Virus genome (UHGV): UHGV-1350822
Length of the DNA stretch: 38,999 nt
DNA from: a virus
Strand: one strand, 5' to 3'
Shown: positions 1 through 38,999 of the stretch, piece by piece
How the letters are laid out: each line of letters begins with the position of its first letter
Position numbering within the stretch: position 1 is the stretch's first letter
Program-made: the position numbers and the translations under genes
Notes under the pieces: model-generated
Database searches by the model: none
Seen by the model: the letters and a program-made list of their open reading frames with translations, nothing else
What the model was told of the DNA's origin: nothing

Positions 1-115
1 TGGAGCTTCAGGGGCTATGACTGGCGCTGCTCTTGGCTCTATTGTTCCCGGACTTGGCACTGGATTAGGTGCGGCAATTGGCGGCGGACTTGGCCTGCTT
101 GGATCGTTGTTTTAA
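1..115 (+). CDS. C-terminal end of gp7-like ejection (E) protein; continuation of the CDS starting at 38345 (circular wrap)
   Basis: Reading frame is continuous with 38345..38999; Gly/Ala-rich tail ends at TAA 113-115; window start duplicates window end. Confidence 0.7.
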   Translation, partial: GASGAMTGAALGSIVPGLGTGLGAAIGGGLGLLGSLF

Positions 116-124
116 GGGGTAATC

Positions 125-1420
125 ATGGCTACTTGGCAAGGAACAAATGGCGGATTGTTGGCTGGTATCGGTGGTGTCAACTCAAACGCTCCGAGCGTAA
201 ATGACATCGGCAATACGCTTCAGCTTATCAGGCAGAACAATGATATTGAGCGTTCAGGCGCTAACAATGTTGGGCTGACTGCTTTGCAAGGCCTTTCAGG
301 TATTGCGGGGGTGTTTCAGCAGGAAAAGCAGGCTCAGCGGCAGAAAGAATTTCAGCAGGCATACGCTAATGCTTATGCGTCTGGTGATCGCGGTGCTTTG
401 CGTCAGTTGGCTACTCAATATCCAGACCAGATTGAATCCGTTCGTAAAGGCATGGGATTCATTGATGAAGAGCAGCGTAATTCTATCGGCACCTTAGCGG
501 CTGGCGCACGCCTTGCGTCATCGTCTCCAGAAGCAATGCAATCATGGCTGCAAAACAACGCCAATGAGCTGGCGCGCGTCGGTGTTGACCCTAACAGCGT
601 TGCTCAGATGTATCAGCAGAACCCTTCAGGATTTGGTGAGTTTGTTGATCACCTTGGGATGGCTGCGCTTGGTCCGATTGATTACTTCAATGTTCAGGAC
701 AAGATGGCTGGTCGTGAAATTGACCGAGGCAGGCTGGCAGAGACAATCCGCAGCAATCAGGCAGGAGAAGCACTAACAGCTCGAGGTCAGGACATCCAGA
801 TACGTGGACAGAACATCAGCGCACAGAATGCTGCTCTTTCCCGAGAAATACAAAGAGCAGAATTACAAGAAAAGGCTCTGGACAGACAGATAGCCAGAGA
901 AAGCAATCAGTTAAAGCTTGAAGAGCTAAAACAGAAACAGGCAGATGTTCGGCAAAAGGCTGACATAGCCCGCGCTGACAGGCAGGCCGCCGCTCAGGGT
1001 GCAGTTGATACGTTCAGCACTGCGCTTGATTCTCTCAACGAGATAGAGCAAAGCCCCGGCCTTTCAAAAGCAGTAGGAATTCGCTCAGCGTTTCCGACAG
1101 TTCCTGGCTCTGATGCGGCTAACTTTGAAGCAAGGCTCGACACCTTTAAAGCTCAAACATTCCTTCCTATGGTGCAGTCCCTGAAGGGTATGGGCGCTCT
1201 TTCAGATGCTGAGGGTAAAAAATTATCCGATGCGGTTGGTGCCCTAAGCCCCAAAATGAGTGAAAAGGCTTTTCGTGACTCTATCGGAAAGATTAGAAAT
1301 CAGCTTGAAAGCAAGTTGAGCACTGTTAAAAAACAGTTTGATTATCAGGAGCCAGTACAGAATACGCCAGCGCAACAACCTACTACTGGCAGTAACTTTT
1401 CTTCACTATGGGGTGATTAA
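125..1420 (+). CDS. gp20-like DNA ejection/internal virion protein
   Basis: 431-aa ORF, AAGGGG RBS before ATG; position between gp7-like and gp16-like genes as in P22 (7-20-16); coiled-coil/Gln-rich composition. Confidence 0.7.
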
Positions 1421-3723
1421 TGGCTAAAGCATGGAAAGATGTTATCGCCTCTCCACAGTATCAGGCGTTAGCACCAGAACAAAAAGCGCAGGCTCAGGAG
1501 CAATACTTCAATGAAGTCGTGGCACCGCAAGCCGGAGAAAATGCAGAGCAGGCTAAGCAAGCTTTCTATGATGCCTATCCATTGCCTTCAATGCAGACAG
1601 AACAGCAGGAAGTAGGGCAATCTCCTGATACCATTCAGCAAGACAAATCACTTATGCAGCGTGCAGGAGAATGGCTAACAGGTGGGCAAAGCGTAGGTCA
1701 AATTGCCGAGCAGGCGGTAAGAGGATTTGTAAATATTCCTTTTGACGTTCTTCAGGGGGGGGCGAGTCTCATTAATGCCGCATCTCAGAGTTTTGATGGA
1801 CCAAAGATTCTTGATGAAGTATATAGACCAGTTAACCGGCCAACGGATCCGTATGCGCAAGCTGGAGAGTCAATAGGCGGTTATCTTGTTCCTGGAGCAG
1901 GAGTAGCTGGAAACATGGTCATTGGTTCTCTCGCTGACGCGGCGAATCAACGGGGTGATTTTGCCGAAAATGCCGCTATTAATGCCGGACTTAACATTGC
2001 TACGCATGGCCTGATAAATGGCGTTACCCGTGGTGTTCGTGGTGCATCAAATATAATTAGTGGCAATAAAACATCTGCACAGAGAGCGACCACTGCGCCA
2101 ACAGAAACATCACCATTCTCCGGTGATGCCGCTGCAGCAACAAATCCTGCGGTTCATGCCGCAGAGGCAAGAGTAGCACAAGGTGTACCAATGACGCCTG
2201 CGACGAGGAACCCAGAGGAAGTCGTTCGCACAGTAGCAGCACAAAAAAGGCCAAATCTCGCTTCATCGCTTGATGAACTAGATATCAATCCTCAGGCTGA
2301 AGTTCTGGAGTCTGCTGAAAGGCTTAATGTTGATTCATTACTCCCTTCACACTTTTCCGGGAACGAGCAATACAAGGCAGTTGAGCAAGCAATCAAGTCC
2401 CGTGCGGGTTCTGCTCTACAGGTGCAGGAAAATGAAGCAATCAGGCAGCTAGCACAGGGCGCGGGGGAGATAATTGATCGCGTTTCCGGTGCAAAAGATG
2501 CTCTTGGTATGAGCGACAAGTTTATTGATACGGTCAATGGAAGAATGTCTGCGCTGATGAAACGAAGCGACCAGCTTTATCGCAATGTTGAAAAGGCGAT
2601 GCCTGCAGGTGCAAAAATTGATGCACCATCAACAAGGTCAATGCTCAAACAGGTGGCAGAAGATCTTGGCGGGATGAAAAACCTTGACCCTATTGAAAAG
2701 AGAGTCTTTCGGGCAGTTAATCCAGGCAAGAACGGCGCATTAACTTATGCAAATCTCAATAAGCAACGACGACTTGTTGGTGATGCACTTCATAAGAATT
2801 CTGGACCATATAAAGATGCTGATCGCGCTGCTTTATCGAGGCTTTACGGTTCGCTCGCCGATGATCAAAAGGCGGCGCTGTCAGAGACAAATGCATTACG
2901 TGATTTTGAAGTTGCTCAGAGGCTTGTTCAGATGCGAAAAAGCATGGAAGAGCAAATGATTAATCTAACTGGCAGAACGCTGAACGGTGATGTTTCTCGC
3001 AAAGCAACTACAGCACTACAGGCAATGTCGAAAGGCGATGCCAAAGGATTTCGTGAATTGATGCAAAACACGCCGTCCAGGAAGCTAAGAACCGAGCTAC
3101 TGGGAACAGGTCTTCGGGATATGCTTTCGAACGGAAAACGTGGCGCTGATTTTAATCCTGCAGGGTTTGCTGACTGGTATCAAAACATGTTAGCAAACGG
3201 GCAGATGCGCAATCTTGCCCGACATTTACCAAAAGAGACTATGTCAGGTCTGAACGATGTATATAAGGTCGCAAAGGCTATCAAAGATGCAAAATCTTAC
3301 GAGATAACTACAGGAAGACTAAACGAGTTCGTCAAACGGTTTAATCGCGTCACTGCGGCAAATGAATTTGTTGCTAACCATGCCCAACGCATTGGCACTG
3401 CGGTTGGTTCAACTGTGTCAGGACCGTTCAGTGCAGTAGGTGCTGTTGCTGGGTCAGAAATTGGGGCAAAAGTCGCCAGCAAAATCAGGGCGATGGGCGG
3501 CGCTGAATCAATTGAATCTGCAGAAAAGCTAATTAGCTCACCAGAATTCCAGAAAGCAGCAAGGCTGGCAGTAAAACAAGCACCAGAAAGCATCGTTGAT
3601 ACAACTGTAAGACGCTCTTCTGCTTGGCGCTCGTTTTACAACTCACTTCCAGAATCAGATAAGAAAACCATATCAAGGCTAGGCATCATGTACTGGATGA
3701 ACAGTGATGATAACCAGAAGTAA
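1420..3723 (+). CDS. gp16-like DNA ejection protein
   Basis: 767-aa ORF, start overlaps upstream stop (TAATG); synteny with P22 gene 16. Confidence 0.7.
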
Positions 3724-3740
3724 CGGAAAGCAACGGATGG

Positions 3741-4034
3741 TTAGCTGCTGTCTTTTTTATATAGCTCCTTGAGCGTATCAAAGACAATTTTCTTAACCAT
3801 ATCAGATTGTTGTTCTGCCATACGCTCTGCATCGTCAATGTAAACAGATGCAGAGCTTTGTTTAGCCAATGATTCTTCAATCGCTGCAATTATCTCTGAG
3901 TTCAGCGACCTGTTATTCATCTTCGCACGCTGCTTAATTTTCGCGTGGAGTTCATGCGGAAGTCTCAAGTGAAACTGCGCCTCGTCGTATTTGCTGTACA
4001 TCCTTGATGCCTCACCAGTTGGGTGGAATGGCAT
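3741..4034 (-). CDS. mnt: Mnt-like ribbon-helix-helix repressor (Arc/MetJ family)
   Basis: C-terminal region ...NDAERMAEQQSDMVKKIVFDTLKELYKK matches P22 Mnt as recalled; N-terminal RHH segment; alternative start ATG at 4001. Confidence 0.8.
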   Translation of the reverse strand: MPFHPTGEASRMYSKYDEAQFHLRLPHELHAKIKQRAKMNNRSLNSEIIAAIEESLAKQSSASVYIDDAERMAEQQSDMVKKIVFDTLKELYKKDSS

Positions 4035-4122
4035 CGTAACCTACTGGATAAATACTCAATAGTACCATTTCGGTATGCAATCACATCATGGTTGCATCAT
4101 ATCATTCGTCTGGAGCAATGAA

Positions 4123-6321
4123 ATGTCAGATATCACCGCAAATGTTGTGGTAAGCATGCCTTCGCAACTCTTCACTATGGCGCGTTCTTTTAAAGCAGTT
4201 GCCAATGGTAAAATTTATATCGGTAAAATTGACGCTGACCCCGTAAATTCAGAAAACCAGATTCAGGTTTATATAGAGAACGAAGACGGCTCTCACGTTC
4301 CTGTTTCGCAACCAATAATCATTAACGCTGCCGGATATCCGGTATATAACGGACAGATTGCCAAGTTCGTAACTGTGCAAGGCCATTCCATGGCTGTATA
4401 TGATGCGTATGGTTCGCAGCAGTTCTATTTTCCCAATGTGCTGAAGTATGATCCCGATCAGTTTAGCCAGCGAATGGAGAATGTTCCTGACATCCATACC
4501 TTAATGAGCGAGCCTGCTGGGAATCACACATTAAATGTAATTGGATACGTACCAGGAACCAACTTTGGCGGCGGGCAGTTTTACTGGGATGCCAGCATGC
4601 CTAAATCTCAGCACAACGGTATCACCATATTTAGCCCCACAGTTCCGTGGGATGGTTCGTATGCTGAGCTCGCTGCTTTCCTTGCGGGAACTGGTGAGAG
4701 TGATGGTGGTGGCTCTGGTTGCTGGATCCGTTCGAATTGTGTGCTCGATGGCATACATACAGTTTGGGCTGGACATGATATTAACGGAGTGCATGATTCA
4801 ACGGCATCGGTTAACGCTTGTATATCAAAATTTGGTGGTGTTAGAGCAATACGTTTTAGCGCCGGTGAGATAAAGTTTAATTACCAAATCAGCCAGCAAT
4901 ATCATGACTCTGCAGGTGTTATACGTAAAACAGCAATTGTAATTAATGGTAAAAATAATTTATTTGTTTACGCAGATAATGATGTAAATATAAATACAGA
5001 TGGAAATGGTGAGGCTGAGCGTGTTTGCTTTGGTTTATTCAACTGCAAAAACTTTAAATTTAATGGTATAAAGTTAAACCAGTCATGCACAAATTTTTCA
5101 ACTGGACCTTCAGATACCACGTTTACCCCTCAAGAGAATTGGTTTGGTTTCGCACTTGAGGGGAGTAGTGGATCTATTAATGATATTGACGTATTGGCTG
5201 CAAGAATCTTTGTAATGGCAGATGCTGATGGTGACGGTGCTATACCAAATGAGGATATAACTCTTAGCAATGTAAGGACTGATTTGGTAACAAATTATAC
5301 ATTTTTCACTAAAAATCTTAATGGAATTGCTAAGATGATTGACTGCCAAACGTACAGAACAGGCAGAAAATGGCATACTTTTGGTGAAGATTTTGCGTGC
5401 TCAGCAAGAACAAAATATTTAATTGCAGAAAGAAATCACTTTATAAGCCCTATAAGTATTCAGTCTAGGATTACTCCTTGGGGGGTGACTGGTGGTGCAG
5501 TTATATCGAATAACATCAAAACAGGACAAGGAATATTCGTTGAGATAGGAGGTGAATCTAACGGTGTTGCAGCGCAGAATGTTGTTATTGATAGCAATAT
5601 AAGCATTGGGGATCAGAACGAGGATGGCACATTTTCATCTCATATTCTAATTATCTGGAATGGTAGTAATGACTACTCAACATCATTCAATGGAATTAAA
5701 ATAACAAAAAATACATTTAAAGGCGGTGGTTATGCCATAAATGATTATGCTGAAACTCAGATGTCTGCATATTGTTATGGACTTGTGATTGAAAACAACC
5801 AGTTTGATAGAACTGATGCCGTAAAAGTAACAATGCCCACATGGAGAAAATCTATATACCGAGGGAATAAGTCATATTTTGTTCATGGCAATACAGGTTG
5901 TGAAATTGGTGGTTATGCTCCAATTATTTCTGACAACGACTTTGATTCTACATATCTAGTATCAACTTCGGGTGTGCGTATCGATGAACCAGTTATTGAA
6001 AATAATGAGTTTAGTAACACTTTAAACTCACCAGTAAATCAACTTATTGACTGGCCTAGTTTTGCTGGAATGATATATAGAGGAAACAGATACACGTTTT
6101 CAATTAAGAAATTTAGAGATAACGCAGATATGGTTTCCTGTGGTTGGCGTTTTGCCGATGTGTCTGCTGGAATAGACACTGCTCCTACTACAACATACCC
6201 TGGGAAAGTGCTGATAAATATAGGCGATATGATTCACAATGCAGGTACTCCTGCATCAGGAACAAACTGGGCATGGTATGGTCTTGGAAACAATACATAT
6301 GGTAATCTTAATATAGCGTAG
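4123..6321 (+). CDS. Tailspike: P22-type N-terminal head-binding domain fused to a distinct beta-helix receptor-binding/depolymerase domain
   Basis: [11 protein letters not shown]...[11 protein letters not shown]...[13 protein letters not shown]...LKYDPDQ matches the P22 gp9 N-terminus; remainder is Asn/Gly-rich repeats typical of a right-handed beta-helix; GGAG RBS before ATG 4123 (ORF track start 4075 is probably too early). Confidence 0.85.
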
Positions 6322-6331
6322 CGGAAATCAA

Positions 6332-6349
6332 GCGGGGCCATCGCCCCGC
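6332..6349. terminator. Bidirectional stem-loop terminator between convergent tailspike and acyltransferase genes
   Basis: GCGGGGC-CATC-GCCCCGC 7-bp GC stem with 4-nt loop, T-rich flanks on both strands. Confidence 0.6.
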
Positions 6350-6353
6350 AATG

Positions 6354-7508
6354 TTACTTTTTAATGAATCTCCACTCAAAATTCTTAAAACAGATACAGG
6401 AAATAACGCTACACAGAGATGCAATAAAGGCTATCAAAATTGTGTAATTCACAGTAGACATGCTCGATAGGTTATAGAAATTATTTATTGTTCTCATTAC
6501 TATAGCCATGATAGGCAAATGCAGCAAATAAAGACTATAACTTGCCTCACCTAAATAAACTAATGATTTTATTTTAAATATTTTTGGTTTAGTTATAAGT
6601 ACCATTATAAATAGTAATGAAATGCATGCAAATCTGATTCGTCCATAGCTGTCTGCGGAAGAGCAGAAGATAACAAAAATAGCTATGAAAGAAATGAATG
6701 AGAATATCCAATATTTATCATCAATGTTAACATAAGATTTATTGAATATATATGCACCTAAGGCGCCAACTATAAAATATGGCCACAAAACAAATTCTGT
6801 CATAAAGTCTCTTGCCGCAAGTAACATTACTGCGGAAATGGCAAACATACCATATCTCTTGCTTGCGATGGCAATCGATAATAGAGGGAAAATTAAATAA
6901 AACCTCCATTCATACGGTAGAGTCCATATCACCGCATTTAATCCTGATGCGTTAAAAGAGCCAATGAAGATTTCTGTGCCCAAAAATCCAAACCCAAAAA
7001 AATTTAGGAAGCTTGAAAAATCAACAAAGTTAAGCCTTGCTGAACTGCCGGATAATATAATAGCTAAAATTGCCACCAAAAGCGCAGTAAGCATATATAG
7101 AGGAACGAGTCTTTTTATCCGAGCAACATAAAATTTATTCCAGTCAAATGTATTATTTCCTTTTATTAATTTATCAAAGAACAAAAATCCTGTAATGCAA
7201 AAGAAAATCTGTACACCGAAGCTACCCATATTCCCTGTGATGGAGTATTTTGTGAAGTCTATAAATATGGGCTGAACTCCATTGGTAATAATTGTATGAG
7301 CGCCGTGATTAATAAGAACGCTGAACGCAGCTATCCCACGCAATCCGTCTATAAAGAAATACCTGTTACTTGCAAAGTTGATGTGAGAAAAATAGTTATA
7401 TCGTGTCAATAGTGTAATACATAACACAACGGCTAAAAGAGACAAAAAATATAAATAAAGACTTTGCGCCTCAAAGATCATAATGCACACCATGAGATAA
7501 AATTTCAA
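6354..7508 (-). CDS. oac: Acyltransferase-3 family integral membrane protein, likely O-antigen acetyltransferase (lysogenic conversion)
   Basis: About 10 predicted TM helices; N-terminal R...H motif (RGIAAFSVLINH) and FFCITGFLFF motif typical of acyltransferase 3; very AT-rich; sits between tailspike and int as oac does in Sf6. ORF-track start is TTG at 7508; ATG at 7493 is more likely. Confidence 0.8.
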   Translation of the reverse strand: MKFYLMVCIMIFEAQSLYLYFLSLLAVVLCITLLTRYNYFSHINFASNRYFFIDGLRGIAAFSVLINHGAHTIITNGVQPIFIDFTKYSITGNMGSFGVQIFFCITGFLFFDKLIKGNNTFDWNKFYVARIKRLVPLYMLTALLVAILAIILSGSSARLNFVDFSSFLNFFGFGFLGTEIFIGSFNASGLNAVIWTLPYEWRFYLIFPLLSIAIASKRYGMFAISAVMLLAARDFMTEFVLWPYFIVGALGAYIFNKSYVNIDDKYWIFSFISFIAIFVIFCSSADSYGRIRFACISLLFIMVLITKPKIFKIKSLVYLGEASYSLYLLHLPIMAIVMRTINNFYNLSSMSTVNYTILIAFIASLCSVISCICFKNFEWRFIKK

Positions 7509-7726
7509 AGGATTATAGCAGGGCTACCAGCGCAGATCACCAACTCACTGCTCATGATGAGCATTTCTATGATTATAAAATAACTGCAAAAAGTATTACG
7601 TCTAACAGTGAAGCAGATCACAAAGACGATTTATGAACGTTCTGGTGAATTTGATGATTGCCAGGTAATGTGAGGCATGAACGAGGCACACAAAGCTTTG
7701 TACTATCCGATAGTGGTTAAGATCGA

Positions 7727-8884
7727 TCACTCCACCTTTTCATCAATCCAGTCAGCCCACCACTGCATCATTTCTCTGCGCTTATCTAGATACTGAGCAT
7801 GGTTGTAAATCCCGCGCACAGATCCGCCGTTGGCATGTGCAAGTTGCACTTCAATAGCGTCAGCAGGCCATTCGTGCTCGTTCATAATCGTGCTGAATTC
7901 ATGCCTGAATCCGTGACCGCTTTCCAGACCCTCATAGCCGATTTGTTTGATCACAAGCAATACCGCGTTCTCGCAGATTGGCTTTTTCTTATCGTTGCGC
8001 CCGGCAAAAACAAACTCTGATACTGGTTTAGTGATTGAGCTTAGCGTAGTGAGAAGTTCAACCACCTGGTCTGACATCGGGACAACATGAATTTTGCGTC
8101 CCTTCATCACACTGGCGTCGATGGTGATAATCCTGTTTTCAAAATCGACGTTCTTCCATTGCATGGAACGAAGCTCTTTCGTTCTTAGGGCTGTGTAGCG
8201 TAAAACTTTGGTCGCAATGAGCGATACGATACTTCCTGAAAATGTTGCAAGTGCTTTGTTGAATGCCGGGATCTGGTCGGCAGGTAAAAACGGGAAGTTC
8301 TTCTTGCGGTATCCCTTCATGGCGTCAGCAAGGTCAGGTGCCGGGTTATATTTAGCCCTACCAGTGACAATAGCGTAACGAAAAACCTCGCCGCATCTTC
8401 TGCGGGCTTTGTTGGCTCGCTCCATTGCACCGCGATCTTCAAATCTGCGGATTACTTCCAGCAGTTGCATCGGCTCAATATCCTGAATCTCAAGACCGCC
8501 GATGATGGGTAAAATGTCGTCATCAAACATTTTGGCAAGTTCAGTTGCATAGCCTACTGACCAGACTTGCTTCTTGTGCTCGTACCATTCCTTGTAAATC
8601 GCACTAAATGAATTGTTGCTAGACGAAGACTTTTTCGCCTTTACCGGATCGATGCCAACCGAGATGTCTTTCCTCGCAGTCCATGCCTTATCCCTTGCTT
8701 CCTGCAAAGTCATAAGCGGATATTTTCCGACAGTCAGGATTTTCTCCTTACCGTCAATCTTGTAGCGAAGCTGCCATACCTTTTTCCCTGATACAGGGAC
8801 ATAAAGGTACAGGCCATTACCATCGAGTAGGCGGTATGGTTTTTCTTTCGGCTTTGCTGCTTCAATCTGCTTAACGGTGAGCAT
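7727..8884 (-). CDS. int: Tyrosine integrase, P4/IntS-type (DUF4102 arm-binding N-domain plus catalytic domain)
   Basis: MLTVKQIEAAKPKEKPYRLLDGNGLYLYV N-domain; catalytic residues in HGFRHEF...LAH...Y; ORF track extends to GTG 8920 but ATG 8884 matches the usual IntS-type N-terminus. Confidence 0.9.
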   Translation of the reverse strand: MLTVKQIEAAKPKEKPYRLLDGNGLYLYVPVSGKKVWQLRYKIDGKEKILTVGKYPLMTLQEARDKAWTARKDISVGIDPVKAKKSSSSNNSFSAIYKEWYEHKKQVWSVGYATELAKMFDDDILPIIGGLEIQDIEPMQLLEVIRRFEDRGAMERANKARRRCGEVFRYAIVTGRAKYNPAPDLADAMKGYRKKNFPFLPADQIPAFNKALATFSGSIVSLIATKVLRYTALRTKELRSMQWKNVDFENRIITIDASVMKGRKIHVVPMSDQVVELLTTLSSITKPVSEFVFAGRNDKKKPICENAVLLVIKQIGYEGLESGHGFRHEFSTIMNEHEWPADAIEVQLAHANGGSVRGIYNHAQYLDKRREMMQWWADWIDEKVE

Positions 8885-9045
8885 GGGTAAAAATCCGGTG
8901 GGTAAAATTATTTTATCCACTTTTTACCCGTCATGGAGTGCGGCTGTCAACGATCTGACGCGAACCATGACGAACCGTGAATATACGTAAGGCTTGATAT
9001 TCAGGGGATTTTGCGGACTGGTACGGATGGGAGCGAACTGATAAA

Positions 9046-9084
9046 TGGTGTCCCCTGCAGACATCTACTTGACGAGGCAGGGGA
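9046..9084 (-). other. Candidate attP core: 15 nt identical to the 3' end of tRNA-Arg (argW) including CCA, inside an 8-bp inverted repeat
   Basis: 9046-9060 TGGTGTCCCCTGCAG is the reverse complement of CTGCAGGGGACACCA (argW 3' end as I recall it); inverted repeat TCCCCTGC(9051-58)/GCAGGGGA(9077-84); about 161 nt upstream of int ATG. Confidence 0.5.
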
Positions 9085-9133
9085 TTGATTTGAATGGTGT
9101 TTTTTAGATGTGAGAAATATTTTACCCGCTATT

Positions 9134-9334
9134 TTACCCATTGGCGCGGCTTAAGAGCTTATTTTTGAATTCACAATGGTCACGATATAACCATCTTGCT
9201 CGCCCGTGGATAACTTTGGCTTTTGGCAGGTCGCCGGACTTAATCCGGTCGTAGATGAAGGTTTTACCGAAGCCAGTATCAGCCATGATGAATTTCAAAT
9301 CAACCAGTGAATCAGGTTGTAGTTCGTGTTGCAT
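9134..9334 (-). CDS. xis: Excisionase / AlpA-family small DNA-binding protein (TorI-like)
   Basis: 66-aa protein with winged-helix AlpA/Xis character; immediately upstream of int and attP; GGAG RBS. Confidence 0.75.
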   Translation of the reverse strand: MQHELQPDSLVDLKFIMADTGFGKTFIYDRIKSGDLPKAKVIHGRARWLYRDHCEFKNKLLSRANG

Positions 9335-9365
9335 GAGTGCTATCTCCGAATAGGGAATCGAACCT

Positions 9366-9389
9366 GCAAATCAGGCAATAAAAAACCGC
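9366..9389 (-). terminator. Rho-independent terminator (leftward transcript) upstream of xis
   Basis: Stem CCGCC/GGCGG with loop on the minus strand, followed by a TTTTTTATT run. Confidence 0.6.
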
Positions 9390-9442
9390 CATCAGGCGGC
9401 TTGGTGTTCTTTCAGTTCTTCAATTCGAATGTTGGTTACGTC

Positions 9443-9754
9443 TTATTCGATGCGCACTCCTGGTATTTCTCCTTTTGATATTGCTAAGTCATAAATTTGC
9501 GCGGCACTATATCCATCCCGCATCCATGAATCTAAGGCGCGAACAGCCTCGCTACGCTTTTTATCTTCTCTCTCATTTTTGATATCAACGAGGACATCAA
9601 CGCAATTAAGGCAAATGTGGATTTTGTCCTTACATTCGATCATGGCGGCTTTACCATGATTTCCGCCACACAGTGAGCATAAATCTTCAGGGTCTGTCTG
9701 GTATTTCTGTAACGTTAGATGGTTGAATGTTGAACAGGCCATAATCATCTCCAT
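9443..9754 (-). CDS. Hypothetical protein with Cys-x2-C...C-x2-C zinc-ribbon-like motif
   Basis: 103-aa ORF in the leftward operon; CSLCGG...CLNC motif. Confidence 0.5.
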   Translation of the reverse strand: MEMIMACSTFNHLTLQKYQTDPEDLCSLCGGNHGKAAMIECKDKIHICLNCVDVLVDIKNEREDKKRSEAVRALDSWMRDGYSAAQIYDLAISKGEIPGVRIE

Positions 9755-9813
9755 AAAACAAAACTCGCCGTAGCGAGTTCAGATAAAAGAAATCCCCGCG
9801 AGTGCGAGGATTG

Positions 9814-10098
9814 TTATTCATTGCTGATATTCACCTTTATCGCGAACACCTTTACCGGTTTATCACCGAAGTGCGGATGTGTGATTGTTTTGATTTCATA
9901 TCCACCATACGGAACATCAATTCTGCGACTGGAATCGTCGCGCTTCGGATATCCCTTTGTGATAATCAGGCGGTCATACTTCCGGAACATAATTCGCTTT
10001 TTCCAGTAATCATTACACAGGCGATACTCTTCCGTTTTCTCGTATGACTTCATCTGGTCGAAATATTCACCTTTAACGGCAAGTTGCAGGTTAGCCAC
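9814..10098 (-). CDS. Hypothetical early-left (Ea-region) protein
   Basis: AGGAGG RBS then GTG at 10098; the ORF-track ATG at 10227 lies inside the upstream gene, so the shorter form is more likely. Confidence 0.5.
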   Translation of the reverse strand: MANLQLAVKGEYFDQMKSYEKTEEYRLCNDYWKKRIMFRKYDRLIITKGYPKRDDSSRRIDVPYGGYEIKTITHPHFGDKPVKVFAIKVNISNE

Positions 10099-10798
10099 GG
10101 TTAACCTCCTGCTTAGGTGCTGCTGGCATTTCACGCCAGTGCGTAACTGAGTGCGGATCCGGATATTCGGTGCCATCATCCCAGCGATTACCATTCCACA
10201 TTGCAGACCACATCTCACCGTCTTCATACATGACCATTACCGGAATTAACTTATCCGGCATTCGCTCACTACAGCTTATCCAACCATCCGGAGTTACCGG
10301 AGAGTTGCCATTCACAAGGTCAGCTCGAACATATAGCGTGTCATCATGGTGCTGATTGTGGCTGCACCACGTTAATTCGCTTAACTCGCCATCTTCTGGC
10401 CATACTCCAGCCGTTTGCAGCCAGATATGGGCTGGCGCATCTTGGCAAGGTGTATTAACTGGCAACTTGCAAGTTTGGCTTACAGGTTCGGCTTCCAGTT
10501 CTGCTATGCGCTTTTTTGCTGTTTCCAGCTCGCCCAGCAGCGCCAAGACGGTAGCCGGATTGGCTGCGGCGATGAATTCAGCGTTGGCCTGCTGTTCCAT
10601 TTGGAAATCTTCATCGAAACCGCTTTCTGGATGCGCTCCTTCAATTCTGCAAATAGGAATATATCCAGCAACTTCACGATGAATTAGTGCATCATCACCA
10701 TCAAATCGGCCCTTTCCATATTCGAGCGACCACACACCACACGTTGCTTTCTCTGCCTTTTCACGCAGTGCCTGATAGTCAATTTTCATTCTCGCCAT
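10091..10798 (-). CDS. Ead/Ea22-like protein with C-terminal DUF551-like domain
   Basis: 235-aa ORF; N-terminal coiled-coil and Trp-rich C-terminal region typical of Ea22/DUF551 prophage proteins (recalled family, not searched). Confidence 0.55.
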   Translation of the reverse strand: MARMKIDYQALREKAEKATCGVWSLEYGKGRFDGDDALIHREVAGYIPICRIEGAHPESGFDEDFQMEQQANAEFIAAANPATVLALLGELETAKKRIAELEAEPVSQTCKLPVNTPCQDAPAHIWLQTAGVWPEDGELSELTWCSHNQHHDDTLYVRADLVNGNSPVTPDGWISCSERMPDKLIPVMVMYEDGEMWSAMWNGNRWDDGTEYPDPHSVTHWREMPAAPKQEVNRG

Positions 10799-11430
10799 TC
10801 TTCACAGTTGTAATCACTACAGCCTTCAAAATCATATGGGCTGTACTGCCAGGTTATTTTTCCGCAATGCGGACAATTCCAACGCACCTTCCCGCTTCGC
10901 GACTTCTTTCTTCTGTTCTGCTCTTTCAACCAGTCAGGCATGACCAAACCTGCGCCCTGAACCATTGTTCTGCGATTAAAGTTATTGATATTGAACGTCC
11001 GGCGCTTTGCTGCATCAGCAATGGAAAATGGCAACCAAACTATTCCTGGTTCGTTTTTGTTGGCGACGCTAAAGATGGTCGCTTTACTGAAGTCATCTGT
11101 TGGCAATCCACCGTGTTGAAGCCAGTAAACATCGTTGCCGTTCCAGCTACCTTTTTTGTAGGCCACATACGCAGTGCAATCTGACTCAATCAGGCTTTCT
11201 GTAGGGATGTACTGGCAATCAACGTGCCACACAGCCATTGCATCCACGCTATCAGCGCAAACAGGCTGATCGATATCTCGACCACAATTCCAGGCTTTTT
11301 GGGCTTCTTCCTGCGTGTAAACATGTGCTCGATCGATATCAGAACTGTAACCATTACCGTTATGGCAATGGAATGAGGCGTTATTACCCACAGTTTCACG
11401 CAAGCACATCATGTAAAAACGGTTACTCAC
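10786..11430 (-). CDS. Hypothetical protein with C-terminal zinc ribbon
   Basis: 214-aa ORF; CPHCGK...C...C motif; overlapping starts and stops with neighbours. Confidence 0.5.
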   Translation of the reverse strand: MSNRFYMMCLRETVGNNASFHCHNGNGYSSDIDRAHVYTQEEAQKAWNCGRDIDQPVCADSVDAMAVWHVDCQYIPTESLIESDCTAYVAYKKGSWNGNDVYWLQHGGLPTDDFSKATIFSVANKNEPGIVWLPFSIADAAKRRTFNINNFNRRTMVQGAGLVMPDWLKEQNRRKKSRSGKVRWNCPHCGKITWQYSPYDFEGCSDYNCEEWRE

Positions 11431-11816
11431 TGGTTGCCTCCTTTGCGAAGCTCTGCAGCGAAATATACAGCTGCGGAAACAATAGCTGCATGTCGGTATT
11501 CACCATCAGAAAATAAAGAATCTCCCTTAAGTGCATTGACGATACTCTGATGATTTTTTGCCAGCATCTCCACGCCCTGCGCCCGGACTTCATCCAGGAA
11601 AGTGTCGGTGGCTGGAGTCCCTTCAACCTTCAGCCCTATAGGGGCCAGGTAATCCTTCAGCTTTGCATTCTCCGCCGCCAGCGCCGCGCACTTGGCCTCC
11701 GCTTCAGCAAATTTACGCACCAGATATTCAGCGTTTGTTTCGTTAACCTTTAAATCACTTGGGATGCATTTACCTTTAAGAAATCCATCCATCTCAATTA
11801 GTGACATTTGTTTCAT
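11427..11816 (-). CDS. Hypothetical protein
   Basis: 129-aa ORF, ATGA overlap with the downstream gene. Confidence 0.5.
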
Positions 11817-11977
11817 TTCTTCCCACTCCGCAACATCGCATTCAGATATTTGTTTTGATTCACTGATGGAAAAGAATTTCTTTTAAGCAATTCCTCTCTC
11901 GATGGCATTGGATTTACGCGTTGGCGAATAATCATTTCTGCCGGAAGAATGCCGGGATTGTATGCAAGTCCTCTCAT
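11813..11977 (-). CDS. Small hypothetical protein (about 54 aa), translationally coupled on both sides
   Basis: ATG at 11977 overlaps the upstream TGA and its own TGA overlaps the downstream ATG (ATGA at both ends); absent from the ORF track because it is under 60 aa. Confidence 0.35.
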
Positions 11978-12255
11978 GATTTACTCTCCACGAACTGGTC
12001 AATAGCCATGCTGAGTGACACACCTAAAGTCTCGATATGCTGCTTAATATCCTGTAGCGTCTGCGCCTGAGATAACAGGATTTCACGGTTGCATAACTCT
12101 TTAACCAGATGCTCAAACTTGCTGTAATAACCGATACGACTTAGTGTTTCTTTCCCTGCATTCTCGCCTTCTTTGATAATTCCTCTTTCGCTAAGAATCA
12201 GATCGTGTTTGGTTCCGGTGATAACGTATTTGCCGAGGTCGATGTTTAGCTTCAT
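11974..12255 (-). CDS. Hypothetical protein
   Basis: 93-aa ORF in the operon. Confidence 0.5.
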
Positions 12256-12271
12256 TGTTAATTATTCCATG

Positions 12272-12586
12272 TTAATTTATTCGTATGCCTGCTCTTTCTT
12301 CATCGAGTTTTTTTAGCTTGTATCGCATAGCCCTTACTGAATAAATTGAGCGGCAGGTTGCAATTGCTATTTCTTCTGCGGAGAACTTACCGAAAAGTGA
12401 TACTTCGGCTCTTGTCCATCGTCTTCCACGAAGTCGGCTAACAATGTCAGCTCCAATCCTTGTTGCTTTCGCCATTACTGCTTTTTCAGTCCTTTCCAGT
12501 TTTTCAGCGATAACTTCAACTGGCATTGTCGCCGCCACTTCGCGCAAGAAATCGACTTCCCATTTCTCCCATGGAGTCTTTTTCAT
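12272..12586 (-). CDS. Hypothetical protein
   Basis: 104-aa ORF. Confidence 0.5.
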   Translation of the reverse strand: MKKTPWEKWEVDFLREVAATMPVEVIAEKLERTEKAVMAKATRIGADIVSRLRGRRWTRAEVSLFGKFSAEEIAIATCRSIYSVRAMRYKLKKLDEERAGIRIN

Positions 12587-12597
12587 AGGCGATACCG

Positions 12598-13086
12598 TTA
12601 TTTGATAAGAAGTGAAGGTTTCCCAACCTTGAGTTGAGCGCCTGGGATATTTATTCCTGCTTTTAGTTGGTGCTTGATTGCCAACTTGTCGGCTTTAATT
12701 GTCGTTTCAAACTCAACGTATTCAGGAGGAAGGGCGCTTGAGTCGATGATTTCTACAGTTTCTGACGGTTTGCGGATTGTTACCTGGTGAATACCTGCTC
12801 TAATCTTTTTCTTGCCAACCATTTCAAGCGATGAGGCTATATATGCCATAATGCTATCAATCTTATTTTGAATTACTGCTGCTCGTTCATTCAGTGACTT
12901 TGCCTCGTCCTTGAGGCGTTCAGCATAACCAGATTCATTTTTAATAATGGCAAGAAGTTGCTCTATTTTATCGGTAAACTCTCCTTCCATGCCTTCTATT
13001 GTGTCAGCAATCATCTCTGGTTCTAAATCTGAATCCATCAATTTTGCGTATTCATTGGCAATTTCATATAGTTTGCTCACTGGCAA
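12598..13086 (-). CDS. Recombination-module accessory protein (possibly Gp157-family)
   Basis: 162-aa acidic coiled-coil protein immediately downstream of RecT; family name is a recollection, not verified. Confidence 0.4.
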   Translation of the reverse strand: MPVSKLYEIANEYAKLMDSDLEPEMIADTIEGMEGEFTDKIEQLLAIIKNESGYAERLKDEAKSLNERAAVIQNKIDSIMAYIASSLEMVGKKKIRAGIHQVTIRKPSETVEIIDSSALPPEYVEFETTIKADKLAIKHQLKAGINIPGAQLKVGKPSLLIK

Positions 13087-13975
13087 CCTCCAGTTTCGCT
13101 TTGCATTCTGCGTAAATGGCTTGTACGTTCTGCTGCAATTTCATTCCAGATGTCAGGCGATATGCTTCTGCAAAATATCGCTTCAAATCATCCATGTTTT
13201 CTGCCTGAGCCATTTCATCACAAAGAAGTTGTGCTTTTTCCATAATTTCCTGCTGGCGTTTCCGTTCATCTTCGCGGATATCTTCCTCTGATTTGTGCGG
13301 CATAACTGGTTCAGTCCATACACCTTCTTCTTCGTTTAGTACGTGAATAGCACTATCAAGACGTGATGCCTTAGGCCAATACTTGCTTGCACGCTTTACG
13401 ACCGTCTTTCGCGCCATCTCATTCCAGTGATTTACCCATGGTCCTTTATCGCTGAATGCCGCCTTGCTTGTTTTCCTTACAGCCTCAATTTCAGCCAGAC
13501 TCATCTCTTCCGTTAGATAATCACCTGCTGGCGTCTTAACTGTGCAGTAAACGCCAACGATATCACCACGATCACCGAAGGCGTTGTATTTATGGGTTGG
13601 TGCTTTATCAAGCCCGTTTGACTCATAGGTATCGTTAGCATGAACAAGTTTTGCCTGACCCCATGAGATAACACCAGACTCCATTGCAATATGGAGCAAT
13701 CCCATATAGCTGATATCAAGGCAAACCATGCCGTCGCGCGGAACTAGATAAGCCAGTTTGCTGGCCGGGTTTAAGGTGATGCCGATCGCCGCAACGTTGA
13801 TGATAGCGTTCTGTGCGCTGGTCGGATTTGCCAGTGCCGTTTTAGCCAGGTAATCGTTTTTCTGGAAATACTGAATTGCAAACTGGCTTTCCTTAGCCCA
13901 TGTCACCGTCTGTTCAGTCAATGCTCCGCAGAATAACTGCTCCTGCTGTTTAACGAATTCAACGATATTGCTCAT
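13064..13975 (-). CDS. recT: RecT-family single-strand annealing protein
   Basis: Motif KGPWVNHWNEMARKTVVKRASKYWP resembles RecT GPWVTHWEEMAKKTAIRRLFKYLP. Confidence 0.85.
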   Translation of the reverse strand: MSNIVEFVKQQEQLFCGALTEQTVTWAKESQFAIQYFQKNDYLAKTALANPTSAQNAIINVAAIGITLNPASKLAYLVPRDGMVCLDISYMGLLHIAMESGVISWGQAKLVHANDTYESNGLDKAPTHKYNAFGDRGDIVGVYCTVKTPAGDYLTEEMSLAEIEAVRKTSKAAFSDKGPWVNHWNEMARKTVVKRASKYWPKASRLDSAIHVLNEEEGVWTEPVMPHKSEEDIREDERKRQQEIMEKAQLLCDEMAQAENMDDLKRYFAEAYRLTSGMKLQQNVQAIYAECKAKLEVASEQTI

Positions 13976-14283
13976 GCTGCTTCTCCAAAAATGTGTCTGC
14001 GTTTGAATATTGCGAAGGCATATTCAGCCTTAACTCTTTCGGTTATTGCATCCCAGAACCATTCAGCGGCTTTTTCCTGATAGTTACAGTCATCATCTTC
14101 CAGCCAGTCGATAGCGTCCTTAGTGTGTTCATCTGGTTTATATGAGCGAAGCATTTCGCTTATTGGGTCGCAACGTTTGCAGAGGCGATCAACTTCACTG
14201 TTGATTCGTTCGTAATCTTCATCAGTAAAACTTGCGATTATTTGCGATATTTCACGCTTATCATTCAGAGTCAGAATCATCAT
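13972..14283 (-). CDS. Hypothetical protein
   Basis: 103-aa acidic ORF coupled to recT. Confidence 0.5.
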   Translation of the reverse strand: MMILTLNDKREISQIIASFTDEDYERINSEVDRLCKRCDPISEMLRSYKPDEHTKDAIDWLEDDDCNYQEKAAEWFWDAITERVKAEYAFAIFKRRHIFGEAA

Positions 14284-14364
14284 CTTTCTCCTGTTCTTTG
14301 TGCTGATTGAGCATTTTGTTCATCTGACGAATGAATTCTTCGTCTGACCAGTTATCTGTAAAAC

Positions 14365-14535
14365 TCATGGACGGCCTTGTTGTTTCAAAATATCCCAAAG
14401 CTTTTCGAGCAAACTTTTCATTCTTGGTTGTTTAAAGTCTGCTCCGGTTAAAATATTTTTTCGTGAATGCTGTACCGATAAAATCGGGTTGAAAGGGCGA
14501 ACCGATGCCGCCCCTGCAATAGCGAACTGTTGCAT
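14365..14535 (-). CDS. cIII: cIII-like small regulator (putative FtsH inhibitor)
   Basis: 56 aa from ATG 14535 with AAGGAG RBS; MQQFAIAGA... and SLLEKLWDILKQ resemble lambda CIII MQYAIAGW...SLLERITRKL; the ORF-track upstream extension is unlikely. Confidence 0.5.
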   Translation of the reverse strand: MQQFAIAGAASVRPFNPILSVQHSRKNILTGADFKQPRMKSLLEKLWDILKQQGRP

Positions 14536-14600
14536 AGGATGCTCCTTCTGTTTGATTGCATAACGAAAACGCCTCTCGTGAAGCGTTATTGGTATGCATA

Positions 14601-14625
14601 TAAAAAGGCCCTCACATTGGAGGGC
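14601..14625 (-). terminator. Rho-independent terminator in the leftward operon (tL-like)
   Basis: Stem GCCCTC/GAGGGC with 6-nt loop, followed on the minus strand by CTTTTTAT. Confidence 0.6.
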
Positions 14626-14720
14626 AAAGAAGATTTCCAATAATCAGAACAAGTCGGCTCCTGTTTAGTTACGAGCGACATTGCTCCGTGTATTCACTCG
14701 TTGGAATGAATACACAGTGC

Positions 14721-14909
14721 TTATTCGTCATGCATTTCAGGTAATTCTTCGTATTCGACGCCCCATACGAGTTTACACCAACTAACTCGCTCATATCTTT
14801 TACAGAAATCAGACCACATAACTTGTGTTCCATCATGGTTTGTTATTACTTCTGTAATATCACCAACACTAACAAAACTGGTATTAGAAGCAGTTATTTT
14901 TACTTTCAT
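14721..14909 (-). CDS. Hypothetical protein
   Basis: 62-aa ORF. Confidence 0.4.
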   Translation of the reverse strand: MKVKITASNTSFVSVGDITEVITNHDGTQVMWSDFCKRYERVSWCKLVWGVEYEELPEMHDE

Positions 14910-15205
14910 TATTCATCACCTATAGCTTTTTTGATAGCTTCGAGAGCCTTATTAACAGCTCCATACCATTCTGGATATGTTGTCGTTGTTCTATTTTTGG
15001 CTTGCTTAAGTAATAACTGAAGTGCTTCGAGAAGGTCAGGTGCTGCCGCTATTAGATTGGCATCTTCAATGCATTGAACTTCCTCACAGATTGCAATATA
15101 CGAACGCCAGCCTGCGCCATTTTCAAGTGAGTCTGCCTGGATGATTTTAATCTCATCGCCATCCATCATTATTTCCCACTTACCTTTAGTACCTTTGAAT
15201 TCCAT
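14909..15205 (-). CDS. Hypothetical protein
   Basis: GAGGTG RBS before ATG 15205 (98 aa); the ORF track extends to 15271. Confidence 0.5.
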   Translation of the reverse strand: MEFKGTKGKWEIMMDGDEIKIIQADSLENGAGWRSYIAICEEVQCIEDANLIAAAPDLLEALQLLLKQAKNRTTTTYPEWYGAVNKALEAIKKAIGDE

Positions 15206-15260
15206 ATTCACCTCTATGCTTGCTGCCAAAACAATGAACCATCCGGAAATTCCAGATAGT

Positions 15261-15488
15261 TCATAATTCACTCTTCAATACTTCCAACTTACTAATCGCC
15301 GATAGATATCCGCGCTGATAGGGCATCATCATTCCTTCGAGCTTGCCACTTCTTAACTCCTCCCTGAGCAATTGTATTGCTTGATCAATAACCTCTGCCT
15401 TAGCGTCCTTTATGGCTTGCTTGCGGGGCTTTGCTTTCTGCTTTGGCAGATTTCTCAAGCATGATGGAATGTATGTCTGATTCACCAC
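15261..15488 (-). CDS. Hypothetical small basic protein immediately downstream of the N-like gene
   Basis: 75-aa ORF; GTG start directly after the N stop. Confidence 0.4.
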   Translation of the reverse strand: MVNQTYIPSCLRNLPKQKAKPRKQAIKDAKAEVIDQAIQLLREELRSGKLEGMMMPYQRGYLSAISKLEVLKSEL

Positions 15489-15761
15489 TTACCTCGCTGT
15501 CAGTTGTTTTGATTTCCGGTAGCCTGCCGCGTAAATGGCTACGTTTGGCAGGCAAATACTTCCACTGCATTCATCTGCCTTCTTGCAGCGAAGGCTTCCG
15601 AGTGATGCTGCTTTATCTGCTCTGACGCAACCAGAGAGCTTTAGCGCAATTTTTCGTGCCAGTCGCTGCTCTTGCATTGCCTGTTCACGTTGAGCCTGTC
15701 TGCGTGCTCTGCGGCGATTTCTGGCGTTATCGTCAGCCAGATATGTAATGACTACTGTCAT
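15489..15761 (-). CDS. N: N-like transcription antiterminator (P22 gp24 type, arginine-rich motif)
   Basis: N-terminal ARM NARNRRRARRQAQREQ; C-terminus VAIYAAGYRKSKQLTAR resembles P22 gp24 ...ALYAAGHRKSKQITAR; strong GGAGGT RBS. Confidence 0.85.
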   Translation of the reverse strand: MTVVITYLADDNARNRRRARRQAQREQAMQEQRLARKIALKLSGCVRADKAASLGSLRCKKADECSGSICLPNVAIYAAGYRKSKQLTAR

Positions 15762-15868
15762 GTTGACCTCCGATGATTGACTTTGGCGGTGACGCGCCGG
15801 GTGCTTATCTTCCGGTTGCCGTCGTGCAGCTGCACTTCACGCCACCCCAAAGCCAACTACTCTTTGGT

Positions 15869-15909
15869 TCCCGCATTTCGGCGGGACAATCCCATCAATG
15901 TTAAAGAGC
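15869..15909 (-). promoter_or_regulatory. nutL site (boxA GCTCTTTAA and boxB hairpin)
   Basis: boxB hairpin at 15869-15886 is the exact reverse complement of the nutR hairpin at 17565-17582; boxA-like GCTCTTTAA at 15901-15909 on the minus strand. Confidence 0.7.
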
Positions 15910-15948
15910 CTGCCAATCTGTTCCGTTTGGCTTCCAGCGTCCTGCTGA

Positions 15949-16037
15949 TGGCTAAAGAATACTGTAGGTATTTTATTGTGTAAATACCCAAGGTATTTAT
16001 TTTTGATGAAATAATGATAAACAAATGAATACAAAGG
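15949..16037 (-). promoter_or_regulatory. OL/PL region: three dyad operators (AATAC-N5-GTATT) with a candidate PL promoter
   Basis: Operator-like dyads at 15951-15966, 15977-15993 and 16021-16037; minus-strand -35 TTTACA and -10 TATTCT with 17-bp spacing. Confidence 0.6.
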
Positions 16038-16128
16038 ATATTTATTTTTTCGCTGTCTGCTTGTTCAGTGATTTTTATGCGGGATATGTGAAGTGGATCC
16101 CGATAGCTATTGCTGTCGGGATTATGGG

Positions 16129-16497
16129 TTAGTCAGCGAAGGTTAAGACGAGAATTACCTTAATGATGTCTGCTACAACAGACACGGCCATAGATAAACC
16201 AAAGACGATCCAAGCCACAGTGATGTCTTCACTACCATCGTATAGAGTTCCGTAATCACTGGTGTAAGGCGTAAATGTCGCGCCTTGATACAATAGGTAT
16301 AAGCTTGATCCATAGAGGATAAATGCAGATATCCCTTGTATTGCTATGATCACAAGAATCATGAAACGAGCTGATCTATGCGCCCAAGCCTGGCTTATTT
16401 TTTCTGATAGAGATTTCGCAATAAAAGCATGCGCTAAGCCGTAAATTGTCGAGATTGCCAACATCCCAAAAAAGCTTGCTATAGCGGTTCCAACCAT
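16129..16497 (-). CDS. Small integral membrane protein (about 4 TM) co-transcribed downstream of cI; candidate superinfection exclusion or abortive-infection determinant
   Basis: Hydrophobic segments; occupies the rexAB position between cI and PL; AAGGGG RBS before ATG 16497 (ORF track gives TTG at 16518). Confidence 0.55.
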   Translation of the reverse strand: MVGTAIASFFGMLAISTIYGLAHAFIAKSLSEKISQAWAHRSARFMILVIIAIQGISAFILYGSSLYLLYQGATFTPYTSDYGTLYDGSEDITVAWIVFGLSMAVSVVADIIKVILVLTFAD

Positions 16498-16514
16498 AAT
16501 CGCCCCTTGCGTGA

Positions 16515-17231
16515 TCAAACCAGCCTTAGTTTTGTCTCAATTGCAACGCCTATAATCTTGCAGTTTCCATTGATTGGCACGAGAGGCCATGCAGGATTAA
16601 GTCCCTTGAGGTATTTATTTCCGCCGTCGATTATCAGCTTCTTGAATGTTGCTTCGTTAGAGTCAGAAAGTTTTGCTATGACCAAGCTGCCGTTGATCGC
16701 CTCCCTTCCGGTATCGAAAAGAACGAATGTTCCCTCTGGAATGCTTAACCCAACCGGTGCCGTCATTGAATCACCTTCCACTTTAAGCCAAAACGCATTA
16801 CCTTGAATATGCGCGTCAGACTCAAGCCAAACATCTATGTCTTTAATGGTGTATGGTTCGCATGCTTCACACCACGAGCCAGCCTGGATACTGCTTAACA
16901 CCGGATACCTCTTTCCTGCTCTGTATTCCCCTGCATACCTTACGTTGGCATCGCTCTTAAGGCTTTCTGCCTGTTCTGCAACCTTGGCAGCAATTGACTG
17001 GCTAAAATCAGCAATTGAGACTTGCAACAATCGTGCAAAACCAGATGCAACCTCAACGTTTAGCGCGTTTCTGCCATTAAGATAATGCCCTACCGCTCCT
17101 TGGGTGATACCCAGTTCATCAGCGATTGAGTATTGGGTTATTCCCAATTCTTTCTTTTTTGACTCATACAAAGCCTTAAGCCGCTTAGCGTCTTCGAGCT
17201 GTTCTGTCGTCAGTGATTTTTTATTTTCCAT
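16515..17231 (-). CDS. cI: CI-type prophage repressor (HTH_XRE N-domain plus S24 LexA-like autopeptidase C-domain)
   Basis: HTH QYSIADELGITQGAVGHYLNG; Ala-Gly cleavage site (SIQAGSW); Ser/Lys dyad (GDSM...FKKL). Confidence 0.9.
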   Translation of the reverse strand: MENKKSLTTEQLEDAKRLKALYESKKKELGITQYSIADELGITQGAVGHYLNGRNALNVEVASGFARLLQVSIADFSQSIAAKVAEQAESLKSDANVRYAGEYRAGKRYPVLSSIQAGSWCEACEPYTIKDIDVWLESDAHIQGNAFWLKVEGDSMTAPVGLSIPEGTFVLFDTGREAINGSLVIAKLSDSNEATFKKLIIDGGNKYLKGLNPAWPLVPINGNCKIIGVAIETKLRLV

Positions 17232-17266
17232 AGCTTAATTCTAATAGCTAAGGTACTTAAACTAAA

Positions 17267-17309
17267 AATACCCTGAGTATTGATTGCTTTGAATACCTGT
17301 AGTATTCTT
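17267..17309 (+). promoter_or_regulatory. OR/PR region: two dyad operators with a PR promoter
   Basis: AATACCCTGAGTATT (17267-17281) and GAATACCTGTAGTATTC (17291-17307) share the OL consensus; -35 TTGATT (17281-86), 17-bp spacer, -10 TATTCT (17304-09). Confidence 0.6.
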
Positions 17310-17337
17310 TGTTCATGGTTAATAACGGAGAGTGCAT

Positions 17338-17532
17338 ATGATTCGAATGACACTTGCCGATTACGCCAAAATCCATGGACAGGCTAAAGCAGCCAGTGAC
17401 TTTGGTGTAATCCAGTGCGCTATCAGCAAGGCCATTCTGGCAGGCCGTAACATCATGGTTACGGTAAAGCCTGATGGCAGTGTGATTGGAGAGGAAGTTC
17501 GTCCTTTCCCAAGCAACAAGAAAAACAAATAG
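17338..17532 (+). CDS. cro: Cro repressor (lambda Cro fold)
   Basis: [29 protein letters not shown]...V....[15 protein letters not shown] closely resembles lambda Cro; GGAG RBS, ATG at 17338 (ORF track starts at GTG 17332). Confidence 0.9.
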
Positions 17533-17538
17533 TAACAC

Positions 17539-17582
17539 CGCTCTTTAACAGTCATGGTCCTCATTCCCGCCGAAATGCGGGA
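17539..17582 (+). promoter_or_regulatory. nutR site (boxA CGCTCTTTAA and boxB hairpin)
   Basis: boxA 17539-17548; boxB hairpin TCCCGCCGAAATGCGGGA 17565-17582; located between cro and cII. Confidence 0.7.
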
Positions 17583-17640
17583 ATACAACGCGCATAAGTT
17601 GATGCGCATAACTTCTTATTAGTTAAGGAAATACTTACAT

Positions 17641-17919
17641 ATGCAACTTACAAGTACTCGCAAGAAAGCGAATGCAATTACAAGCAACATCCTGAATCGA
17701 ATTGCTGTACGTGGTCAGCGAAAGGTGGCCGACGCATTAGGGATCAATGAATCGCAAATTTCGCGATGGAAAGACAGCTTTATCCCAAAGATGGCCATGC
17801 TTCTGGCTGTACTGGAGTGGGGTGTTGAAGACGAGGAGTTGGCGGAACTGGCTAAGAAAGTAGCCAGAATGCTGACAAAAGAAAAAGCCCCGAAGAACGG
17901 CGAATTCTTCGAGGCCTGA
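17641..17919 (+). CDS. cII: CII transcriptional activator
   Basis: SQISRWK...IPKMAMLLAVLEWGV matches the lambda CII core (SQISRWKRDWIPKFSMLLAVLEWGV). Confidence 0.9.
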   Translation: MQLTSTRKKANAITSNILNRIAVRGQRKVADALGINESQISRWKDSFIPKMAMLLAVLEWGVEDEELAELAKKVARMLTKEKAPKNGEFFEA

Positions 17920-17953
17920 TGTAGAAAGACTGGATCAATCCACAGGAGTAATT

Positions 17954-18115
17954 ATGACAAAACGTCGTAAGAAATACCAGGAAAAAGAAGAGATTCGACA
18001 CCCTGATTCACCTGAGGGATTAGTGGTAGCCGCAGCAAATAACAGGGCGTTCGCAGAGCGCCTTGTTGGTGTTTACAGACTAGCAAAAGCAGGAGTGAAA
18101 CATGGGCGTCGTTAA
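17954..18115 (+). CDS. Small basic hypothetical protein (53 aa)
   Basis: AGGAG RBS 6 nt before ATG 17954; not in the ORF track; lies between cII and the replication gene. Confidence 0.35.
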   Translation: MTKRRKKYQEKEEIRHPDSPEGLVVAAANNRAFAERLVGVYRLAKAGVKHGRR

Positions 18116-18164
18116 GTTAGCTGATTACAGGCATAACCCTGTACAACATCAGGAGGCATCCAGT

Positions 18165-18992
18165 ATGGGGTATGTCTCTATACACCGCCAGTTTATGGAC
18201 AGCAGGCTCTATAAGGACTCTCAGGCAGTACATCTTTGGCTTCACTTAATCCTCAAGGCTAATCACGAATCTACTGTCGTCAATACGGATATCGGTCCGA
18301 TAACTGTTGATCGCGGTCAGATGATAACTGGACGCCCGTCGCTGGTCAGAGAAACATTCATCCCCGACAACAAAGTTCGGAGCTTATTACGGACTTTTGA
18401 GTCGAAAGGGATGCTTAATATTTGCTCGATGGGGAAGAAATTTAGCCTGTTTACAATCGTTAAATATGACGATTTTCAGGCAAAAAATTGTCCAACGGTT
18501 GTCCAACGGTTGTCCAACGCAAACCCCAGTAATGGCGCGGCTCTCAGCGGAGATTGTCCAACGGTTGTCCAACGGTTGTCCATAAACAATAATATAAATA
18601 ATATCTCTAATACTGACGTATTAGAGAGTGCCACAGCAGACAAAAAGTCTGACAAGAAAAAACCTTCCGTTAGCTGTCAGGATGTTGTCGATGCTTACCA
18701 CGAAATCCTTCCTGAAGCGCCAAGAATCCGCGCACTGAATGACAAGCGTAAAAACCAGATCCGAACGTTCTGGCGCAAAGCCGGAGTGATAACCCGCCAG
18801 CTTGACGGGCATGGGTTCACGATGCAGGACTGGAGAAATTATTTGAGCTACGTAGGCGAAAATTGCCGATGGATGTTCGAAGAACGCCCAAACCATCAAC
18901 GCGGAACCGTCTGGCACAAAAAGGGATTTGATTTCCTGCTTAACGACAATACCTACCTGAAAGTTCGTGAGGGTGAACACGATGACCGATAA
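18165..18992 (+). CDS. Replication initiator (lambda O / P22 gp18 functional analogue) containing the origin iterons
   Basis: Position after cII; internal iteron array; AGGAGG RBS before ATG 18165 (ORF track starts at 18102). Confidence 0.7.
   Translation: MGYVSIHRQFMDSRLYKDSQAVHLWLHLILKANHESTVVNTDIGPITVDRGQMITGRPSLVRETFIPDNKVRSLLRTFESKGMLNICSMGKKFSLFTIVKYDDFQAKNCPTVVQRLSNANPSNGAALSGDCPTVVQRLSINNNINNISNTDVLESATADKKSDKKKPSVSCQDVVDAYHEILPEAPRIRALNDKRKNQIRTFWRKAGVITRQLDGHGFTMQDWRNYLSYVGENCRWMFEERPNHQRGTVWHKKGFDFLLNDNTYLKVREGEHDDR
18488..18630 (+). repeat. Origin of replication: six 11-bp iterons (TTGTCCAACGG) in two clusters followed by an AT-rich segment
   Basis: Direct repeats at 18488-18520 and 18554-18583, then an AT-rich stretch to about 18630, all inside the initiator gene as in ori-lambda. 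Confidence 0.75.
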
Positions 18993-20418
18993 TTTTTATG
19001 CGCCGCCCCATAGCATCGAGGCAGAGCAGGCGGTTATTGGTGGATTGCTTCTGGATGATGACAGCAGTGAGCGCGTCCGGAAAGTTCTGGCGATGCTGAA
19101 GCCTGATTCATTTTACAGCCGGCCACACAAAATCCTTTTCGAAGAAATAACCAGAATGCACCGGGAGCAAAAGCCAGTAGATGGGCTGACGCTTTTCGAT
19201 GAACTGGAGCGCAAATCGTTAACGGCGTCTGTTGGCGGTTTTGCTTATATCGCTGAGATCGCAAAGAACACGCCAAGCGCAGCAAACATCGTTGCCTATG
19301 CAATGCAGGTTCGTGAAACCGCAATGGAACGCTACGCCATCAACCGCATGACTGAAGCGACGGAATTGCTCTATTCACGCAACGGAATGACTGCAACGCA
19401 GAAGTACGAAGCTATTCAGGCGATTTTCACGCAACTGACAGACCATGCAAAAACCGGATCGCGTCGCGGCCTTCGCTTATTTGGTGAGGTCATGGAAGAC
19501 TGGGTTAGCGACCTTGAGAAGCGATTTGACCCGTCAGGCGAACAACGAGGAATGAGCACAGGGATCCCATCGCTGGACAGGATGCTGTCACCGAAAGGTC
19601 TGGTGAAAGGCTCTCTGTTTGTCATTGGCGCTCGCCCTAAGATGGGGAAAACGACGCTATACAGCCAGATGGCAATCAATTGCGCAGTGCATGAGAAAAA
19701 GCCAGCTCTGATGTTCAGCCTTGAAATGCCAGGTGACCAGATACTGGAAAAACTGGTAGGGCAGAAGTCTGGTGTTAACCCGAATATTTTTTACCTTCCG
19801 GCGACAAATGACGCTGATGACGGCTATCAGGGTGATTACGATGGTGACTTCAACAGGGCGATCGAAACAGCAAATCGCTTGAGTGAAATCGACCTGCTTT
19901 ACATCGACGACACGCCTGGATTATCTCTGGCTCAAATCGTCAGCGAAAGCCGTCGAATCAAGCGAGAAAAAGGATGTGTTGGGATGATTCTGGTCGATTA
20001 CCTGACACTAATGACCGCTGAGAAAGCCGATCGTAACGACCTTGCTTACGGCATGATCACCAAAGGACTGAAGAACCTTGCCAAAGAGCTTGATTGCGTT
20101 GTTGTGCTTCTGACGCAGCTTAACCGCGCACTGGAAAGCCGAACCAATAAACGCCCATTACCAAGTGACTCGCGCGATACAGGGCAGATTGAACAGGATT
20201 GCGATTATTGGGTGGGGATCCATCGTGAAGGTGCTTTTGATGACAGTGTTCCGCCTGGTGAAACCGAACTAATCCTTCGTCTCAATCGTCATGGCAATAC
20301 CGGCACGGTGTATTGCATTCAGGCAAATGGCGCTATTTATGACACAGACCAACAGTCTGCTGAAATGCGCCGCCGTGAACGCGAGGAACCGCAGTCCAAG
20401 AAGAAAGGAGGATTCTGA
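18982..20418 (+). CDS. DnaB-family replicative helicase (P22 gene 12 type)
   Basis: Walker A GARPKMGKTT; N-terminal DnaB domain; start overlaps the initiator gene end, GAGGGTG RBS. Confidence 0.9.
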   Translation: MTDNFYAPPHSIEAEQAVIGGLLLDDDSSERVRKVLAMLKPDSFYSRPHKILFEEITRMHREQKPVDGLTLFDELERKSLTASVGGFAYIAEIAKNTPSAANIVAYAMQVRETAMERYAINRMTEATELLYSRNGMTATQKYEAIQAIFTQLTDHAKTGSRRGLRLFGEVMEDWVSDLEKRFDPSGEQRGMSTGIPSLDRMLSPKGLVKGSLFVIGARPKMGKTTLYSQMAINCAVHEKKPALMFSLEMPGDQILEKLVGQKSGVNPNIFYLPATNDADDGYQGDYDGDFNRAIETANRLSEIDLLYIDDTPGLSLAQIVSESRRIKREKGCVGMILVDYLTLMTAEKADRNDLAYGMITKGLKNLAKELDCVVVLLTQLNRALESRTNKRPLPSDSRDTGQIEQDCDYWVGIHREGAFDDSVPPGETELILRLNRHGNTGTVYCIQANGAIYDTDQQSAEMRRREREEPQSKKKGGF

Positions 20419-20455
20419 TGACCACCTACATCACTGAGCTAATAACAGGCCTGCT

Positions 20456-20486
20456 GGTAATCGCAGGCCTTTTTATTTGGGGGAGA
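20456..20486 (+). terminator. Rho-independent terminator (tR2-like) after the helicase
   Basis: 8-bp stem AGGCCTGC/GCAGGCCT with 8-nt loop, followed by TTTTTATTT. Confidence 0.75.
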
Positions 20487-20493
20487 GGGAAGT

Positions 20494-20820
20494 GTGGCTG
20501 ACTGGCAAATTCCAATCATCATTCTTGCCGGAGCTTCGCTGGTTGCTGGCTTTATCCTGCTGAAAAAGCATAAAGACCGTGATCAAAAAGTCGAAGTTCT
20601 CTATGGGTATCCAGCGAACAGCACAACATGGCTGACCATTTACCACTACCGAAAATCAGGCCGCTGGGTATTCGAATGGGATGATCTGTTCGCTGAAAAG
20701 CGATCAAAGTCATGGGGAGACATCAGCGAATGCATGATGTTTGAAGAAAGAAAATCCGGCGCAACTCGAGAAGAGTTTAACGAAGCGTGGGCGCGATTAA
20801 GTGAGAGAGGGTATTTGTGA
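20494..20820 (+). CDS. Hypothetical membrane-anchored protein (N-terminal TM helix), ren position
   Basis: 108-aa ORF; N-terminal hydrophobic helix IPIIILAGASLVAGFILL. Confidence 0.5.
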   Translation: MADWQIPIIILAGASLVAGFILLKKHKDRDQKVEVLYGYPANSTTWLTIYHYRKSGRWVFEWDDLFAEKRSKSWGDISECMMFEERKSGATREEFNEAWARLSERGYL

Positions 20821-21017
20821 GCAAGTACGAAAAATTAGATCAAAACATTCTTTCAATGCTGAGTGAAAGACCAACACCTGTTTTTGATATCTGGCTTAAA
20901 TGGCGGAGCAATGGAATGTATATCGAAACCATCGATCGCCGTATGCAATACCTGAGAAAGAAAGGGCTTGTTGCAAATGTGCGTGGGAAGGGTTGGGTGA
21001 AAATTAACCTGTCATAA
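20817..21017 (+). CDS. Hypothetical small protein, possible winged-helix
   Basis: 66-aa ORF; GTGA start/stop overlap with the upstream gene. Confidence 0.45.
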   Translation: MSKYEKLDQNILSMLSERPTPVFDIWLKWRSNGMYIETIDRRMQYLRKKGLVANVRGKGWVKINLS

Positions 21018-21028
21018 CGGGGATTGAT

Positions 21029-21295
21029 ATGGACGAATCAAGAAAGCAGTTTGAAGAATGGTTTGAAAATTACACCGGATGTGATCCTAAAAATAAAATA
21101 TACGCCAATATGGTTGAGATGTATTGGCAAGCGTGGCAGGCATCGCGAGCAGCTATCGAGATTGAGTGTCCTGGAAAAAGAGAGCGTGAGGCATTTTCTA
21201 CCGATTTCGAGGATGGGGTCACATTTGGTTATAACGACGCAATTAGTGAATGCGAAGGACGGATTCGCGCTGCTGGAGTCAAAGTGAAGGAGTGA
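21029..21295 (+). CDS. Hypothetical protein
   Basis: 88-aa ORF with RBS. Confidence 0.5.
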   Translation: MDESRKQFEEWFENYTGCDPKNKIYANMVEMYWQAWQASRAAIEIECPGKREREAFSTDFEDGVTFGYNDAISECEGRIRAAGVKVKE

Positions 21296-21297
21296 GT

Positions 21298-21462
21298 ATG
21301 AGCGCATACGAAGAAATCATGTTAGCCCTGCGATTCTTTTTCGGTGTGGAAGAAGATGAAAACGTAAATGAGATTATCGGGCAAGACCATGACCCGATAG
21401 GGACTATTGCAGCTGCACTTGACGATTACAGGAGCGTAAATGGTGAGGAAACTAACGTTTGA
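21298..21462 (+). CDS. Hypothetical small acidic protein
   Basis: AAGGAG RBS before ATG 21298; ORF track shows a longer version from 21250. Confidence 0.4.
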   Translation: MSAYEEIMLALRFFFGVEEDENVNEIIGQDHDPIGTIAAALDDYRSVNGEETNV

Positions 21463-21883
21463 ACTAAGAAGCCCCATCCATCAGCAGAACGCCATTCAAG
21501 CTATCCAGCAAATTCTTCCAGACCCAACCAAACCAATCGTAGTAACCATTCAGGAACGCAACCGCAGCTTAGACCAAAACAGGAAGCTATGGGCCTGCTT
21601 AGGTGACGTCTCTCGTCAGGTTGAATGGCATGGTCGCTGGCTGGATGCAGAAAGCTGGAAGTGTGTGTTTACCGCAGCATTAAAGCAGCAGGATGTTGTT
21701 CCTAACCTTGCCGGGAATGGCTTTGTGGTAATAGGCCAGTCAACCAGCAGGATGCGTGTAAGCGAATTTGCTGAGCTATTAGAGCTTATACAGGCATTCG
21801 GGACAGAGCGTGGCGTTAAGTGGTCAGACGAAGCGCGACTGGCTCTCGAATGGAAAGCGCGATGGGGAGATCGGGCTGCATGA
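21440..21883 (+). CDS. ninB: NinB (Orf-family recombination mediator)
   Basis: Near-identity to lambda NinB as recalled (…LTFE.RSP.HQQNAI.A.QQILPDPTKPIVVTIQERNRSLDQNRKLWACLGDVSRQVEWHGRWLDAESWK…). Confidence 0.9.
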   Translation: MVRKLTFELRSPIHQQNAIQAIQQILPDPTKPIVVTIQERNRSLDQNRKLWACLGDVSRQVEWHGRWLDAESWKCVFTAALKQQDVVPNLAGNGFVVIGQSTSRMRVSEFAELLELIQAFGTERGVKWSDEARLALEWKARWGDRAA

Positions 21884-22407
21884 CTATCAAATCAAATACG
21901 CCGGCACACGACAAGGACTGCTGGCAAACGCCGCTTTGGCTTTTTGATGCACTGGATATTGAGTTTGGATTCTGGCTGGATTCGGCAGCGAGCGACAAAA
22001 ATGCTCTGTGCGCTCACTGGTTAACTGAGGCCGACGACGCGCTAAATTCTGAGTGGATAAGCCACGGTGCAATCTGGAATAACCCACCGTACAGCAATAT
22101 CAGGCCGTGGGTGGAAAAAGCCGCTGAGCAGTGCATACAACAGCGACAGACGGTAGTTATGCTTGTGCCAGAGGATATGTCAGTCGGATGGTTCAGCAAG
22201 GCTCTGGAGAGTGTCGACGAAGTTCGCATTATCACTGATGGACGGATTAATTTTATCGAACCATCGACAGGGCTGGAGAAGAAGGGAAACAGCAAAGGCT
22301 CCATGCTGCTGATTTGGCGACCGTTCATCAGTCCTCGACGGATGTTTACTACCGTATCCAAAGCGGCATTGATGGCGATCGGGCAGGGCGTCAGGAGGGC
22401 GGCATGA
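21880..22407 (+). CDS. Orphan phage N6-adenine DNA methyltransferase (Dam-like)
   Basis: NPPY catalytic motif ([10 protein letters not shown]); ATGA overlap with the ninB stop at 21880 (ORF-track start at 21820 is unlikely). Confidence 0.75.
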
Positions 22408-22586
22408 GGCGACAGCGACGAAGTTTCACCGACATCATCTGCGAAAACTGCAAATACATTCCAACGAAACGCTCCAGAAATAAACGCAAGCCAATCCCAA
22501 AAGAATCTGACGTAAAAACCTTCAACTACACGGCTCACCTGTGGGATATCCGGTGGCTTAGAGAACGTGCGAGGAAAACAAGGTGA
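22404..22586 (+). CDS. ninE: NinE
   Basis: [23 protein letters not shown]...[16 protein letters not shown] matches lambda NinE; ATGA overlap with the upstream gene. Confidence 0.8.
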
Positions 22587-22753
22587 TTGACCAAAATCGA
22601 AGTTACGAACAAGAAAGCGTCGAGCGAGCTTTAACGTGCGCTAACTGCGGTCAGAAGCTGCATGTGCTGGAAGTTCACATGTGTGAGCACTGCTGCGCAG
22701 AACTGATGAGCGATCCGAACAGCTCAATGTACGAGGAAGAAGACGATGAATGA
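22583..22753 (+). CDS. ninF: NinF
   Basis: GTG start; translation [48 protein letters not shown] matches lambda NinF; not in the ORF track (under 60 aa). Confidence 0.7.
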
Positions 22754-23468
22754 GTTAATAAATGGCAATTCCATCAAAATGACAAGCATTGAAATCGCTG
22801 AGTTGGTGGGAAGTCGTCATGACAAGGTGAAACAATCTATTGAACGACTGGCGGCTCGAGGTGTGATCCGAAATCCCCCAATGGTGGTTTTCGAAAAAAT
22901 CAATAACTTAGGATTACTTCGTGGCGTAGAGGCTTACGTTTTTGAGGGCGAACAAGGTAAGCGAGACAGCATTATTGTCGTCGCTCAGTTGTCGCCGGAA
23001 TTCACCGCTCGTCTTGTTGACCGTTGGCGAGAGCTTGAGGAAACTGCGGTTAATATCCCCAAAACGCTACCAGAAGCGTTGCGCCTTGCTGCTGATCTTG
23101 CTGAGCAGAAAATGCAACTGGAAAACCAGCTCGCAATTGCCGCACCTAAAGTTGAGTTTGCCGATCGCGTTGGCGAGGCCAGCGGAATTTTGATTGGAAA
23201 CTTTGCAAAGGTTGTTGGAATTGGTCCAAACAAACTGTTTGCGTGGATGCGCGATCACAAAATCCTTATTGCTTCAGGTTCCCGGCGAAATGTGCCAATG
23301 CAGGAATATATGGATCGCGGCTATTTCACAGTGAAAGAAACAGCGGTCAACACAAATCACGGAATACAGATATCGTTCACCACAAAAATCACCGGGCGTG
23401 GTCAACAGTGGCTGACCAGAAAGCTGCACGATAACGGAATGCTGAAAGTAACAGGGGAGGCTGCTTAA
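22746..23468 (+). CDS. roi: Roi-like / Rha-KilAC antirepressor-family DNA-binding protein
   Basis: 240-aa protein; N-terminal Rha-like region and C-terminal KilA-C-like domain; nin-region position as for HK022 roi (recalled). Confidence 0.6.
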   Translation: MNELINGNSIKMTSIEIAELVGSRHDKVKQSIERLAARGVIRNPPMVVFEKINNLGLLRGVEAYVFEGEQGKRDSIIVVAQLSPEFTARLVDRWRELEETAVNIPKTLPEALRLAADLAEQKMQLENQLAIAAPKVEFADRVGEASGILIGNFAKVVGIGPNKLFAWMRDHKILIASGSRRNVPMQEYMDRGYFTVKETAVNTNHGIQISFTTKITGRGQQWLTRKLHDNGMLKVTGEAA

Positions 23469-23758
23469 TGGCTAACCTACGCAAAGAAGCGCGCGGAAGA
23501 GAATGTCAGGTACGTATTTACGGCGTATGCAATGGCAACCCTGAAACTACAGTTCTGGCACATTACCGGATGGCTGGAATTTGCGGAACGGGAATGAAGC
23601 CTGACGACCTGATCGGCGCATGGGCTTGTAGCGCGTGTCACGATGAAATCGACCGACGCACCCATAATCTCGACAACAAAGACGCCAGACTTTACCACCT
23701 CGAAGGCGTGATCAGGACGCAGGTGATACTACTGAAGGAGGGAAAGATTAAGCCATGA
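23468..23758 (+). CDS. ybcO: YbcO-like DUF1364 protein (putative nuclease)
   Basis: MANLRKEARGRECQVRIYGVCNGNPETTVLAHYR...CSACHDEIDRR resembles DLP12 YbcO. Confidence 0.7.
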   Translation: MANLRKEARGRECQVRIYGVCNGNPETTVLAHYRMAGICGTGMKPDDLIGAWACSACHDEIDRRTHNLDNKDARLYHLEGVIRTQVILLKEGKIKP

Positions 23759-24117
23759 ACGAATATCAGTTTGTGCTTCCATACCCGCCGTCGGTGAATA
23801 CCTACTGGCGAAGAAGGGGAAGCCAATACTACATCAGCGATAAAGGCCAGAAATACAGAAAAGACGTTCAGAAAATCATCCGCCAACTCAAGTTAGATAT
23901 TTTCACCAAATCACGACTCCGCATCAAAGTCATCGCAGACGTTCCAGACTCCCGCCGCCGCGACCTCGATAACATCCTGAAGGGTTTACTCGACTCCCTT
24001 ATCCACGCCGGATTTGCGGAAGACGACGAGCAATTCGATGACATTCGCGTAATTCGTGGCGTGAAAGTACCAGGCGGAAGGCTTGGAATAAAAATCACCG
24101 AACTGGAGAACGTATGA
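23755..24117 (+). CDS. rusA: RusA Holliday-junction resolvase
   Basis: 120 aa; conserved RRRDLDN motif and overall similarity to E. coli RusA. Confidence 0.85.
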   Translation: MNEYQFVLPYPPSVNTYWRRRGSQYYISDKGQKYRKDVQKIIRQLKLDIFTKSRLRIKVIADVPDSRRRDLDNILKGLLDSLIHAGFAEDDEQFDDIRVIRGVKVPGGRLGIKITELENV

Positions 24118-24302
24118 ACGCCACAATTCAAACGATACCAGAGCTTCTTATCCAGACACGAGGCAATCAGACCGAAGTGGCGAGGATGCTTTCCTGCGCA
24201 AGAGGAACGGTGCTCAAGTACAACCGAGACAGCAAAGGCGAACGTCACGTAATAGTTAACGGCGTCCTGATGGTCAAACAGGGCAAGAGGGGGAGACGAT
24301 GA
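24114..24302 (+). CDS. ninH: NinH
   Basis: TIPELLIQTRGNQTEVARMLSCARGTVLKY...VNGVLMV resembles lambda NinH. Confidence 0.75.
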   Translation: MNATIQTIPELLIQTRGNQTEVARMLSCARGTVLKYNRDSKGERHVIVNGVLMVKQGKRGRR

Positions 24303-24922
24303 GACTCGAAAGCGTAGCTAAATTTCATTCGCCAAAAAGCCCGATGATGAGCGACTCACCACGGGCCACGGCTTCTGACTCTCTTTCCGGTACTGATGTG
24401 ATGGCTGCCATGGGGATGGCGCAATCACAAGCCGGATTCGGAATGGCTGCATTCTGTGGTAAGCACGAACTCAGCCAGAACGACAAACAAAAGGCTATCA
24501 ACTATCTGATGCAATTTGCACACAAGGTATCGGGGAAATACCGTGGTGTGGCAAAGCTCGAAGGAAATACTAAGGCGAAGGTACTGCAAGTGCTCGCAAC
24601 ATTCGCTTATGCGGATTATTGCCGTAGTGCCGCGACACCGGGCGCAAGATGCAGAGATTGCCACGGTACTGGCCGGGCCGTTGATATTGCCAAAACAGAG
24701 CAGTGGGGGAGAGTTGTCGAGAAAGAGTGCGGAAGATGCAAAGGCGTCGGCTATTCTAGGATGCCAGCAAGCGCCGCATATCGCGCTGTAACGATGCTAA
24801 TCCCCAACCTTACCCAACCCACCTGGTCACGAACTGTTAAGCCGCTGTATGACGCTCTGGTGGTGCAATGCCACAAGGAAGAGTCAATCGCAGACAACAT
24901 TTTGAACGCGGTCACACGTTAG
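24299..24922 (+). CDS. Q: Late-gene antiterminator Q (lambda type)
   Basis: 207-aa protein essentially identical to lambda Q as recalled, with the zinc-finger CRDCHGTGR...CGRCKG. Confidence 0.95.
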   Translation: MRLESVAKFHSPKSPMMSDSPRATASDSLSGTDVMAAMGMAQSQAGFGMAAFCGKHELSQNDKQKAINYLMQFAHKVSGKYRGVAKLEGNTKAKVLQVLATFAYADYCRSAATPGARCRDCHGTGRAVDIAKTEQWGRVVEKECGRCKGVGYSRMPASAAYRAVTMLIPNLTQPTWSRTVKPLYDALVVQCHKEESIADNILNAVTR

Positions 24923-24964
24923 CAGCATGATTGCCACGGATGGCAACATATTAACGGCATGATA

Positions 24965-24993
24965 TTGACTTTTTGAATAAAGTTGGGTAAATT
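24965..24993 (+). promoter_or_regulatory. Late promoter pR' (-35 TTGACT, 17-bp spacer, -10 TAAATT) with adjacent Q-utilisation region
   Basis: Sequence nearly identical to the lambda pR' region. Confidence 0.8.
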
Positions 24994-25172
24994 TGACCCA
25001 ACGATGGGTTAATTCGCTCGTTGTGGTAGTGAGATAAAAAGAGGCGGCGCTTACTACCGATTCCGCCTAGTTGGTCACTTCGACGTATCGTCTGGAACTC
25101 CAACCATCGCAGGCTGAGAGGTCTGCAAAATGCAATCCCGAAACAGTTCGCAGGTAATAGTTAGAGCCTGCA

Positions 25173-25272
25173 NNNNNNNNNNNNNNNNNNNNNNNNNNNN
25201 NNNNNNNNNNNNNNNNNNNNNNNNNNNNNNNNNNNNNNNNNNNNNNNNNNNNNNNNNNNNNNNNNNNNNNNN
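25173..25272. other. Assembly gap (100 Ns) flanked by 55-bp duplicated sequence
   Basis: 25118-25172 is identical to 25273-25327; typical scaffold join across a k=55 overlap. Confidence 0.95.
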
Positions 25273-25289
25273 GAGGTCTGCAAAATGCA

Positions 25290-25346
25290 ATCCCGAAACA
25301 GTTCGCAGGTAATAGTTAGAGCCTGCATAACGGTTTCGGGATTTTT
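25290..25346 (+). terminator. tR' Rho-independent terminator
   Basis: Long hairpin CCCGAAAC...GTTTCGGG followed by ATTTTTTAT, as in lambda tR'. Confidence 0.8.
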
Positions 25347-25427
25347 TATATCTGTGCAACAGGTAAGAGCATTGAACCCGCAGACCTCGCGGAATTGGTG
25401 AAAGGTGCCGCGCAGTGCTCTTATCGT

Positions 25428-25557
25428 TGTGGTGAAGCTCAATGGCGAGCTAGCAGATAGGCGACAGTGAAAATACTAGTCATGTAGCTGACCGCCGCGC
25501 GTACTGCAATCGGCAGCGCACCGATGGAAGCCGGTTCGATTCCGGCCGCCACAACCC
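25428..25557 (+). other. tRNA-like element, possible tRNA relic (canonical T-arm and anticodon-like arm, acceptor-complementary 7-mers 126 nt apart)
   Basis: T-arm GCCGG-TTCGATT-CCGGC (25530-46); arm ATCGG-CAGCGCA-CCGAT (25509-25); 3' CGCCACA (25547-53) pairs with TGTGGTG (25428-34) next to a D-arm-like GCTC-AATGGC-GAGC; no clean cloverleaf and no encoded CCA. Confidence 0.3.
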
Positions 25558-25799
25558 AAACTGAGCCGTAGCCACTGGCTATCCTGAATTCATCAGTGAT
25601 AGTTACGCTGCTGCCTTCTACACATGATCTTCGTGAAAGCGGGTGGCAGGAGGTCGCGCTAACAACCTCCTGCCGTTTTGCCCGTGCATATCGGTCACGA
25701 ACAAATCTGATTACTAAACACAGTAGCCTGGATTTGTTCTATCAGTAATCGACCTTATTCCTAATTAAATAGAGCAAATCCCCTTATTGGGGGTAAGAC

Positions 25800-26123
25800 A
25801 TGAAGATGCCAGAAAAACATGACCTGTTAGCCGCCATTCTCGCGGCAAAGGAACAAGGCATCGGGGCAATCCTTGCGTTTGCAATGGCGTACCTTCGCGG
25901 CAGATATAATGGCGGTGCGTTTACAAAAACAGTAATCGACGCAACGATGTGCGCCATTATCGCCTGGTTCATTCGTGACCTTCTCGACTTCGCCGGACTA
26001 AGTAGCAATCTCGCTTATATAACGAGCGTGTTTATCGGCTACATCGGTACTGACTCGATTGGTTCGCTTATCAAACGCTTCGCTGCTAAAAAAGCCGGAG
26101 TAGAAGATGGTGGAAATCAATAA
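25800..26123 (+). CDS. S: Class I holin S (lambda type, dual-start S107/S105)
   Basis: [34 protein letters not shown]... essentially identical to lambda S; dual Met starts at codons 1 and 3. Confidence 0.95.
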
Positions 26124-26583
26124 TCAACGTAAGGCGTTCCTCGATATGCTGGCGTGGTCAGAGGGAACTGATAACGGACGACAGAAAACCAGAAATCATG
26201 GTTATGACGTCATTGTAGGCGGAGAGCTATTCACTGATTACTCAGATCACCCTCGCAAACTTGTCACGCTAAACCCAAAACTCAAATCAACAGCAGCCGG
26301 GCGCTATCAGCTTCTTTCCCGTTGGTGGGATGCCTATCGTAAGCAGCTTGGCCTGAAAGACTTCTCTCCGAAAAGCCAGGACGCTGTGGCACTGCAACAG
26401 ATTAAAGAGCGTGGCGCTTTACCGATGATTGATCGCGGTGATATTCGTCAGGCTATCGACCGTTGCAGTAATATCTGGGCTTCACTGCCGGGCGCTGGTT
26501 ATGGTCAGTTCGAGCATAAGGCTGACAGCCTGATTGCAAAATTCAAAGAAGCAGGCGGAACGGTCAGAGAGATTGAGGTATGA
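26107..26583 (+). CDS. R: Endolysin R (lytic transglycosylase)
   Basis: 158-aa protein essentially identical to lambda R. Confidence 0.95.
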
Positions 26584-27017
26584 GCAGAGTAACCGCGATT
26601 ATCTCCGCTCTGGTTATCTGCATCATCGTCTGCCTGTCATGGGCTGTTAATCATTACCGTGATAACGCCATGACCTACAAAGAGCAGCGCGATAAAGCCA
26701 CATCCATCATCGCTGATATGCAGAAGCGTCAACGTGATGTAGCAGAACTCGACGCCAGATACACAAAGGAGCTTGCTGATGCTAACGCGACTATCGAAAG
26801 TCTCCGTGCTGATGTTTCTGCTGGGCGTAAGCGCCTGCAAGTCGCCGCCACCTGTGCAAAGTCAACGACCGGAGCCAGCGGCATGGGCGATGGAGAAAGC
26901 CCAAGACTTACAGCAGATGCTGAACTCAATTATTACCGTCTCCGAAGTGGAATCGACAAGATAACCGCGCAGGTTAACTACTTGCAGGAATACATCAGGA
27001 CGCAATGCCTTCGATGA
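26580..27017 (+). CDS. Rz: i-spanin Rz
   Basis: N-terminal TM anchor followed by coiled-coil; N-terminus identical to lambda Rz, middle divergent. Confidence 0.9.
26773..26964 (+). CDS. Rz1: o-spanin Rz1 (lipoprotein embedded in the +1 frame of Rz)
   Basis: Signal peptide with lipobox VSAC followed by a Pro-rich segment ([13 protein letters not shown]), nested within Rz. Confidence 0.8.
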
Positions 27018-27191
27018 TAGCGATAATTTTACTCATCATCCTTCACATCTGGCTCTGTAGACAGGGTGGTGATCACTTCTGGAGTGAATCCAGATTAAAC
27101 ATCTCATTGCTGATGCTTGAAGTTGAGCATCTGGCGCGCGGTAAGGGGCTGCGTTGAGATAAGAGCCAGTTCATTACAAATACCAGGATTT

Positions 27192-27216
27192 AGCCTCGCA
27201 TTCGCGGGGCTTTTTA
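27192..27216 (+). terminator. Rho-independent terminator downstream of the lysis cassette
   Basis: Stem AGCCTCGC/GCGGGGCT (one G-U pair) with ATTC loop, followed by TTTTT. Confidence 0.6.
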
Positions 27217-27359
27217 TATCTGAATTTCACAGCGCATCTCACGCGCATATTAACGAGAGCCTTTCAGTAAGCGAGCCTGAGAAATGCCGTTATAGGTGGC
27301 GACCTCTCTCGGGCGGCTTTTCTGTGAGACAGGCTCACTTTCTAAAAGGTAAAGACGCT

Positions 27360-27878
27360 ATGAATCATCAATTGGCTAATCTCGATTTCCGGGACATGGT
27401 GGTTGTTTCTGGTGATCGCGTGATCACAACCTCCCGCAAGGTAGCAGCTTACTTCGACAAGCAGCATCACCACATCATTCAGAAAATCGAAAAGCTAGAC
27501 TGTTCGGATGAATTTCTAACCAGCAACTTTTCGCGGGTTACCTATGAACACAAGGGTAATCAGTATGTTGAATATGAAATTTCCAAAGACGGCGCGATGT
27601 ACATCATCATGTCGTTTACCGGCAAAAAAGCTGCCGCCATCAAAGAGGCGTTTATCAAAGCATTTAATTGGATGCGTGACAGGCTGATGGAGATGGCTCA
27701 CTCATACCAAAGAGAGCACAACGAGTTAATGCTGGAGTTCATGAAGGAAAAGGATGTTGCCAGTATGTCAGGACGCTTGCTGAACCGCTGGGGCAGGATC
27801 AAAAAACCGCAACTCATAGCAAGAATCGAAAGGCTTGAGCAGCAGGCGCAAATATCGATCCCCGGACTGCCAAAGTGA
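27360..27878 (+). CDS. rha: Rha-family phage regulatory protein
   Basis: 172 aa from ATG 27360; N-terminal Rha signature (...VVVSGDRVITTSRKVAAYFDKQHHHIIQKIEKL...); same position as P22 rha between lysis and packaging genes; the ORF-track N-terminal extension is unlikely. Confidence 0.75.
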   Translation: MNHQLANLDFRDMVVVSGDRVITTSRKVAAYFDKQHHHIIQKIEKLDCSDEFLTSNFSRVTYEHKGNQYVEYEISKDGAMYIIMSFTGKKAAAIKEAFIKAFNWMRDRLMEMAHSYQREHNELMLEFMKEKDVASMSGRLLNRWGRIKKPQLIARIERLEQQAQISIPGLPK

Positions 27879-28074
27879 CCATTCCAAATCCCATCTACGG
27901 GTGGGCTTGATAATGAAACTGTGATTTACATCCCCACAATCCGGGTATGTAAAAAATAGTTCAGGCGAGAACAGATTTAACTAAATCTGTGCACCACCAG
28001 TTACGGCAGTACCACGAAGCAACCCAAGCCAGTAAGTGGGGAAATAACACTGGCAGCCACTGAAAGATGAACCT

Positions 28075-28174
28075 NNNNNNNNNNNNNNNNNNNNNNNNNN
28101 NNNNNNNNNNNNNNNNNNNNNNNNNNNNNNNNNNNNNNNNNNNNNNNNNNNNNNNNNNNNNNNNNNNNNNNNNN
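28075..28174. other. Assembly gap (100 Ns) flanked by 55-bp duplicated sequence
   Basis: 28020-28074 is identical to 28175-28229. Confidence 0.95.
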
Positions 28175-28385
28175 CAACCCAAGCCAGTAAGTGGGGAAAT
28201 AACACTGGCAGCCACTGAAAGATGAACCTCCAGCCTTATGGCAAAAAAGATTCTTTGTGGTGGCGGACTGATGGAAAGACATCGGTTATTGCAGAGGCCA
28301 TTCAATGAGTGGTCTCGACAATGGCTTATACCCTACACGGGATAACTTAACTGATATCCCTTTTAACGGATAAACGGAGCCAACA

Positions 28386-28628
28386 ATGGCAGAGATTATT
28401 CCCATGACTGAAGAACAGAAATTCCAGTTAGAGATTTACAAACTGGTCATGAACCAGAACGCAGCCGCAGAGGAAGCATTTCAGTTCATTGGCACTGACG
28501 AACTGAAGCTTGAGTTATTCAAAATTCACTTCCAGTCAGGCGGCGCTAATTCAGATATCACGATCCGCACATTCGAAGCAGTGCGTAAATCGAAGGAAGC
28601 GTTAGACCTGTTCACTACCGGAGCATAA
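28386..28628 (+). CDS. Hypothetical protein upstream of the small terminase (orf80 position in P22)
   Basis: 80-aa ORF with GGAG RBS. Confidence 0.6.
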   Translation: MAEIIPMTEEQKFQLEIYKLVMNQNAAAEEAFQFIGTDELKLELFKIHFQSGGANSDITIRTFEAVRKSKEALDLFTTGA

Positions 28629-28630
28629 AC

Positions 28631-29071
28631 ATGGCGCGCCCAACAAAGTATCAAGAGGCGTATGCCGAACAGGCACGCAAACTGTGCTTGCTGGGCTACA
28701 CCGATGCAGAACTTGCTGATTTCTTTGAAGTCAGTGAGTCAACTATTAACAAGTGGAAGCTTGATTATCCTAAGTTTTCGGAGTCCATAAAAAAGGGTAA
28801 GGCCGTCGCTGATGCAGAAGTTAGTGACCGTCTTTATCAACGCGCTATGGGCTTTGTGGCTCCAGACATCGATATTCGTGTTATTGAAAACAGAATTGTC
28901 GAAACTCCGCTTGAGAAGTATTACCCGCCTGATACAACCGCCGCCATCTTCTGGCTTAAGAACCGACAGAAGGATAAATGGCGCGACAAGGTTGATCACG
29001 AGCTAACAGGCAAAGACGGCGGCGCAATTCAGATTGAAACATCACCGATGAGCACTCTATTCGGAAAATGA
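28631..29071 (+). CDS. Terminase small subunit
   Basis: 146-aa protein with N-terminal HTH-like DNA-binding region; immediately upstream of and overlapping TerL. Confidence 0.8.
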   Translation: MARPTKYQEAYAEQARKLCLLGYTDAELADFFEVSESTINKWKLDYPKFSESIKKGKAVADAEVSDRLYQRAMGFVAPDIDIRVIENRIVETPLEKYYPPDTTAAIFWLKNRQKDKWRDKVDHELTGKDGGAIQIETSPMSTLFGK

Positions 29072-30483
29072 CCTCGATTAATCCTATCTTTGAACCGTTC
29101 ATTGAGGCGCATCGCTACAAAGTTGCCAAAGGCGGTCGAGGTAGCGGTAAATCATGGGCAATTGCGAGGCTGCTTGTTGAGGCGGCACGTCGGCAGCCTG
29201 TGCGTATTCTCTGCGCTCGTGAACTGCAAAACAGTATCAGCGATTCGGTAATCCGGTTGCTTGAAGATACCATCGAGCGTGAAGGGTATTCGGCTGAGTT
29301 TGAAATTCAGCGTTCCATGATTCGTCATCTCGGAACGAATGCTGAGTTCATGTTCTACGGCATCAAAAACAACCCGACGAAGATTAAATCGCTCGAAGGC
29401 ATTGATATCTGCTGGGTGGAAGAAGCGGAAGCGGTAACGAAGGAATCATGGGATATCCTGATACCAACCATCCGTAAGCCGTTCTCTGAAATATGGGTGA
29501 GCTTTAACCCGAAGAACATACTCGACGATACCTATCAGCGATTCGTTGTAAATCCTCCCGATGATATTTGCCTGCTGACGGTGAACTACACCGACAATCC
29601 GCACTTTCCTGAAGTTCTCCGTCTGGAGATGGAAGAGTGCAAACGCAGAAATCCGACACTGTATCGTCACATCTGGCTTGGTGAGCCAGTAAGCGCAAGT
29701 GATATGGCAATCATCAAACGTGAATGGCTTGAAGCCGCAACCGATGCGCACAAGAAACTCGGATGGAAAGCGAAAGGCGCTGTTGTCTCTGCGCATGACC
29801 CATCAGATACAGGGCCAGATGCTAAAGGTTATGCATCGCGTCACGGTTCGGTTGTTAAGCGCATTGCCGAAGGCCTGCTGATGGACATCAACGAGGGTGC
29901 TGACTGGGCTACTTCGCTGGCGATTGAAGACGGCGCTGACCATTACCTGTGGGATGGTGATGGTGTTGGTGCCGGGCTACGCAGACAGACAACGGAAGCG
30001 TTCTCCGGCAAGAAAATCACCGCCACGATGTTCAAGGGCAGCGAATCGCCATTCGATGAAGATGCGCCATATCAGGCCGGAGCATGGGCTGATGAAGTCG
30101 TACAGGGTGACAACGTTCGCACTATTGGTGATGTGTTCCGCAATAAGCGAGCGCAATTCTATTACGCGCTGGCTGACAGGCTTTATCTGACATATCGGTC
30201 GGTTGTCCACGGTGAGTATGCAGACCCCGACGACATGCTGAGTTTCGACAAAGAAGCGATAGGCGAGAAGATGCTGGAGAAGCTGTTTGCAGAACTGACG
30301 CAGATTCAGCGCAAATTCAATAACAACGGGAAGCTGGAGCTAATGACTAAGGTCGAAATGAAGCAGAAGCTCGGCATTCCATCTCCTAACCTGGCTGATG
30401 CGCTGATGATGTGTATGCATTGCCCGGAGTCGGCTGCGCAACCCGACTATTCCAGTTACTCAATTCCTTGTGGTGTAGGTTGA
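29068..30483 (+). CDS. Terminase large subunit (ATPase/nuclease)
   Basis: Walker A KGGRGSGKS; 471 aa; ATGA overlap with TerS. Confidence 0.95.
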   Translation: MTSINPIFEPFIEAHRYKVAKGGRGSGKSWAIARLLVEAARRQPVRILCARELQNSISDSVIRLLEDTIEREGYSAEFEIQRSMIRHLGTNAEFMFYGIKNNPTKIKSLEGIDICWVEEAEAVTKESWDILIPTIRKPFSEIWVSFNPKNILDDTYQRFVVNPPDDICLLTVNYTDNPHFPEVLRLEMEECKRRNPTLYRHIWLGEPVSASDMAIIKREWLEAATDAHKKLGWKAKGAVVSAHDPSDTGPDAKGYASRHGSVVKRIAEGLLMDINEGADWATSLAIEDGADHYLWDGDGVGAGLRRQTTEAFSGKKITATMFKGSESPFDEDAPYQAGAWADEVVQGDNVRTIGDVFRNKRAQFYYALADRLYLTYRSVVHGEYADPDDMLSFDKEAIGEKMLEKLFAELTQIQRKFNNNGKLELMTKVEMKQKLGIPSPNLADALMMCMHCPESAAQPDYSSYSIPCGVG

Positions 30484-30484
30484 T

Positions 30485-32683
30485 ATGGCAGAAAAAAAGA
30501 TGACTGACTGGCATCGCAAGGTGCTGTGCAACTTTGATAATGCCTGGTCAGCAACGAAGGATATGCGTGAGCAGATTATAGAAGCTCAACGCTTCGTCAG
30601 GGTGTCCGGCGCACAGTGGGAAGGCAGCACAAATGCTGGTTACTCATTTGATGAAGGCAGGTTCGAGCATTATCCGCGCTTTGAACTGAATAAGATTGCC
30701 CGTGAATGTGATCGCATCATTGGCGAGTATCGACAGAATCGCATCAGCGTTAAATTCAGGCCGAAGGATGACAAGGCATCGGAAGCGTTAGCCGAAAAAA
30801 TGAACGGCAAATTCCGCGCTGACTATCAGGAAACATCCGGTGGCGAAGCGTGTGATAACGCATTTGATGATGCTGTAACGGGCGGATTCGGTTGTTTCCG
30901 CATGTGTGCTGATTACGAAGATGAAATGGATCCGAGTAACGAGCAGCGACGCATCAGCCTTCTTCCTGTTTACGACCCGGCGACATGCGTCTTCTTTGAT
31001 CAGGACAGCAAGCAATATGACCGCTCTGATGCTATGTGGGCTATGGAAATGTTCTCCATGACGCCTAAAGCGTTCGAGGCTGAATACCCTGATTCCATCG
31101 CGGCAAGCCTTTCTCGTGATGACACTGGTACTCAGTATGACTGGTCAACTCCTGATGCCATCTATGTTGGACGCTACTACGAAGTCCGCATAGAGAAGGT
31201 GAAGCTCACAGCATGGCGTAACCCTGTCAGCGGAGAAACGGCAATCTATGATGAAGAGCAAATCAAAGATATTGTCGACGAGCTGACCGATGGTGCATTC
31301 GAACTGATTGGCGAGCGAACGGTGAAGAAACGCCGCGTTTATTGCGGTCTTCTGTCTGGCGCTGAATGGCTGGAAGAACCGAAGCGTATTCCGGGCGAAC
31401 ATATTCCTCTCATCCCGGTATATGGGCGTCGCTCATTTGTTGATAATCAGGAGCGAATCGAAGGCCACGCTGCAAAAGCGATGGATGCACAGCGTCTTGA
31501 GAACCTGATGGTTTCCATGATTGCAGATAACGCTACTCAGGCTGGCGGTGATGGCATTCCTGTAGTTGATGTTGACATGATTCCTGGTCCTCTCGCCACT
31601 CATTGGGCGGAGCGCAACAAAAAGCGCCCGGCGTTCCTGCCGATGGTCAGTCTGAAAAACAAAAACGGAGATATTACTGCGCAGGCTCAGGTCAGCAGTT
31701 ATACGCCTTCGACACAAATGCCTCCAGCTCTTGCCGGGCTATTGCAGTACACCGGAACGGCTATTCAGCAAATTACAGGTGCGTCTCAGCTTGAGAACAT
31801 GCCGAGCAACGTCGCCACCGATACCGTTGATAGCATCTTTAACCGGATGGATACGCAGTCCTATATCTACATGGACAACATGGCTAAATCCATGCGTCGC
31901 GCTGGCGTTGTGTGGCTTTCTATGGCGCGTGAGGTCTATGGAAGTGATACGCCGATGCGTATCGTTAATGAGGATGGCAGCGATGACGTGGCGCTGATGA
32001 CTGGTGAAGTGGTTGACCGTCAGACAGGGCAGGTTATCGCGCTTAACGACCTTTCGCAGGGTAACTATGAAGTGACTGTCGATGTCGGTCAGTCGTTCGC
32101 TACTCGCCGTGATGCAACGGTTAAGTCGTTACTTTCCATGCTGGCACTTATCCCACCAGGAACGCCGAAGCACGACCTTGTATCGTCGATGATTCTCGAC
32201 AATATGGACGGCGAAGGGATGGACGACCTTAAAGAATACAACCGCAATCAGTTGCTTCTGTCTGGCGTTATCAAGCCGAGAACGCCTGAAGAACAGCAGA
32301 TGGTTGAACAGGCGAAACAACAACAGGCCAGTCAGCCAGATCCGGCTATGGTTGCAGCGCAAGGTCAGCTTCTTGCTGGTCAGGCTGAATTGCAGAAAGC
32401 GCAGAACGAACAGGCAGCCATTCAGGTTAAAGCATTCCAGGCACAGACGGATGCTCAGGTTGCTGCGGCAAATGTTGTGAAAATCCTCGCATCTGCCGAT
32501 AGCCAGCAAAAATCTGATATCCGTGAGGCGCTGAAACTGCTCGGACAGTTCCAGCAACAGCAAGGAGACAATGCCCGTGCTGATGCAGAGCTTGTCCTGA
32601 AAAGTCAGGCACAGGGCCATGCACAACGAATGGACATCAGCAGCATCCTGCAAAAATCAACCCAGCAACAACCACAGCAGTAA
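30485..32683 (+). CDS. Portal protein (P22 gp1 type with long C-terminal Gln-rich barrel helix)
   Basis: 732 aa; position after TerL; C-terminal Q/A-rich coiled segment. Confidence 0.9.
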   Translation: MAEKKMTDWHRKVLCNFDNAWSATKDMREQIIEAQRFVRVSGAQWEGSTNAGYSFDEGRFEHYPRFELNKIARECDRIIGEYRQNRISVKFRPKDDKASEALAEKMNGKFRADYQETSGGEACDNAFDDAVTGGFGCFRMCADYEDEMDPSNEQRRISLLPVYDPATCVFFDQDSKQYDRSDAMWAMEMFSMTPKAFEAEYPDSIAASLSRDDTGTQYDWSTPDAIYVGRYYEVRIEKVKLTAWRNPVSGETAIYDEEQIKDIVDELTDGAFELIGERTVKKRRVYCGLLSGAEWLEEPKRIPGEHIPLIPVYGRRSFVDNQERIEGHAAKAMDAQRLENLMVSMIADNATQAGGDGIPVVDVDMIPGPLATHWAERNKKRPAFLPMVSLKNKNGDITAQAQVSSYTPSTQMPPALAGLLQYTGTAIQQITGASQLENMPSNVATDTVDSIFNRMDTQSYIYMDNMAKSMRRAGVVWLSMAREVYGSDTPMRIVNEDGSDDVALMTGEVVDRQTGQVIALNDLSQGNYEVTVDVGQSFATRRDATVKSLLSMLALIPPGTPKHDLVSSMILDNMDGEGMDDLKEYNRNQLLLSGVIKPRTPEEQQMVEQAKQQQASQPDPAMVAAQGQLLAGQAELQKAQNEQAAIQVKAFQAQTDAQVAAANVVKILASADSQQKSDIREALKLLGQFQQQQGDNARADAELVLKSQAQGHAQRMDISSILQKSTQQQPQQ

Positions 32684-32773
32684 TTAACCCATAACGTGCA
32701 ATGGCTGTCTTTATGAGGCCTTGCACCCTATTGCCTTCCGATGGGCTGAACATCGAGTAAACAGGGGTAACAA

Positions 32774-33667
32774 ATGGACCAGATGGCAGAAAACACACCA
32801 GAAGTTGAAATCGAAACCGACGCGTCAGAGCAGATTCCTGATGATGTCGAACTGGCTGAAGAAGTCGAAACAGAAGATGGCAGTGAGTCCTCCGGCAATG
32901 ATGCAGAGGAAGCTACTGAAACTGATGACGACGAATCAGAACAGGAATTCTACTTTGGTGACGAAAAGCTGGATTCGCCAACCAGCGAAGATGGCGCTGA
33001 GCATGGACTGGTAAAACACCTGCGCAAGACGATTAAAGAGAAAGACCGCGAGCTGAAAGAGCTGATGCGTCAGTCTCAGAAACCCGTCGAGCAGCAGCCG
33101 GTAATCACTCACCCACCGCGAATGCCAAAACTGGATGATGAGGACATCGGTTTCGATGAAGAAATCTACCAGCAACGCATGGCTAAGTGGGCAGAGGATA
33201 ACGGCAAGTACCAGCAACAGGAGATGGCTCGCAAGCAGAAGGAGCAGGAGCTTCAGGCTGCCTATCAAGAGCGATTATCCAAATATCAGCAACGTGTTAA
33301 GGCTCTCAAAGTTCCTGGCTATCAGGAAGCTGAGCAGGCCGTACTCGAGGAAATTCCCATCGAGACACAAAACGCGATCCTGTTTGAGTCAGAGAAGCCG
33401 GAAATCGTTGTTCTGGCGCTCGGTCGCAACGCTGAACTGCGCAAGCAACTGGCAGAAGCTACCAACCCCGTAGCAATTGGTCGTCTGCTGGAACGTATCG
33501 AATCGAAGGCCAGAATCATGCCAAAAGCAAAAACCACGGCAGCCACAACCCCGACAGTTAAGGGGAGCAACGGCGCAGTAATCAATAACCTCGACAAACT
33601 GAAAGCCAAGGCGCTGGAAACTGGTGACTGGACGCCGTATTTCGCCGCTAAAAAGGCAAAAAAATAA
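32774..33667 (+). CDS. Scaffolding protein
   Basis: 297 aa, highly acidic and helical with charged repeats, basic C-terminus; between portal and coat. Confidence 0.85.
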   Translation: MDQMAENTPEVEIETDASEQIPDDVELAEEVETEDGSESSGNDAEEATETDDDESEQEFYFGDEKLDSPTSEDGAEHGLVKHLRKTIKEKDRELKELMRQSQKPVEQQPVITHPPRMPKLDDEDIGFDEEIYQQRMAKWAEDNGKYQQQEMARKQKEQELQAAYQERLSKYQQRVKALKVPGYQEAEQAVLEEIPIETQNAILFESEKPEIVVLALGRNAELRKQLAEATNPVAIGRLLERIESKARIMPKAKTTAATTPTVKGSNGAVINNLDKLKAKALETGDWTPYFAAKKAKK

Positions 33668-33685
33668 CCTATCGGAGCATTAAGC

Positions 33686-34939
33686 ATGGCTAACCAATTA
33701 GCAAAAGACCTTGAAATCATGTTCGAAAACTACGTTGAAGGCTTTGAGGCCGCCTGCGTAGTTTCCCGTAACGCTAAAAAATTCCGTCCCGGTGATACCG
33801 CAATGCAGCGAGCAGGTGATGTTCTGTATCGTCCGCAGCATTACCACATGAACATTGAAGAAGGCCTCGATCTCAGCGGCAAAACGCCTACAGCACTGGT
33901 TCAGCGCCTTGTTCCTTCTGTGTTCAAGGAGCCGAAAAACATTCTGTACACTCTGGATGCGCGTGAAATGCGTGACCCGGAACATAAAACTGAAGCTGGT
34001 CGAGCCGCAGGTATGCGCCTTGCTGCACAGATTGACTCTGACCTGATTTCCATGGTCACGCAGCGTGCTACTAACGTGATCACGATGGGTGACTCAACCA
34101 CAGGTTCACAGGGCCGTGATTTGTGGAACTGTGCGGCAGGTATTGATGCCACCATGACGGCGATTGGTGTACCTCAGGGTATCAACCGTCGCTCTTTCTG
34201 GAACCCCTTCAACTACAAAGACCTTGCTGGCGAGCTTGGTCACCGTGCCTATGCTCAGGGCGCAACCCTGACAGCATACGAAAAAGCGCAGATCCCTCCG
34301 GTTGCGTCCTTCGATAGCTACAAGACCGATATTTCTGGTCGTGTTCCGAAGGGTACAGCAACTTCCATTACGCTGGCAGCAGCACCTGCGCACAAGGTTG
34401 AAGCGAAAGATGCTAACGATATGCCAGTGGATAACCGACAGGGGACCATTACGGTATCTGCTGAAGGTTTGCAGGTTGGCGATGCGTTTACCATTGCAGG
34501 GGTGAATTCTGTACACCAGATCACCAAAGATACCACCGGGCAGCCGCAGGTATTCCGCGTTCTGGCAGTAAGCGGAACGACAGTAACTATCTCCCCGAAA
34601 ATTCTGCCGCCTGACAACGCGGATGTCGCCAGCCGACCATATGCAAACGTTGATGCTAACGCGGCAAATGGTGCAGCAATTACCATTCTCAACAAAAATG
34701 CCGCACCGGCTAACCTGTTCTGGGCTGATGGTTCTGTTGAGCTGATGTACGGCAAACTGGCGTTCCCGACTGGTCAGGGTCCACAGGTAATGACAGCAAC
34801 CACCGAGCAGGGCGCTACGCTGATCATGTCTTACGCCTTCGACCACATCAAAGGCGTAACCACTGCTCGTTTCACCACTCTGTACGGTTGCTCTGTACTT
34901 GTTCCTGAATATACGGGCATCGTTATTGCCGGGCAGTAA
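33686..34939 (+). CDS. Major capsid (coat) protein
   Basis: 417 aa; position; followed by a strong terminator, as expected for a highly expressed coat gene. Confidence 0.9.
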   Translation: MANQLAKDLEIMFENYVEGFEAACVVSRNAKKFRPGDTAMQRAGDVLYRPQHYHMNIEEGLDLSGKTPTALVQRLVPSVFKEPKNILYTLDAREMRDPEHKTEAGRAAGMRLAAQIDSDLISMVTQRATNVITMGDSTTGSQGRDLWNCAAGIDATMTAIGVPQGINRRSFWNPFNYKDLAGELGHRAYAQGATLTAYEKAQIPPVASFDSYKTDISGRVPKGTATSITLAAAPAHKVEAKDANDMPVDNRQGTITVSAEGLQVGDAFTIAGVNSVHQITKDTTGQPQVFRVLAVSGTTVTISPKILPPDNADVASRPYANVDANAANGAAITILNKNAAPANLFWADGSVELMYGKLAFPTGQGPQVMTATTEQGATLIMSYAFDHIKGVTTARFTTLYGCSVLVPEYTGIVIAGQ

Positions 34940-34946
34940 TTTTGGT

Positions 34947-34966
34947 GGGGCTTCGGCCCCATTTTT
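34947..34966 (+). terminator. Rho-independent terminator with UUCG tetraloop after the coat gene
   Basis: GGGGC-TTCG-GCCCC followed by ATTTTTATT. Confidence 0.8.
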
Positions 34967-34980
34967 ATTGGGAGAAGACA

Positions 34981-35169
34981 ATGGCACGAACAATGCTCTA
35001 TAAGCCTGGCAACATGATCACCTGTGGTCAGTTTGCTGTCGATTACGTCATTGTTGATGACGAAGAAGTTAAATCTCACCTGAAAAAAGGTTGGGTAAAA
35101 ACTCCTGAAGAAACCGCAACGAAGCAAAAAGTGGCTAAGGCGGAAGAAGATGGCAAAAACGAAGGGTGA
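34981..35169 (+). CDS. Small hypothetical virion-region protein
   Basis: 62 aa from ATG 34981; the ORF track starts earlier at 34942, inside the terminator. Confidence 0.45.
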   Translation: MARTMLYKPGNMITCGQFAVDYVIVDDEEVKSHLKKGWVKTPEETATKQKVAKAEEDGKNEG

Positions 35170-35611
35170 TCTCGTTCTAAAGGCTTTGCGAAAAGCCGGG
35201 TTGTATTCCAATGCCACGTTGACAGATGCTGACCCTCAGGCAATTGAAGATGCCATTAATGACCTCGAAGACATGATGGCAGCATGGCAGGCGAAAGGTA
35301 TCGAGCTTGGGTATCAGTTTGCTGATACAGAAAACGGCATCATGCCGTTACCTGACGATGATTCAGGTATCCCTACATGGGCAAATGATGGCGTCGCTTT
35401 GAAACTCGCTGTGCAAGTGTGCATGGATAACGTCATTCAGCCGTCAGACGCTCTCCTTACCGCTGCTGACAGTGCATATCAAACAATCTGTATCGCTTTA
35501 ACCAAAATACCACCACTTGAGCGGCGAAATGACATGCCTCGCGGTAGTGGTAACAAAAGCGCGTTTACGTGGAATCGGTTTTACATCGAGAAAGATGATC
35601 CGAGTACGTGA
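35150..35611 (+). CDS. gp4-like head-tail adaptor (tail accessory factor)
   Basis: 153 aa; synteny with P22 gene 4. Confidence 0.8.
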   Translation: MAKTKGDLVLKALRKAGLYSNATLTDADPQAIEDAINDLEDMMAAWQAKGIELGYQFADTENGIMPLPDDDSGIPTWANDGVALKLAVQVCMDNVIQPSDALLTAADSAYQTICIALTKIPPLERRNDMPRGSGNKSAFTWNRFYIEKDDPST

Positions 35612-35620
35612 GGTGAATAA

Positions 35621-37039
35621 ATGCCGATTCAGCAACTTCCGCTCATGAAAGGCGTCGGCAAAGACTTTAGAAACGCCGACTATATCGACTATCTGCCAGT
35701 GAATATGTTGGCTACACCCAAAGAAATCCTTAACAGCAGCGGATATCTTCGCTCATTCCCGGGCATTGCCAAACGTTCTGATGTGAACGGTGTATCTCGC
35801 GGCGTCGAGTACAACATGGCGCAGAGTGCTGTTTATCGCGTGTGTGGTGGCAAACTGTACAAAGGAGAAAGCGAGGTTGGTGATGTTGCCGGAAGTGGTC
35901 GCGTATCAATGGCGCATGGTCGGACATCACAGGCGGTAGGCGTTAATGGTCAACTGGTCGAGTATCGCTATGATGGCACGGTTAAAACAGTCTCAAACTG
36001 GCCTACAGACAGCGGATTCACGCAGTATGAGTTAGGTTCGGTTCGTGACGTTACGCGCTTACGTGGGCGTTATGCGTGGTCAAAAGATGGTACTGATTCA
36101 TGGTTTATCACTGACCTTGAAGACGAATCGCATCCTGACCGCTACAGCGCACAATATCGCGCAGAATCGCAGCCGGACGGTATCCTCGGCATCGGAACAT
36201 GGCGAGACTTCATCGTCTGCTTTGGTTCATCGACGATTGAATATTTTTCCCTGACTGGGGCAACCACCGTTGGTGCCGCTTTGTATGTCGCACAGCCATC
36301 ACTGATGGTGCAGAAAGGCATTGCCGGAACTTACTGCAAAACGCCGTTTGCTGATTCGTATGCGTTCATCAGCAATCCGGCAACAGGTGCTCCGTCTGTA
36401 TACATCATCGGCTCCGGTCAGGTATCACCAATCGCCAGCGCGAGCATTGAGAAAATTCTCCGCTCCTACACTGCTGATGAACTGGCTGATGGTGTGATGG
36501 AGTCTCTGCGATTTGATGCGCATGAGCTGCTGATTATCCATCTTCCGCGCCATGTTCTCGTGTACGACGCATCTTCAAGCGCCAATGGTCCGCAATGGTG
36601 TGTGCTGAAAACGGGCCTGTATGACGATGTGTACCGCGCTATCGACTTCATTTACGAAGGCAATCGGATAACGTGCGGTGATAAGCTGGAGTCCGTGACC
36701 GGGAAATTGCAATTCGACATCAGCAGCCAGTACGACAAGCAACAGGAACACCTGCTGTTTACTCCACTCTTCAAAGCAGATAACGCCAGAGTTTTCGACC
36801 TTGAAGTTGAATCTTCAACTGGCGTTGCGCAGTATGCTGACCGCCTTTTTCTCTCTGCAACCACTGACGGCATCAATTACGGGCGTGAGCAGATGATTGA
36901 GCAGAATGAACCGTTCGTTTACGACAAACGTGTTTTGTGGAAGCGAGTAGGGCGCATCAGGAAAAATGTTGGCTTCAAATTGCGCGTTATCACGAAGTCA
37001 CCTGTCACTCTGTCAGGCTGCCAGATAAGGATTGAGTAA
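35621..37039 (+). CDS. gp10-like tail hub protein
   Basis: 472 aa, the same length as P22 gp10; synteny. Confidence 0.85.
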
Positions 37040-37887
37040 TGGCGGATTCGAATCTCAATGTGCCGGTAATCATCCAGGCTACGCGGCTCGATACATCAGT
37101 CCTTCCACGCAATATCTTCTCGCAGTCGTATCTGCTTTACGTTATCGCACAGGGCACTGATGTTGGTAATGTGGCTAACAAGGCCAACGAGGCCGGACAG
37201 GGCGCTTATGATGCACAAGTCAGGAACGATGAGCAGGATGTGATTCTCGCTGACCATGAGCAGCGAATTTCTGCTGCGGAAGCAACGCTTGTTAATCATG
37301 AGGAGCGAATCAGCCAGGCAGAATCAACTCTTCAGGAACATGAAACGCGAATCGCTCAGAATGAAAGCGATATTGCGTCGCTTGATACCAGAGTTCAGTC
37401 GCTGGAGTCGCAGGTTTCAGACCATGAAACGCGCATTGATGCTCTGGAGTATGCAACCACGCGCAAGAAGTCAGAGGTTGTTTACTCTGGCGTATCTGTA
37501 ACCATCCCGACAGCGCCGACCAACCTTGTTAGCCTGCTGAAAACGCTCACGCCGTCATCCGGCACGTTGGCACCATTCTTCGACACCGTTAACAACAAGA
37601 TGGTTGTGTTCAACGAGAACAAAACATTGTTCTTCAAGCTGTCGATCGTCGGGACGTGGCCCAGCGGAACCGCTAACAGATCAATGCAGCTAACCTTTTC
37701 CGGCTCTGTTCCTGACACACTGGTTAGCAGTCGTAATGCGGCGACAACAACCGACAACATCCTGTTAGCTACGTTCTTCAGCGTGGATAAAGACGGATTT
37801 CTTGCCACAAATGGCAGCACGTTAACCATTCAGTCAAATGGTGCGGCGTTTACTGCCACAACCATCAAGATAATCGCGGAGCAGTGA
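37039..37887 (+). CDS. gp26-like tail needle with extended C-terminal knob domain
   Basis: N-terminus [43 protein letters not shown]...[12 protein letters not shown] matches the P22 gp26 N-terminus; heptad-like coiled coil; extra C-terminal domain (282 aa versus about 233 in P22). Confidence 0.9.
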
Positions 37888-38342
37888 TGATTCAGTTCAA
37901 ACCAACGCGAAACATCGACCTGATCGAAGCAGTCGGAAATCACCCTGACATTATCGCCGGAAGCAATAACGGTGATGGATACGACTACAAGCCTGAATGC
38001 CGTTACTTCGAGGTGAACGTGCACGGGCAGTTCGGCGGCATTGTTTACTATCAGGAGATTCAGCCGCTGACATTCGATTGCCACGCCATGTATCTGCCAG
38101 AGATTCGCGGCTTCAGCAAGGAAATCGGGCTGGAGTTCTGGCGATACATTCTGACTAACACCACCGTTCAGTGCATCACATCGTTCGCTGCACGCAAATT
38201 CCGCCACGGGCAGATGTACTGCGCAATGATTGGCCTTAAGCGTGTAGGAACCATCAAGAAATACTTCAAAGGCGTGGATGACGTGACGTTTTACAGCGCC
38301 ACACGCGAAGAACTAATCGACTTCCTGAATCACGGGAGATAG
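37884..38342 (+). CDS. gp14-like virion assembly/ejection-associated protein
   Basis: 152 aa; position between the tail needle and gp7-like gene; GTG 37884 or ATG 37887 start. Confidence 0.6.
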
Positions 38343-38344
38343 CC

Positions 38345-38999
38345 ATGTTATATGCATTTAAGCTGGGCAGAAAACTGCGCGGCGAGGAACCTTATTGCCC
38401 TGAAAAAGGCGGGAAAGGTGGCAGCTCTGATAAAAGCGCAAAGTATGCAGCAGAAGCTCAGAAGTATGCCGCAGACCTGCAAAATCAGCAGTGGCAGACG
38501 ATCATGAAAAACCTTGCTCCGTTCACGCCGCTTGCGGAGCAGTATGTTAACCAGTTGCAGAATCTTTCCAGTTTAGAAGGTCAGGGGCAGGCACTTAATC
38601 AGTATTACAACTCTCAGCAGTATAAAGACCTTGCAGGTCAGGCGCGTTACCAGAGTCTTGCTGCTGCGGAGGCGACTGGCGGACTTGGTTCGACAGCCAC
38701 AAGCAATCAACTGGCTACGATTGCTCCGACTCTCGGTCAGTCGTGGTTATCAAACCAGATGAGCAATTACAACAATCTGGCAAACGTTGGGCTTGGTGCT
38801 CTGCAAGGTCAGGCAAACGCCGGGCAGACGTACGCCAACAACATGAGCAGCATTGCACAGCAAAGCGCAGCTCTTGCCGCTGCTAATGCCAACAAACCAT
38901 CAGGTCTTCAGACAGCAATTAGCGGTGGAGCTTCAGGGGCTATGACTGGCGCTGCTCTTGGCTCTATTGTTCCCGGACTGGGGCCTGGATTATGTGGGG
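38345..38999 (+). CDS. gp7-like ejection protein, N-terminal part (continues at 1..115 across the circular junction)
   Basis: ORF runs to the window end in frame with 1..115; the last ~74 nt duplicate the window start. Confidence 0.7.
   Translation, partial: MLYAFKLGRKLRGEEPYCPEKGGKGGSSDKSAKYAAEAQKYAADLQNQQWQTIMKNLAPFTPLAEQYVNQLQNLSSLEGQGQALNQYYNSQQYKDLAGQARYQSLAAAEATGGLGSTATSNQLATIAPTLGQSWLSNQMSNYNNLANVGLGALQGQANAGQTYANNMSSIAQQSAALAAANANKPSGLQTAISGGASGAMTGAALGSIVPGLGPGLCG

Follow-up and report, generated by a model that had tools for sequence, protein, structure and literature searches.

The region spanning the N gene to cII in the virus genome UHGV-1350822 (the window, a whole stretch of 38,999 nucleotides that was analysed here) very probably represents the immunity (early regulatory) module of a P22-like temperate coliphage with a mosaic genome and with the already described HK620 immunity type. 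Positions 15489-17963 form a gap-free alignment with phage HK620 (AF335538) carrying 19 substitutions in 2475 bp. None of these affects a regulatory site, and 15843-16115 (nutL and OL) and 17037-17620 (OR, cro and nutR) are free of them. The operators OL1-2 and OR1-3 are identical to the HK620 sequences and map onto its annotated OL and OR, and the HK620 GenBank record (AF335538 / NC_002730) annotates nutL, nutR, OL1-3, OR1-3, pL, pR, pRE and a cII-binding site at matching coordinates. The order and spacing of the genes and sites (N, nutL, pL, OL, hkaS, cI, OR, cro, nutR and cII) are shared with HK620. Cro and CII are identical to the HK620 proteins, while single substitutions are present in CI (T66A) and HkaS (V20G) and two in N (I57L and E63D). 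The CI substitution lies outside the recognition helix QGAVGHYLN (residues 44-52), the DNA-recognition residues of CI and Cro are those of HK620, and the two substitutions in N are outside its arginine-rich motif. The rest of the window represents a different mosaic: in the first 25 kb, just some 38% is common to HK620, and Sf6 and IME10 are as close as HK620 in this part.

Among 5426 complete E. coli genomes, 146 carry the same cassette, as do at least 15 phage records, and the module is present in HK630, HK140, mEpX2, HZ41, phi296, phi367, Stx2c phages and others. Given its HK620 immunity type, the phage is expected to be homo-immune with HK620, HK630, HK140 and mEpX2, and with many prophages of E. 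coli. The reference for HK620, as given in the reference list of PMC2629481, is Clark et al. 2001, J Mol Biol 311:657. The site annotations of the HK620 record may themselves be sequence predictions; searches of the accessible literature yielded neither experimental work on the HK620 or mEpX2 operators or boxB nor measurements of CI, Cro or N binding for HK620. An earlier sequence-only reading of this DNA had proposed an immunity region comprising nutL, nutR and the OL and OR operators. This functional assignment was right; the cI/cro pair is flanked by the two boxB hairpins, each with its boxA. The coordinates of the genes and sites are given in Table 1.

Table 1. Genes and regulatory sites of the immunity module, in window coordinates (PWM, position-weight matrix score)
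Feature	Position	Strand	Remarks
N antiterminator gene, 90 aa	15489..15761	-	Pfam PF25694 N_peptide; phrog_271 anti-termination protein N-like
nutL boxB hairpin	15869..15886	-	Exact copy of nutR boxB; within HK620-annotated nutL
nutL boxA (GCTCTTTAAC)	15900..15909	-	Exact match
pL	15949..15984	-	-35 TTTACA 15984-15979, 17-nt spacer, -10 TATTCT 15961-15956; coincides with HK620-annotated pL
OL1 (GAATACTGTAGGTATTT)	15957..15973	none	PWM 20.3; HK620-annotated OL1; overlaps pL -10
OL2 (AAATACCCAAGGTATTT)	15982..15998	none	PWM 22.5; HK620-annotated OL2; overlaps pL -35
HK620-record OL3 position	16004..16020	none	PWM -14.3, rank 16,101/38,983; unsupported as operator
Probable OL3 (GAATACAAAGGATATTT)	16027..16043	none	PWM 13.0, rank 5/38,983; 45 bp from OL2
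hkaS, small hydrophobic protein	16129..16497	-	HK620-annotated; phrog_6534, unknown function; between cI and OL
cI repressor, 238 aa	16515..17231	-	HTH N-domain (recognition helix QGAVGHYLN); S24 self-cleaving C-domain
Inferred pRM -10 (TAGAAT)	17238..17243	-	Read from sequence; HK620 record without this annotation
OR3 (TAATAGCTAAGGTACTT)	17242..17258	none	PWM 11.2; HK620-annotated OR3
OR2 (AAATACCCTGAGTATTG)	17266..17282	none	Exact dyad; PWM; HK620-annotated
pR	17280..17315	+	-35 TTGATT 17280-17285, 17-nt spacer, -10 TATTCT 17303-17308; HK620-annotated
OR1 (GAATACCTGTAGTATTC)	17291..17307	none	Exact dyad; PWM; HK620-annotated; overlaps pR -10
cro, 64 aa	17338..17532	+	Lambda-Cro fold family; recognition helix QCAISKAI
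nutR boxA (GCTCTTTAAC)	17540..17549	+	Exact match; within HK620-annotated nutR
nutR boxB hairpin	17565..17582	+	Exact copy of nutL boxB; hairpin fold
cII	17641..17919	+	Pfam Phage_CII (PF05269), E = 3.8e-42
CII box TTGC-N6-TTGT (pRE)	17663-17650	-	pRE and cII-binding site annotated in HK620

The dyad AATAC-N5-GTATT occurs exactly at 15958, 15983, 17267 and 17292 and with one mismatch at 16028. At one mismatch or fewer, six copies were identified in the window against 0.9 expected, a number reached in none of the 100 shuffles; the sixth (6292; PWM match 6291-6307), in the 3'-terminal part of the tailspike ORF, was rejected as a chance occurrence, and the others cluster solely at OL and OR. A position-weight matrix was built from the four strong sites and used for ranking 38,983 positions of the window, among which the six predicted operators occupy ranks 1-5 and 7. 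The seventh rank belongs to OR3, a weaker site with two mismatches in the core, and an OR3-like site is present at the same offset in most relatives. Of the five dyads recognised in the sequence-only reading the shared AATAC-N5-GTATT core stands, while OR, for which it had counted two sites and missed OR3, comprises three.

pL was the sole sigma-70-like site to emerge from a scan of 15700-17750; pR matches 8 of the 12 consensus positions, which is under the threshold of the scan. The putative pRM -10 lies only 6 nt ahead of the cI ATG, thereby implying a leaderless cI mRNA, and the arrangement GTATTAGAAT-N6-8-ATG is repeated in many relatives.

On the third left operator the present analysis and the HK620 record differ. 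The chances appear to us evenly balanced that the OL3 of the record is misplaced and that the real third left operator is the dyad at 16027-16043. This dyad, which the sequence-only reading had taken as its third OL site, is not the OL3 of the record, but fits the matrix far better, and the spacer containing the stretch 16004-16020 shows no conservation in the relatives. A dyad is found at the same -70 offset in a single lineage of prophages with this CI helix, from Tatumella (two loci), Serratia, Kluyvera and Pantoea, in which the flanking spacer has diverged; it carries no mismatch in Kluyvera (L032), one in a Tatumella locus (L013) and two in each of L014, L015 and L065. In a sister lineage, the third dyad is 21 bp from OL2. 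The spacing between OL2 and 16027-16043 exceeds that between OR2 and OR3 by about two helical turns.

A possible but somewhat less probable alternative, restricted to this third site, is that 16027-16043 is no CI or Cro operator but a part of the cI-hkaS terminator (tIMM) or of a module boundary, with OL consisting of two operators or using 16004-16020. The HK620 record itself places OL3 at 16004-16020 and tIMM over 16017-16047, covering the dyad. The A-rich left part of the dyad (AAAAATAAAT-CC) is kept in relatives that have the third dyad elsewhere and lack the right half-site, and its conservation could therefore reflect something besides CI binding; position 7 of the left half-site is A rather than a pyrimidine, and the two mismatches in several of the relatives point in the same direction. 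However, the RNA fold of the stretch reaches just -2.7 kcal/mol, with 141 of 200 shuffles folding as well, no terminator-like site was detected in it, and neither the terminator scan nor RNA folding revealed a convincing intrinsic terminator at the annotated tIMM. The poor score and lack of conservation of 16004-16020, and the exact and one-mismatch copies at the -70 offset in Kluyvera and Tatumella, respectively, also argue for 16027-16043 as the probable third left operator.

The proteins encoded by the module belong to the families expected of a lambda-type switch. CI matches the Pfam families HTH_3 (E = 8.1e-10) and Peptidase_S24 (E = 5.2e-24), and its residues 3-232 align full length to the lambda repressor 3bdn (E = 2.9e-52). 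SIQAG, EGDSMT and TFKKL of CI are aligned with HVQAG, EGNSMT and TFKKL of lambda, such that the cleavage site and the Ser/Lys dyad are present; the aligned lambda residues are A111-G112, S149 and K192. Cro matches Pfam PF09048 (E = 3.6e-26, 91.3 bits, cut-off 32.7) and the lambda Cro structures (E = 4.7e-19). According to the published Cro code (PMC6649833), Gln H1, Ala H3 and Lys H6 specify A +2, A +5 and C +6, and the prediction from the present Cro helix agrees with the half-site G-A-A-T-A-C-C. No Pfam match was found for HkaS, and a scan of the whole window with Rfam gave no family at the gathering threshold.

Comparison with lambda reveals a common design with different DNA recognition. 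CI is a full-length homologue of its lambda counterpart and Cro is a member of the lambda-Cro family; the 17-bp operators with a central base pair and the operator-promoter overlaps are the same, and the OR spacings (O1-O2 and O2-O3, 24-25 bp here) are counted as shared. Half-site positions 2, 5, 6 and 7 (A, A, C and C) agree with the lambda consensus, whereas positions 3-4 are A-T here and T-C in lambda, and the recognition helices are QGAVGHY against QSGVGAL in CI and QCAISK against QSAINK in Cro. Features unlike lambda are the distance of about 1.33 kb between OL and OR, hkaS in the place of rexAB and the 45 bp that separate the candidate OL3 from OL2. The sequence-only reading had noted an operator consensus unlike that of lambda, and AATAC is indeed a half-site different from that of lambda; it had gone on to suggest a distinct immunity specificity, a claim that fails in its own proposed comparison, all the operators being identical to those of HK620. 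A new, undescribed lambdoid specificity could be argued from the contrast of AATAC with the TATCAC-type operator of lambda and from the CI and Cro recognition helices unlike those of lambda, but is highly improbable given that Cro, every operator and the two nut sites show 100% identity to HK620, in which the sites are annotated, that CI is one residue off and outside the helix, and that the module is shared by the phages and E. coli genomes listed above.

The nut sites were correctly recognised in the sequence-only reading as boxB hairpins that are exact reverse complements, each with a boxA ahead of it. The 18-nt boxB TCCCGCCGAAATGCGGGA occurs exactly twice in the window, on opposite strands, and no further match was found in it at up to three mismatches (0.03 expected by chance). 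It folds into a 6-bp stem with a 6-nt loop (-9.7 kcal/mol, z = -2.9). The boxA 10-mer alone is not significant (five found at one mismatch against 2.5 expected); it is non-random by virtue of its pairing with boxB on the correct strand, the boxA to boxB distance on the transcribed strands being 13 nt in nutL and 15 nt in nutR. An extended nutL fold, in which boxA pairs with AAAGAG downstream of boxB, was rejected, as it is shuffle-like (z = -0.6) and absent at nutR. With boxA ahead of a boxB hairpin in each early transcript, downstream of pL and of pR, the arrangement is that of the N-nut systems of lambda, P22 and phage 21. The boxA GCUCUUUAACA matches the rrn/P22-type consensus. The boxB of lambda and P22 has a 5-nt GNRA-like loop, whereas the loop here is CGAAAU, perhaps a GAAA tetraloop with a closing C-U mismatch; the boxA-boxB spacers of lambda are shorter, and the small size of N, just 90 aa, is a further difference from these systems.

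The N gene product matches PF25694 with E = 1.1e-15 and 58.4 bits (cut-off 27.9) and carries an N-terminal arginine-rich motif, NARNRRRARRQAQ, at residues 12-24, whose pattern A-x-x-RRR-x-RR resembles residues 3-11 of lambda N. The HK620 record describes N as 'similar to H19B and 21 N'. Identity of N and boxB with the experimentally studied H-19B N is not claimed; the latter has a residue 108 and is thus longer than the 90 aa found here, and the papers on H-19B N do not state its nut sequence. The same boxB pair is present in ECP1, N7, CUS-3 and the Stx1a phage LC744178, where it flanks other repressor genes and the AATAC dyads are absent. LC744178, the only one of these in which the coding sequence was checked directly, encodes an identical 90-aa N, and in N7 and CUS-3 the shared DNA does not extend beyond the N-terminal part of N. 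In mEp213, an HK620-type N gene occurs without the matching boxB, and a second N lies beside the immunity region. Taken together, these comparisons indicate that the arginine-rich motif of N and boxB are co-inherited independently of the immunity genes, as a separable module.

Conservation of the operators was examined in 24 prophages in which CI is 43-76% identical and the helix QGAVGHY(L/I/M)N is kept, together with 56 loci with other helices. Exact dyads number 58 in 112 kb of the former and 3 in 248 kb of the latter. All 24 relatives share the layout in which cI and cro diverge from a tripartite operator and a second group of operators lies at pL; measured from the cI start, the dyads are at about -75, -50 and -26, with others further downstream. 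Of 206 half-sites, 201 have a pyrimidine at position 7, which played no part in site selection, and positions 8-9 vary freely. In these diverged prophages the CI helix QGAVGHY(L/I/M)N co-occurs with AATACY half-sites at fixed offsets. A chance origin of the dyads and hairpins as inverted repeats, short dyads being common in AT-rich intergenic phage DNA, has a negligible probability, as no shuffle reached the observed counts and both positions and half-sites are conserved over the 24 prophages.

The HK620 sequence identity, domain families, site positions and their conservation and co-inheritance in relatives are observed directly; from homology with lambda we infer all the binding events and regulatory outcomes that follow. 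CI dimers would bind the 17-bp dyads nAATACY-N3-RGTATTn, and as OL1 and OL2 overlie the -10 and -35 of pL and OR1 and OR2 overlie pR, bound CI is expected to silence both early operons. CI at OR2 would adjoin the weak -35 of pRM, from which a leaderless cI-hkaS transcript would start, and OR3, which overlaps pRM, may together with the third OL site mediate negative autoregulation. Cro would act at the same sites as CI. RecA-stimulated self-cleavage of CI at the Ala-Gly site would lead to prophage induction, and the pL and pR transcripts made after de-repression would carry boxA and the boxB hairpin, on which the arginine-rich N-terminus of N (at boxB) and host Nus factors (at boxA) are likely to render RNA polymerase resistant to termination.

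Judged by its sequence, the region is real but already known, the HK620 sites having been annotated in 2001, and its importance beyond correct annotation is small. A by-product is that, on sequence evidence, the stretch annotated as OL3 in the HK620 record neither matches the operator motif nor is conserved. The set of 24 prophages, with one CI helix and one half-site AATACY, may be used in studies of repressor-operator co-evolution, and if both spacings of the third left dyad do bind CI, they would provide a natural test of the operator-spacing constraint on OL3-OR3 pairing in the long-range CI loop.

The stretch from N to cII is an immunity region of the lambda type whose two nut sites match each other, as the sequence-only reading had correctly proposed; it belongs to the immunity type of coliphage HK620 (AF335538), which is previously described and widespread. 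A megablast search of 50,697 phage records with positions 15400-18000 as query retrieved HK620, HK630, HK140, mEpX2, HZ41, phi296, phi367, two Stx2c phages and others with at least 80% query cover and 97.5-99.8% identity. Positions 15489-17963 align without gaps to HK620 7373-9847 with 19 substitutions, none of which falls in 15843-16115 (nutL, pL, OL) or in 17037-17620 (first third of cI, OR, cro, nutR). Cro and CII are identical to the HK620 proteins; the changes in the other products are T66A in CI, I57L and E63D in N, and V20G in HkaS. Features annotated in the HK620 record at matching coordinates are nutL, pL, OL1-3, tIMM, OR1-3, pR, nutR, tR1 and pRE. The earlier claim of a distinct immunity specificity, which by its own criterion would fall if the operators proved identical to those of a described type such as HK620, is therefore refuted by the identity of the operators. 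Of 5426 complete E. coli genomes, 146 also carry the OL-to-cro cassette at 95% identity or more.

Features of the region and of the tailspike locus
Feature	Position	Strand	Details
tailspike ORF	4075-6321	plus	
membrane O-acetyltransferase / O-antigen acetylase	6354-7508	minus	384 aa; phrog_3333, phrog_6705
N	15489-15761	minus	90 aa; Pfam N_peptide
nutL boxB	15869-15886	minus	18-mer TCCCGCCGAAATGCGGGA, exact
nutL boxA	15900-15909	minus	GCTCTTTAAC, exact; 13 nt upstream of boxB
pL			-35 TTTACA, -10 TATTCT; overlaps OL2 and OL1
OL1 dyad	from 15958		AATAC-N5-GTATT, exact
OL2 dyad	from 15983		AATAC-N5-GTATT, exact
candidate OL3 dyad	from 16028		AATAC-N5-GTATT, one mismatch
hkaS	16129-16497	minus	122 aa, small, hydrophobic; phrog_6534
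cI	16515-17231	minus	HTH_3 and Peptidase_S24
pRM (inferred)			TAGAAT ending 6 nt ahead of cI ATG; adjoins OR3
OR2 dyad	from 17267		AATAC-N5-GTATT, exact
pR	17280-17308		TTGATT, 17-nt spacer, TATTCT; overlaps OR2 and OR1
OR1 dyad	from 17292		AATAC-N5-GTATT, exact
cro	17338-17532	plus	Pfam Cro
nutR boxA	17540-17549	plus	GCTCTTTAAC, exact; 15 nt upstream of boxB
nutR boxB	17565-17582	plus	18-mer TCCCGCCGAAATGCGGGA, exact
cII	17641-17919	plus	Pfam Phage_CII

The window as a whole is a mosaic of P22-like phages distinct from that of HK620, with IME10, Sf6 and HK620 each covering about 40% of its first 25 kb. Two runs of exactly 100 N (25173-25272 and 28075-28174) mark it as a gapped scaffold and not a finished sequence. 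The O-antigen acetylase gene, convergent with the tailspike ORF, probably serves in lysogenic conversion.

CI aligns over its full length with the lambda repressor (3bdn, E = 2.9e-52), including the QAG, GxSMT and FKKL motifs, and the cro product matches lambda Cro chains (E = 4.7e-19). HkaS has no match in Pfam; its gene takes the place that rexAB has in lambda, shares a transcript with cI and could encode an exclusion function. The overlap of operators and promoters is the same arrangement as in lambda, and the placement of the pRM hexamer implies a leaderless transcript. A stable hairpin without a U-tract (AUCCCGA...UCGGGAU, 16097-16122, minus strand) lies directly past the hkaS stop codon; the 146-nt stretch 15990-16135 has a fold z of -2.96.

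The matched boxA-boxB pairs were confirmed. The 39-kb window holds two exact copies of the boxB 18-mer and no further match at up to three mismatches (chance expectation 0.03); alone, the 18-mer folds into a 6-nt loop on a 6-bp stem (-9.7 kcal/mol, z = -2.9). Both boxA copies lie on the transcribed strand, the same as their boxB; since the 10-mer at one mismatch is not significant alone (5 seen, 2.5 expected), the weight of this evidence is in the pairing with boxB. Lambda and P22 boxB loops are pentaloops, whereas the loop here is CGAAAU, possibly a GAAA tetraloop with a closing C-U mismatch; a literature search found no experimental work on this boxB loop. In the nutL RNA, GCUCUUU of boxA can pair with AAAGAG directly past boxB (15860-15866, minus strand), giving a longer stem around boxB, which folds no better than shuffles and has no counterpart at nutR.

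The N/nut pair also occurs as a separate module. The same boxB occupies both nut positions in ECP1, N7, CUS-3 and the Stx1a phage LC744178, which have unrelated repressors and none of the AATAC dyads. LC744178 encodes the identical 90-aa N, while the DNA that N7 and CUS-3 have in common with the window spans only the N-terminal part of N, a pattern consistent with the arginine-rich motif travelling together with its RNA target. Phage mEp213 (JQ182733) carries two N genes (3090-3362 and 4515-4847), the second being of HK244 type and adjoining its own immunity region; no boxB matching the HK620-type N was found anywhere in that locus, and this N resembles a module remnant left stranded.

Of the five AATAC-N5-GTATT dyads originally proposed, four are exact and one has a single mismatch; a further site, 17242-17258 (TAATAGCTAAGGTACTT), at the OR3 position, had been overlooked. 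At up to one mismatch the pattern was observed 6 times against 0.9 expected, a count reached by no shuffle. A position-weight matrix built from the four exact sites ranked these 1-4 of 38,983 positions, 16027-16043 fifth (score 13.0) and 17242-17258 seventh. The sixth, 6291-6307, lies within the tailspike ORF and was dropped as chance.

The position of OL3 is the sole disagreement with the public annotation. The HK620 record places it at window 16004-16020 (TGATGAAATAATGATAA), which scores -14.3 and ranks 16,101, as against the dyad at 16027-16043. With OL1 as anchor, the OL regions of relatives separate into two groups. In the first, a dyad stands at the offset found in the window (-70, 45 bp from OL2): it is exact in Kluyvera L032, has one mismatch in Tatumella L013 and two in Tatumella L014, Serratia L015 and Pantoea L065; the intervening DNA, where the GenBank OL3 falls, is not conserved among them. 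In the second, a sister group (L012, L016-L018, L024), the third dyad is placed 21 bp from OL2. The tIMM terminator label of HK620 spans 16017-16047, a stretch whose RNA folds at only -2.7 kcal/mol, which does not beat shuffles, with no terminator-like site detected. Two points count against the dyad at 16027-16043: three of the five relatives with the same offset have two mismatches there, and the A-rich left flank AAAAATAAAT is also conserved in relatives that lack the right half-site, so that its conservation may be due in part to something else. On balance, the comparison leans towards 16027-16043 being a genuine weak operator. The A-rich motif AAAAATAAAT[A/T]CC, at 16040-16050 and at the same offset in L008-L032, is conserved upstream of OL in nearly all relatives; it may form a bend, mark a module boundary or bind a protein.

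The lambda half-site, TATCACC, differs from G-A-A-T-A-C-C (lambda numbering) at positions 3-4 only. The second helix residue of CI is Ser in lambda and Gly here, and Cro has Ser H2 and Asn H5 in lambda but Cys H2 and Ser H5 here. The published Cro code (PMC6649833) assigns A +2, A +5 and C +6 to Gln H1, Ala H3 and Lys H6, the residues present in the window Cro, and this prediction fits the half-site.

Relatives supply independent evidence of function. A CI protein scan with one genome per species yielded 80 loci, 24 of which retain the recognition helix Q-G-A-V-G-H-Y-(L/I/M)-N in repressors 43-76% identical to the window CI (Lelliottia, Siccibacter, Enterobacter, Tatumella, Lonsdalea, Serratia, Pantoea, Providencia, Proteus, Yersinia, Pectobacterium, Scandinavium, Kluyvera, Microbulbifer). 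Exact AATAC-N5-GTATT dyads number 58 in the 112 kb of these 24 loci and 3 in the 248 kb of the remaining 56. Within the 24, their offsets relative to the cI start codon are fixed, at about -75 (OR1), -50 (OR2) and -26 (OR3), and two or three more dyads form a downstream cluster that corresponds to OL. The search pattern did not include half-site position 7, yet 201 of 206 half-sites have a pyrimidine there, and positions 8-9 are unconstrained; hence the operator is nAATACY-N3-RGTATTn. Two Microbulbifer prophages (L068, L069; CI 43-45% identical) combine the QGAVGHYLN helix and AATAC dyads with a different HTH protein (VTQGMVSAW), not of the lambda-Cro family, at the cro position. A sub-group with the helix ITKGAVSHWLN (L025, L026, L028, L029, L036) has ATATAC-N5-GTATAT-like dyads at OR and OL, a neighbouring specificity one base off AATAC; such covariation is what a repressor and its operator should show.

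Follow-up and report, generated by a model that had tools for sequence, protein, structure and literature searches.

A conserved predicted membrane-protein gene, hkaS, between the cI repressor and the left operators of HK620-type phages

The region between cI and the left operators

The window, a 38,999-nucleotide stretch of viral DNA (UHGV virus genome UHGV-1350822), carries a cI-type repressor gene at 16515..17231 on the minus strand. Its product comprises 238 amino acids, contains HTH_3 and Peptidase_S24 domains (Pfam, PHROG), and is 99.6–100% identical to the cI proteins of phages HK620, mEpX2, and HZ41. N (15489..15761), cro, and cII flank the region as in lambda. Directly 3′ of cI, on the same strand and upstream of an OL/PL match at 15984..15956 (minus strand), the ORF listing of the window contains an open reading frame at 16129..16518. 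An earlier note on this DNA had described this frame as the only gene between cI and PL, at the rex position, and the arrangement bears this out: neither the ORF listing nor the lineage alignment reveals another conserved frame in 15985-16515. A hydrophobic frame of 35 residues on the plus strand (16025-16132) was considered as a convergent partner gene and was rejected, because the region is unconserved between lineages.

The gene, hkaS, almost certainly starts at the ATG at 16497 rather than at the TTG at 16518, as judged from four features of the sequence and its relatives. A ribosome-binding site, AAGGGG (16503..16508, minus strand, read from the sequence), ends 5 nt before this ATG, within the 17-nt gap that follows the cI stop codon (16517-16515). 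In a search with hmmscan, residues 8-129 of the frame align to positions 1-122 of the 122-position profile PHROG 6534 (E = 2.9e-79). The ATG and the ribosome-binding site are retained in the three divergent lineages examined, with AAGGA or AAGGGG at the equivalent place, while the in-frame upstream TTG is lost. The HK620 record starts hkaS at the identical ATG. The resulting coding sequence (16129..16497, minus strand) spans 369 bp, including the stop codon at 16129-16131, and encodes a predicted three-helix inner-membrane protein of 122 amino acids.

By sequence comparison, the frame is hkaS of coliphage HK620 (AAK28867), corresponding to PHROG 6534; the two HkaS proteins are equal in length and share 99% amino-acid identity. 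HkaS is also found in HK630, HK140, mEpX2, HZ41, HF4s, vB_EcoP-611R6, phi296, phi367, and two Stx2c phages. The gene is thus not new, having already been annotated in HK620, and its identification adds no functional knowledge. It has been labeled “unknown” in the HK620 annotation since 2001, is “unknown” or “hypothetical” in every record examined, and a literature search found no functional study or phenotype.

Downstream of hkaS lie promoter and operator sequences. A promoter scan placed PL (TTTACA-17-TATTCT) at 15984..15956 on the minus strand, and this promoter is conserved in all homologous loci. Mapping of the HK620 annotation onto the window locates OL1 at 15957-15973 and OL2 at 15982-15998, both within the PL region (15956..15998, minus strand). 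An operator-like palindrome, AAATATCCTTTGTATTC on the minus strand, occupies 16027..16043 and marks the left edge of the slot. It is almost fully conserved in all five aligned immunity regions and fits the operator consensus of OL1, OL2, and OR1-3, and its sequence suggests that it is possibly a real third left operator.

Between this palindrome and hkaS, a stem-loop, AUCCCGA(CAGCAAUAGCUA)UCGGGAU, is found at 16097..16122 (minus strand), beginning 7 nt past the hkaS stop codon and lacking a U-tract. The predicted RNA fold of 15990-16140 (minus strand) has an energy of −25.5 kcal/mol (z = −3.7). The stem-loop probably terminates the immunity transcript or forms its 3′ end; the HK620 record likewise places the terminator of the cI transcript after hkaS, and other lineages carry differing hairpin-forming sequences at the equivalent place in the alignment, as judged by eye.

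In every divergent homologue locus examined (52–83% identity), hkaS follows a same-family cI gene at a distance of 17–20 nt and precedes OL/PL, and the gap measures 17–19 nt in 79 of 79 IMG/VR loci with upstream sequence. The promoter scan detected no minus-strand promoter-like site inside or before hkaS. Given the short gap, the gene’s own ribosome-binding site, this lack of a promoter-like site, and the presence of a downstream hairpin or hairpin-forming sequence throughout, co-transcription of cI and hkaS from PRM and PRE appears to be the natural reading. The annotators of HK620 also read hkaS as part of the cI transcript. A candidate PRM −10 element, TAGAAT, is located at 17238..17243 (minus strand), 6 nt before the cI ATG; it did not reach the cut-off of the promoter scan and was assigned by reading the sequence. 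By analogy with lambda, in which the PRM maintenance transcript is leaderless, the cI–hkaS maintenance transcript would also lack a leader. PRE is annotated in HK620, and a TTGC-N6-TTGT motif is visible in the window.

Predicted topology, selection, and distribution of HkaS

The earlier note had credited the protein with four transmembrane helices. Hydropathy analysis instead gave three hydrophobic segments (residues 1-27, 43-70, and 92-122), and AlphaFold2 predicted three long helices of 28–33 residues (2-29, 41-73, and 89-121), accompanied by a short helix at 31-38 and a small β-hairpin at approximately 78-86. The AlphaFold2 model has a mean pLDDT of 92 and was built on only 7 sequences. From these predictions we infer that HkaS is an inner-membrane protein, whose N-terminus and second loop would face the periplasm and whose first loop and C-terminus would face the cytoplasm. 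In all five lineages, loop 1 carries a net charge of +3 to +5 and loop 2 one of −1 to −4. A cleavable signal peptide with a possible cleavage motif at residues 22-24 (AHA) was considered and rejected, as the motif is unconserved, the N-terminus lacks a basic n-region, and the motif is directly followed by basic residues.

The basic loop 1 consists of 17 residues, 9 of which are invariant, and loop 2 is an acidic, Tyr/Gly-rich, and variable hairpin in which 4 of 22 residues are invariant. The predicted periplasmic loop is the least conserved part of HkaS, while the best-conserved parts, loop 1 and the C-terminal DIxKxILVLTFAD, are predicted to be cytoplasmic. Three invariant polar residues, D110 and K113 in TM helix 3 and Q54 in TM helix 2, are predicted to lie within the membrane, and W38, H40, and R44 are further conserved residues. 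Fold searches, which we judged to be uninformative for a three-helix protein, returned no match to a channel, holin, or exclusion protein.

The HMM and structure searches suggested in the earlier note yielded one family match and no characterized family. In PHROGs, the sole match is the unannotated family 6534. Pfam gave nothing above threshold, with only a sub-threshold match to TssN (E = 0.043), and neither NCBIfam nor the sequences of the PDB contained a match. None of the defence families in PADLOC-DB 2.0, a library from 2023 that newer systems lie outside of, matched at E ≤ 10. A word-indexed search of 5.8 billion proteins matched 12 clusters, none of them less than 52% identical to HkaS, and an exhaustive search with a profile HMM, run against 1.84 billion representative proteins, recovered one full-length cluster and one 44-residue fragment. 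A scan of the GTDB species-representative genomes gave no match. By these sequence comparisons, HkaS is a true orphan family, without homology to anything characterized.

The gene is nevertheless under purifying selection: comparison with a homologue of 83% identity gave a dN/dS of 0.14 at a dS of 0.67. The reading frame is intact in 80 of 80 IMG/VR loci, and the length of the protein is exactly 122 residues in homologues down to 52% identity. These data effectively refute the explanation that the frame is fortuitous or decaying and non-functional, to which we assign a negligible probability. Such an explanation could draw on the failure of every library to assign a characterized family, domain, or fold, and on a GC content of 42.0%, somewhat under the phage average of 46.9%. 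It is contradicted by the selection and length data, by the conserved ribosome-binding site, and by a structural model that was confident despite the few sequences available. The HkaS protein sequence nonetheless changes about fourfold faster than that of cI, with a dN 4–5 times as high.

Among complete E. coli genomes, hkaS is present in 146 of 5426 (about 2.7%), always on the chromosome. Its carriers include commensal, STEC (Stx-converting), and Salmonella prophages, and among phages it spans P22-like, lambda-like, and Stx types.

The cI–N slot and possible roles of HkaS

The slot between cI and N is a mosaic hotspot; in lambda it holds rexAB, and in BTP1 it holds bstA (PMC8585504). In sibling immunity modules and in P22, we found the slot to hold other cargo or to be empty. 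In Sf6 and Huey it encodes a 134-residue protein with a signal-peptide-like N-terminus and no Pfam match, and in Erwinia phage 49 a 200-residue protein with sub-threshold TPR matches. The Huey record names its slot protein PagP. Neither the closely related cI families (58–71% identity) nor P22 carry hkaS, and the gene was not seen outside the HK620-type prophage slot in any locus examined. On this distribution, hkaS appears to behave as accessory cargo.

The earlier note had argued from the locus that the gene is a candidate for phage exclusion or abortive infection. Synteny strengthens this positional reasoning, but the sibling slots hold unrelated cargo with no known link to defence, so position alone is no proof of a defence function. 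Furthermore, hkaS would be physically trapped between cI and the left operators and would be inherited with the HK620-type module whatever the virion. Since such trapping explains the linkage of hkaS to cI, the linkage carries no functional information.

We hypothesize that HkaS protects the lysogen against superinfecting phages at the inner membrane. In this model, cI and hkaS would form the repressor operon, in that order, and would share a transcript that starts at PRM in lysogens and at PRE during establishment. Translation of hkaS would begin from a ribosome-binding site of its own, with the gene starting 17 nt past the cI stop codon, and the transcript would end at the hairpin before OL. 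At the membrane, HkaS would interfere with genome entry, the mode of action that we favor by analogy with P22 SieA, T4 Imm, and HK97 gp15; T4 Imm and HK97 gp15 interfere with the entry of phage genomes. Taken as a whole, from the cI operon to the topology, this explanation is a tentative one that we consider credible but short of probable.

Several observations point to an exclusion role: the position in the slot of rexAB and bstA, the accessory-cargo behavior, the high dN relative to cI, the fast-evolving periplasmic loop, the lack of another known post-adsorption exclusion gene in the phage, and the likeness to SieA. Two of the structural features also permit other readings. The fast-evolving periplasmic loop could merely reflect weak constraint, and the conserved cytoplasmic-facing parts would suit a host or other cytoplasmic partner equally well. 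In addition, hkaS tracks the immunity module rather than the virion or ejection genes, whereas sieA adjoins the genes of the ejection proteins on which it acts; this speaks against a blocker adapted to a single ejection machinery. A more specific version of the exclusion hypothesis, about which we are somewhat doubtful, is that HkaS is the founding member of a family new in both sequence and fold, made up of stand-alone inner-membrane immunity proteins that are encoded in repressor operons and protect lysogens against heterotypic phages independently of the prophage’s virion type. Such a protein may block a path of DNA entry that phages use in common at the inner membrane or, alternatively, may be a self-contained membrane switch without a sensor, performing by itself the task for which lambda needs both RexA and RexB.

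The cytoplasmic and intramembrane location predicted for the conserved residues is also what a conserved host partner would lead one to expect, and lysogenic conversion, in which HkaS would, in a role unrelated to phages, alter envelope physiology to the benefit of the lysogen (transport, stress, or tolerance of colicins, bile, or antimicrobial peptides), has to be weighed here. The presence of cargo without a known defence link in the slots of Sf6, Huey, and Erwinia phage 49 is in line with such a role, as is the occurrence of hkaS in commensal, STEC, and Salmonella prophages alike. However, the range of the family is very narrow, with one cluster at 50% identity in 1.84 billion proteins, and the gene is confined to its prophage slot, whereas broadly useful genes tend to spread. 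HkaS also has no transporter-like or enzyme-like features, and we consider this explanation unlikely.

The strict association of hkaS with one immunity type raises the further question of whether the protein serves the phage’s own life cycle, for example by modulating FtsH/HflKC at the membrane to stabilize CII during establishment, by damping spontaneous induction, or as an anti-holin that guards the lysogen against early lysis. Co-inheritance with one cI/OL/OR specificity is absolute, expression from PRE would coincide with the lysis–lysogeny decision, the cytoplasmic loop is conserved, and a shortened cIII is noted in the HK620 record. Against this stand the position between cI and OL, which fully explains the co-inheritance, and the fact that the related cI families and P22 function without hkaS. 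The several-fold faster evolution of hkaS relative to cI would also be unusual for a core regulatory partner, and we judge the probability of such a role to be slim.

Its place between cI and PL would put hkaS under the control of a promoter that ranks among the most active in a prophage, in a slot taken by defence genes in lambda and BTP1. If HkaS excludes phages, it would add a very small membrane protein to the known single-gene defences, with consequences for the host range of therapeutic phages in E. coli and Salmonella and for our picture of the protection that Stx prophages give their hosts. Otherwise, hkaS would show that genes without a defence role can also reside in the “rex slot.”

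Comparison with known systems

BTP1 BstA resembles HkaS in its genetic context, being encoded immediately 3′ of the prophage repressor gene, with which it presumably shares a promoter (PMC8585504). HkaS differs in being a small membrane protein, and it has no match in PADLOC, whose coverage of BstA was unchecked. Comparison with P22 GtrA gave an hhalign probability of 1.4%, with no Pfam match, and the context also differs: the partner genes gtrB and gtrC of GtrA-type flippases lie near attP, and hkaS lies in the immunity region.

With lambda RexB, HkaS shares the slot between cI and OL on the repressor strand and, by prediction, the character of a small polytopic inner-membrane protein. RexB has four transmembrane helices, compared to the three predicted for HkaS. 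The absence of similarity to RexB remarked on in the earlier note was upheld by BLASTP (E = 3.7), hhalign (probability 0.7%), and the lack of a Rex match in PADLOC or PHROG. In contrast to the lambda locus, there is no rexA partner, nothing lies between cI and hkaS, and there is no sign of a pLIT-like internal promoter; a tblastn search of the whole window found no RexA homologue.

These comparisons bear on abortive infection, the membrane-depolarizing toxin of the earlier note, in which HkaS oligomers would form a gated RexB- or holin-like pore that depolarizes or permeabilizes the membrane upon infection, so that the cell dies before progeny are released. Besides sharing its slot and strand with rexAB, HkaS is predicted to resemble class I holins (lambda S, P22 gp13) in its size (roughly 105–120 residues for this class), its three TM helices, and its N-out/C-in orientation, and D110, K113, and Q54 could line or gate a pore. 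However, the slot contains no RexA-like sensor or partner gene, and loops of 17 and 22 residues leave little space for a sensor. Unlike class I holins, HkaS lacks a charged C-terminal tail and ends in the hydrophobic sequence ILVLTFAD (within the C-terminal KVILVLTFAD), and its gene belongs to the lysogenic cI operon rather than to a late lysis cassette next to an endolysin. No similarity was found to the window’s putative holin (25800-26123, assigned by position and length), and PADLOC offers no match. A constitutive pore former expressed from the strongest lysogenic promoter would moreover need tight gating. We regard abortive infection by HkaS as rather improbable. A RexB-like channel seems less likely than a block of genome entry, because HkaS would act without a partner and contains no domain of sufficient size for sensing an infection.

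As to superinfection exclusion at the inner membrane, the reading that we favor, no homologues of sieA, sieB/hkaP, or rexAB were found in the window, so the phage carries no other known post-adsorption exclusion gene. A profile comparison of HkaS with P22 SieB was null. P22 SieA, a stand-alone inner-membrane blocker of DNA injection with three predicted transmembrane helices (PMC10883804), is similar to HkaS in that both are small, stand-alone prophage proteins with the same predicted number of helices. The two proteins show no homology (hhalign probability 0.3%), and the conserved cytoplasmic motif of SieA, FxRYPxEAxxFNK (PMC10883804), is absent from the HkaS alignment. The sieA-equivalent position in the window (3741-4034) holds an Arc/Mnt-like gene. 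In P22, sieA is flanked by gene 16 and the tailspike gene (9) and has its own promoter, whereas hkaS is located in the immunity region, and HkaS also occurs in phages with non-P22-like virion types.

The gene behind cI and its surroundings

The window holds the whole genome, ~39 kb, of a temperate P22-like phage (Lederbergvirus) with a lambda-style immunity region. Pfam and PHROG matches place N at 15489-15761(-), cI at 16515-17231(-), cro at 17332-17532(+) and cII at 17641-17919(+). OR lies between cI and cro, and PL/OL at about 15956-16043, with PL (TTTACA-17-TATTCT, 15984..15956, minus strand) taken from a promoter scan. The ORF listing contains the small membrane-protein ORF of the earlier note at 16129..16518(-) and, together with an alignment of immunity regions, supports its description as the sole conserved reading frame from cI to the left operators. 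Judged by its sequence, the gene is hkaS of HK620 (AAK28867, product 'unknown'). Its 2.3-kb immunity region shares 99.0–99.8% identity, over at least 93% of the length, with HK620, HK630, mEpX2, HZ41, phi296 and phi367; identity to HK140, HF4s, vB_EcoP-611R6 and two Stx2c phages is 98.4–99.0%.

At least 1000 public contigs carry the identical HkaS sequence, named 'hypothetical protein' every time among the matches listed, and 146 of 5426 complete E. coli genomes have hkaS, chromosomally in all. Literature searches returned no paper addressing its function. The gene is not a new discovery, being already catalogued in the unannotated family PHROG 6534. In HF4s (MT833387.1, 28106-28464) the hkaS match, at 91% identity, is split in two pieces, versus a single piece in the other 15 phages; the HF4s allele may be frameshifted or divergent.

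Identity to HK620 and HK630 ends sharply at the N end, where the alignments begin at 15489. The genes left of N (15261-15488 and 14909-15271) have no counterpart in HK620 hkaQ/hkaP and no Pfam or PADLOC match; the left end of N forms an abrupt mosaic junction, and the early-left genes beyond it, to about 14900, are uncharacterised. An operator-like palindrome at 16027-16043 (minus strand, AAATATCCTTTGTATTC) varies hardly at all among the five HK620-type immunity regions aligned and matches the consensus that OL1, OL2 and OR1-3 share. In the HK620 record the palindrome bears the label 'tIMM', and OL3 is assigned to the counterpart of 16004-16020 (TTATCATTATTTCATCA), a sequence unlike the other operators; the third left operator may be mis-annotated. 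A hydrophobic 35-aa ORF at 16025-16132(+) (MNTKDIYFFAVCLFSDFYAGYVKWIPIAIAVGIMG), convergent with hkaS and overlapping its stop codon, is probably spurious, as the DNA beneath it is unconserved across lineages.

Coding sequence, expression and linkage to cI

While the gene and its position stand as described earlier, the start codon and helix count do not. The mechanical ORF begins at a TTG overlapping the cI stop codon; translation almost certainly begins at the ATG at 16497, for a protein of 122 aa. A ribosome-binding site, AAGGGG, can be read 5 nt 5' of this ATG, PHROG 6534 covers ORF residues 8-129 over all 122 profile positions, and the HK620 record begins hkaS at the equivalent codon. The three divergent lineages examined retain the ribosome-binding site and the ATG but lack the in-frame upstream TTG. 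The gene is real and under selection: against an 83%-identical homologue from a Hafnia-annotated cluster, dN/dS is 0.14 at a dS of 0.67 (0.03 for the neighbouring cI in the same pair), and hkaS dN is 4–5 times that of cI in every comparison. Homologues are exactly 122 aa long down to 52% identity, the gene is intact in 80 of 80 IMG/VR loci, and it is exceedingly improbable that hkaS is a non-functional ORF.

The promoter scan revealed no promoter-like site on the hkaS strand inside the gene or just 5' of it. The 17-nt gap behind cI contains the ribosome-binding site alone, and RNA folding places a stem-loop 3' of the hkaS stop (16097-16122, minus strand). A weak PRM-like -10 element, TAGAAT (17243-17238, minus strand), lies 6 nt 5' of the cI ATG, a spacing that suggests a leaderless cI transcript as in lambda. 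In the HK620 record PRE is annotated, and the cI transcript is drawn with its terminator beyond hkaS. Given these features, the natural reading is a cI-hkaS operon, whose transcription would start at PRM in lysogens and at PRE while lysogeny is being established. Lacking a U-tract, the hairpin in the window may serve in RNA processing or stability, or mark an end assisted by Rho, instead of acting as a classic intrinsic terminator. Hairpin-forming sequences, different in sequence and recognized by eye rather than by folding, occupy the same alignment place in the loci of three other hkaS lineages (L002, L006 and L008).

In all 11 loci returned for divergent homologues, the gene directly ahead of hkaS is a cI carrying HTH_3 and S24 domains. 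In the seven loci measured, cI belongs to the same family (81–95% identical) and the gap is ~17–20 nt. The downstream operators and PL are conserved, and past them N is in many cases unrelated (19–38% identity). The cI-hkaS order holds in 79 of 79 IMG/VR loci having upstream sequence, with gaps of 17–19 nt. In the phage database, hkaS and a cI of at least 99% identity coincide exactly, in 16 records that span P22-like podoviruses, lambda-like siphoviruses and Stx phages. The simplest explanation for such absolute linkage is geometry: parting a gene that lies between cI and OL from an immunity specificity would break that specificity; linkage alone is therefore uninformative about function.

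Because the contents of this slot vary in related and sibling modules, hkaS acts as accessory cargo, not core machinery; a role in the phage's own life cycle is improbable. The slot holds rexAB in lambda and is empty in P22, mEp213 and Serratia phage OS31. Erwinia phage 49 carries a 200-aa soluble protein with TPR matches below threshold (L014, 2530-3132), and Cronobacter phage ENT39118 a possible 120-aa ORF. In Sf6 (gene 38; L097, 2108-2512) and Huey (L096, 2109-2513), whose modules are of the imm434 type, the slot has a 134-aa protein whose N-terminus resembles a signal peptide; the Huey record calls it PagP, and Pfam gives no match. The Erwinia phage 49 and Sf6/Huey proteins are uncharacterised candidates for lysogen-expressed functions. 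For HkaS itself, lysogenic conversion unrelated to phage is unlikely. The varied contents agree with the published account of the cI-N interval as a mosaic hotspot with rexAB and bstA (PMC8585504).

Homology, fold and predicted topology

HkaS is an orphan, belonging only to its own family. A word-indexed search of 5.8 billion proteins returned 12 clusters (E. coli, Salmonella, one Hafnia-annotated cluster and metagenomes), and when 1.84 billion representatives at 50% identity were searched exhaustively with an HMM, a single full-length cluster and a single fragment came back. Nothing matched in Pfam, NCBIfam, PADLOC or the PDB sequences. Comparing the HkaS profile with lambda RexB, P22 SieA, SieB, GtrA and the window's putative holin yielded probabilities of only 0.2–1.4%, in line with the earlier remark that no similarity to RexB was apparent, and fold searches with the HkaS model retrieved generic helical bundles and nothing else.

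Instead of the four transmembrane helices first proposed, hydropathy gives three hydrophobic segments (1-27, 43-70 and 92-122) and AlphaFold2 three long helices (2-29, 41-73 and 89-121), with a short helix at 31-38 and a small beta-hairpin near 78-86. The model is confident (mean pLDDT 92, pTM 0.79), with an input alignment of seven sequences only. The loops are only 17 and 22 residues long, and in all five lineages compared the net charge of loop 1 is +3 to +5 and that of loop 2 is -1 to -4. The positive-inside rule predicts from this an N-out/C-in protein with a cytoplasmic loop 1 and a periplasmic loop 2. Conservation is highest in the cytoplasmic loop (9 of 17 positions invariant) and lowest in the periplasmic hairpin (4 of 22). 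The top-conserved motifs, KIxQxWxHRxARF and DIxKxILVLTFAD, would face the cytoplasm; D110 and K113 in TM3 and Q54 in TM2 are invariant.

Possible function and known systems

The earlier reading of the gene as expressed with cI and as a candidate defence protein or depolarising toxin is a hypothesis that these sequence analyses partly support. We hypothesize that HkaS would exclude superinfecting phages at the inner membrane, favouring a block of genome entry; some phage-exclusion role has an even chance, and the entry block specifically is put forward tentatively. As a stand-alone small membrane protein with such short loops, HkaS has no obvious sensor, and in this it is like the single-protein membrane exclusion factors P22 SieA, T4 Imm and HK97 gp15, which are also small, stand-alone and without an obvious sensor. 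Membrane effectors of abortive infection such as RexB require a partner, whereas HkaS stands alone, and such an effector or pore is unlikely, although the invariant D110, K113 and Q54 would also suit a gated pore.

The variable periplasmic hairpin further favours the entry block, being compatible with an arms-race surface towards incoming phage proteins, as does the gene content: the window has no homologue of P22 sieA/sieB, HK620 hkaP/hkaQ or lambda rexA/rexB. The P22 sieA position, between the gene-16 homologue and the tailspike gene, holds an Arc/Mnt-type repressor (3741-4034, minus strand). An Acyl_transf_3 membrane acyltransferase on the minus strand between tailspike and integrase (a stretch with the spans 6354-7508(-) and 7727-8920(-)) is likely an O-antigen-modifying lysogenic-conversion gene, the only other candidate protective function of the phage. 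Against exclusion by entry block, hkaS tracks the immunity module, not virion type, and its most conserved motifs face the cytoplasm.

If the exclusion hypothesis is true, HkaS would be a new family among prophage membrane exclusion proteins, and hkaS is a clean, cheap experimental target. HkaS is like RexB only in gene position, differing in homology, in the RexA partner and in the four transmembrane helices of RexB. Class I holins share its predicted topology but not its C-terminal tail, genomic context or homology. P22 SieA, an inner-membrane protein with three predicted transmembrane helices (PMC10883804), differs from HkaS in homology, motif and locus, yet the two are alike in architecture.

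Follow-up and report, generated by a model that had tools for sequence, protein, structure and literature searches.

Layout of the locus

Four tightly packed open reading frames, ORF1 to ORF4, lie on the plus strand of the viral genome UHGV-1350822 at positions 20494-21462 of the window, by which we mean the whole stretch of 38,999 nucleotides that was analysed. They are flanked by the tR2 terminator on the left and by ninB on the right (Table 1), and the 946 bp from the start of ORF1 to the start of ninB accommodate all four genes. The terminator comprises an 8-bp GC-rich stem and an 8-nt loop (hairpin 20447-20470), followed by the U-tract TTTTTATTT; the hairpin is also formed in an RNA fold. 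By alignment, the tR2 region is base-for-base the same as in lambda, P22, Sf6, and other phages, and existing annotation names it tR2 in Sf6, whereas the P22 record has a terminator labelled "similar to phage lambda." The original prediction, which set the genes directly after a tR2-like terminator, is correct on this point.

Table 1. Features of the slot between tR2 and ninB, with positions in the window.
Feature	Position	Strand	Evidence and remarks
ninA-like 27-aa hydrophobic micro-ORF	20418..20501	+	phrog_5907, E 1e-17; left boundary sequence
tR2 intrinsic terminator	20447..20479	+	Terminator scan, RNA fold, identity to lambda/P22 tR2
Shared ribosome-binding site (RBS) GGGAGAGGGAAG	20481..20493	+	End of boundary sequence; alignment with lambda, P22, Sf6, Oslo
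ORF1, 108 aa, GTG start	20494..20820	+	phrog_5903, E 1e-74; equivalent to Sf6 gp46
ORF2, 66 aa, GTG start, pI 10.2	20817..21017	+	phrog_7185, E 1e-34; equivalent to Sf6 gp47
ORF3, 88 aa, ATG start, pI 4.71	21029..21295	+	phrog_343, E 6e-29; PF26207 (Phage_phiTE_015)
ORF4, 54 aa, ATG start, pI 4.05	21298..21462	+	phrog_1603, E 1.5e-32
ninB/orf recombination mediator, right slot boundary	21440..21883	+	Pfam NinB, E 2.4e-54; phrog_72

The terminator is spanned by the ninA-like micro-ORF: its ATG overlaps the stop codon of the helicase gene (TGATG), and its TGA overlaps the GTG start of ORF1. This ORF, which thereby links the helicase gene to ORF1, was absent from the original prediction. The Sf6 annotation calls it gene 45, with the remark "similar to phage 21 NinA," and also marks it as the boundary sequence bsq6; in P22 it is ninA, and its nucleotides are nearly invariant in an alignment of lambda, P22, Sf6, BTP1, Oslo, and HK022. 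The RBS GGGAGAGGGAAG precedes the ninB ATG in lambda and P22, and the GTG of ORF1 stands in that place in the window, Sf6, and Oslo. ORF1 thus uses the RBS that serves ninB in empty slots.

The genes are as closely coupled as had been claimed. ORF1 and ORF2 overlap by 4 nt (GTGA), gaps of 11 and 2 nt part ORF2 from ORF3 and ORF3 from ORF4, and ORF4 overlaps ninB by 23 nt. A purine-rich RBS precedes each of the four start codons; stop and start codons overlap or abut along the entire path from the helicase gene through the ninA-like ORF and ORF1 to ORF4 into ninB. Tight packing is the norm for nin regions (PMC8022706), where the genes are non-essential and belong to a pool of 30 to 50 (PMC5630979, PMC8022706).

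Coding status and profile searches

ORF1 to ORF4 are real phage genes and not chance ORFs, because each matches one PHROG family end to end, dN/dS values indicate purifying selection (0.13-0.18 for ORF1, 0.20 for ORF2, and 0.13 for ORF4), and the alternative-frame and antisense ORFs (21038-21307 minus, 20473-20646 minus, and 21024-21287 plus) match no PHROG family. The dN/dS of ORF3 is uninterpretable, since non-homologous cassettes are forced into its alignment.

As originally stated, no lambda nin gene is recognisable among the four: they match none of the lambda/P22 families NinB, NinC, NinD, NinE, NinF, NinG, NinH, and NinX in Pfam, NCBIfam, or PHROGs. The flanking ninB served as positive control and was recovered in the same Pfam scan at the E-value in Table 1. 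Searches of Pfam, NCBIfam, and PADLOC gave nothing above threshold for ORF1 to ORF4, a precomputed PF26207 assignment for ORF3 aside, and sequence and profile searches of the PDB gave nothing at E < 0.4 for any of the four proteins. Below-threshold resemblances in Pfam, NCBIfam, and PADLOC (FG-GAP_3, DUF2627, HTH_Crp_2, Rrf2, chorismate mutase, and CARF) were dismissed as noise; the FG-GAP hint, which returned as a 569-aa repeat protein in a profile search, was judged a chance resemblance of beta-hairpin motifs. We found no annotated homolog that gives a function to ORF1, ORF2, ORF3, or ORF4, and no functional data in the literature on Sf6 gp46-48, on phiTE_015, or on the nin region in connection with anti-defence or toxicity. 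An Rfam scan of 20200-21700 was empty, and a repeat scan of the region returned nothing meaningful.

ORF1, a predicted membrane-tethered domain

In ORF1, an N-terminal membrane helix precedes a conserved cytoplasmic domain (about 80 aa) built of four strands and a C-terminal helix. The membrane anchor of the original prediction is upheld by a Kyte-Doolittle 19-residue maximum of 2.28 at residues 5-23 and by an AlphaFold2 helix at residues 5-27. Across the 22 family members that bear a transmembrane (TM) segment, the mean net charge is -0.6 in the N-terminal flank and +1.3 in the 12 residues that follow the TM segment. With one hydrophobic helix and positive charges on the cytoplasmic side, ORF1 is a predicted single-pass inner-membrane protein of N-out/C-in topology, which would tether the conserved domain to the inner membrane. 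The TM segment is absent in 22 of 44 family representatives.

ORF1 is about 98% identical to Sf6 gp46, with the same start. An exhaustive profile search of 1.84 billion representatives returned 37 matches, all of 73-149 aa and free of informative domain fusions, save two long repeat proteins judged spurious. The core domain (YGYP...EWDDLF..RP) is found in temperate lambdoids, in T1-like, T5-sized, and polA-encoding phages, and in a jumbo phage, either tethered to the membrane or preceded by a short amphipathic N-terminus. Its gene neighbourhoods are varied: homologs follow a replication gene of the DnaB, lambda P, or toprim type in lambdoids and DNA polymerase A in contigs of about 18-78 kb; in Shuimuvirus IME207, the homolog is the first gene of a helicase operon; and in the T5-sized phage KookSpook, all neighbours are hypothetical. 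The presence of the domain beside replication genes, and in many virulent enterobacterial phages, hints at a partner related to replication or host takeover; alternatively, adjacency to replication genes may merely mirror the gene density of early regions.

ORF2, a predicted stand-alone winged helix

The AlphaFold2 model of ORF2 (pLDDT 92.7) has the topology H1-b-H2-H3-beta hairpin, with helices at residues 3-14, 22-26, and 36-48 and strands at 52-55 and 59-62. Foldseek aligns it with the winged helices of Rrf2, GntR, IclR, and Zalpha proteins at TM 0.6-0.8 and probability 1.0, and nearly all of its best 50 PDB matches are winged-helix proteins or domains. The model follows the H1-(b1)-H2-H3-b2-wing-b3 order, and ORF2 is accordingly predicted to be a winged-helix fold that stands alone, as the original prediction had suggested with a "possible."

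Compared with Rrf2/CymR, GntR, IclR, and Zalpha proteins, the modelled core is the canonical H1-b-H2-H3-wing, with TM 0.75 to CymR and 0.80 to ADAR1 Zalpha (1qbj); ORF2 differs in having neither an effector nor a dimerisation domain. Profile scores fall short of the Rrf2, Crp, and GntR families (HTH_Crp_2 13.6 bits against a cut-off of 27, Rrf2 11.8 against 30, and IscR 15 against 275), and the PDB profile search reached only E 0.55. A Zalpha identity was considered and rejected: the fold match is good, but BLASTP against an approximate Zalpha sequence gave no alignment, and a comparison by eye did not bring out the conserved residues of the recognition helix and wing.

Helix 3 of the family carries an invariant DRRMQ.L.KK motif (R41, R42, K48, and K49). 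From these residues and the high pI, we infer that ORF2, a basic stand-alone winged helix, most likely binds DNA. Among nin proteins, lambda NinH offers a precedent for a small DNA binder. ORF2 is about 98% identical to Sf6 gp47, again with the same start; homologs of 65-70% identity occur in Enterobacter prophages and Salmonella siphophages, behind unrelated tandem winged-helix/DNA-binding genes, and gp47-like mini winged helices are also carried by hundreds of large conjugative plasmids.

ORF3 and ORF4, small acidic proteins

The description of the last two products as small and acidic stands (Table 1), and the net charge of ORF4 is about -11. Each would probably bind a host or phage protein. 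ORF3 belongs to PF26207 (Phage_phiTE_015)/phrog_343, a family whose name carries no function; the PF26207 assignment is a precomputed hit on a 100%-identical 88-aa protein (P0067) and on all of the at least 120 homologs listed, and the PGAP name is "phiTE_015 family protein."

Protein and DNA alignments reveal ORF3 to be a mosaic in its own right, in which nucleotide-invariant anchors at 21029-21058, 21134-21166, and 21263-21300 part two exchangeable cassettes. The two are exchanged combinatorially across the family, with at least 6 variants on the N side and at least 4 on the C side. The window carries A0+B0 and Sf6 gp48 carries A4+B3; the two proteins belong to the same family, but with these cassettes they are only 37% identical overall. 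The DNA is 99% identical to Sf6 up to 21166, the end of the central anchor, and the identity breaks there. ORF4 is 91% identical to BTP1 gp48, and Klebsiella phages with genomes of about 140 kb encode homologs that share 49-61% of its residues.

Slot contents across phages

We surveyed IMG/VR for viral contigs that contain the tR2 41-mer of the window, keeping redundant contigs; at least 120 loci have it, and at least 114 also have ninB downstream. Of the 114 loci listed, 66 have an empty slot and 48 a filled one, with inserts of 215-1232 bp, which agrees with the original view of a variable hot spot. The filled slots hold 16 ORF clusters (12 of them in more than one locus) in about 21 architectures. 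Among the listed loci, 31 have a member of the ORF3 family (35 by tblastn), 12 have ORF1, and 7 have ORF2. Slot contents also differ between Sf6, HK022, BTP1, Oslo, and E. coli prophages.

The four genes had been presented as one cluster, and here the survey speaks against the original prediction: they assort independently and are not a co-inherited operon or system. All four occur together in 1 of the 114 listed IMG/VR loci, and of 5426 E. coli genomes, 2005 match part of a 1.1-kb query and only 3 cover at least 80% of it. ORF1 is found without ORF2 in 5 of its 12 listed loci, in phage Oslo, in prophage L006 (a lambdoid), and with every homolog of the polA-type, Shuimuvirus, and jumbo-phage groups; ORF1 homologs in other lambdoids and in polA-encoding phages lack all of ORF2 to ORF4. 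Many E. coli prophages have ORF1-2-3 without ORF4, and the ORF3 family pairs with many other partners across slots. ORF2 directly follows ORF1 in 7 of the 7 listed IMG/VR loci that have it (E. coli and Salmonella), in Sf6, and in E. coli prophages.

Exchange breakpoints fall in short nucleotide-invariant linkers: one is the tR2/ninA block of 80 bp, and the others are the three anchors of ORF3 (5', central, and 3'). Each linker provides the RBS or start codon for the next gene, whichever that is. Short-homology recombination at these linkers would swap the contents of the slot. Mosaicism of this sort is described as driven by phage recombinases, which carry out relaxed recombination at short homologies (PMC3945230).

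Transcription

A simple consensus scan of 20000-22000, which may miss weak or non-sigma-70 promoters, found 0 sigma-70-like sites, against 2.3 expected in shuffled sequence, and a terminator scan found none after the cluster; the only strong terminator, tR2, lies upstream. The genome has N-like (15489-15761), CI, Cro, CII, and Q-like genes, and the GC content of the cluster genes (0.41-0.47) is close to the 0.47 of the genome. Through translational coupling, the four genes form part of the PR operon beyond tR2, and expression is therefore expected only in N-antiterminated lytic transcription. Transcription of the four genes would require N-type antitermination through tR2, and their products would be delayed-early in the lytic cycle, silent in the lysogen, and dispensable like those of other nin genes.

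Interpretation and alternatives

The region is probably a filled instance of a variable cassette slot that lies where tR2/ninA meets ninB, in the PR operon of a P22-like lambdoid phage. Such a slot, well known for the exchange of its contents, is mosaicism of the usual lambdoid sort and not a new system. The best reading of ORF1 to ORF4 is as non-essential PR-operon genes of the delayed-early class that are independent of one another, and each of the four proteins would act alone as a small binder.

One alternative gives the slot a sharper purpose: at least one of the four products would be a counter-defence or anti-exclusion factor, a functional analogue of Ren, or of Ocr and ArdA, which are small acidic inhibitors, and would neutralise host or prophage immunity early in infection. 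Hypervariability of the slot, the delayed-early and non-essential setting, and the small, strongly acidic character of ORF3 and ORF4 are all compatible with it; the exchange of two internal cassettes in ORF3 suits an arms race, and reshuffling between invariant linkers is possibly a response to variable targets of host defence or exclusion. We nonetheless consider this reading unlikely. ORF1 to ORF4 show no similarity to Ren among the Pfam, PHROG, and NCBIfam results, profile scans of Pfam, NCBIfam, PADLOC, and the PDB bring up no relatives, and nothing on the four families was found in the literature. Selection on ORF1, ORF2, and ORF4 is of the ordinary purifying kind, and the conservation of ORF1 and ORF4 among unrelated virulent phages speaks for a general target.

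Two further readings, the ORF1 core as a replication or host-takeover factor and ORF3 (PF26207) as a binder that switches specificity, strike us as quite improbable. Decidedly improbable is a two-gene module of ORF1 and ORF2, a membrane protein with a winged-helix partner or regulator, to which ORF3 and ORF4 would be unrelated passengers. The 4-nt overlap of the two genes and the constant position of ORF2 behind ORF1 wherever ORF2 is found in the listed loci, Sf6, and E. coli prophages are what such a module predicts; against it, ORF1 so often stands without ORF2, and the distant ORF2 homologs follow unrelated DNA-binding genes. We attribute the pairing to recent common descent, because both genes are 97-99% identical wherever they are paired.

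The architecture of ORF1, an N-terminal TM helix with a small cytoplasmic domain, invites comparison with phi29 p16.7, an early membrane-anchored protein. By that analogy, ORF1 would act early to keep phage DNA under replication, or part of the replisome, at the inner membrane, and four unrelated phage backbones do have its homologs beside replication genes. A membrane segment is missing, however, from half of the family representatives, in lambdoids the slot position itself imposes adjacency to replication genes, and the KookSpook neighbourhood offers only hypothetical genes; we hold a p16.7-like role to be very improbable.

We give almost no credence to the morons that the original prediction had entertained, or to lysogenic conversion, in which the prophage would express the cassette to the benefit of the host: the genes are variable and non-essential in a temperate phage, and ORF1 is a predicted membrane protein like many superinfection-exclusion factors, but morons are reportedly defined (Juhala et al. 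2000) by their own promoter and terminator and by expression from the prophage, and ORF1 to ORF4 have neither an autonomous promoter in the consensus scan nor a downstream terminator of their own, are chained into the PR operon behind tR2, have near-genomic GC content, and include two genes (ORF1 and ORF4) with homologs in strictly virulent phages.

The occupied-slot reading leaves current understanding unchallenged, and its value lies elsewhere. The slot provides a clean, quantified example of the exchange of small accessory genes among lambdoid phages; its map position is corrected to a place after tR2, and not at ren; and three widespread, cheaply testable hypothetical families are flagged, namely the gp46-like membrane-tethered domain, the gp47-like mini winged helix, and PF26207.

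Comparison with known systems

The original prediction assigned the genes to the "ren position," and here it erred. Lambda ren resembles the genes of the window in being a small, non-essential PR-operon gene between the replication genes and ninB. It differs in place: ren (40280-40570) precedes tR2 and shares its first bases with the end of P, and in lambda ninB comes directly after tR2, whereas the four genes of the window are downstream of the terminator, at the tR2/ninA-ninB junction.

At that junction, P22 and lambda share with the window an identical 80-bp block of ninA micro-ORF, terminator, and RBS; their slot is empty, with ninB starting right after the RBS, where the window has its insert. 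HK022 (gp58-60), BTP1 (gp45-48), Oslo (gp62), and E. coli ST131-type prophages have the same flanks as the window and are filled in other ways: HK022 has an ORF3-family gene (65%), BTP1 has an ORF3-family gene together with ORF4 (91%), and Oslo has ORF1 alone, while the other occupants in these phages differ and include DUF4752 and various small hydrophobic proteins. In Sf6 (AF547987), genes 45-49 occupy the same slot with the same left boundary (tR2/bsq6), and Sf6 gp49, an 84-aa protein like HK022 gp60, is replaced in the window by the unrelated 54-aa ORF4.

Four genes in an accessory slot

The region between the tR2 terminator and ninB is most probably a filled accessory slot in the nin region, of an ordinary kind, holding four independent, non-essential, delayed-early genes (ORF1 to ORF4) recombined at invariant linkers. 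These are real genes. Each start is preceded by a purine-rich ribosome-binding site (RBS), each product matches a PHROG family end to end, and dN/dS against diverged homologs is 0.13-0.18 for ORF1, 0.20 for ORF2, and 0.13 for ORF4; antisense and alternative-frame ORFs overlapping them matched no PHROG family. ORF coordinates, overlaps, and a terminator scan agree with the original prediction of four coupled plus-strand ORFs behind a tR2-like terminator, and none has a nin-family identity. The first two genes share 4 nt, 11 nt separate ORF2 from ORF3 and 2 nt separate ORF3 from ORF4, and ORF4 runs 23 nt into ninB. Published work puts the nin gene pool at 30-50 genes and describes its members as non-essential and packed exceptionally closely (PMC5630979, PMC8022706), so the tight coupling is what this region normally shows.

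Features of the window and of comparison loci (window coordinates unless a locus is named)
Feature	Coordinates	Strand	Remarks
N-like antiterminator	15489-15761	-
CI	16515-17231	-
Six 11-bp iterons in the O-like initiator gene	18476-18593		TTGTCCAACGG
DnaB-type helicase	18967-20418
ninA-like ORF	20418-20501		27 aa, hydrophobic; phrog_5907
Intrinsic terminator (tR2)	20447-20479		8-bp GC-rich stem, 8-nt loop, U-tract
ORF1	20494-20820	+	108 aa, GTG start
ORF2	20817-21017	+	66 aa, GTG start
ORF3	21029-21295	+	88 aa, ATG start
ORF3 anchors	21029-21058; 21134-21166; 21263-21300
ORF4	21298-21462	+	54 aa, ATG start
ninB	21440-21883	+	follows ORF4
Dam-like methyltransferase	21820-22407		phrog_111, E 1e-88
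Q-like antiterminator	24299-24922
Upstream winged-helix genes	L014 3336-4004; L015 3552-4004; L006 3651-4004		Enterobacter/other lambdoid prophages
ORF2-like mini winged-helix genes	L142 3001-3210; L141 2501-2692		Klebsiella plasmid NZ_CP085199; Salmonella phage NX263
ORF1 core domain genes	L008-L013 4001-4312 or 4001-4303 (L010 2111-2422); L143 2962-3225
ORF1 core domain gene, phage Goslar	MK327938 180280-180516

The 38,999-bp window is a complete-looking P22-like (Lederbergvirus-type) genome with the usual lambdoid early-right operon, which also encodes Cro, CII, and an Ant/Roi-like protein. Its nearest phages in the collection are phiv205-1, CUS-3, E212, Kapi1, and HK620, at ~95-96% identity, with coverage of only 54-65% of the right 25 kb. 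The Dam-like methyltransferase gene follows ninB; because the mechanical start overlaps ninB by 64 nt, the gene probably begins close to the ninB stop (~21880).

Position and expression

The original prediction overlooked a ninA-like ORF that runs through the tR2 hairpin; its ATG overlaps the helicase stop (TGATG), and its stop overlaps the ORF1 start. When the region around the terminator is aligned across the window, lambda, P22, Sf6, HK022, BTP1, and Oslo, a block comprising the ninA ORF, hairpin, U-tract, and GGGAGAGGGAAG (the RBS) is essentially invariant. This RBS is immediately followed by the ninB ATG in lambda and P22 but by the ORF1 GTG in the window, Sf6, and Oslo. The annotated order is gene 12, ninA with the terminator, ninB in P22, and P, ren, a 73-bp spacer, ninB in lambda, where ren (40280-40570) precedes the tR2 block. 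The ren position first proposed for the cluster is therefore incorrect: the genes are inserted at the tR2/ninA-ninB junction, which the Sf6 record labels as boundary sequence bsq6. Lambda carries the same ninA-like ORF, unannotated, with ATGA overlaps to ren and ninB. The block seems to be conserved as DNA or RNA (terminator, RBS, and recombination linker) more than as protein, because there is almost no synonymous variation among lambda, P22, Sf6, BTP1, and Oslo.

A scan of 20000-22000 found no promoter-like sites, against 2.3 expected in shuffles; the sole strong terminator, tR2, is upstream; and translation is chained from helicase through the ninA-like ORF and ORF1 to ORF4 into ninB. From these features we infer that the four genes would be delayed-early PR products, made only with N-like antitermination at tR2, and would not be expressed in the lysogen. 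A moron would be expected to behave in the opposite way, and we drop that label.

Slot contents among relatives

The occupants differ among annotated relatives: gp46, gp47, gp48, and gp49 in Sf6; gp58-60 in HK022; a DUF4752 protein, two hypothetical proteins (one of the ORF3 family), and an ORF4-like protein in BTP1; and ORF1 alone in Oslo. ST131-type E. coli prophages carry ORF1-ORF2-ORF3 and then ninB, and E. coli EC01307 carries ORF1-ORF2, a different ORF3 allele, and ORF4. Part of a 1.1-kb query is matched in 2005 of 5426 complete E. coli genomes, with at least 80% covered in only 3. Scanning IMG/VR with a tR2 41-mer, near-identical entries kept, gave at least 120 loci; of the 120 listed, 114 have ninB downstream. 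Among these 114, the slot is empty in 66 (ninB starts 4-8 nt past the pattern) and filled in 48 by inserts of 215-1232 bp, with 16 ORF clusters (12 in more than one locus) and ~21 filled arrangements. The expected variable hot spot is thus evident. Many alternative occupants in the listed loci (L021-L140) are very small hydrophobic proteins: a 37-68-aa family, for example, occurs in 23 of the 48 filled slots, and there are 60-, 63-, and 93-aa membrane-like ORFs; ORF calling for these was crude, and some may be spurious.

The "four-gene cluster" does not hold as a unit: all four genes occur together in one of the 114 listed loci. The ORF3 family is present in 31 (35 by tblastn), ORF1 in 12, and ORF2 in 7. 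Distant homologs confirm the apparent independence. ORF1 relatives (44-58% identity) occur without ORF2 to ORF4, one in a lambdoid prophage behind a lambda-P-type gene, the others directly after polA in DNA-polymerase-A-encoding contigs of ~18-78 kb. ORF2 relatives (65-70% identity), in Enterobacter prophages and Salmonella siphophages, lie behind unrelated tandem winged-helix/ParB-like DNA-binding genes with overlapping stop and start codons.

That one or more of the four genes acts in counter-defence, in keeping with the anti-exclusion functions first suggested for the site, is unlikely; none has a PADLOC match or a PDB relative by sequence. Still less likely is an ORF1-ORF2 module: although ORF2 follows ORF1 in each of its 7 listed loci, the relatives of each gene occur apart.

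ORF3 mosaicism

Independent genes exchanged at linkers, the reading we prefer, have a counterpart within ORF3, a member of PF26207 (Phage_phiTE_015) and phrog_343, families without assigned function. Three segments are conserved at the protein level in E. coli, Shigella, Salmonella, and Enterobacter phages: MDESRKQFE at the N-terminus and IRAAG[VI]KVKE at the C-terminus, both invariant, and W.AWQASRAAIEI in the centre. The two segments between them exist in versions that cannot be aligned, at least 6 for the first and at least 4 for the second, and these are combined differently. In DNA, the anchors are almost without synonymous change, and the sequence between them is unalignable; Sf6, the best match for the four-gene region, is 99% identical exactly to the end of the central anchor (21166). 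ORF3 is thus an intragenic mosaic. The RBS and ATG of the gene that follows lie within the 3' anchor, and the linkers also guarantee translation of whichever gene arrives downstream. Cassettes would be swapped by recombination across short identical linkers, consistent with the relaxed short-homology recombination described for temperate-phage recombinases (PMC3945230).

Features of the encoded proteins

The predicted transmembrane (TM) anchor of ORF1 is borne out by a strongly hydrophobic segment (KD19 2.28, residues 5-23) and an AF2 model (pLDDT 82.9) that combines a TM helix (residues 5-27) with four strands and a helix at the C-terminus. An exhaustive profile search of 1.84 billion representatives returned 37 proteins; two long repeat proteins were judged spurious, and the remainder, all 73-149 aa, have no informative extra domain. 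The family's invariant core reads VLYGYP..W.T.YH...FE.DDLF..R. Jumbo phage Goslar, T5-sized KookSpook, Shuimuvirus IME207, Seszw, and polA phages encode homologs; the ORF1-type gene is first in the helicase operon of IME207 and Seszw. The core domain is thus found in unrelated virulent phages, and in polA phages its gene comes immediately behind that for DNA polymerase A. Of 44 family representatives, half begin with a TM segment, whose acidic N flank and basic C flank fit an N-out/C-in topology; in the other half, the N-terminus is only short and amphipathic or basic. Together these features argue for a conserved domain that works in the cytoplasm. The pattern C...H...CxxC in one four-cysteine subfamily is suggestive of zinc binding. 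Because homologs repeatedly adjoin replication genes, there is a weak hint of a replication-related or host-takeover partner; a membrane-tethering role analogous to that of phi29 p16.7 is improbable, the TM segment being confined to half of the family.

ORF2 was anticipated to be a winged helix, and its AF2 model (pLDDT 92.7) has the canonical predicted fold. Foldseek matches in the PDB are almost only winged-helix proteins or domains (CymR/Rrf2, GntR, IclR, BirA, Zalpha; TM 0.6-0.8, probability ~1, E 0.01-0.08). Sequence profiles scored far below family cut-offs, and BLASTP gave no alignment with an approximate Zalpha query sequence. A pI of 10.2 and an invariant DRRMQ.L.KK in helix 3 fit a DNA-recognition helix, and ORF2 may bind DNA. 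Relatives at 30-37% identity occur in 578 large, mostly conjugative plasmids of Klebsiella, Citrobacter, and Raoultella and in many siphophages. In siphophages, they lie between a ParB-like/DNA-binding gene and a small MarR-like gene, with a pol III beta-like gene nearby. Small winged-helix proteins are recurrent between replication genes and ninB, because tandem MarR/IclR-like winged-helix repeats (one to three) are encoded just upstream of an ORF2- or ORF1-like gene in Enterobacter and other lambdoid prophages.

ORF3 (pI 4.71) and ORF4 (pI 4.05) are acidic, as foreseen. ORF4 belongs to phrog_1603; it shares 91% identity with BTP1 gp48 and 49-61% with proteins of ~140-kb Klebsiella phages.

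Comparison with known systems

The iterons form two groups of three repeats within the O-like initiator gene; the Sf6 annotation places a putative origin at the corresponding site in gene 43, and the same repeat unit is reported for phage L (PMC8022706). Hypothetical proteins 91-100% identical to the four have long been on deposit, and existing annotation already marks the slot as mosaic, so a finding of this kind is not new. The ORF3 anchors and the 80-bp tR2 block behave like the "boundary sequences" annotated in Sf6.

Follow-up and report, generated by a model that had tools for sequence, protein, structure and literature searches.

A Dam-family adenine methyltransferase gene in the nin region of a lambdoid phage genome and its probable specificity for GATC

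Introduction

Phages encode a number of Dam-like DNA methyltransferases, the role of which is still poorly understood (PMC7556043). The best described relative of the gene considered here is the dam gene of phage VT-2, cloned by Radlinska and Bujnicki (Acta Microbiol Pol 2001); PMC7139368, an article co-authored by Radlinska, credits the product with Dam-like activity, converting GATC to Gm6ATC. Copies of this enzyme, M.EcoVT2Dam, are listed with the specificity GATC in Table 3 of PMC6602927. The Dam proteins of phages HP1 and T1 are also cited as Dam-like enzymes (PMC7556043, PMC7139368), and among the phage Dam enzymes only those of T2 and T4 are named as homologues of the cellular enzyme (PMC7139368). 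The phage family defined by Pfam PF05869 is distinct from host Dam; the two have a Rossmann fold and a (D/N)PPY motif in common but are otherwise unrelated.

Two sets of observations bear on what a phage might gain from such an enzyme. When grown on a wild-type host, lambda, which carries no dam gene, yields virion DNA with about 46% GATC methylation, and overproduction of Dam raises this figure to 77% (bioRxiv 10.1101/2025.08.29.673000). P22 and lambda have both been reported to be undermethylated, possibly as replication outruns host Dam (PMC8022706).

Here we describe a dam gene located in a 38,999-nt stretch of DNA, UHGV virus genome UHGV-1350822, the whole of which is referred to below as the window. 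The window (1–38999) has the appearance of a P22-like (Lederbergvirus-type) temperate phage genome that is close to complete.

The dam gene and its product

The features of the gene, all on the + strand, are as follows.

21880..22407, + strand: dam, encoding a 175-aa phage N6-adenine DNA methyltransferase (PF05869 / TIGR01712)
21880..21883, + strand: ATGA, overlap of the ninB stop and dam start codons (sequence)
21916..21933, + strand: D13-x-W15-x-T17-P18, N-terminal motif (39-sequence alignment, HP1 Dam, T1 Dam)
21976..21990, + strand: L33-D34-x-A36-A37, putative equivalent of SAM-binding motif I (conservation)
22081..22092, + strand: NPPY, catalytic motif IV, residues 68–71
22404..22407, + strand: ATGA, overlap of the dam stop and ninE start codons (sequence)

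The dam ORF spans 528 nt with the stop codon counted and specifies a product of 175 aa. An in-frame GTG at 21820, which gives the 195-aa version found in the mechanical ORF list, was considered as a start codon, but ATG 21880 is favored because the homologues open at the equivalent methionine and both family HMMs begin at residues 2–4. The limits of 21880–22407 given in a preliminary description of this DNA are therefore exact. A GGAG is positioned 10 nt 5′ of the dam ATG. We also note a GATC at 21869–21872, between the GGAG and the start codon (GGAGATCGGGCTGCATG), and a second GATC at 22377–22380, 24 nt ahead of the ninE start; either placement may be a coincidence. An antisense ORF of 174 aa (22014–22538) has no Pfam match and is treated as mechanical, because the synonymous-biased substitution pattern described below falls in the + frame.

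The dam product matches PF05869, ‘DNA N-6-adenine-methyltransferase (Dam)’, with an E-value of 8.3e-65 and a score of 218 bits (the cut-off being 28.1), far more than chance would produce. This is the family that the preliminary description had named for comparison, and the match runs end to end, with dam residues 4–169 aligned to profile positions 1–167 of 169. The match to the NCBIfam equivalog TIGR01712, ‘phage N-6-adenine-methyltransferase’, is stronger still (E=3.3e-79, 264 bits, cut-off 97.05). In PHROGs the product corresponds to phrog_111, ‘DNA methyltransferase’, and its best PADLOC matches are the ‘orphan methyltransferase’ (oMTase) models.

Conservation was assessed in an alignment of 39 homologues with 59–86% identity. 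Invariant positions in the N-terminal half and center of the protein are T17, P18, L33, D34, A36, N68-P69-P70-Y71-S72, P97, D99 and W104; those in the C-terminal half are D113-E114, R116, K139-G140 and I145-W146-R147-P148. Residues D13 and W15 are nearly invariant in the same alignment and, together with T17 and P18, are common to HP1 Dam and T1 Dam. The NPPYS segment shows no variation in the 39 homologues, HP1 Dam or T1 Dam, and the catalytic (D/N)PPY motif IV is intact in the window copy. In amino-methyltransferases as a class, the NPPY motif holds the target base. The PF05869 family as a whole conserves L33, D34 and A37, which lie in a segment (residues 31–60) that is poorly defined in the AF2 model (pLDDT 51–54).

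Based on the family matches and the conserved residues, the dam product is a class I Rossmann-fold amino-methyltransferase, and it has the structural characteristics expected of the N6-adenine members of that class. It does not show the sequence features of a host-type, alpha-class Dam, namely a match to PF02086 (MethyltransfD12) and an FxGxG located N-terminal to DPPY. The earlier reading of NPPY as the mark of a Dam-like amino-methyltransferase agrees with the position of the motif at residues 68–71 and with both family assignments. A sequence and profile search of the PDB detected no solved structure for any PF05869 member.

Target specificity and orphan status

The dam product is identical to VT2-Sakai orf32 at 174 of 175 residues (99.4%), the lone change being I60V. 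This orf32 is annotated as ‘similar to DNA methylase’ and is the sole methylase-like ORF in the VT2-Sakai record. With tblastn, an ORF 100% identical to the dam product is found in phage Nil2, and 140 phage records contain sequences with at least 99% identity, many of them from Stx1- and Stx2-converting phages. At the nucleotide level, the phages that best match the ninB-dam-ninE block include HK97, 434, SfI, HK140 and lambda-like isolates.

The identity to VT2-Sakai orf32, together with the two secondary citations on VT-2 Dam given in the Introduction, is the basis for assigning GATC as the target. Judged from this sequence relationship, dam very probably encodes a stand-alone, SAM-dependent N6-adenine methyltransferase that is specific for GATC and is essentially M.EcoVT2Dam. 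The preliminary description had given the target motif as unknown, a statement that is contradicted by the near-identity to a reported GATC methylase.

No restriction endonuclease family was identified, using Pfam or PHROGs, among the six neighbors of dam (NinB, NinE, NinF, Ant/KilAC, YbcO and RusA) and 23 further ORFs from the early and late-regulatory regions of the window. YbcO and RusA are nucleases, but they are junction- or structure-specific enzymes of the nin type. When 10 proteins were compared with PADLOC, the only defense match was Dam itself. The suggestion that dam has no cognate or adjacent endonuclease holds within these three sets.

Genomic context and expression

The genes and regulatory sites needed to describe the context of dam are listed here.

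20447..20470, + strand: tR2-like intrinsic terminator 5′ of the nin block, an 8-bp GC-rich stem followed by a T run
21440..21883, + strand: ninB/orf recombination mediator, upstream neighbor of dam (PF05772, 2.4e-54)
22404..22586, + strand: ninE, downstream neighbor of dam (PF05322, 8.9e-42)
24965–24993, + strand: PR′-like promoter 3′ of Q (promoter-like site)

The gene order 3′ of the DnaB-like replication gene is small unknown ORFs, ninB, dam, ninE, ninF, the Ant/KilAC antirepressor gene, ybcO, rusA and Q. Consecutive genes overlap in an ATGA or GTGA at positions 20817, 21880, 22404, 22583 and 23755, and ATGA junctions of this kind are typical of lambdoid nin regions (PMC8022706). The overlap at 21880–21883 is consistent with translational coupling of dam to ninB, as had been noted in the preliminary description. 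The nin block is bracketed by the tR2-like terminator and the PR′-like promoter.

The hairpin at 20447–20470 is located just 3′ of the helicase gene, and the equivalent position is annotated as tR2 in Sf6. No promoter-like site was found from this hairpin up to the one at 24965–24993, which follows Q; the nearest terminator-like site 3′ of dam on the + strand is at 23168. Because it lies 3′ of the tR2-like terminator, dam is probably a delayed-early gene that requires N antitermination and is made in lytic growth or upon induction. The Phi24B dam product has been detected in cultures of lysogens (PMC3342100), a finding at odds with expression confined to lytic growth unless, as we suggest, the product originated from cells that had undergone spontaneous induction.

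Phages differ in what lies between ninB and ninE: ninC and ninD in lambda, ninD only in P22, and dam in the window phage, HK97 and VT2-Sakai. The module around dam is variable among related prophages. In an Escherichia coli O121:H19 prophage (L006), a gene with a NUMOD4 domain (902–1504) is inserted between ninB and dam, and in two other related prophages (L004 and L005) a Lar-family restriction-alleviation gene (865–1101) is found just 5′ of ninB. No Lar-like gene was identified 5′ of ninB in the window, where the small ORFs at 20817–21462 have no Pfam match. Between ninF and ybcO, the nin region of the window contains an inserted gene for a KilAC-domain Ant (22746–23468), and a protein with Rha and ORF11CD3 domains, encoded between the lysis and packaging genes (27117–27878), represents a second gene of the Rha/antirepressor type.

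The genome is a mosaic: the best phage records (phiv205-1, CUS-3, E212, Kapi1, HK620 and Sf6) each cover no more than 48–65% of positions 14000–38999. The 748-aa tailspike, encoded within 4075–7508, has a P22-type head-binding domain at the N-terminus only. Beside it, on the minus strand at 6354–7508, is a gene for an Acyl_transf_3 protein that resembles O-antigen acetylases (compare oac in Sf6). Tailspike and acetylase (4075–7508) are largely without a match at 85% identity or higher in the phage collection, where coverage of positions 4075–8920 by the best records is about one third and falls under tailspike and integrase annotations. This suggests an unsampled receptor and serotype-conversion module.

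GATC sites in the window and in related phages

The window contains 94 GATC sites, compared with 202 expected from a Markov model and 148 expected from base composition. Among the 4-bp palindromes, CTAG alone is more depleted. The Markov observed/expected ratio is 0.47 for the window, 0.59 for VT2-Sa, 0.49 for Sf6, 0.55 for lambda, 0.33 for P22 and 0.78 for T1. Lambda and P22 have no dam gene; P22 is the most depleted genome of the six, and the virulent phage T1 is much less so. We considered whether carriage of dam relaxes the avoidance of GATC, but there is no such trend among the window, VT2-Sa, Sf6, lambda and P22, and a comparison of six genomes that share mosaic modules involves too few to conclude anything.

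A local cluster of GATC sites was also observed in the window, with seven sites in 600 bp (16096–16695) against a window average of 2.4 per kb. It overlies an ORF of unknown function on the minus strand (16129–16518, phrog_6534), just 3′ of the gene for a cI-like repressor.

Possible roles of the enzyme

We tentatively propose that the role of dam is to top up GATC methylation of the phage genome. The enzyme would use SAM to methylate N6 of an adenine flipped out of a GATC site, and it would be made while phage DNA replication outpaces a limited supply of host Dam. The 94 GATC sites of each progeny genome might in that case reach full methylation instead of a level of about one half. Several benefits can be envisaged. 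Methylation could protect the phage in its next host from methylation-sensitive restriction enzymes that cut at GATC; it could allow escape from MutH, which cleaves at unmethylated GATC (Deschavanne and Radman 1991, as cited in PMC5014478); and it could reduce SeqA binding to hemimethylated DNA or alter gene regulation. The anti-restriction or epigenetic-regulator role assigned to dam in the preliminary description is plausible. When the methylation of lambda was raised from 46% to 77%, its mutation rate was unchanged (bioRxiv 10.1101/2025.08.29.673000). A large effect of dam is less likely for this reason, and also because Sf6 grows with an amber copy of the gene (see below) and because lambdoids that carry dam are no less depleted of GATC than lambda.

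An alternative is that dam serves chiefly to regulate genes epigenetically in the lysogen, supplementing or replacing host Dam and thereby stabilizing lysogeny or altering host gene expression. The presence of the Phi24B product in lysogen cultures would fit such a role, as would the requirement of stable 933W lysogeny for host Dam (PMC3342100). There is also a precedent in PamA, an NPPY methyltransferase from a Staphylococcus aureus prophage that acts on GATC and reprograms virulence (PMC12435837). We nevertheless regard a principal role in the lysogen as unlikely. The gene is part of the repressed PR operon, where it follows the tR2-like terminator and has no promoter-like site close to it, and in E. 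coli strains with such prophages 99.9% of GATC sites are already methylated by host Dam (PMC6602927). At that level of methylation, extra Dam activity would change little in the lysogen. The case of PamA is not transferable because, to our knowledge, S. aureus has no host Dam.

A different possibility concerns target recognition. A mini-Dam such as this one lacks a separate target-recognition domain and may recognize GATC by an unusual route; it might work as a dimer, for instance, or act with the coupled NinB/Orf on intermediates of replication or recombination. Its selective role may lie in countering a specific GATC-directed or methylation-sensing host defense rather than in a general top-up, although we consider this combination decidedly improbable. 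The missing structure, the recognition of GATC without a separate domain and the benefit of the enzyme where the host has its own Dam are matters for PF05869 as a whole and are not specific to this locus. A relaxed or non-GATC specificity, as of a broad anti-restriction adenine methyltransferase like M.EcoGII or of an enzyme that acts on ssDNA or RNA, has little probability in view of the VT-2 data.

Selection and decayed copies

Of 5426 complete E. coli genomes, 1566 (~29%) carry the dam gene, in up to five copies each. All of these matches have 95–100% nucleotide identity, and those sampled are annotated as intact; copies that span at least 80% of the gene occur in 1540 genomes. Intact proteins of 175–176 aa form large clusters, with 2325, 1929, 528 and 401 members. 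Comparison of the window copy with those of VT2-Sakai, HK97 and three prophages yields dN/dS values of 0–0.08 at dS of about 0.06–0.15, with 7–15 synonymous and 0–2 non-synonymous substitutions per pair; the value for HK97 is 0.024. The six dam copies that were translated are all intact. Thus, dam is under strong purifying selection.

The counterpart of window positions 21880–22407 in Sf6 (L012, NC_005344) is found at 31912–32439 and has 98% nucleotide identity. Codon 50 is TAG in Sf6 and GAG in the window, making the Sf6 copy an amber pseudogene, and no CDS is annotated between ninB and ninE in either of the Sf6 records. The preliminary description had raised the prospect of pseudogenes in other isolates; this is borne out by Sf6 but not by the sampled E. 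coli copies or by the six translated copies. Given the amber codon of Sf6 on the one hand, and the intact E. coli copies and low dN/dS on the other, dam is dispensable in the laboratory, as would be anticipated for a nin gene, yet generally maintained in nature.

The notion that dam is a decaying, non-functional passenger is scarcely credible: it can draw on the non-essential nature of the nin region in lambda (PMC8022706), the Sf6 amber codon and the truncated or fused variants in the protein database (e.g. P0045, P0053 and P0064), but the window copy is full length with every conserved motif present, dN/dS remains low at dS values up to 0.15, the large clusters listed above consist of intact proteins, and the sampled copies from the 1540 genomes are annotated as intact. 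For the window copy, pseudogene status is excluded.

Comparison with known systems

Of the described enzymes, M.EcoVT2Dam (orf32 of the Stx2 phage VT2-Sakai) is closest to the window gene, having the same length, the same ninB-dam-ninE slot and the same organization of overlapping stop and start codons. The differences are the one conservative substitution (I60V) and the phage itself, as the window phage is a P22-like podovirus mosaic and not an Stx2 phage. HK97 gp62 and its equivalents in 434, SfI, HK140, mEp332 and the ‘Lambda_ev’ isolates have a ninB-dam-ninE block with 96–98% nucleotide identity to that of the window. No functional difference is evident for this group, whose members are annotated by homology only.

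More distant members of PF05869 are the Dam proteins of Haemophilus phage HP1 (35% identity) and coliphage T1 (32%), which have the DxWxTP, LDxxA and NPPYS motifs in common with the window protein. Unlike the latter, T1 Dam is extended by 45 residues at its N-terminus and contains an internal insertion, and the genomic contexts of both genes are unlike that of dam in the window. E. coli Dam and T4 Dam, which are alpha-class enzymes of PF02086, have the same GATC target, N6-adenine chemistry, (D/N)PPY motif, Rossmann fold and orphan status. M.EcoGII and M.EcoGI of pathogenic E. coli are likewise prophage-borne orphan m6A methyltransferases and are thought to be switched on at induction, but they are beta-class proteins of ~349 aa from a separate family and have no sequence specificity. 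In the light of these comparisons, the dam gene of the window is an already known one: a common, characterized GATC methyltransferase gene of lambdoid phages that is routinely annotated and of which a near-identical orthologue was cloned in 2001.

Follow-up and report, generated by a model that had tools for sequence, protein, structure and literature searches.

Gene content and layout of the record

The window (the whole analysed stretch of DNA from the virus genome UHGV-1350822, 38,999 nucleotides) consists of A, C, G and T throughout except for two N-runs, each of exactly 100 positions (25173-25272 and 28075-28174), by which it is divided into three contigs, here termed A, M and B:

1..25172: contig A, with ejection genes, tailspike, acyltransferase, int, attP, early region, nin genes, Q, pR' and part of tR'; free of Ns and breaks, ending with the 55-mer of the first seam
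25273..28074: contig M (2802 bp), with tR', a 176-bp variable module, S, R, Rz/Rz1, a 50-aa ORF and Rha; a 55-mer at each end
28175..38999: contig B, with DUF2560, small and large terminase, portal, scaffold, coat, head-completion genes and the start of the ejection genes

The late-control and lysis genes around the first seam and within contig M are as follows:

24299..24922, +: antiterminator Q (PF03589, E=1e-57)
24965..24993, +: pR'-like late promoter (TTGACT-17-TAAATT), downstream of Q
25289..25351, +: tR'-type intrinsic terminator (hairpin 25289-25343, T-run thereafter), whole in the right-hand copy of the seam-1 repeat only
25374..25549: variable (mosaic) module of 176 bp between tR' and S, replaced in most relatives
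25800..26123, +: holin S, lambda family (PF05106, E=2e-30)
26107..26583, +: endolysin R-like ORF of 158 aa, without Pfam match
26580..27017, +: Rz spanin (PF03245, E=1e-36)
26773-26964: ORF of Rz1, embedded in Rz in another frame (PF06085, E=2e-20)
27117..27878, +: Rha-family regulator (PF09669 and PF10549)

The order holin, endolysin and Rz/Rz1 downstream of Q, pR' and tR' is that of the lambda-type lysis region, and the phage resembles lambda in possessing Q, a lambda-family holin (RefSeq relatives are annotated as “phage holin, lambda family”), Rz with embedded Rz1, the pR'-like promoter (likened to pR' of the lambda sequence) and a tR'-type hairpin with T-run. The hairpin has a calculated stability of -28.2 kcal/mol (z = -5.0 versus shuffled sequences) and is followed by UUUUUUAU. 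In contrast to lambda, where the lysis genes are followed by nu1/A, a Rha regulator and a P22-type packaging module succeed them here. In L001 and L002, the R-like ORF has a homologue with the annotation “glycoside hydrolase family protein”. The Rha domain does not start until residue 104, so that the TTG-started Rha ORF has probably been called too long; the homologue in strain PK8217 is annotated as 519 nt. Thus, the gene list of an earlier note on this DNA, comprising tR', S, R, Rz/Rz1 and rha, holds on the basis of Pfam matches, annotated relatives (R) and the predicted hairpin (tR'), with the exception of a “tRNA-like element” that corresponds to the 176-bp module: between Q and S, ARAGORN predicted 0 tRNA genes and Rfam gave 0 matches at the gathering threshold, neither a tRNA nor another known RNA being found in this interval; a permissive scan returned only a 17-nt T-arm-like match (25530-25546, E=0.05). 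The module itself differs from that of most relatives, in which homology is lost at position 3219 of the collapsed query and regained at 3396; indeed, sub-modules inside contig M are swapped in most relatives.

The best matches in the phage database (HK620, CUS-3, vB_EcoP_Kapi1 and phiv205-1) matched 52-64% of a 25-kb query at 95-96% identity; a near-identical genome was absent from the phage set (the best covering 64% of the query). The phage is similar to the P22-like E. coli podophages in its P22-type portal, coat and ejection proteins, its tailspike head-binding domain and its size of about 38.6 kb; it differs from the four phages named above by its mosaic combination of early, lysis, tailspike and acyltransferase modules, with no record exceeding 64% of the query.

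The seams and their counterparts in other genomes

The features located at the two seams are listed below; the N-spanning ORFs (seven of at least 40 aa) are mechanical calls:

25118..25172: left copy of the seam-1 55-mer, the last 55 nt of contig A; of the tR' hairpin it contains the 5' half only
25173..25272: 100-N filler of seam 1; true gap length -55
28020..28074: left copy of the seam-2 55-mer, the last 55 nt of contig M, intergenic between rha and the DUF2560 gene
28075..28174: 100-N filler of seam 2; true gap length -55
25075-25359 (-), 25130-25312 (+), 25161-25442 (-): N-spanning ORFs at seam 1
27961-28305 (-), 27981-28205 (-), 28001-28282 (-), 28067-28225 (+): N-spanning ORFs at seam 2

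The earlier note had claimed that the 55 bp before each N-run are exactly repeated after it, and both pairs were verified as identical: 25118-25172 equals 25273-25327, and 28020-28074 equals 28175-28229, in each case over exactly 55 nt adjoining the N-run, with a match that is not extendable. At both seams, 55 is the sole length at which the suffix before the Ns equals the prefix after them, so that overlap (55) and filler (100 N) are the same twice. The whole window has four exact direct repeats of 30 nt or longer, namely the two 55-mer pairs, a 30-mer pair at 18487/18553 and a 54-mer common to the two window ends. Two exact 55-mers each abutting an N-run cannot have arisen by chance. The further claim of the note that spurious ORFs originate at the joins was borne out by the seven N-crossing ORFs; once the seams are collapsed, a single ORF of 50 aa or more remains that overlaps the first seam, and the second seam is free of such ORFs.

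The junctions were compared in collapsed form (Ns and one copy of the 55-mer removed) with finished E. coli genomes and IMG/VR contigs. Collapsed junction 1 aligned in one piece with NZ_CP061754 (1200/1200 positions, 99.9% identity) and was covered to at least 80% in 308 genomes; collapsed junction 2 likewise aligned in one piece with NZ_CP080121 (98.7%) and was covered to at least 80% in 153 genomes. In finished genomes, the sequences left and right of each seam align to stretches of the subject that overlap by exactly 55 bp (6546-6600). Exact collapsed 105-mers spanning the seams were present in 51 (seam 1) and 5 (seam 2) N-free IMG/VR contigs, and one of these contigs, L005, contains both of them together with an exact 121-mer of the variable module of contig M. 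An exact 121-mer from M occurred in 28 IMG/VR contigs and one GTDB contig, all free of Ns and none being the source record; among the loci matched in this way, none exceeded 99% identity to the window over a length greater than about 1 kb. A pattern spanning the N-run had no match in IMG/VR. In strain PK8217, the corresponding gene order is Q-S-R-Rz-Rha-DUF2560-terS-terL-portal. As the collapsed junctions align as a whole or match exactly, each 55-mer is naturally single-copy and the true length of each gap is -55. The earlier reading of contigs joined across a k-mer overlap is supported by these alignments.

Direct repeats flanking a gap might alternatively be real, that is, target-site-like duplications or recombination sites around genuine unsequenced inserts. 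The presence of such repeats at each gap is the one point in favor of this reading, which has practically no probability left and is effectively refuted: both repeats measure exactly 55 nt and both gaps exactly 100 N, neither a second 55-mer copy nor an insert was found in any finished genome or N-free contig examined, and the two 55-mers are unrelated to each other in sequence, one being sited within a terminator and the other in an intergenic spacer.

The window is, with high probability, a scaffolding artefact in which the contigs A, M and B of a circularly permuted, P22-like (HK620/CUS-3/Kapi1-like) E. coli phage with a lambda-type late-control/lysis module were placed in a row with their k=55 overlaps unmerged. 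The phage would have been assembled from a de Bruijn graph with a final k of 55, adjacent contigs sharing the 55-mer of a branch node; a person or a scaffolder would then have ordered the contigs and put in a 100-N “gap of unknown length”, leaving the overlap unmerged. With 100 N and one redundant 55-mer, each seam accounts for 155 spurious positions. The value k=55 is presumably the SPAdes/metaSPAdes default, and the 100 N we take to be the INSDC convention or the default of a reference-guided scaffolder. The seams agree with unmerged k-overlaps joined by 100 N (e.g. of SPAdes/metaSPAdes at k 55), as exact duplications of 55 nt abut fixed N-runs and are single-copy in finished genomes.

Branch geometry and the origin of contig M

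The graph would have branched at both nodes because a second lambdoid or P22-like sequence, related to the first, was present among the reads. The nature of this sequence is suggested by the relatives: up to 25172 (the pR'-tR' leader) and from 28020 onward (upstream of DUF2560/terminase) it would share a conserved block with the present phage, and it would differ in between. Contig M would accordingly constitute one of two alternative branches and not a collapsed repeat. The cryptic prophages of K-12 presumably lack the P22-type packaging leader and hence could not, as such a second sequence, account for seam 2.

The earlier note had, on the contrary, suggested that M (tR' to rha) may be a collapsed repeat, i.e. 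a segment with at least two copies in the sequenced DNA that was placed once, the 55-mers being its first and last shared k-mers. Several observations are in line with this. Some part of the Q-to-terS region was matched in 4868 of 5426 finished E. coli genomes, at a median of 2 places per genome and at up to 12; a short contig between two graph nodes has the classic appearance of a repeat; and assemblies of others often break in the lysis region, with 23/80 terS-anchored contigs ending at most 4 kb upstream of terS versus approximately 5/80 downstream. The frequent breakage likewise supports the branch geometry. The ends of these contigs did not pile up at the seam coordinates, but clustered in the lysis region at different bases.

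The two geometries differ in the side of the 55-mers on which sequences should diverge, and this was examined with the relatives as proxies for the second sequence (the seam-1 loci being sampled by protein anchors). The bases just outside the 55-mers, where a collapsed repeat predicts divergence, were invariant among the relatives (25117 differed in 0/39, 28230 in 0/74), whereas those just inside M varied: 28019 at seam 2 differed in 68/74 and 25328 at seam 1 in 5/37 relatives, and only 1.3% and 6.3% of the sites nearby were as polymorphic as these two. Exact blocks of at least 55 nt shared their first base with the seam-2 55-mer in 32/70, 43/100 and 4/14 relatives and their last base with the seam-1 55-mer in 5/41 and 3/23 relatives; for the opposite geometry, exact blocks started at 25118 in none of the relatives and ended at collapsed position 27919 in one. 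Furthermore, in relatives with a different Q region homology resumes 12-30 nt right of the seam-1 55-mer and not at its left edge. With variable bases inside and invariant bases outside, M looks like one branch between two shared anchors, and the comparison fits an assignment of M as one divergent branch between conserved flanks; a collapsed repeat fits less well. As the counter-evidence derives from proxies, this rival is only lowered, to the level of a rather unlikely explanation. The seam-1 evidence is the weaker part, because the diagnostic difference occurs in only 5/37 relatives. At seam 2, the shared block comprises 57 nt in most relatives; since a sharing of only 57 nt would be resolvable by read pairs, the flanks shared with the second sequence may be longer than in the proxies.

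An unlikely explanation, likewise, is a chimeric join. In this case a reference sequence or a person would have dictated the order A-M-B, and M would come from some other phage or prophage that co-occurred with the source of A and B; the latter two would in reality belong with an alternative lysis module. Such a situation fits either branch geometry. A fixed filler of 100 N with unmerged overlap is typical of reference-guided or manual ordering; lambdoid phages are highly mosaic in this region, with most relatives swapping sub-modules of M and no finished E. coli genome being near-identical over the 25-kb stretch around the seams (the best covers 82% of it at 97% identity); and branch nodes at both ends of M imply at least one alternative path. 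Against a chimera, the arrangement is a natural one, given the identical gene order of PK8217 and the joint presence of both seam 105-mers and the 121-mer of the variable module in the N-free contig L005. Moreover, if the anchors were as short as the 57 nt seen at seam 2 in most relatives, read pairs would link the right partners.

Quite improbable, finally, is a real mixture of two phage genomes in one sample that had the Q/pR' leader and the packaging-module leader in common and carried different tR'-lysis-rha modules. If true, the scaffold would capture a module exchange at conserved linkers within one population; even so, this would be one more instance of the modular mosaicism for which lambdoid phages are well known, and nothing new.

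Phage form and consequences for the record

Two further features bear on the form in which the phage genome was recorded:

38926..38999: third, unjoined contig overlap, with 54 nt exact and 20 nt noisy
9046..9060: attP core, TGGTGTCCCCTGCAG, identical to the 3' end of the tRNA-Arg gene argW, with phage DNA on both sides

Positions 38926-38979 equal 1-54 exactly, while the last 20 nt match 55-74 at 16/20 positions only. An overlap of 54 nt instead of 55 does not conform to a clean k=55 node, and the record differs in this respect, and by the 20-nt error-like tip, from a clean k=55 overlap. The circularised junction aligned with finished prophages over 1200/1200 positions (97.9%). The terminal 31-mer of the window had no exact match in IMG/VR; for this reason, the last 20 nt, which look like an error tip, were treated as such, and their interpretation as a natural allele was set aside. 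A prophage of E. coli W is 99.3% identical over window positions 3732-9060 and diverges at 9060 into the host tRNA-Arg gene. P22-type structural genes, a self-closing record and an att core inside phage DNA were thus all found, as expected for the phage form of a P22-like phage, and, to judge from its sequence, the record is the circular phage form with intact attP and without host prophage flanks. The proposal of the earlier note that the bracketed segment is shared with other prophages in the same host stands in part: the region is often multi-copy in E. coli, but the prophages of the “same host” are an assumption in view of the circular form with intact attP.

The feature formed by the 55-mers and N-runs is a data-quality issue and not biology. 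Conclusions depending on the physical linkage of the lysis module to this Q region and to the packaging module should await read-level confirmation. The true sequence is obtained by deletion of 25173-25327 and 28075-28229 and has a length of 38,689 bp, or of about 38,615 bp as a circle without the 74-nt terminal overlap; as it stands, the record is 310 positions too long, in addition to the 74-nt terminal redundancy. It carries a half-copy of the tR' terminator and seven spurious N-spanning ORFs. Treating the sequence as an integrated prophage with host flanks would be wrong, and a user of the record might take the two false 55-bp “direct repeats” for att or recombination sites.

Duplicated flanks at the two N-runs

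Reading of the sequence and a script both located the only non-ACGT characters of the window in two runs of exactly 100 N each, 25173-25272 (seam 1) and 28075-28174 (seam 2), which separate contig A (1-25172), the 2802-bp middle contig M (25273-28074) and contig B (28175-38999). At both seams the sequence before the Ns equals that after them at a length of 55 nt only, and the full inventory of exact direct repeats of at least 30 nt across the window comprised four pairs:

Exact direct repeats of at least 30 nt in the window
25118-25172 / 25273-25327: identical 55-mer adjoining the N-run of seam 1
28020-28074 / 28175-28229: identical 55-mer adjoining the N-run of seam 2
18487 / 18553: 30-mer
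two window ends: 54-mer

Two exact 55-mers, each abutting an N-run, cannot be attributed to chance; the description of the runs and their duplicated flanks in the earlier note was borne out in full. The 30-mer (18487-18516 and 18553-18582, 66 bp apart) lies within a 296-aa ORF (18102-18992) that occupies the position of the replication protein, and the two copies could be origin iterons.

Collapsing of the duplications (removal of the Ns and of one copy of each 55-mer), which the earlier note had proposed as a check, yielded 1200-nt junction sequences that were compared with 5,426 finished E. coli genomes: Both aligned in one piece, junction 1 to NZ_CP061754 (single piece of ungapped length, 1200/1200, 99.9%) and junction 2 to NZ_CP080121 (strain PK8217; 98.7%), and they were covered to at least 80% in 308 and 153 of these genomes, respectively. 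When the raw window was aligned to the corresponding regions of the two genomes, the left alignment ended at subject position 6600 and the right one started at 6546 at each seam, an overlap of exactly 55 bp, so that the proposed joining of contigs across a k-mer overlap proved correct. Exact 105-mers across the collapsed seams 1 and 2 were present in 51 and 5 IMG/VR contigs, respectively, all of them N-free. From the one-piece alignments, the subject overlap and the N-free matches it follows that the true gap length is -55 at both seams. The 55-bp duplications are therefore not biological, each seam adds 155 spurious positions, and the N-runs are an assembly artefact without biological novelty; the record should be corrected by deletion of 25173-25327 and 28075-28229. 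The N-runs are traversed by seven ORFs (≥40 aa); after collapse, a single ORF of ≥50 aa overlaps seam 1 and none overlaps seam 2.

A fixed 100-N filler next to an unmerged overlap is the kind of product that reference-guided or manual ordering gives, and the natural occurrence of the order A-M-B is no proof that the present M and its flanks belong together in this sample. A mis-pairing of the middle contig in this sample is nevertheless improbable: Strain PK8217 has the same gene order, and one N-free IMG/VR contig (L005) carries both seam 105-mers together with a 121-mer that matches the variable module of M exactly. As judged from these sequences, the order A-M-B is a natural one.

Genes and elements around the seams

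The following features lie around seam 1 and within M, whose gene calls were drawn partly from the annotation of relatives:

24299-24922: antiterminator Q (PF03589), upstream of seam 1
24965-24993: promoter-like site TTGACT-17-TAAATT, upstream of seam 1
25289-25343: intact tR' hairpin
25374-25549: 176-bp module between tR' and holin
27005-27157: conserved 50-aa ORF overlapping the Rz end (hypothetical in the PK8217 annotation)
27117-27878: mechanical Rha ORF (253 aa, TTG start, Rha domain from residue 104)

The seam-1 55-mer sits in the late leader. With the bases after it, it makes up a terminator of the tR' type, in which a long hairpin (-28.2 kcal/mol, z = -5.0) precedes a U-run; the raw record severs the left copy of the 55-mer from the 3' arm, and only the right copy is intact. 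After tR', M contains the 176-bp module, holin S, a 158-aa R-like ORF, Rz with embedded Rz1, the 50-aa ORF and a Rha-family regulator; the lysis-segment contents named previously (tR', S, R, Rz/Rz1 and rha) were thus all located. The homologue of the latter regulator is annotated at 172 aa in PK8217, and the mechanical Rha ORF is probably over-extended. Seam 2 falls outside genes, between rha and a DUF2560 gene, downstream of which the small terminase, the large terminase and a P22-type portal follow. No real gene is interrupted by either seam.

Most relatives possess unrelated sequence in place of the 176-bp module. The “tRNA-like element” of the earlier note, which corresponds to this module, is not a tRNA: Neither ARAGORN nor Rfam reported a tRNA or other RNA at their thresholds, and a permissive scan revealed only a 17-nt T-arm-like match (25530-25546), so that the label should be dropped. 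Some lambdoid phages carry tRNA genes at this place, and the module may be what is left of such genes; the annotation of the O145:H28 strain RM13514 has a tRNA-Thr at the corresponding position.

Origin of the contig breaks

A branch node of a de Bruijn graph is where contigs with a common terminal k-mer meet; at least one other sequence with these 55-mers must therefore have been among the reads. If the flanks were common to two sequences and M were one of two alternative branches, divergence would be expected just inside M (25328 and 28019); if M were a collapsed repeat, as the earlier note had considered, its copies would diverge just outside the 55-mers (25117 and 28230). Natural relatives, sampled blind to the seams, served as proxies for the second sequence (IMG/VR loci, 80 each with the Q protein or the small terminase as the anchor). 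At seam 2 the inside base differed in 68/74 relatives and the outside base in 0/74, at seam 1 in 5/37 and 0/39, respectively; sites nearby that were equally polymorphic made up only 1.3% and 6.3%, respectively. The first base of the seam-2 55-mer was the starting point of an exact-match block (at least 55 nt) in 32/70, 43/100 and 4/14 relatives, depending on the anchor, and the last base of the seam-1 55-mer was the end point of such a block in 5/41 and 3/23; blocks of the opposite geometry occurred once and never.

The region is indeed repeat-prone, in that parts of the Q-to-terS segment are present in 4868 of the 5,426 finished genomes (median 2, up to 12 places per genome). The invariant outside bases and the variable inside bases argue against the collapsed repeat, which is the less likely of the two readings; with relatives as proxies, the data favor M as a branch between shared anchors, less strongly at seam 1. 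Contigs of other assemblies ended within 4 kb upstream of terS in 23/80 cases and downstream in about 5/80. For most relatives, the homologous stretch of the packaging-module leader reaches only 17-34 nt upstream of 28020, and this edge marks a recurrent mosaic boundary. The window carries the minority allele at both 28019 and 28232 (the latter, too, differs in most relatives), which bound a 57-nt block.

Circular phage form and relatives

Positions 1-54 are identical to 38926-38979, and the following 20 nt agree at 16/20 (1-74 versus 38926-38999). Joining of the window end to its start through this overlap restored one long open reading frame, and the resulting junction, inside the DNA-ejection genes, aligned to finished prophages over 1200/1200 (97.9%). 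IMG/VR contained no exact copy of the terminal 31-mer of the window, in keeping with an error tip in the last 20 nt. The E. coli W prophage matches 3732-9060 (99.3% identity, spanning tailspike, acyltransferase and integrase), departs at 9060 inside the 15-nt core TGGTGTCCCCTGCAG (9046-9060), the 3' terminus of the tRNA-Arg gene (argW) of the host, and proceeds into the host tRNA and yfdC; it is continuous across the end-to-start junction of the window. In consequence of the end overlap, the divergence at the tRNA-Arg core and this continuity, attP is flanked by phage DNA on both sides: The window is a circular permutation of a phage genome of ~38.6 kb and not a prophage with host flanks. The scaffold consists of the three contigs with three overlaps, two N-joined and one open at the record ends, and the record should be treated as a circular phage-form genome.

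The integrase of phages of this type has the tailspike-acyltransferase end on one side and the att site on the other. The acyltransferase-3 family gene (6354-7508, minus strand, between tailspike and integrase) has a low GC content of 35-39% and is likely an O-antigen-modifying moron.

The nearest named phages (phiv205-1, Kapi1, CUS-3 and HK620) were 95-96% identical to a 25-kb query and covered no more than 64% of it, and the best finished E. coli genome covered 82%; the window genome is that of an ordinary P22-like mosaic phage whose late and lysis module is of the lambda type. In a 'Cellvibrionaceae' MAG, a 9.7-kb contig (L058, JAUVQU010000080.1) was 95-98% identical to the nin-Q-lysis region of the window; it almost certainly comes from an enterobacterial phage and reached this species-representative genome by mis-binning or contamination.

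Follow-up and report, generated by a model that had tools for sequence, protein, structure and literature searches.

The late leader of the phage genome UHGV-1350822 very probably carries a member of a conserved and functional family of structured RNAs rather than a relic. The element occupies positions 25426-25555 (+ strand) of the window, by which we mean the whole stretch of 38,999 nucleotides that was analyzed. We propose that it is an intact member of an unannotated, ~125-nt, tRNA-derived RNA family of enterobacterial phages and that, taken as a whole, it would be a processed, dimerising, non-decoding tRNA mimic, a reading to which we assign a probability of roughly 0.55. Nowhere in biology has gene regulation been studied more thoroughly than in lambdoid phages, yet this conserved RNA has gone unannotated in both their pL-N and pR'-late leaders. 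Genome annotation currently misses or mislabels it; records that cover copies carry "polyubiquitin-A", a 58-nt "tRNA-Ser", a hypothetical protein, or nothing. Full-text literature searches returned no description of the element, though it might be among the 10,006 unnamed viral RNA candidates of a published catalogue (PMC10690425).

Position of the element in the late leader

The element lies between the antiterminator gene Q and the holin gene S, with the following neighbors:

24299-24922, + strand: antiterminator Q gene (Pfam PF03589 Antiterm, E=1.3e-57)
24965-24993, + strand: pR'-type late promoter TTGACT-17-TAAATT (consensus scan)
25292-25348, + strand: tR' terminator hairpin (CCCGAAAC...GTTTCGGG with its T run), the same as in lambda (alignment A5)
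25357-25429, + strand: Hairpin 1, a partner module with the stem CAAC-A-GG-T-AAGAGCATTG / CAGTGCTCTT-A-TC-GTTG and a variable interior at 25375-25412
25645-25679, + strand: a second hairpin resembling a terminator (GGCAGGAGGT...ACCTCCTGCC, then GTTTT), unchanged from lambda (sequence reading and alignment A5)
25800-26123, + strand: holin S gene (Pfam PF05106, E=2.4e-30)

The sequence around the promoter reads as lambda L007:576-604, a correspondence established by reading, without an alignment of this stretch. The hairpin at 25292-25348 we take, from established knowledge of lambda, to function as the tR' terminator. The second hairpin was not called by the consensus scan because its loop exceeds 8 nt.

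The preliminary description of this region had noted about 165 bp unlike lambda. This was right, and alignment A5 resolves the difference into two replaced blocks, 25375-25412 and 25435-25546, separated by the conserved island CAGTGCTCTTaTCGTTGTGgTGAA and bounded by flanks that are nearly identical to lambda. The late-leader copy takes the place of the interior of a lambda stem, GTTGTG...CACAAC. Lambda's two leader hairpins, the RNase III hairpin of the N leader and this late-leader structure, have the same closing stems at the same positions, and covariance model R1 scores them at 20.9 and 7.9 bits through these stems only; their interiors (65 nt and 90 nt) have nothing in common with the tRNA-like fold. 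The idea that the lambda sequence is a degenerate copy of the element was rejected on the same ground, R1 matching the closing stems alone. R1 found no second copy of the element in the window, its sole other match being the stem of the window's own N leader. This stem is the one found in element-bearing N leaders, and here it encloses a 39-nt interior.

The stem of Hairpin 1 is kept and covaries across contexts (AATGGCACTG/CAGTGCCATT in L071, GGAGAGAGTATTTA/TAAGTACTCTCTTC in L032 and ATCGCTTTG/CAAAGCGAT in L130); its interior is not alike from phage to phage. The GTTGTG segment can also pair with a CACAAC upstream of it, and this RNA may accordingly take up states other than the closed tRNA-like form. 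As a side observation, the consensus of GcvB targets is matched by the CACAAC repeats. This raised the idea of a GcvB sponge, but the motif lies within stems, and the 5' site of the window reads GCAACA. This consensus is the one used by AgvB (PMC4104026).

Fold of the core RNA

The core RNA consists of five helices on one junction, namely a tRNA body with a 55-nt arm placed between the D arm and a pseudo-anticodon arm. Its parts are as follows:

25426-25555, + strand: whole tRNA-like core RNA, the five-helix junction including two extra closing pairs (R1 match, structure statistics)
25428-25434, + strand: 5' strand of the acceptor-like stem, TGTGGTG, pairing with 25547-25553 (7 bp)
25437-25450, + strand: D arm GCTC-AATGGC-GAGC, with GG in its loop (98.7% of cells paired)
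25453-25507, + strand: long extra arm of 55 nt, with base stem GCAG/CTGC, internal loop AUA / GCGCGUA and a 20-nt apical loop
25475-25480, + strand: apical hexamer palindrome ACTAGT, with covarying variants; proposed site of kissing-loop dimerisation
25509-25525, + strand: pseudo-anticodon arm ATCGG-CAGCGCA-CCGAT (5 bp, 7-nt loop), with compensatory variants ATCAG/CTGAT and ATAGG/CCTAT
25530-25546, + strand: T arm GCCGG-TTCGATT-CCGGC, with double changes in 3 of 5 pairs
25547-25553, + strand: 3' strand of the acceptor-like stem, CGCCACA, followed by ACCC and without an encoded CCA (from the sequence)

The core of the window is the same sequence as the commonest IMG/VR variant and matches R1 at 170.8 bits (E=1e-45). 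Every motif that the preliminary description had recognized is present within 25428-25553: the closing stem TGTGGTG/CGCCACA, the D-arm-like hairpin, the hairpin of 5 bp with a 7-nt loop, and the T arm. Its figure of 126 nt is also correct when counted from the first base of TGTGGTG to the last base of CGCCACA.

The acceptor-like stem is lengthened by the pairs 25426-27/25554-55, and compensatory changes were found in five of its nine pairs. Over several contexts, such covarying extensions of the 7-bp helix amount to 2 to ~11 pairs. The 3' tails vary with context (ACCC, ACAC, CCAC, ATCA, TACA). Double changes occur in three of four pairs of the long arm's base stem and in seven of nine pairs of its upper stem (25460-67/25488-96); the upper-stem sequences of TBE6, PdC23 and ST1UNAM are unrelated and still paired. 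In the D arm, variation is one-sided only, without compensatory change. The motifs of a tRNA elbow are present (GG in the D loop, a UUCGAxU T loop and G53-C61), and GCTC-AAYGGC-GAGC and GGTTCGAYTCC vary little or not at all. The last four bases of the pseudo-anticodon loop (CGCA) are also invariant, and its positions 1-3 differ in few copies, giving the family form YAGCGCA. The invariant loops GCGCGUA and YAGCGCA yield no covariation signal. When the two were examined for a tertiary contact with each other, the few variants, CAUCGCA in the pseudo-anticodon loop and GCACGUA in the internal loop, do not compensate one another.

Conservation and covariation

In 79 distinct sequences, 95.6% of the proposed pairs can form, compared with 30-47% in slid controls, where it should be kept in mind that the search patterns had fixed parts of the pseudo-anticodon, T and D arms beforehand in some loci. 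Double (compensatory) changes were observed in 22 of 39 pairs, compared with 6-12 in the slid controls, and the covariation score was 0.338, compared with at most 0.093; the 79 sequences are kin, so counts of cells overstate the number of independent events. None of 500 shuffles reached the observed values. Compensatory change is therefore above controls, as is general for conserved structured RNAs.

Additional support came from folding. Four divergent homologues fold separately into the same five-helix junction, with z-scores of -2.7 to -4.35, and the length of the core is constant (124-126 nt) across 58 distinct copies. The element's sequence from the window alone gives an MFE z-score of only -1.3 to -2.7, and its T-arm motif alone is a weak match (~10 bits) to the Rfam tmRNA model. 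With the relatives included, the whole element, as judged from these comparisons, is far beyond chance. The long arm, its internal loop and its palindromic tip are conserved and covary as strongly as the tRNA parts, in otherwise unrelated phages.

These data bear on the suggestion that the element is a functionless, decaying tRNA pseudogene or a recombination scar. The failure of tRNA detectors and the location at a known mosaic joint of phage modules are what such a remnant would lead one to expect. However, compensatory substitutions are present in every helix except the D arm, the length is constant, phages of several families retain the element in five or more contexts, and lambdoid and Skatevirus copies share 95% identity despite unrelated flanks. 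This explanation is already contradicted, and we consider it hardly tenable. The interpretation in the preliminary description survives in part. The element is tRNA-derived, and is "interrupted" in the sense that deleting an arm yields a sequence called as a tRNA; it is neither degraded nor a relic or a scar.

The pairs also include 98 G·U cells and 13 A·C cells, a difference that fixes both the strand and the level of action. The element therefore acts as RNA of the + strand, and its orientation is sense to pR' in the window and to pL where it occupies the N leader. A DNA-level site (a palindrome bound by protein, or a site for attachment or packaging) or a small protein gene is accordingly extremely improbable. 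It is true that the apical hexamers are DNA palindromes, that annotated ORFs run across the element in some records ("polyubiquitin-A", "hypothetical protein") and that the minus strand contains an ORF of 37 aa. Nevertheless, the excess of G·U over A·C reflects strand-specific RNA pairing, and a binding protein would fix the hexamer and not permit it to covary. The minus-strand ORF had no Pfam match, and a protein-coding reading was rejected on the basis of 1-nt and 3-nt indels among close relatives, which break the frame, and of the RNA-type covariation.

Relation to tRNA

Based on its acceptor-like stem, its D arm with a GG loop and its canonical T arm, the element is tRNA-derived. Standard searches do not recognize it as such. 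ARAGORN called no tRNA gene and no tmRNA in the window and no copy of the element in 18 homologue loci, and Rfam 15 gave no tRNA match at the gathering threshold in the window or these loci. At E<=10, the segment 25274-25800 returned nothing from Rfam except the 17-nt T arm, which matched the tmRNA model at 10.2 bits (gathering score 47); its T loop fits the tmRNA/tRNA consensus. When the 55-nt arm was deleted in silico, ARAGORN with default settings called a tRNA-Arg(gcg), taking 25509-25525 as the anticodon arm. No real tRNA parent emerged when the same construct was compared with phages by BLAST, which gave only T-arm-level matches to real tRNAs.

Another possibility is that the element aids late decoding as a working tRNA that can be charged and that has an extra arm or intervening sequence. 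It would then be either a tRNA-Arg with an interruption or kin to the five-armed tRNA-Ile genes described below. The ARAGORN call after arm deletion agrees with this possibility, as do the five-armed relatives, which are annotated as tRNA-Ile and encode ACCA and one of which exceeds the Rfam threshold. In addition, the preliminary description had stated that this slot often holds tRNA genes, and such genes are indeed found there in P22-like and Stx phages (PMC8022706). On the other hand, a decoding loop would have U33 and a purine at position 37, whereas the loop C-A-G-C-G-C-A has A33 and C37, and the only other candidate arm ends in a 20-nt loop. The 7-bp acceptor stem is present but lengthened, no CCA is encoded or conserved, the 3' tails are not conserved, and ARAGORN and the Rfam tRNA model are silent on the window and the 18 homologue loci. 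Moreover, we know of no splicing system in enterobacteria for a 55-nt insert at position 26/27. A chargeable tRNA is thus very unlikely, and 25509-25525 is best described as an ancestral anticodon arm whose A33 and C37 indicate that it is not a decoding loop.

The nearest relatives are the five-armed, 98-102-nt "tRNA-Ile" genes of the virulent phages ESCO41, PhiM1, PsgS01F, 12VC501, Arno162 and River4; the ESCO41 element matches R1 at 35.7 bits. Both groups have the five-helix topology, with an extra arm between the D arm and the anticodon-like arm, and an A at position 33 of the latter. Their pseudo-anticodon arm, T arm and acceptor are homologous (80% identity over 45 nt). The tRNA-Ile genes have an extra arm of their own, with a 5-6-bp stem and the canonical 7-nt anticodon loop CUUAUAC, and a second-arm loop CAGAUAA. 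They also have a plain 7-bp acceptor stem, covarying stems and an encoded ACCA, and they are annotated as tRNAs, one of them passing the Rfam tRNA threshold. In contrast, the 55-nt arm of the RNA in the window contains an internal loop and a palindromic loop of 20 nt, and this RNA lacks a CCA and goes uncalled. Going by these differences, it falls outside the five-armed group and belongs to a sister family. The tie to these "double-anticodon" genes suggests an evolutionary route from a tRNA to a non-decoding RNA. The preliminary description had named two findings that together would count against it, no covariance-model hit and no homology to phage tRNA loci. The first holds for the tRNA and tmRNA models, while the second does not, the element being homologous to tRNA-holding phage loci (Skate, ESCO41-type).

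The apical palindrome

The hexamer at the tip of the long arm is self-complementary in all 79 distinct sequences, in which it takes seven forms (ACUAGU, UCUAGA, GCUAGC, UCGCGA, ACCGGU, UCCGGA and UCUGGA), and it covaries as expected of a kissing loop. The two bases of the central pair covary although they are adjacent, and this pair is impossible within one molecule for that reason. We therefore think that two molecules probably pair through this palindrome to form a kissing dimer. Single-sequence folding predicts mixed accessibility, with a mean P(unpaired) of 0.23-0.74 depending on the variant. The invariant CUAG beside the D arm was considered as an intramolecular partner and rejected, as no covariation was found (alignments A3 and A7).

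Self-association of the proposed type has known counterparts. Like the HIV-1 DIS, the loop presents a self-complementary hexamer with A-rich flanks, which in our family covaries, and like phi29 pRNA it is a phage RNA with covarying intermolecular loop pairs. In phi29 pRNA, two different loops build a ring on the portal. The RNA of the window differs from both in lacking homology to them, in having one palindrome (perhaps with GCGC motifs in addition) on a tRNA scaffold, and in occurring in phages with unrelated packaging.

Distribution and genomic contexts

The ~125-nt element was found in more than 140 IMG/VR phage loci (at least 120 from one search and more from others) and at 193 places in 175 of 5426 complete E. 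coli genomes (~3%), some of which have two copies; a species-wide genome scan found it in only 3 species representatives. Further carriers are Salmonella Skatevirus phages, a Pantoea phage, and Klebsiella and Enterobacter prophages; virulent phages of several families are among the carriers. Copies in HK75 and others are 97% identical, and homologues at 77-81% occur in ST1UNAM, Pantoea phage PdC23 and E. coli TBE6. A 143-nt core in the Salmonella Skatevirus phages shares 95% identity with a lambdoid copy, with unrelated flanks. At least five unrelated classes of genomic context were distinguished, in which the neighboring genes are Q/holin, cI/N, or tail or portal genes. The element is a mobile module.

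The module has three kinds of site. In lambdoid late leaders it lies behind the partner hairpin. In lambdoid pL/N leaders it sits atop a long stem that is the RNase III hairpin in lambda, and these copies replace exactly the interior of the lambda-shared stem GGCTTTGGGGTGTG...CACACCACCAAAGC. Lastly, it forms stand-alone non-coding loci in virulent phages, which have no N/Q system and where it runs antisense to structural genes, in one case with a promoter-like site upstream and terminator-like hairpins nearby. In the type B context, two terminator-like hairpins bracket the element. ST1UNAM has a promoter-like site upstream of it, in a scan whose count was not above that of shuffled controls. 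In Skate, a tRNA-Ile lies ~100 nt downstream.

These sites raise a serious, if less probable, alternative, in which the element is purely a cis-acting leader module without a trans role. Such a compact, nuclease-recognized fold would punctuate or insulate long phage transcripts, doing the job of the lambda RNase III hairpin or late-leader structure in processing, stability or translation downstream. In lambda, the N-leader hairpin serves as an RNase III site and regulates N, a regulation reportedly described by Kameyama in 1991 and Wilson in 2002-2004. The replacement of interiors on lambda-shared N-leader and late-leader stems argues for a cis role, as does the window's own N leader, whose 39-nt interior indicates that the closing stem is a slot for alternative interiors. 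However, the same core is found in virulent phages without N or Q, antisense to structural genes and in non-coding loci, and a spacer or processing site needs neither invariant internal and pseudo-anticodon loops nor a fixed length and a covarying palindrome. If the element does act in cis, phage leader RNAs would be swappable structured modules docked on conserved stems.

With respect to retention, the element persists in every sequenced genome-reduced seszw mutant of the database. The method of genome reduction, as described, is aimed at annotated genes, and its report does not mention intergenic or non-coding regions (PMC9825161). This retention is therefore no evidence of essentiality.

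Possible function and comparison with known RNAs

Returning to the tRNA-mimic reading, we suggest that the element would be made within the Q-dependent late transcript, between tR' and the second terminator. Host tRNA and dsRNA processing (RNase P, RNase III and 3' trimming) might then excise it as a stable small RNA. We regard such excision as an even chance; the lengthened acceptor helix and the missing encoded CCA are not what RNase P prefers, and they count against it. The excised RNA could work in trans as a non-chargeable tRNA mimic, with the tRNA body providing stability and recognition and the extra arm possibly carrying the activity. One example of such an activity would be that of a decoy or sponge for a host factor that recognizes tRNA, an idea that we put forward tentatively and consider rather doubtful. 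The timing of expression is not conserved, some copies being early (pL) and others late (pR'), and it therefore sits uneasily with a single trans function.

More speculative still is a fuller picture in which the element is a mobile, tRNA-scaffolded RNA that self-associates by a programmable palindromic kissing loop, perhaps with a second, GCGC contact. Acting in trans as a non-chargeable mimic, it might, for example, be a decoy against a tRNA-targeting defence or sequester a tRNA-handling enzyme. The palindromes would then be non-cross-reacting specificity classes, and the element a small, tRNA-based counterpart of ROOL and GOLLD, which are self-assembling RNAs associated with phages. A processed, trans-acting tRNA mimic would constitute a new class of phage RNA and likely a new player in the conflict between phage and host over tRNA.

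Several known RNAs share features with the element. YrlA is a non-coding RNA, also present in phages, that mimics the tRNA elbow with its T loop and D loop. Its ends leave on the anticodon-stem side and form a Ro-binding helix, and its genes adjoin rsr. The RNA of the window, in contrast, has its ends at the acceptor stem, no rsr neighbor and no Rfam match to YrlA at E<=10. It shares a T arm and an acceptor-like closing stem with tmRNA, but it has a D arm, lacks a tag reading frame and pseudoknots, and is 125 nt long compared with 260-400 nt. P4 CI RNA and P1/P7 C4 RNA are structured RNAs that lie in phage operon leaders, are freed by host tRNA-processing enzymes and act in immunity control by antisense pairing with nearby targets. 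The element has no likeness to them in sequence or model (no Rfam match), and what it has in common with them is a structured fold within a phage leader.

Locus and comparison with lambda

The region around the element is a lambda-type late regulatory region within a P22-like (CUS-3/Sf101-like) phage genome. All motifs named in the preliminary description were found in the window, at 25428-25553.

Features of the late region (window coordinates)
24299-24922, Q antiterminator gene
24965-24993, pR'-type promoter
25292-25348, tR'
25357-25429, hairpin 1, a long stem with variable interior; a second module, common to lambda
25428-25434, TGTGGTG, 5' strand of the acceptor-like stem
25437-25450, GCTC-AATGGC-GAGC, D arm
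25475-25480, ACTAGT, apical hexamer at the centre of the 20-nt apical loop
25509-25525, ATCGG-CAGCGCA-CCGAT, 5-bp/7-nt arm
25530-25546, GCCGG-TTCGATT-CCGGC, T arm
25547-25553, CGCCACA, 3' strand of the acceptor-like stem
25800-26123, holin S

The core of the element lies sense to, and downstream of, the pR'-type late promoter. Alignment with lambda (A5) showed nearly identical flanks and two replaced blocks, 25375-25412 and 25435-25546, with a conserved island between them. ARAGORN detected 0 tRNA and 0 tmRNA genes in the window, and Rfam 15 gave no match there at gathering thresholds; at E≤10 the sole match was the 17-nt T arm against tmRNA models (10-12 bits). The window contains two runs of exactly 100 N (25173-25272 and 28075-28174). 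The first is bordered by an exact 55-nt duplicate (25118-25172 = 25273-25327); here a scaffolder (k=55) joined contig ends that overlap, and relative to lambda nothing is missing.

A five-helix RNA

The element is a conserved, mobile, tRNA-derived structured RNA of this strand. Four divergent homologues independently reached the same five-helix junction (z -2.7 to -4.35), consisting of an acceptor-like stem, D arm, long arm, 5-bp/7-nt arm and T arm. From its 4-bp base, the long arm continues through an internal loop (AUA/GCGCGUA) into a 9-bp upper stem capped by a 20-nt loop. The 58 distinct sequences aligned with MAFFT (A3) had 95.3% of cells paired versus 29-47% with slid partners, and two-sided changes occurred in 17 pairs versus 4-8 in controls. 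After variants from search patterns leaving the 3' half free had been added, 95.6% of cells were paired in a model-based alignment (A7, 79 distinct sequences). Cells are not independent events in these alignments because the sequences are related, parts of the 5-bp, T and D arms are preset by search patterns, and A7 is fitted to the model. Double changes were present at 22 of the 39 pairs in A7 (6-12 in slid controls) and the covariation score was 0.338 (≤0.093 in slid controls), values reached by 0 of 500 shuffles. Every helix but the D arm showed compensatory changes in A7: the acceptor-like stem at 5/9 pairs, the long-arm base at 3/4, its upper stem at 7/9 (with unrelated sequences in TBE6, PdC23 and ST1UNAM), the 5-bp arm at 2/5 (ATCAG/CTGAT, ATAGG/CCTAT) and the T arm at 3/5.

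G·U cells outnumbered A·C cells by 98 to 13, therefore the selected molecule is the + strand RNA; on the same grounds, an ORF and a DNA site were rejected. The core had tentatively been read as a relic, such as a degraded tRNA gene or a recombination scar. The compensatory changes, a constant length of 124-126 nt and the multiple contexts speak against this, and the relic was rejected for a core that is conserved, mobile and covarying.

Relation to tRNA

When the 55-nt long arm plus one A was removed in silico, ARAGORN at default settings called a 73-nt tRNA-Arg(gcg); removal of the 5-bp arm instead gave no tRNA call. This identifies the 5-bp arm as the ancestral anticodon arm and the long arm as sequence inserted at the D/anticodon hinge. 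A decoding tRNA was rejected on the basis of A33 and C37 in the 7-nt loop (C-A-G-C-G-C-A), the lack of an encoded CCA and the extended acceptor helix.

The covariance model of the core (R1) matched a relative beside tRNA-Arg in coliphage ESCO41 (35.7 bits), a member of a widespread family of 98-102-nt genes annotated as tRNA-Ile in Autographiviridae, Schitoviridae, Drexlerviridae, Ounavirinae and Demerecviridae phages (five-armed loci L132:1150-1251, L133:298-395, L134:297-395, L135:296-397, L152:143-245 and L153:152-253). Their 7-bp acceptor stem covaries and ACCA is encoded; the extra arm carries the canonical anticodon loop CUUAUAC (UAU), and the stem of a second arm, with invariant loop CAGAUAA (GAU, A33), covaries as well. 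These genes were missed by ARAGORN, and only one passes the Rfam tRNA model. In these virulent phages both anticodon-like loops read as Ile, and the two are complementary over 4 nt (UUAU:AUAA). Topology, 3' half and T arm are common to the family and the window RNA; in contrast, the extra arm of the latter is 55 nt long, and the tRNA hallmarks are lost at both ends. No closer real tRNA parent was found in the phage collection.

Apical palindrome

The apical hexamer was self-complementary in 79 of 79 distinct sequences, as ACUAGU, UCUAGA, GCUAGC, UCGCGA, ACCGGU, UCCGGA or UCUGGA, with three types of outer pair and four of central pair. The central pair cannot form within one molecule, since its two bases are adjacent. 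A DNA-binding protein site was rejected, as a protein would fix the hexamer, yet it covaries. This pattern is most simply read as two copies pairing loop to loop in an intermolecular (kissing) duplex, and the core probably homodimerises through the palindrome. Its conserved A-rich flanks (GAAAAU / YAAGUAG) resemble the purines flanking the HIV-1 DIS. Self-duplex energies ranged from -3.6 to -8.3 kcal/mol, and predicted accessibility in single-sequence ensembles was mixed (0.23-0.74).

Distribution and genomic contexts

In BLAST searches of phage records, HK75 and further lambdoid and P22-like phages matched the entire segment at 97% identity, and ~90 Salmonella Skatevirus records matched the 143-nt core (25413-25555) at 95% identity. 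Tail genes lie on either side of the Skatevirus copies, which occupy a non-coding gap and run antisense to those genes; phage Skate also has a tRNA-Ile gene on the strand of the core, ~100 nt downstream of it. Copies with 77-81% identity occur in Salmonella phage ST1UNAM, Pantoea phage PdC23 (within an 800-nt non-coding gap) and E. coli prophage TBE6. Two IMG/VR pattern scans each gave at least 120 loci. The core was present in 175 of 5426 complete E. coli genomes, chromosomal in every case and with RNA annotation in none, and in the GTDB species representatives of Klebsiella pneumoniae and Enterobacter intestinihominis. A 9.7-kb contig of a Cellvibrionaceae MAG (L128, JAUVQU010000080.1) has the exact window-type sequence and is probably a mis-binned enterobacterial phage contig. 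All genome-reduced mutants of Salmonella phage seszw in the phage collection (MZ3752xx-MZ3753xx) keep the element; reduction took these genomes from 45.9 kb to as little as about 36.5 kb by a method described as aimed at annotated genes, the text being silent on intergenic or non-coding regions (PMC9825161).

Contexts of the core
A, late leader, as in the window: core behind hairpin 1
B, other lambdoid late leaders: two terminator-like hairpins bracket hairpin 1 and core
C, pL leader, nutL boxB to N: core takes exactly the place of the interior of the long stem AGGCTTTGGGGTGTG.../...CACACCACCAAAGCT
D/F, podovirus-like phages, portal/terminase gap: antisense to both genes, in a ~650-nt non-coding stretch with terminator-like hairpins downstream
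E, Skatevirus, plus PdC23

Lambda shares the long stem of context C, which there serves as the N-leader hairpin processed by RNase III. The window's own pL/N leader (15779-15856, minus strand) has the closing stem GGCTTTGGGGTGGCGTGAA...CGCGTCACCGCCAAAG, which carries the tRNA-like RNA in other prophages, around a 39-nt interior; lambda has the same closing stems in both leaders, with interiors unrelated to the core. Because these leaders keep the stem and change the interior, the stem behaves as a docking slot for alternative RNA interiors, of which the tRNA-like fold is one.

The stem of hairpin 1 covaries across contexts. Its basal pairs use GTTG(TG), overlapping the 5' strand of the acceptor-like stem. 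CACAAC occurs both 5' of hairpin 1 and at the core's 3' end, giving two alternative pairings with GTTGTG, each with some compensatory support. In lambda and the other composite loci, hairpin 1 and core together are bordered on both sides by a CACAAC-type repeat; in the window its positions are 25356-25361, where the copy reads GCAACA, and 25550-25555. The CACAAC motif equals CACAACA, the R1 target consensus of GcvB that the prophage anti-sRNA AgvB uses (PMC4104026). The hairpin 1 interior and the second module reassort independently (window 25357-25429; L007:789-866; L004:1199-1290, 1397-1505). Many E. coli prophages combine the window's hairpin 1 interior with another second module, and ST1UNAM nests lambda's second-module interior inside hairpin 1. 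At four loci (L045:8400-8700, minus strand; L028; L032; L129), the strand of hairpin 1 also has ~250 nt of conserved GC-rich non-coding sequence upstream of it, and the core is followed by terminator-like hairpins. Hairpin 1, core and this upstream stretch may form a multi-domain non-coding RNA of ~650 nt.

Possible mode of action

We infer that host enzymes would release the RNA: in N-leader copies, RNase III would cut within the long lower stem, the acceptor-like stem would be the target of RNase P and 3' trimming, and the product would accumulate as a stable ~125-nt RNA. It could then act in trans as a non-chargeable tRNA mimic, with the tRNA body providing stability and recognition and the extra arm activity. 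The most attractive specific idea, a speculative one, is a decoy for a tRNA-recognising host factor. The main rival is a module of leader RNAs that acts purely in cis, for processing or insulation; the position of N-leader copies on an RNase III stem supports it. It is weakened by how many details of the core are conserved, and by the stand-alone non-coding loci in virulent phages that also have the core.

Novelty and annotation

The element matched none of the Rfam 15 families, and a full-text literature search found no paper describing this RNA; it may be an unnamed entry among the 10,006 candidates of a published catalogue (PMC10690425). We class it with the tRNA-like non-coding RNAs; its dimerisation signature is unusual and can be tested by experiment. 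It was unannotated or misannotated in every record inspected. Spurious labels in ON470589.1, PQ186186.1, MH321493.1 and PV340546.1 include "polyubiquitin-A", a 58-nt "tRNA-Ser" and "hypothetical protein" ORFs on either strand.
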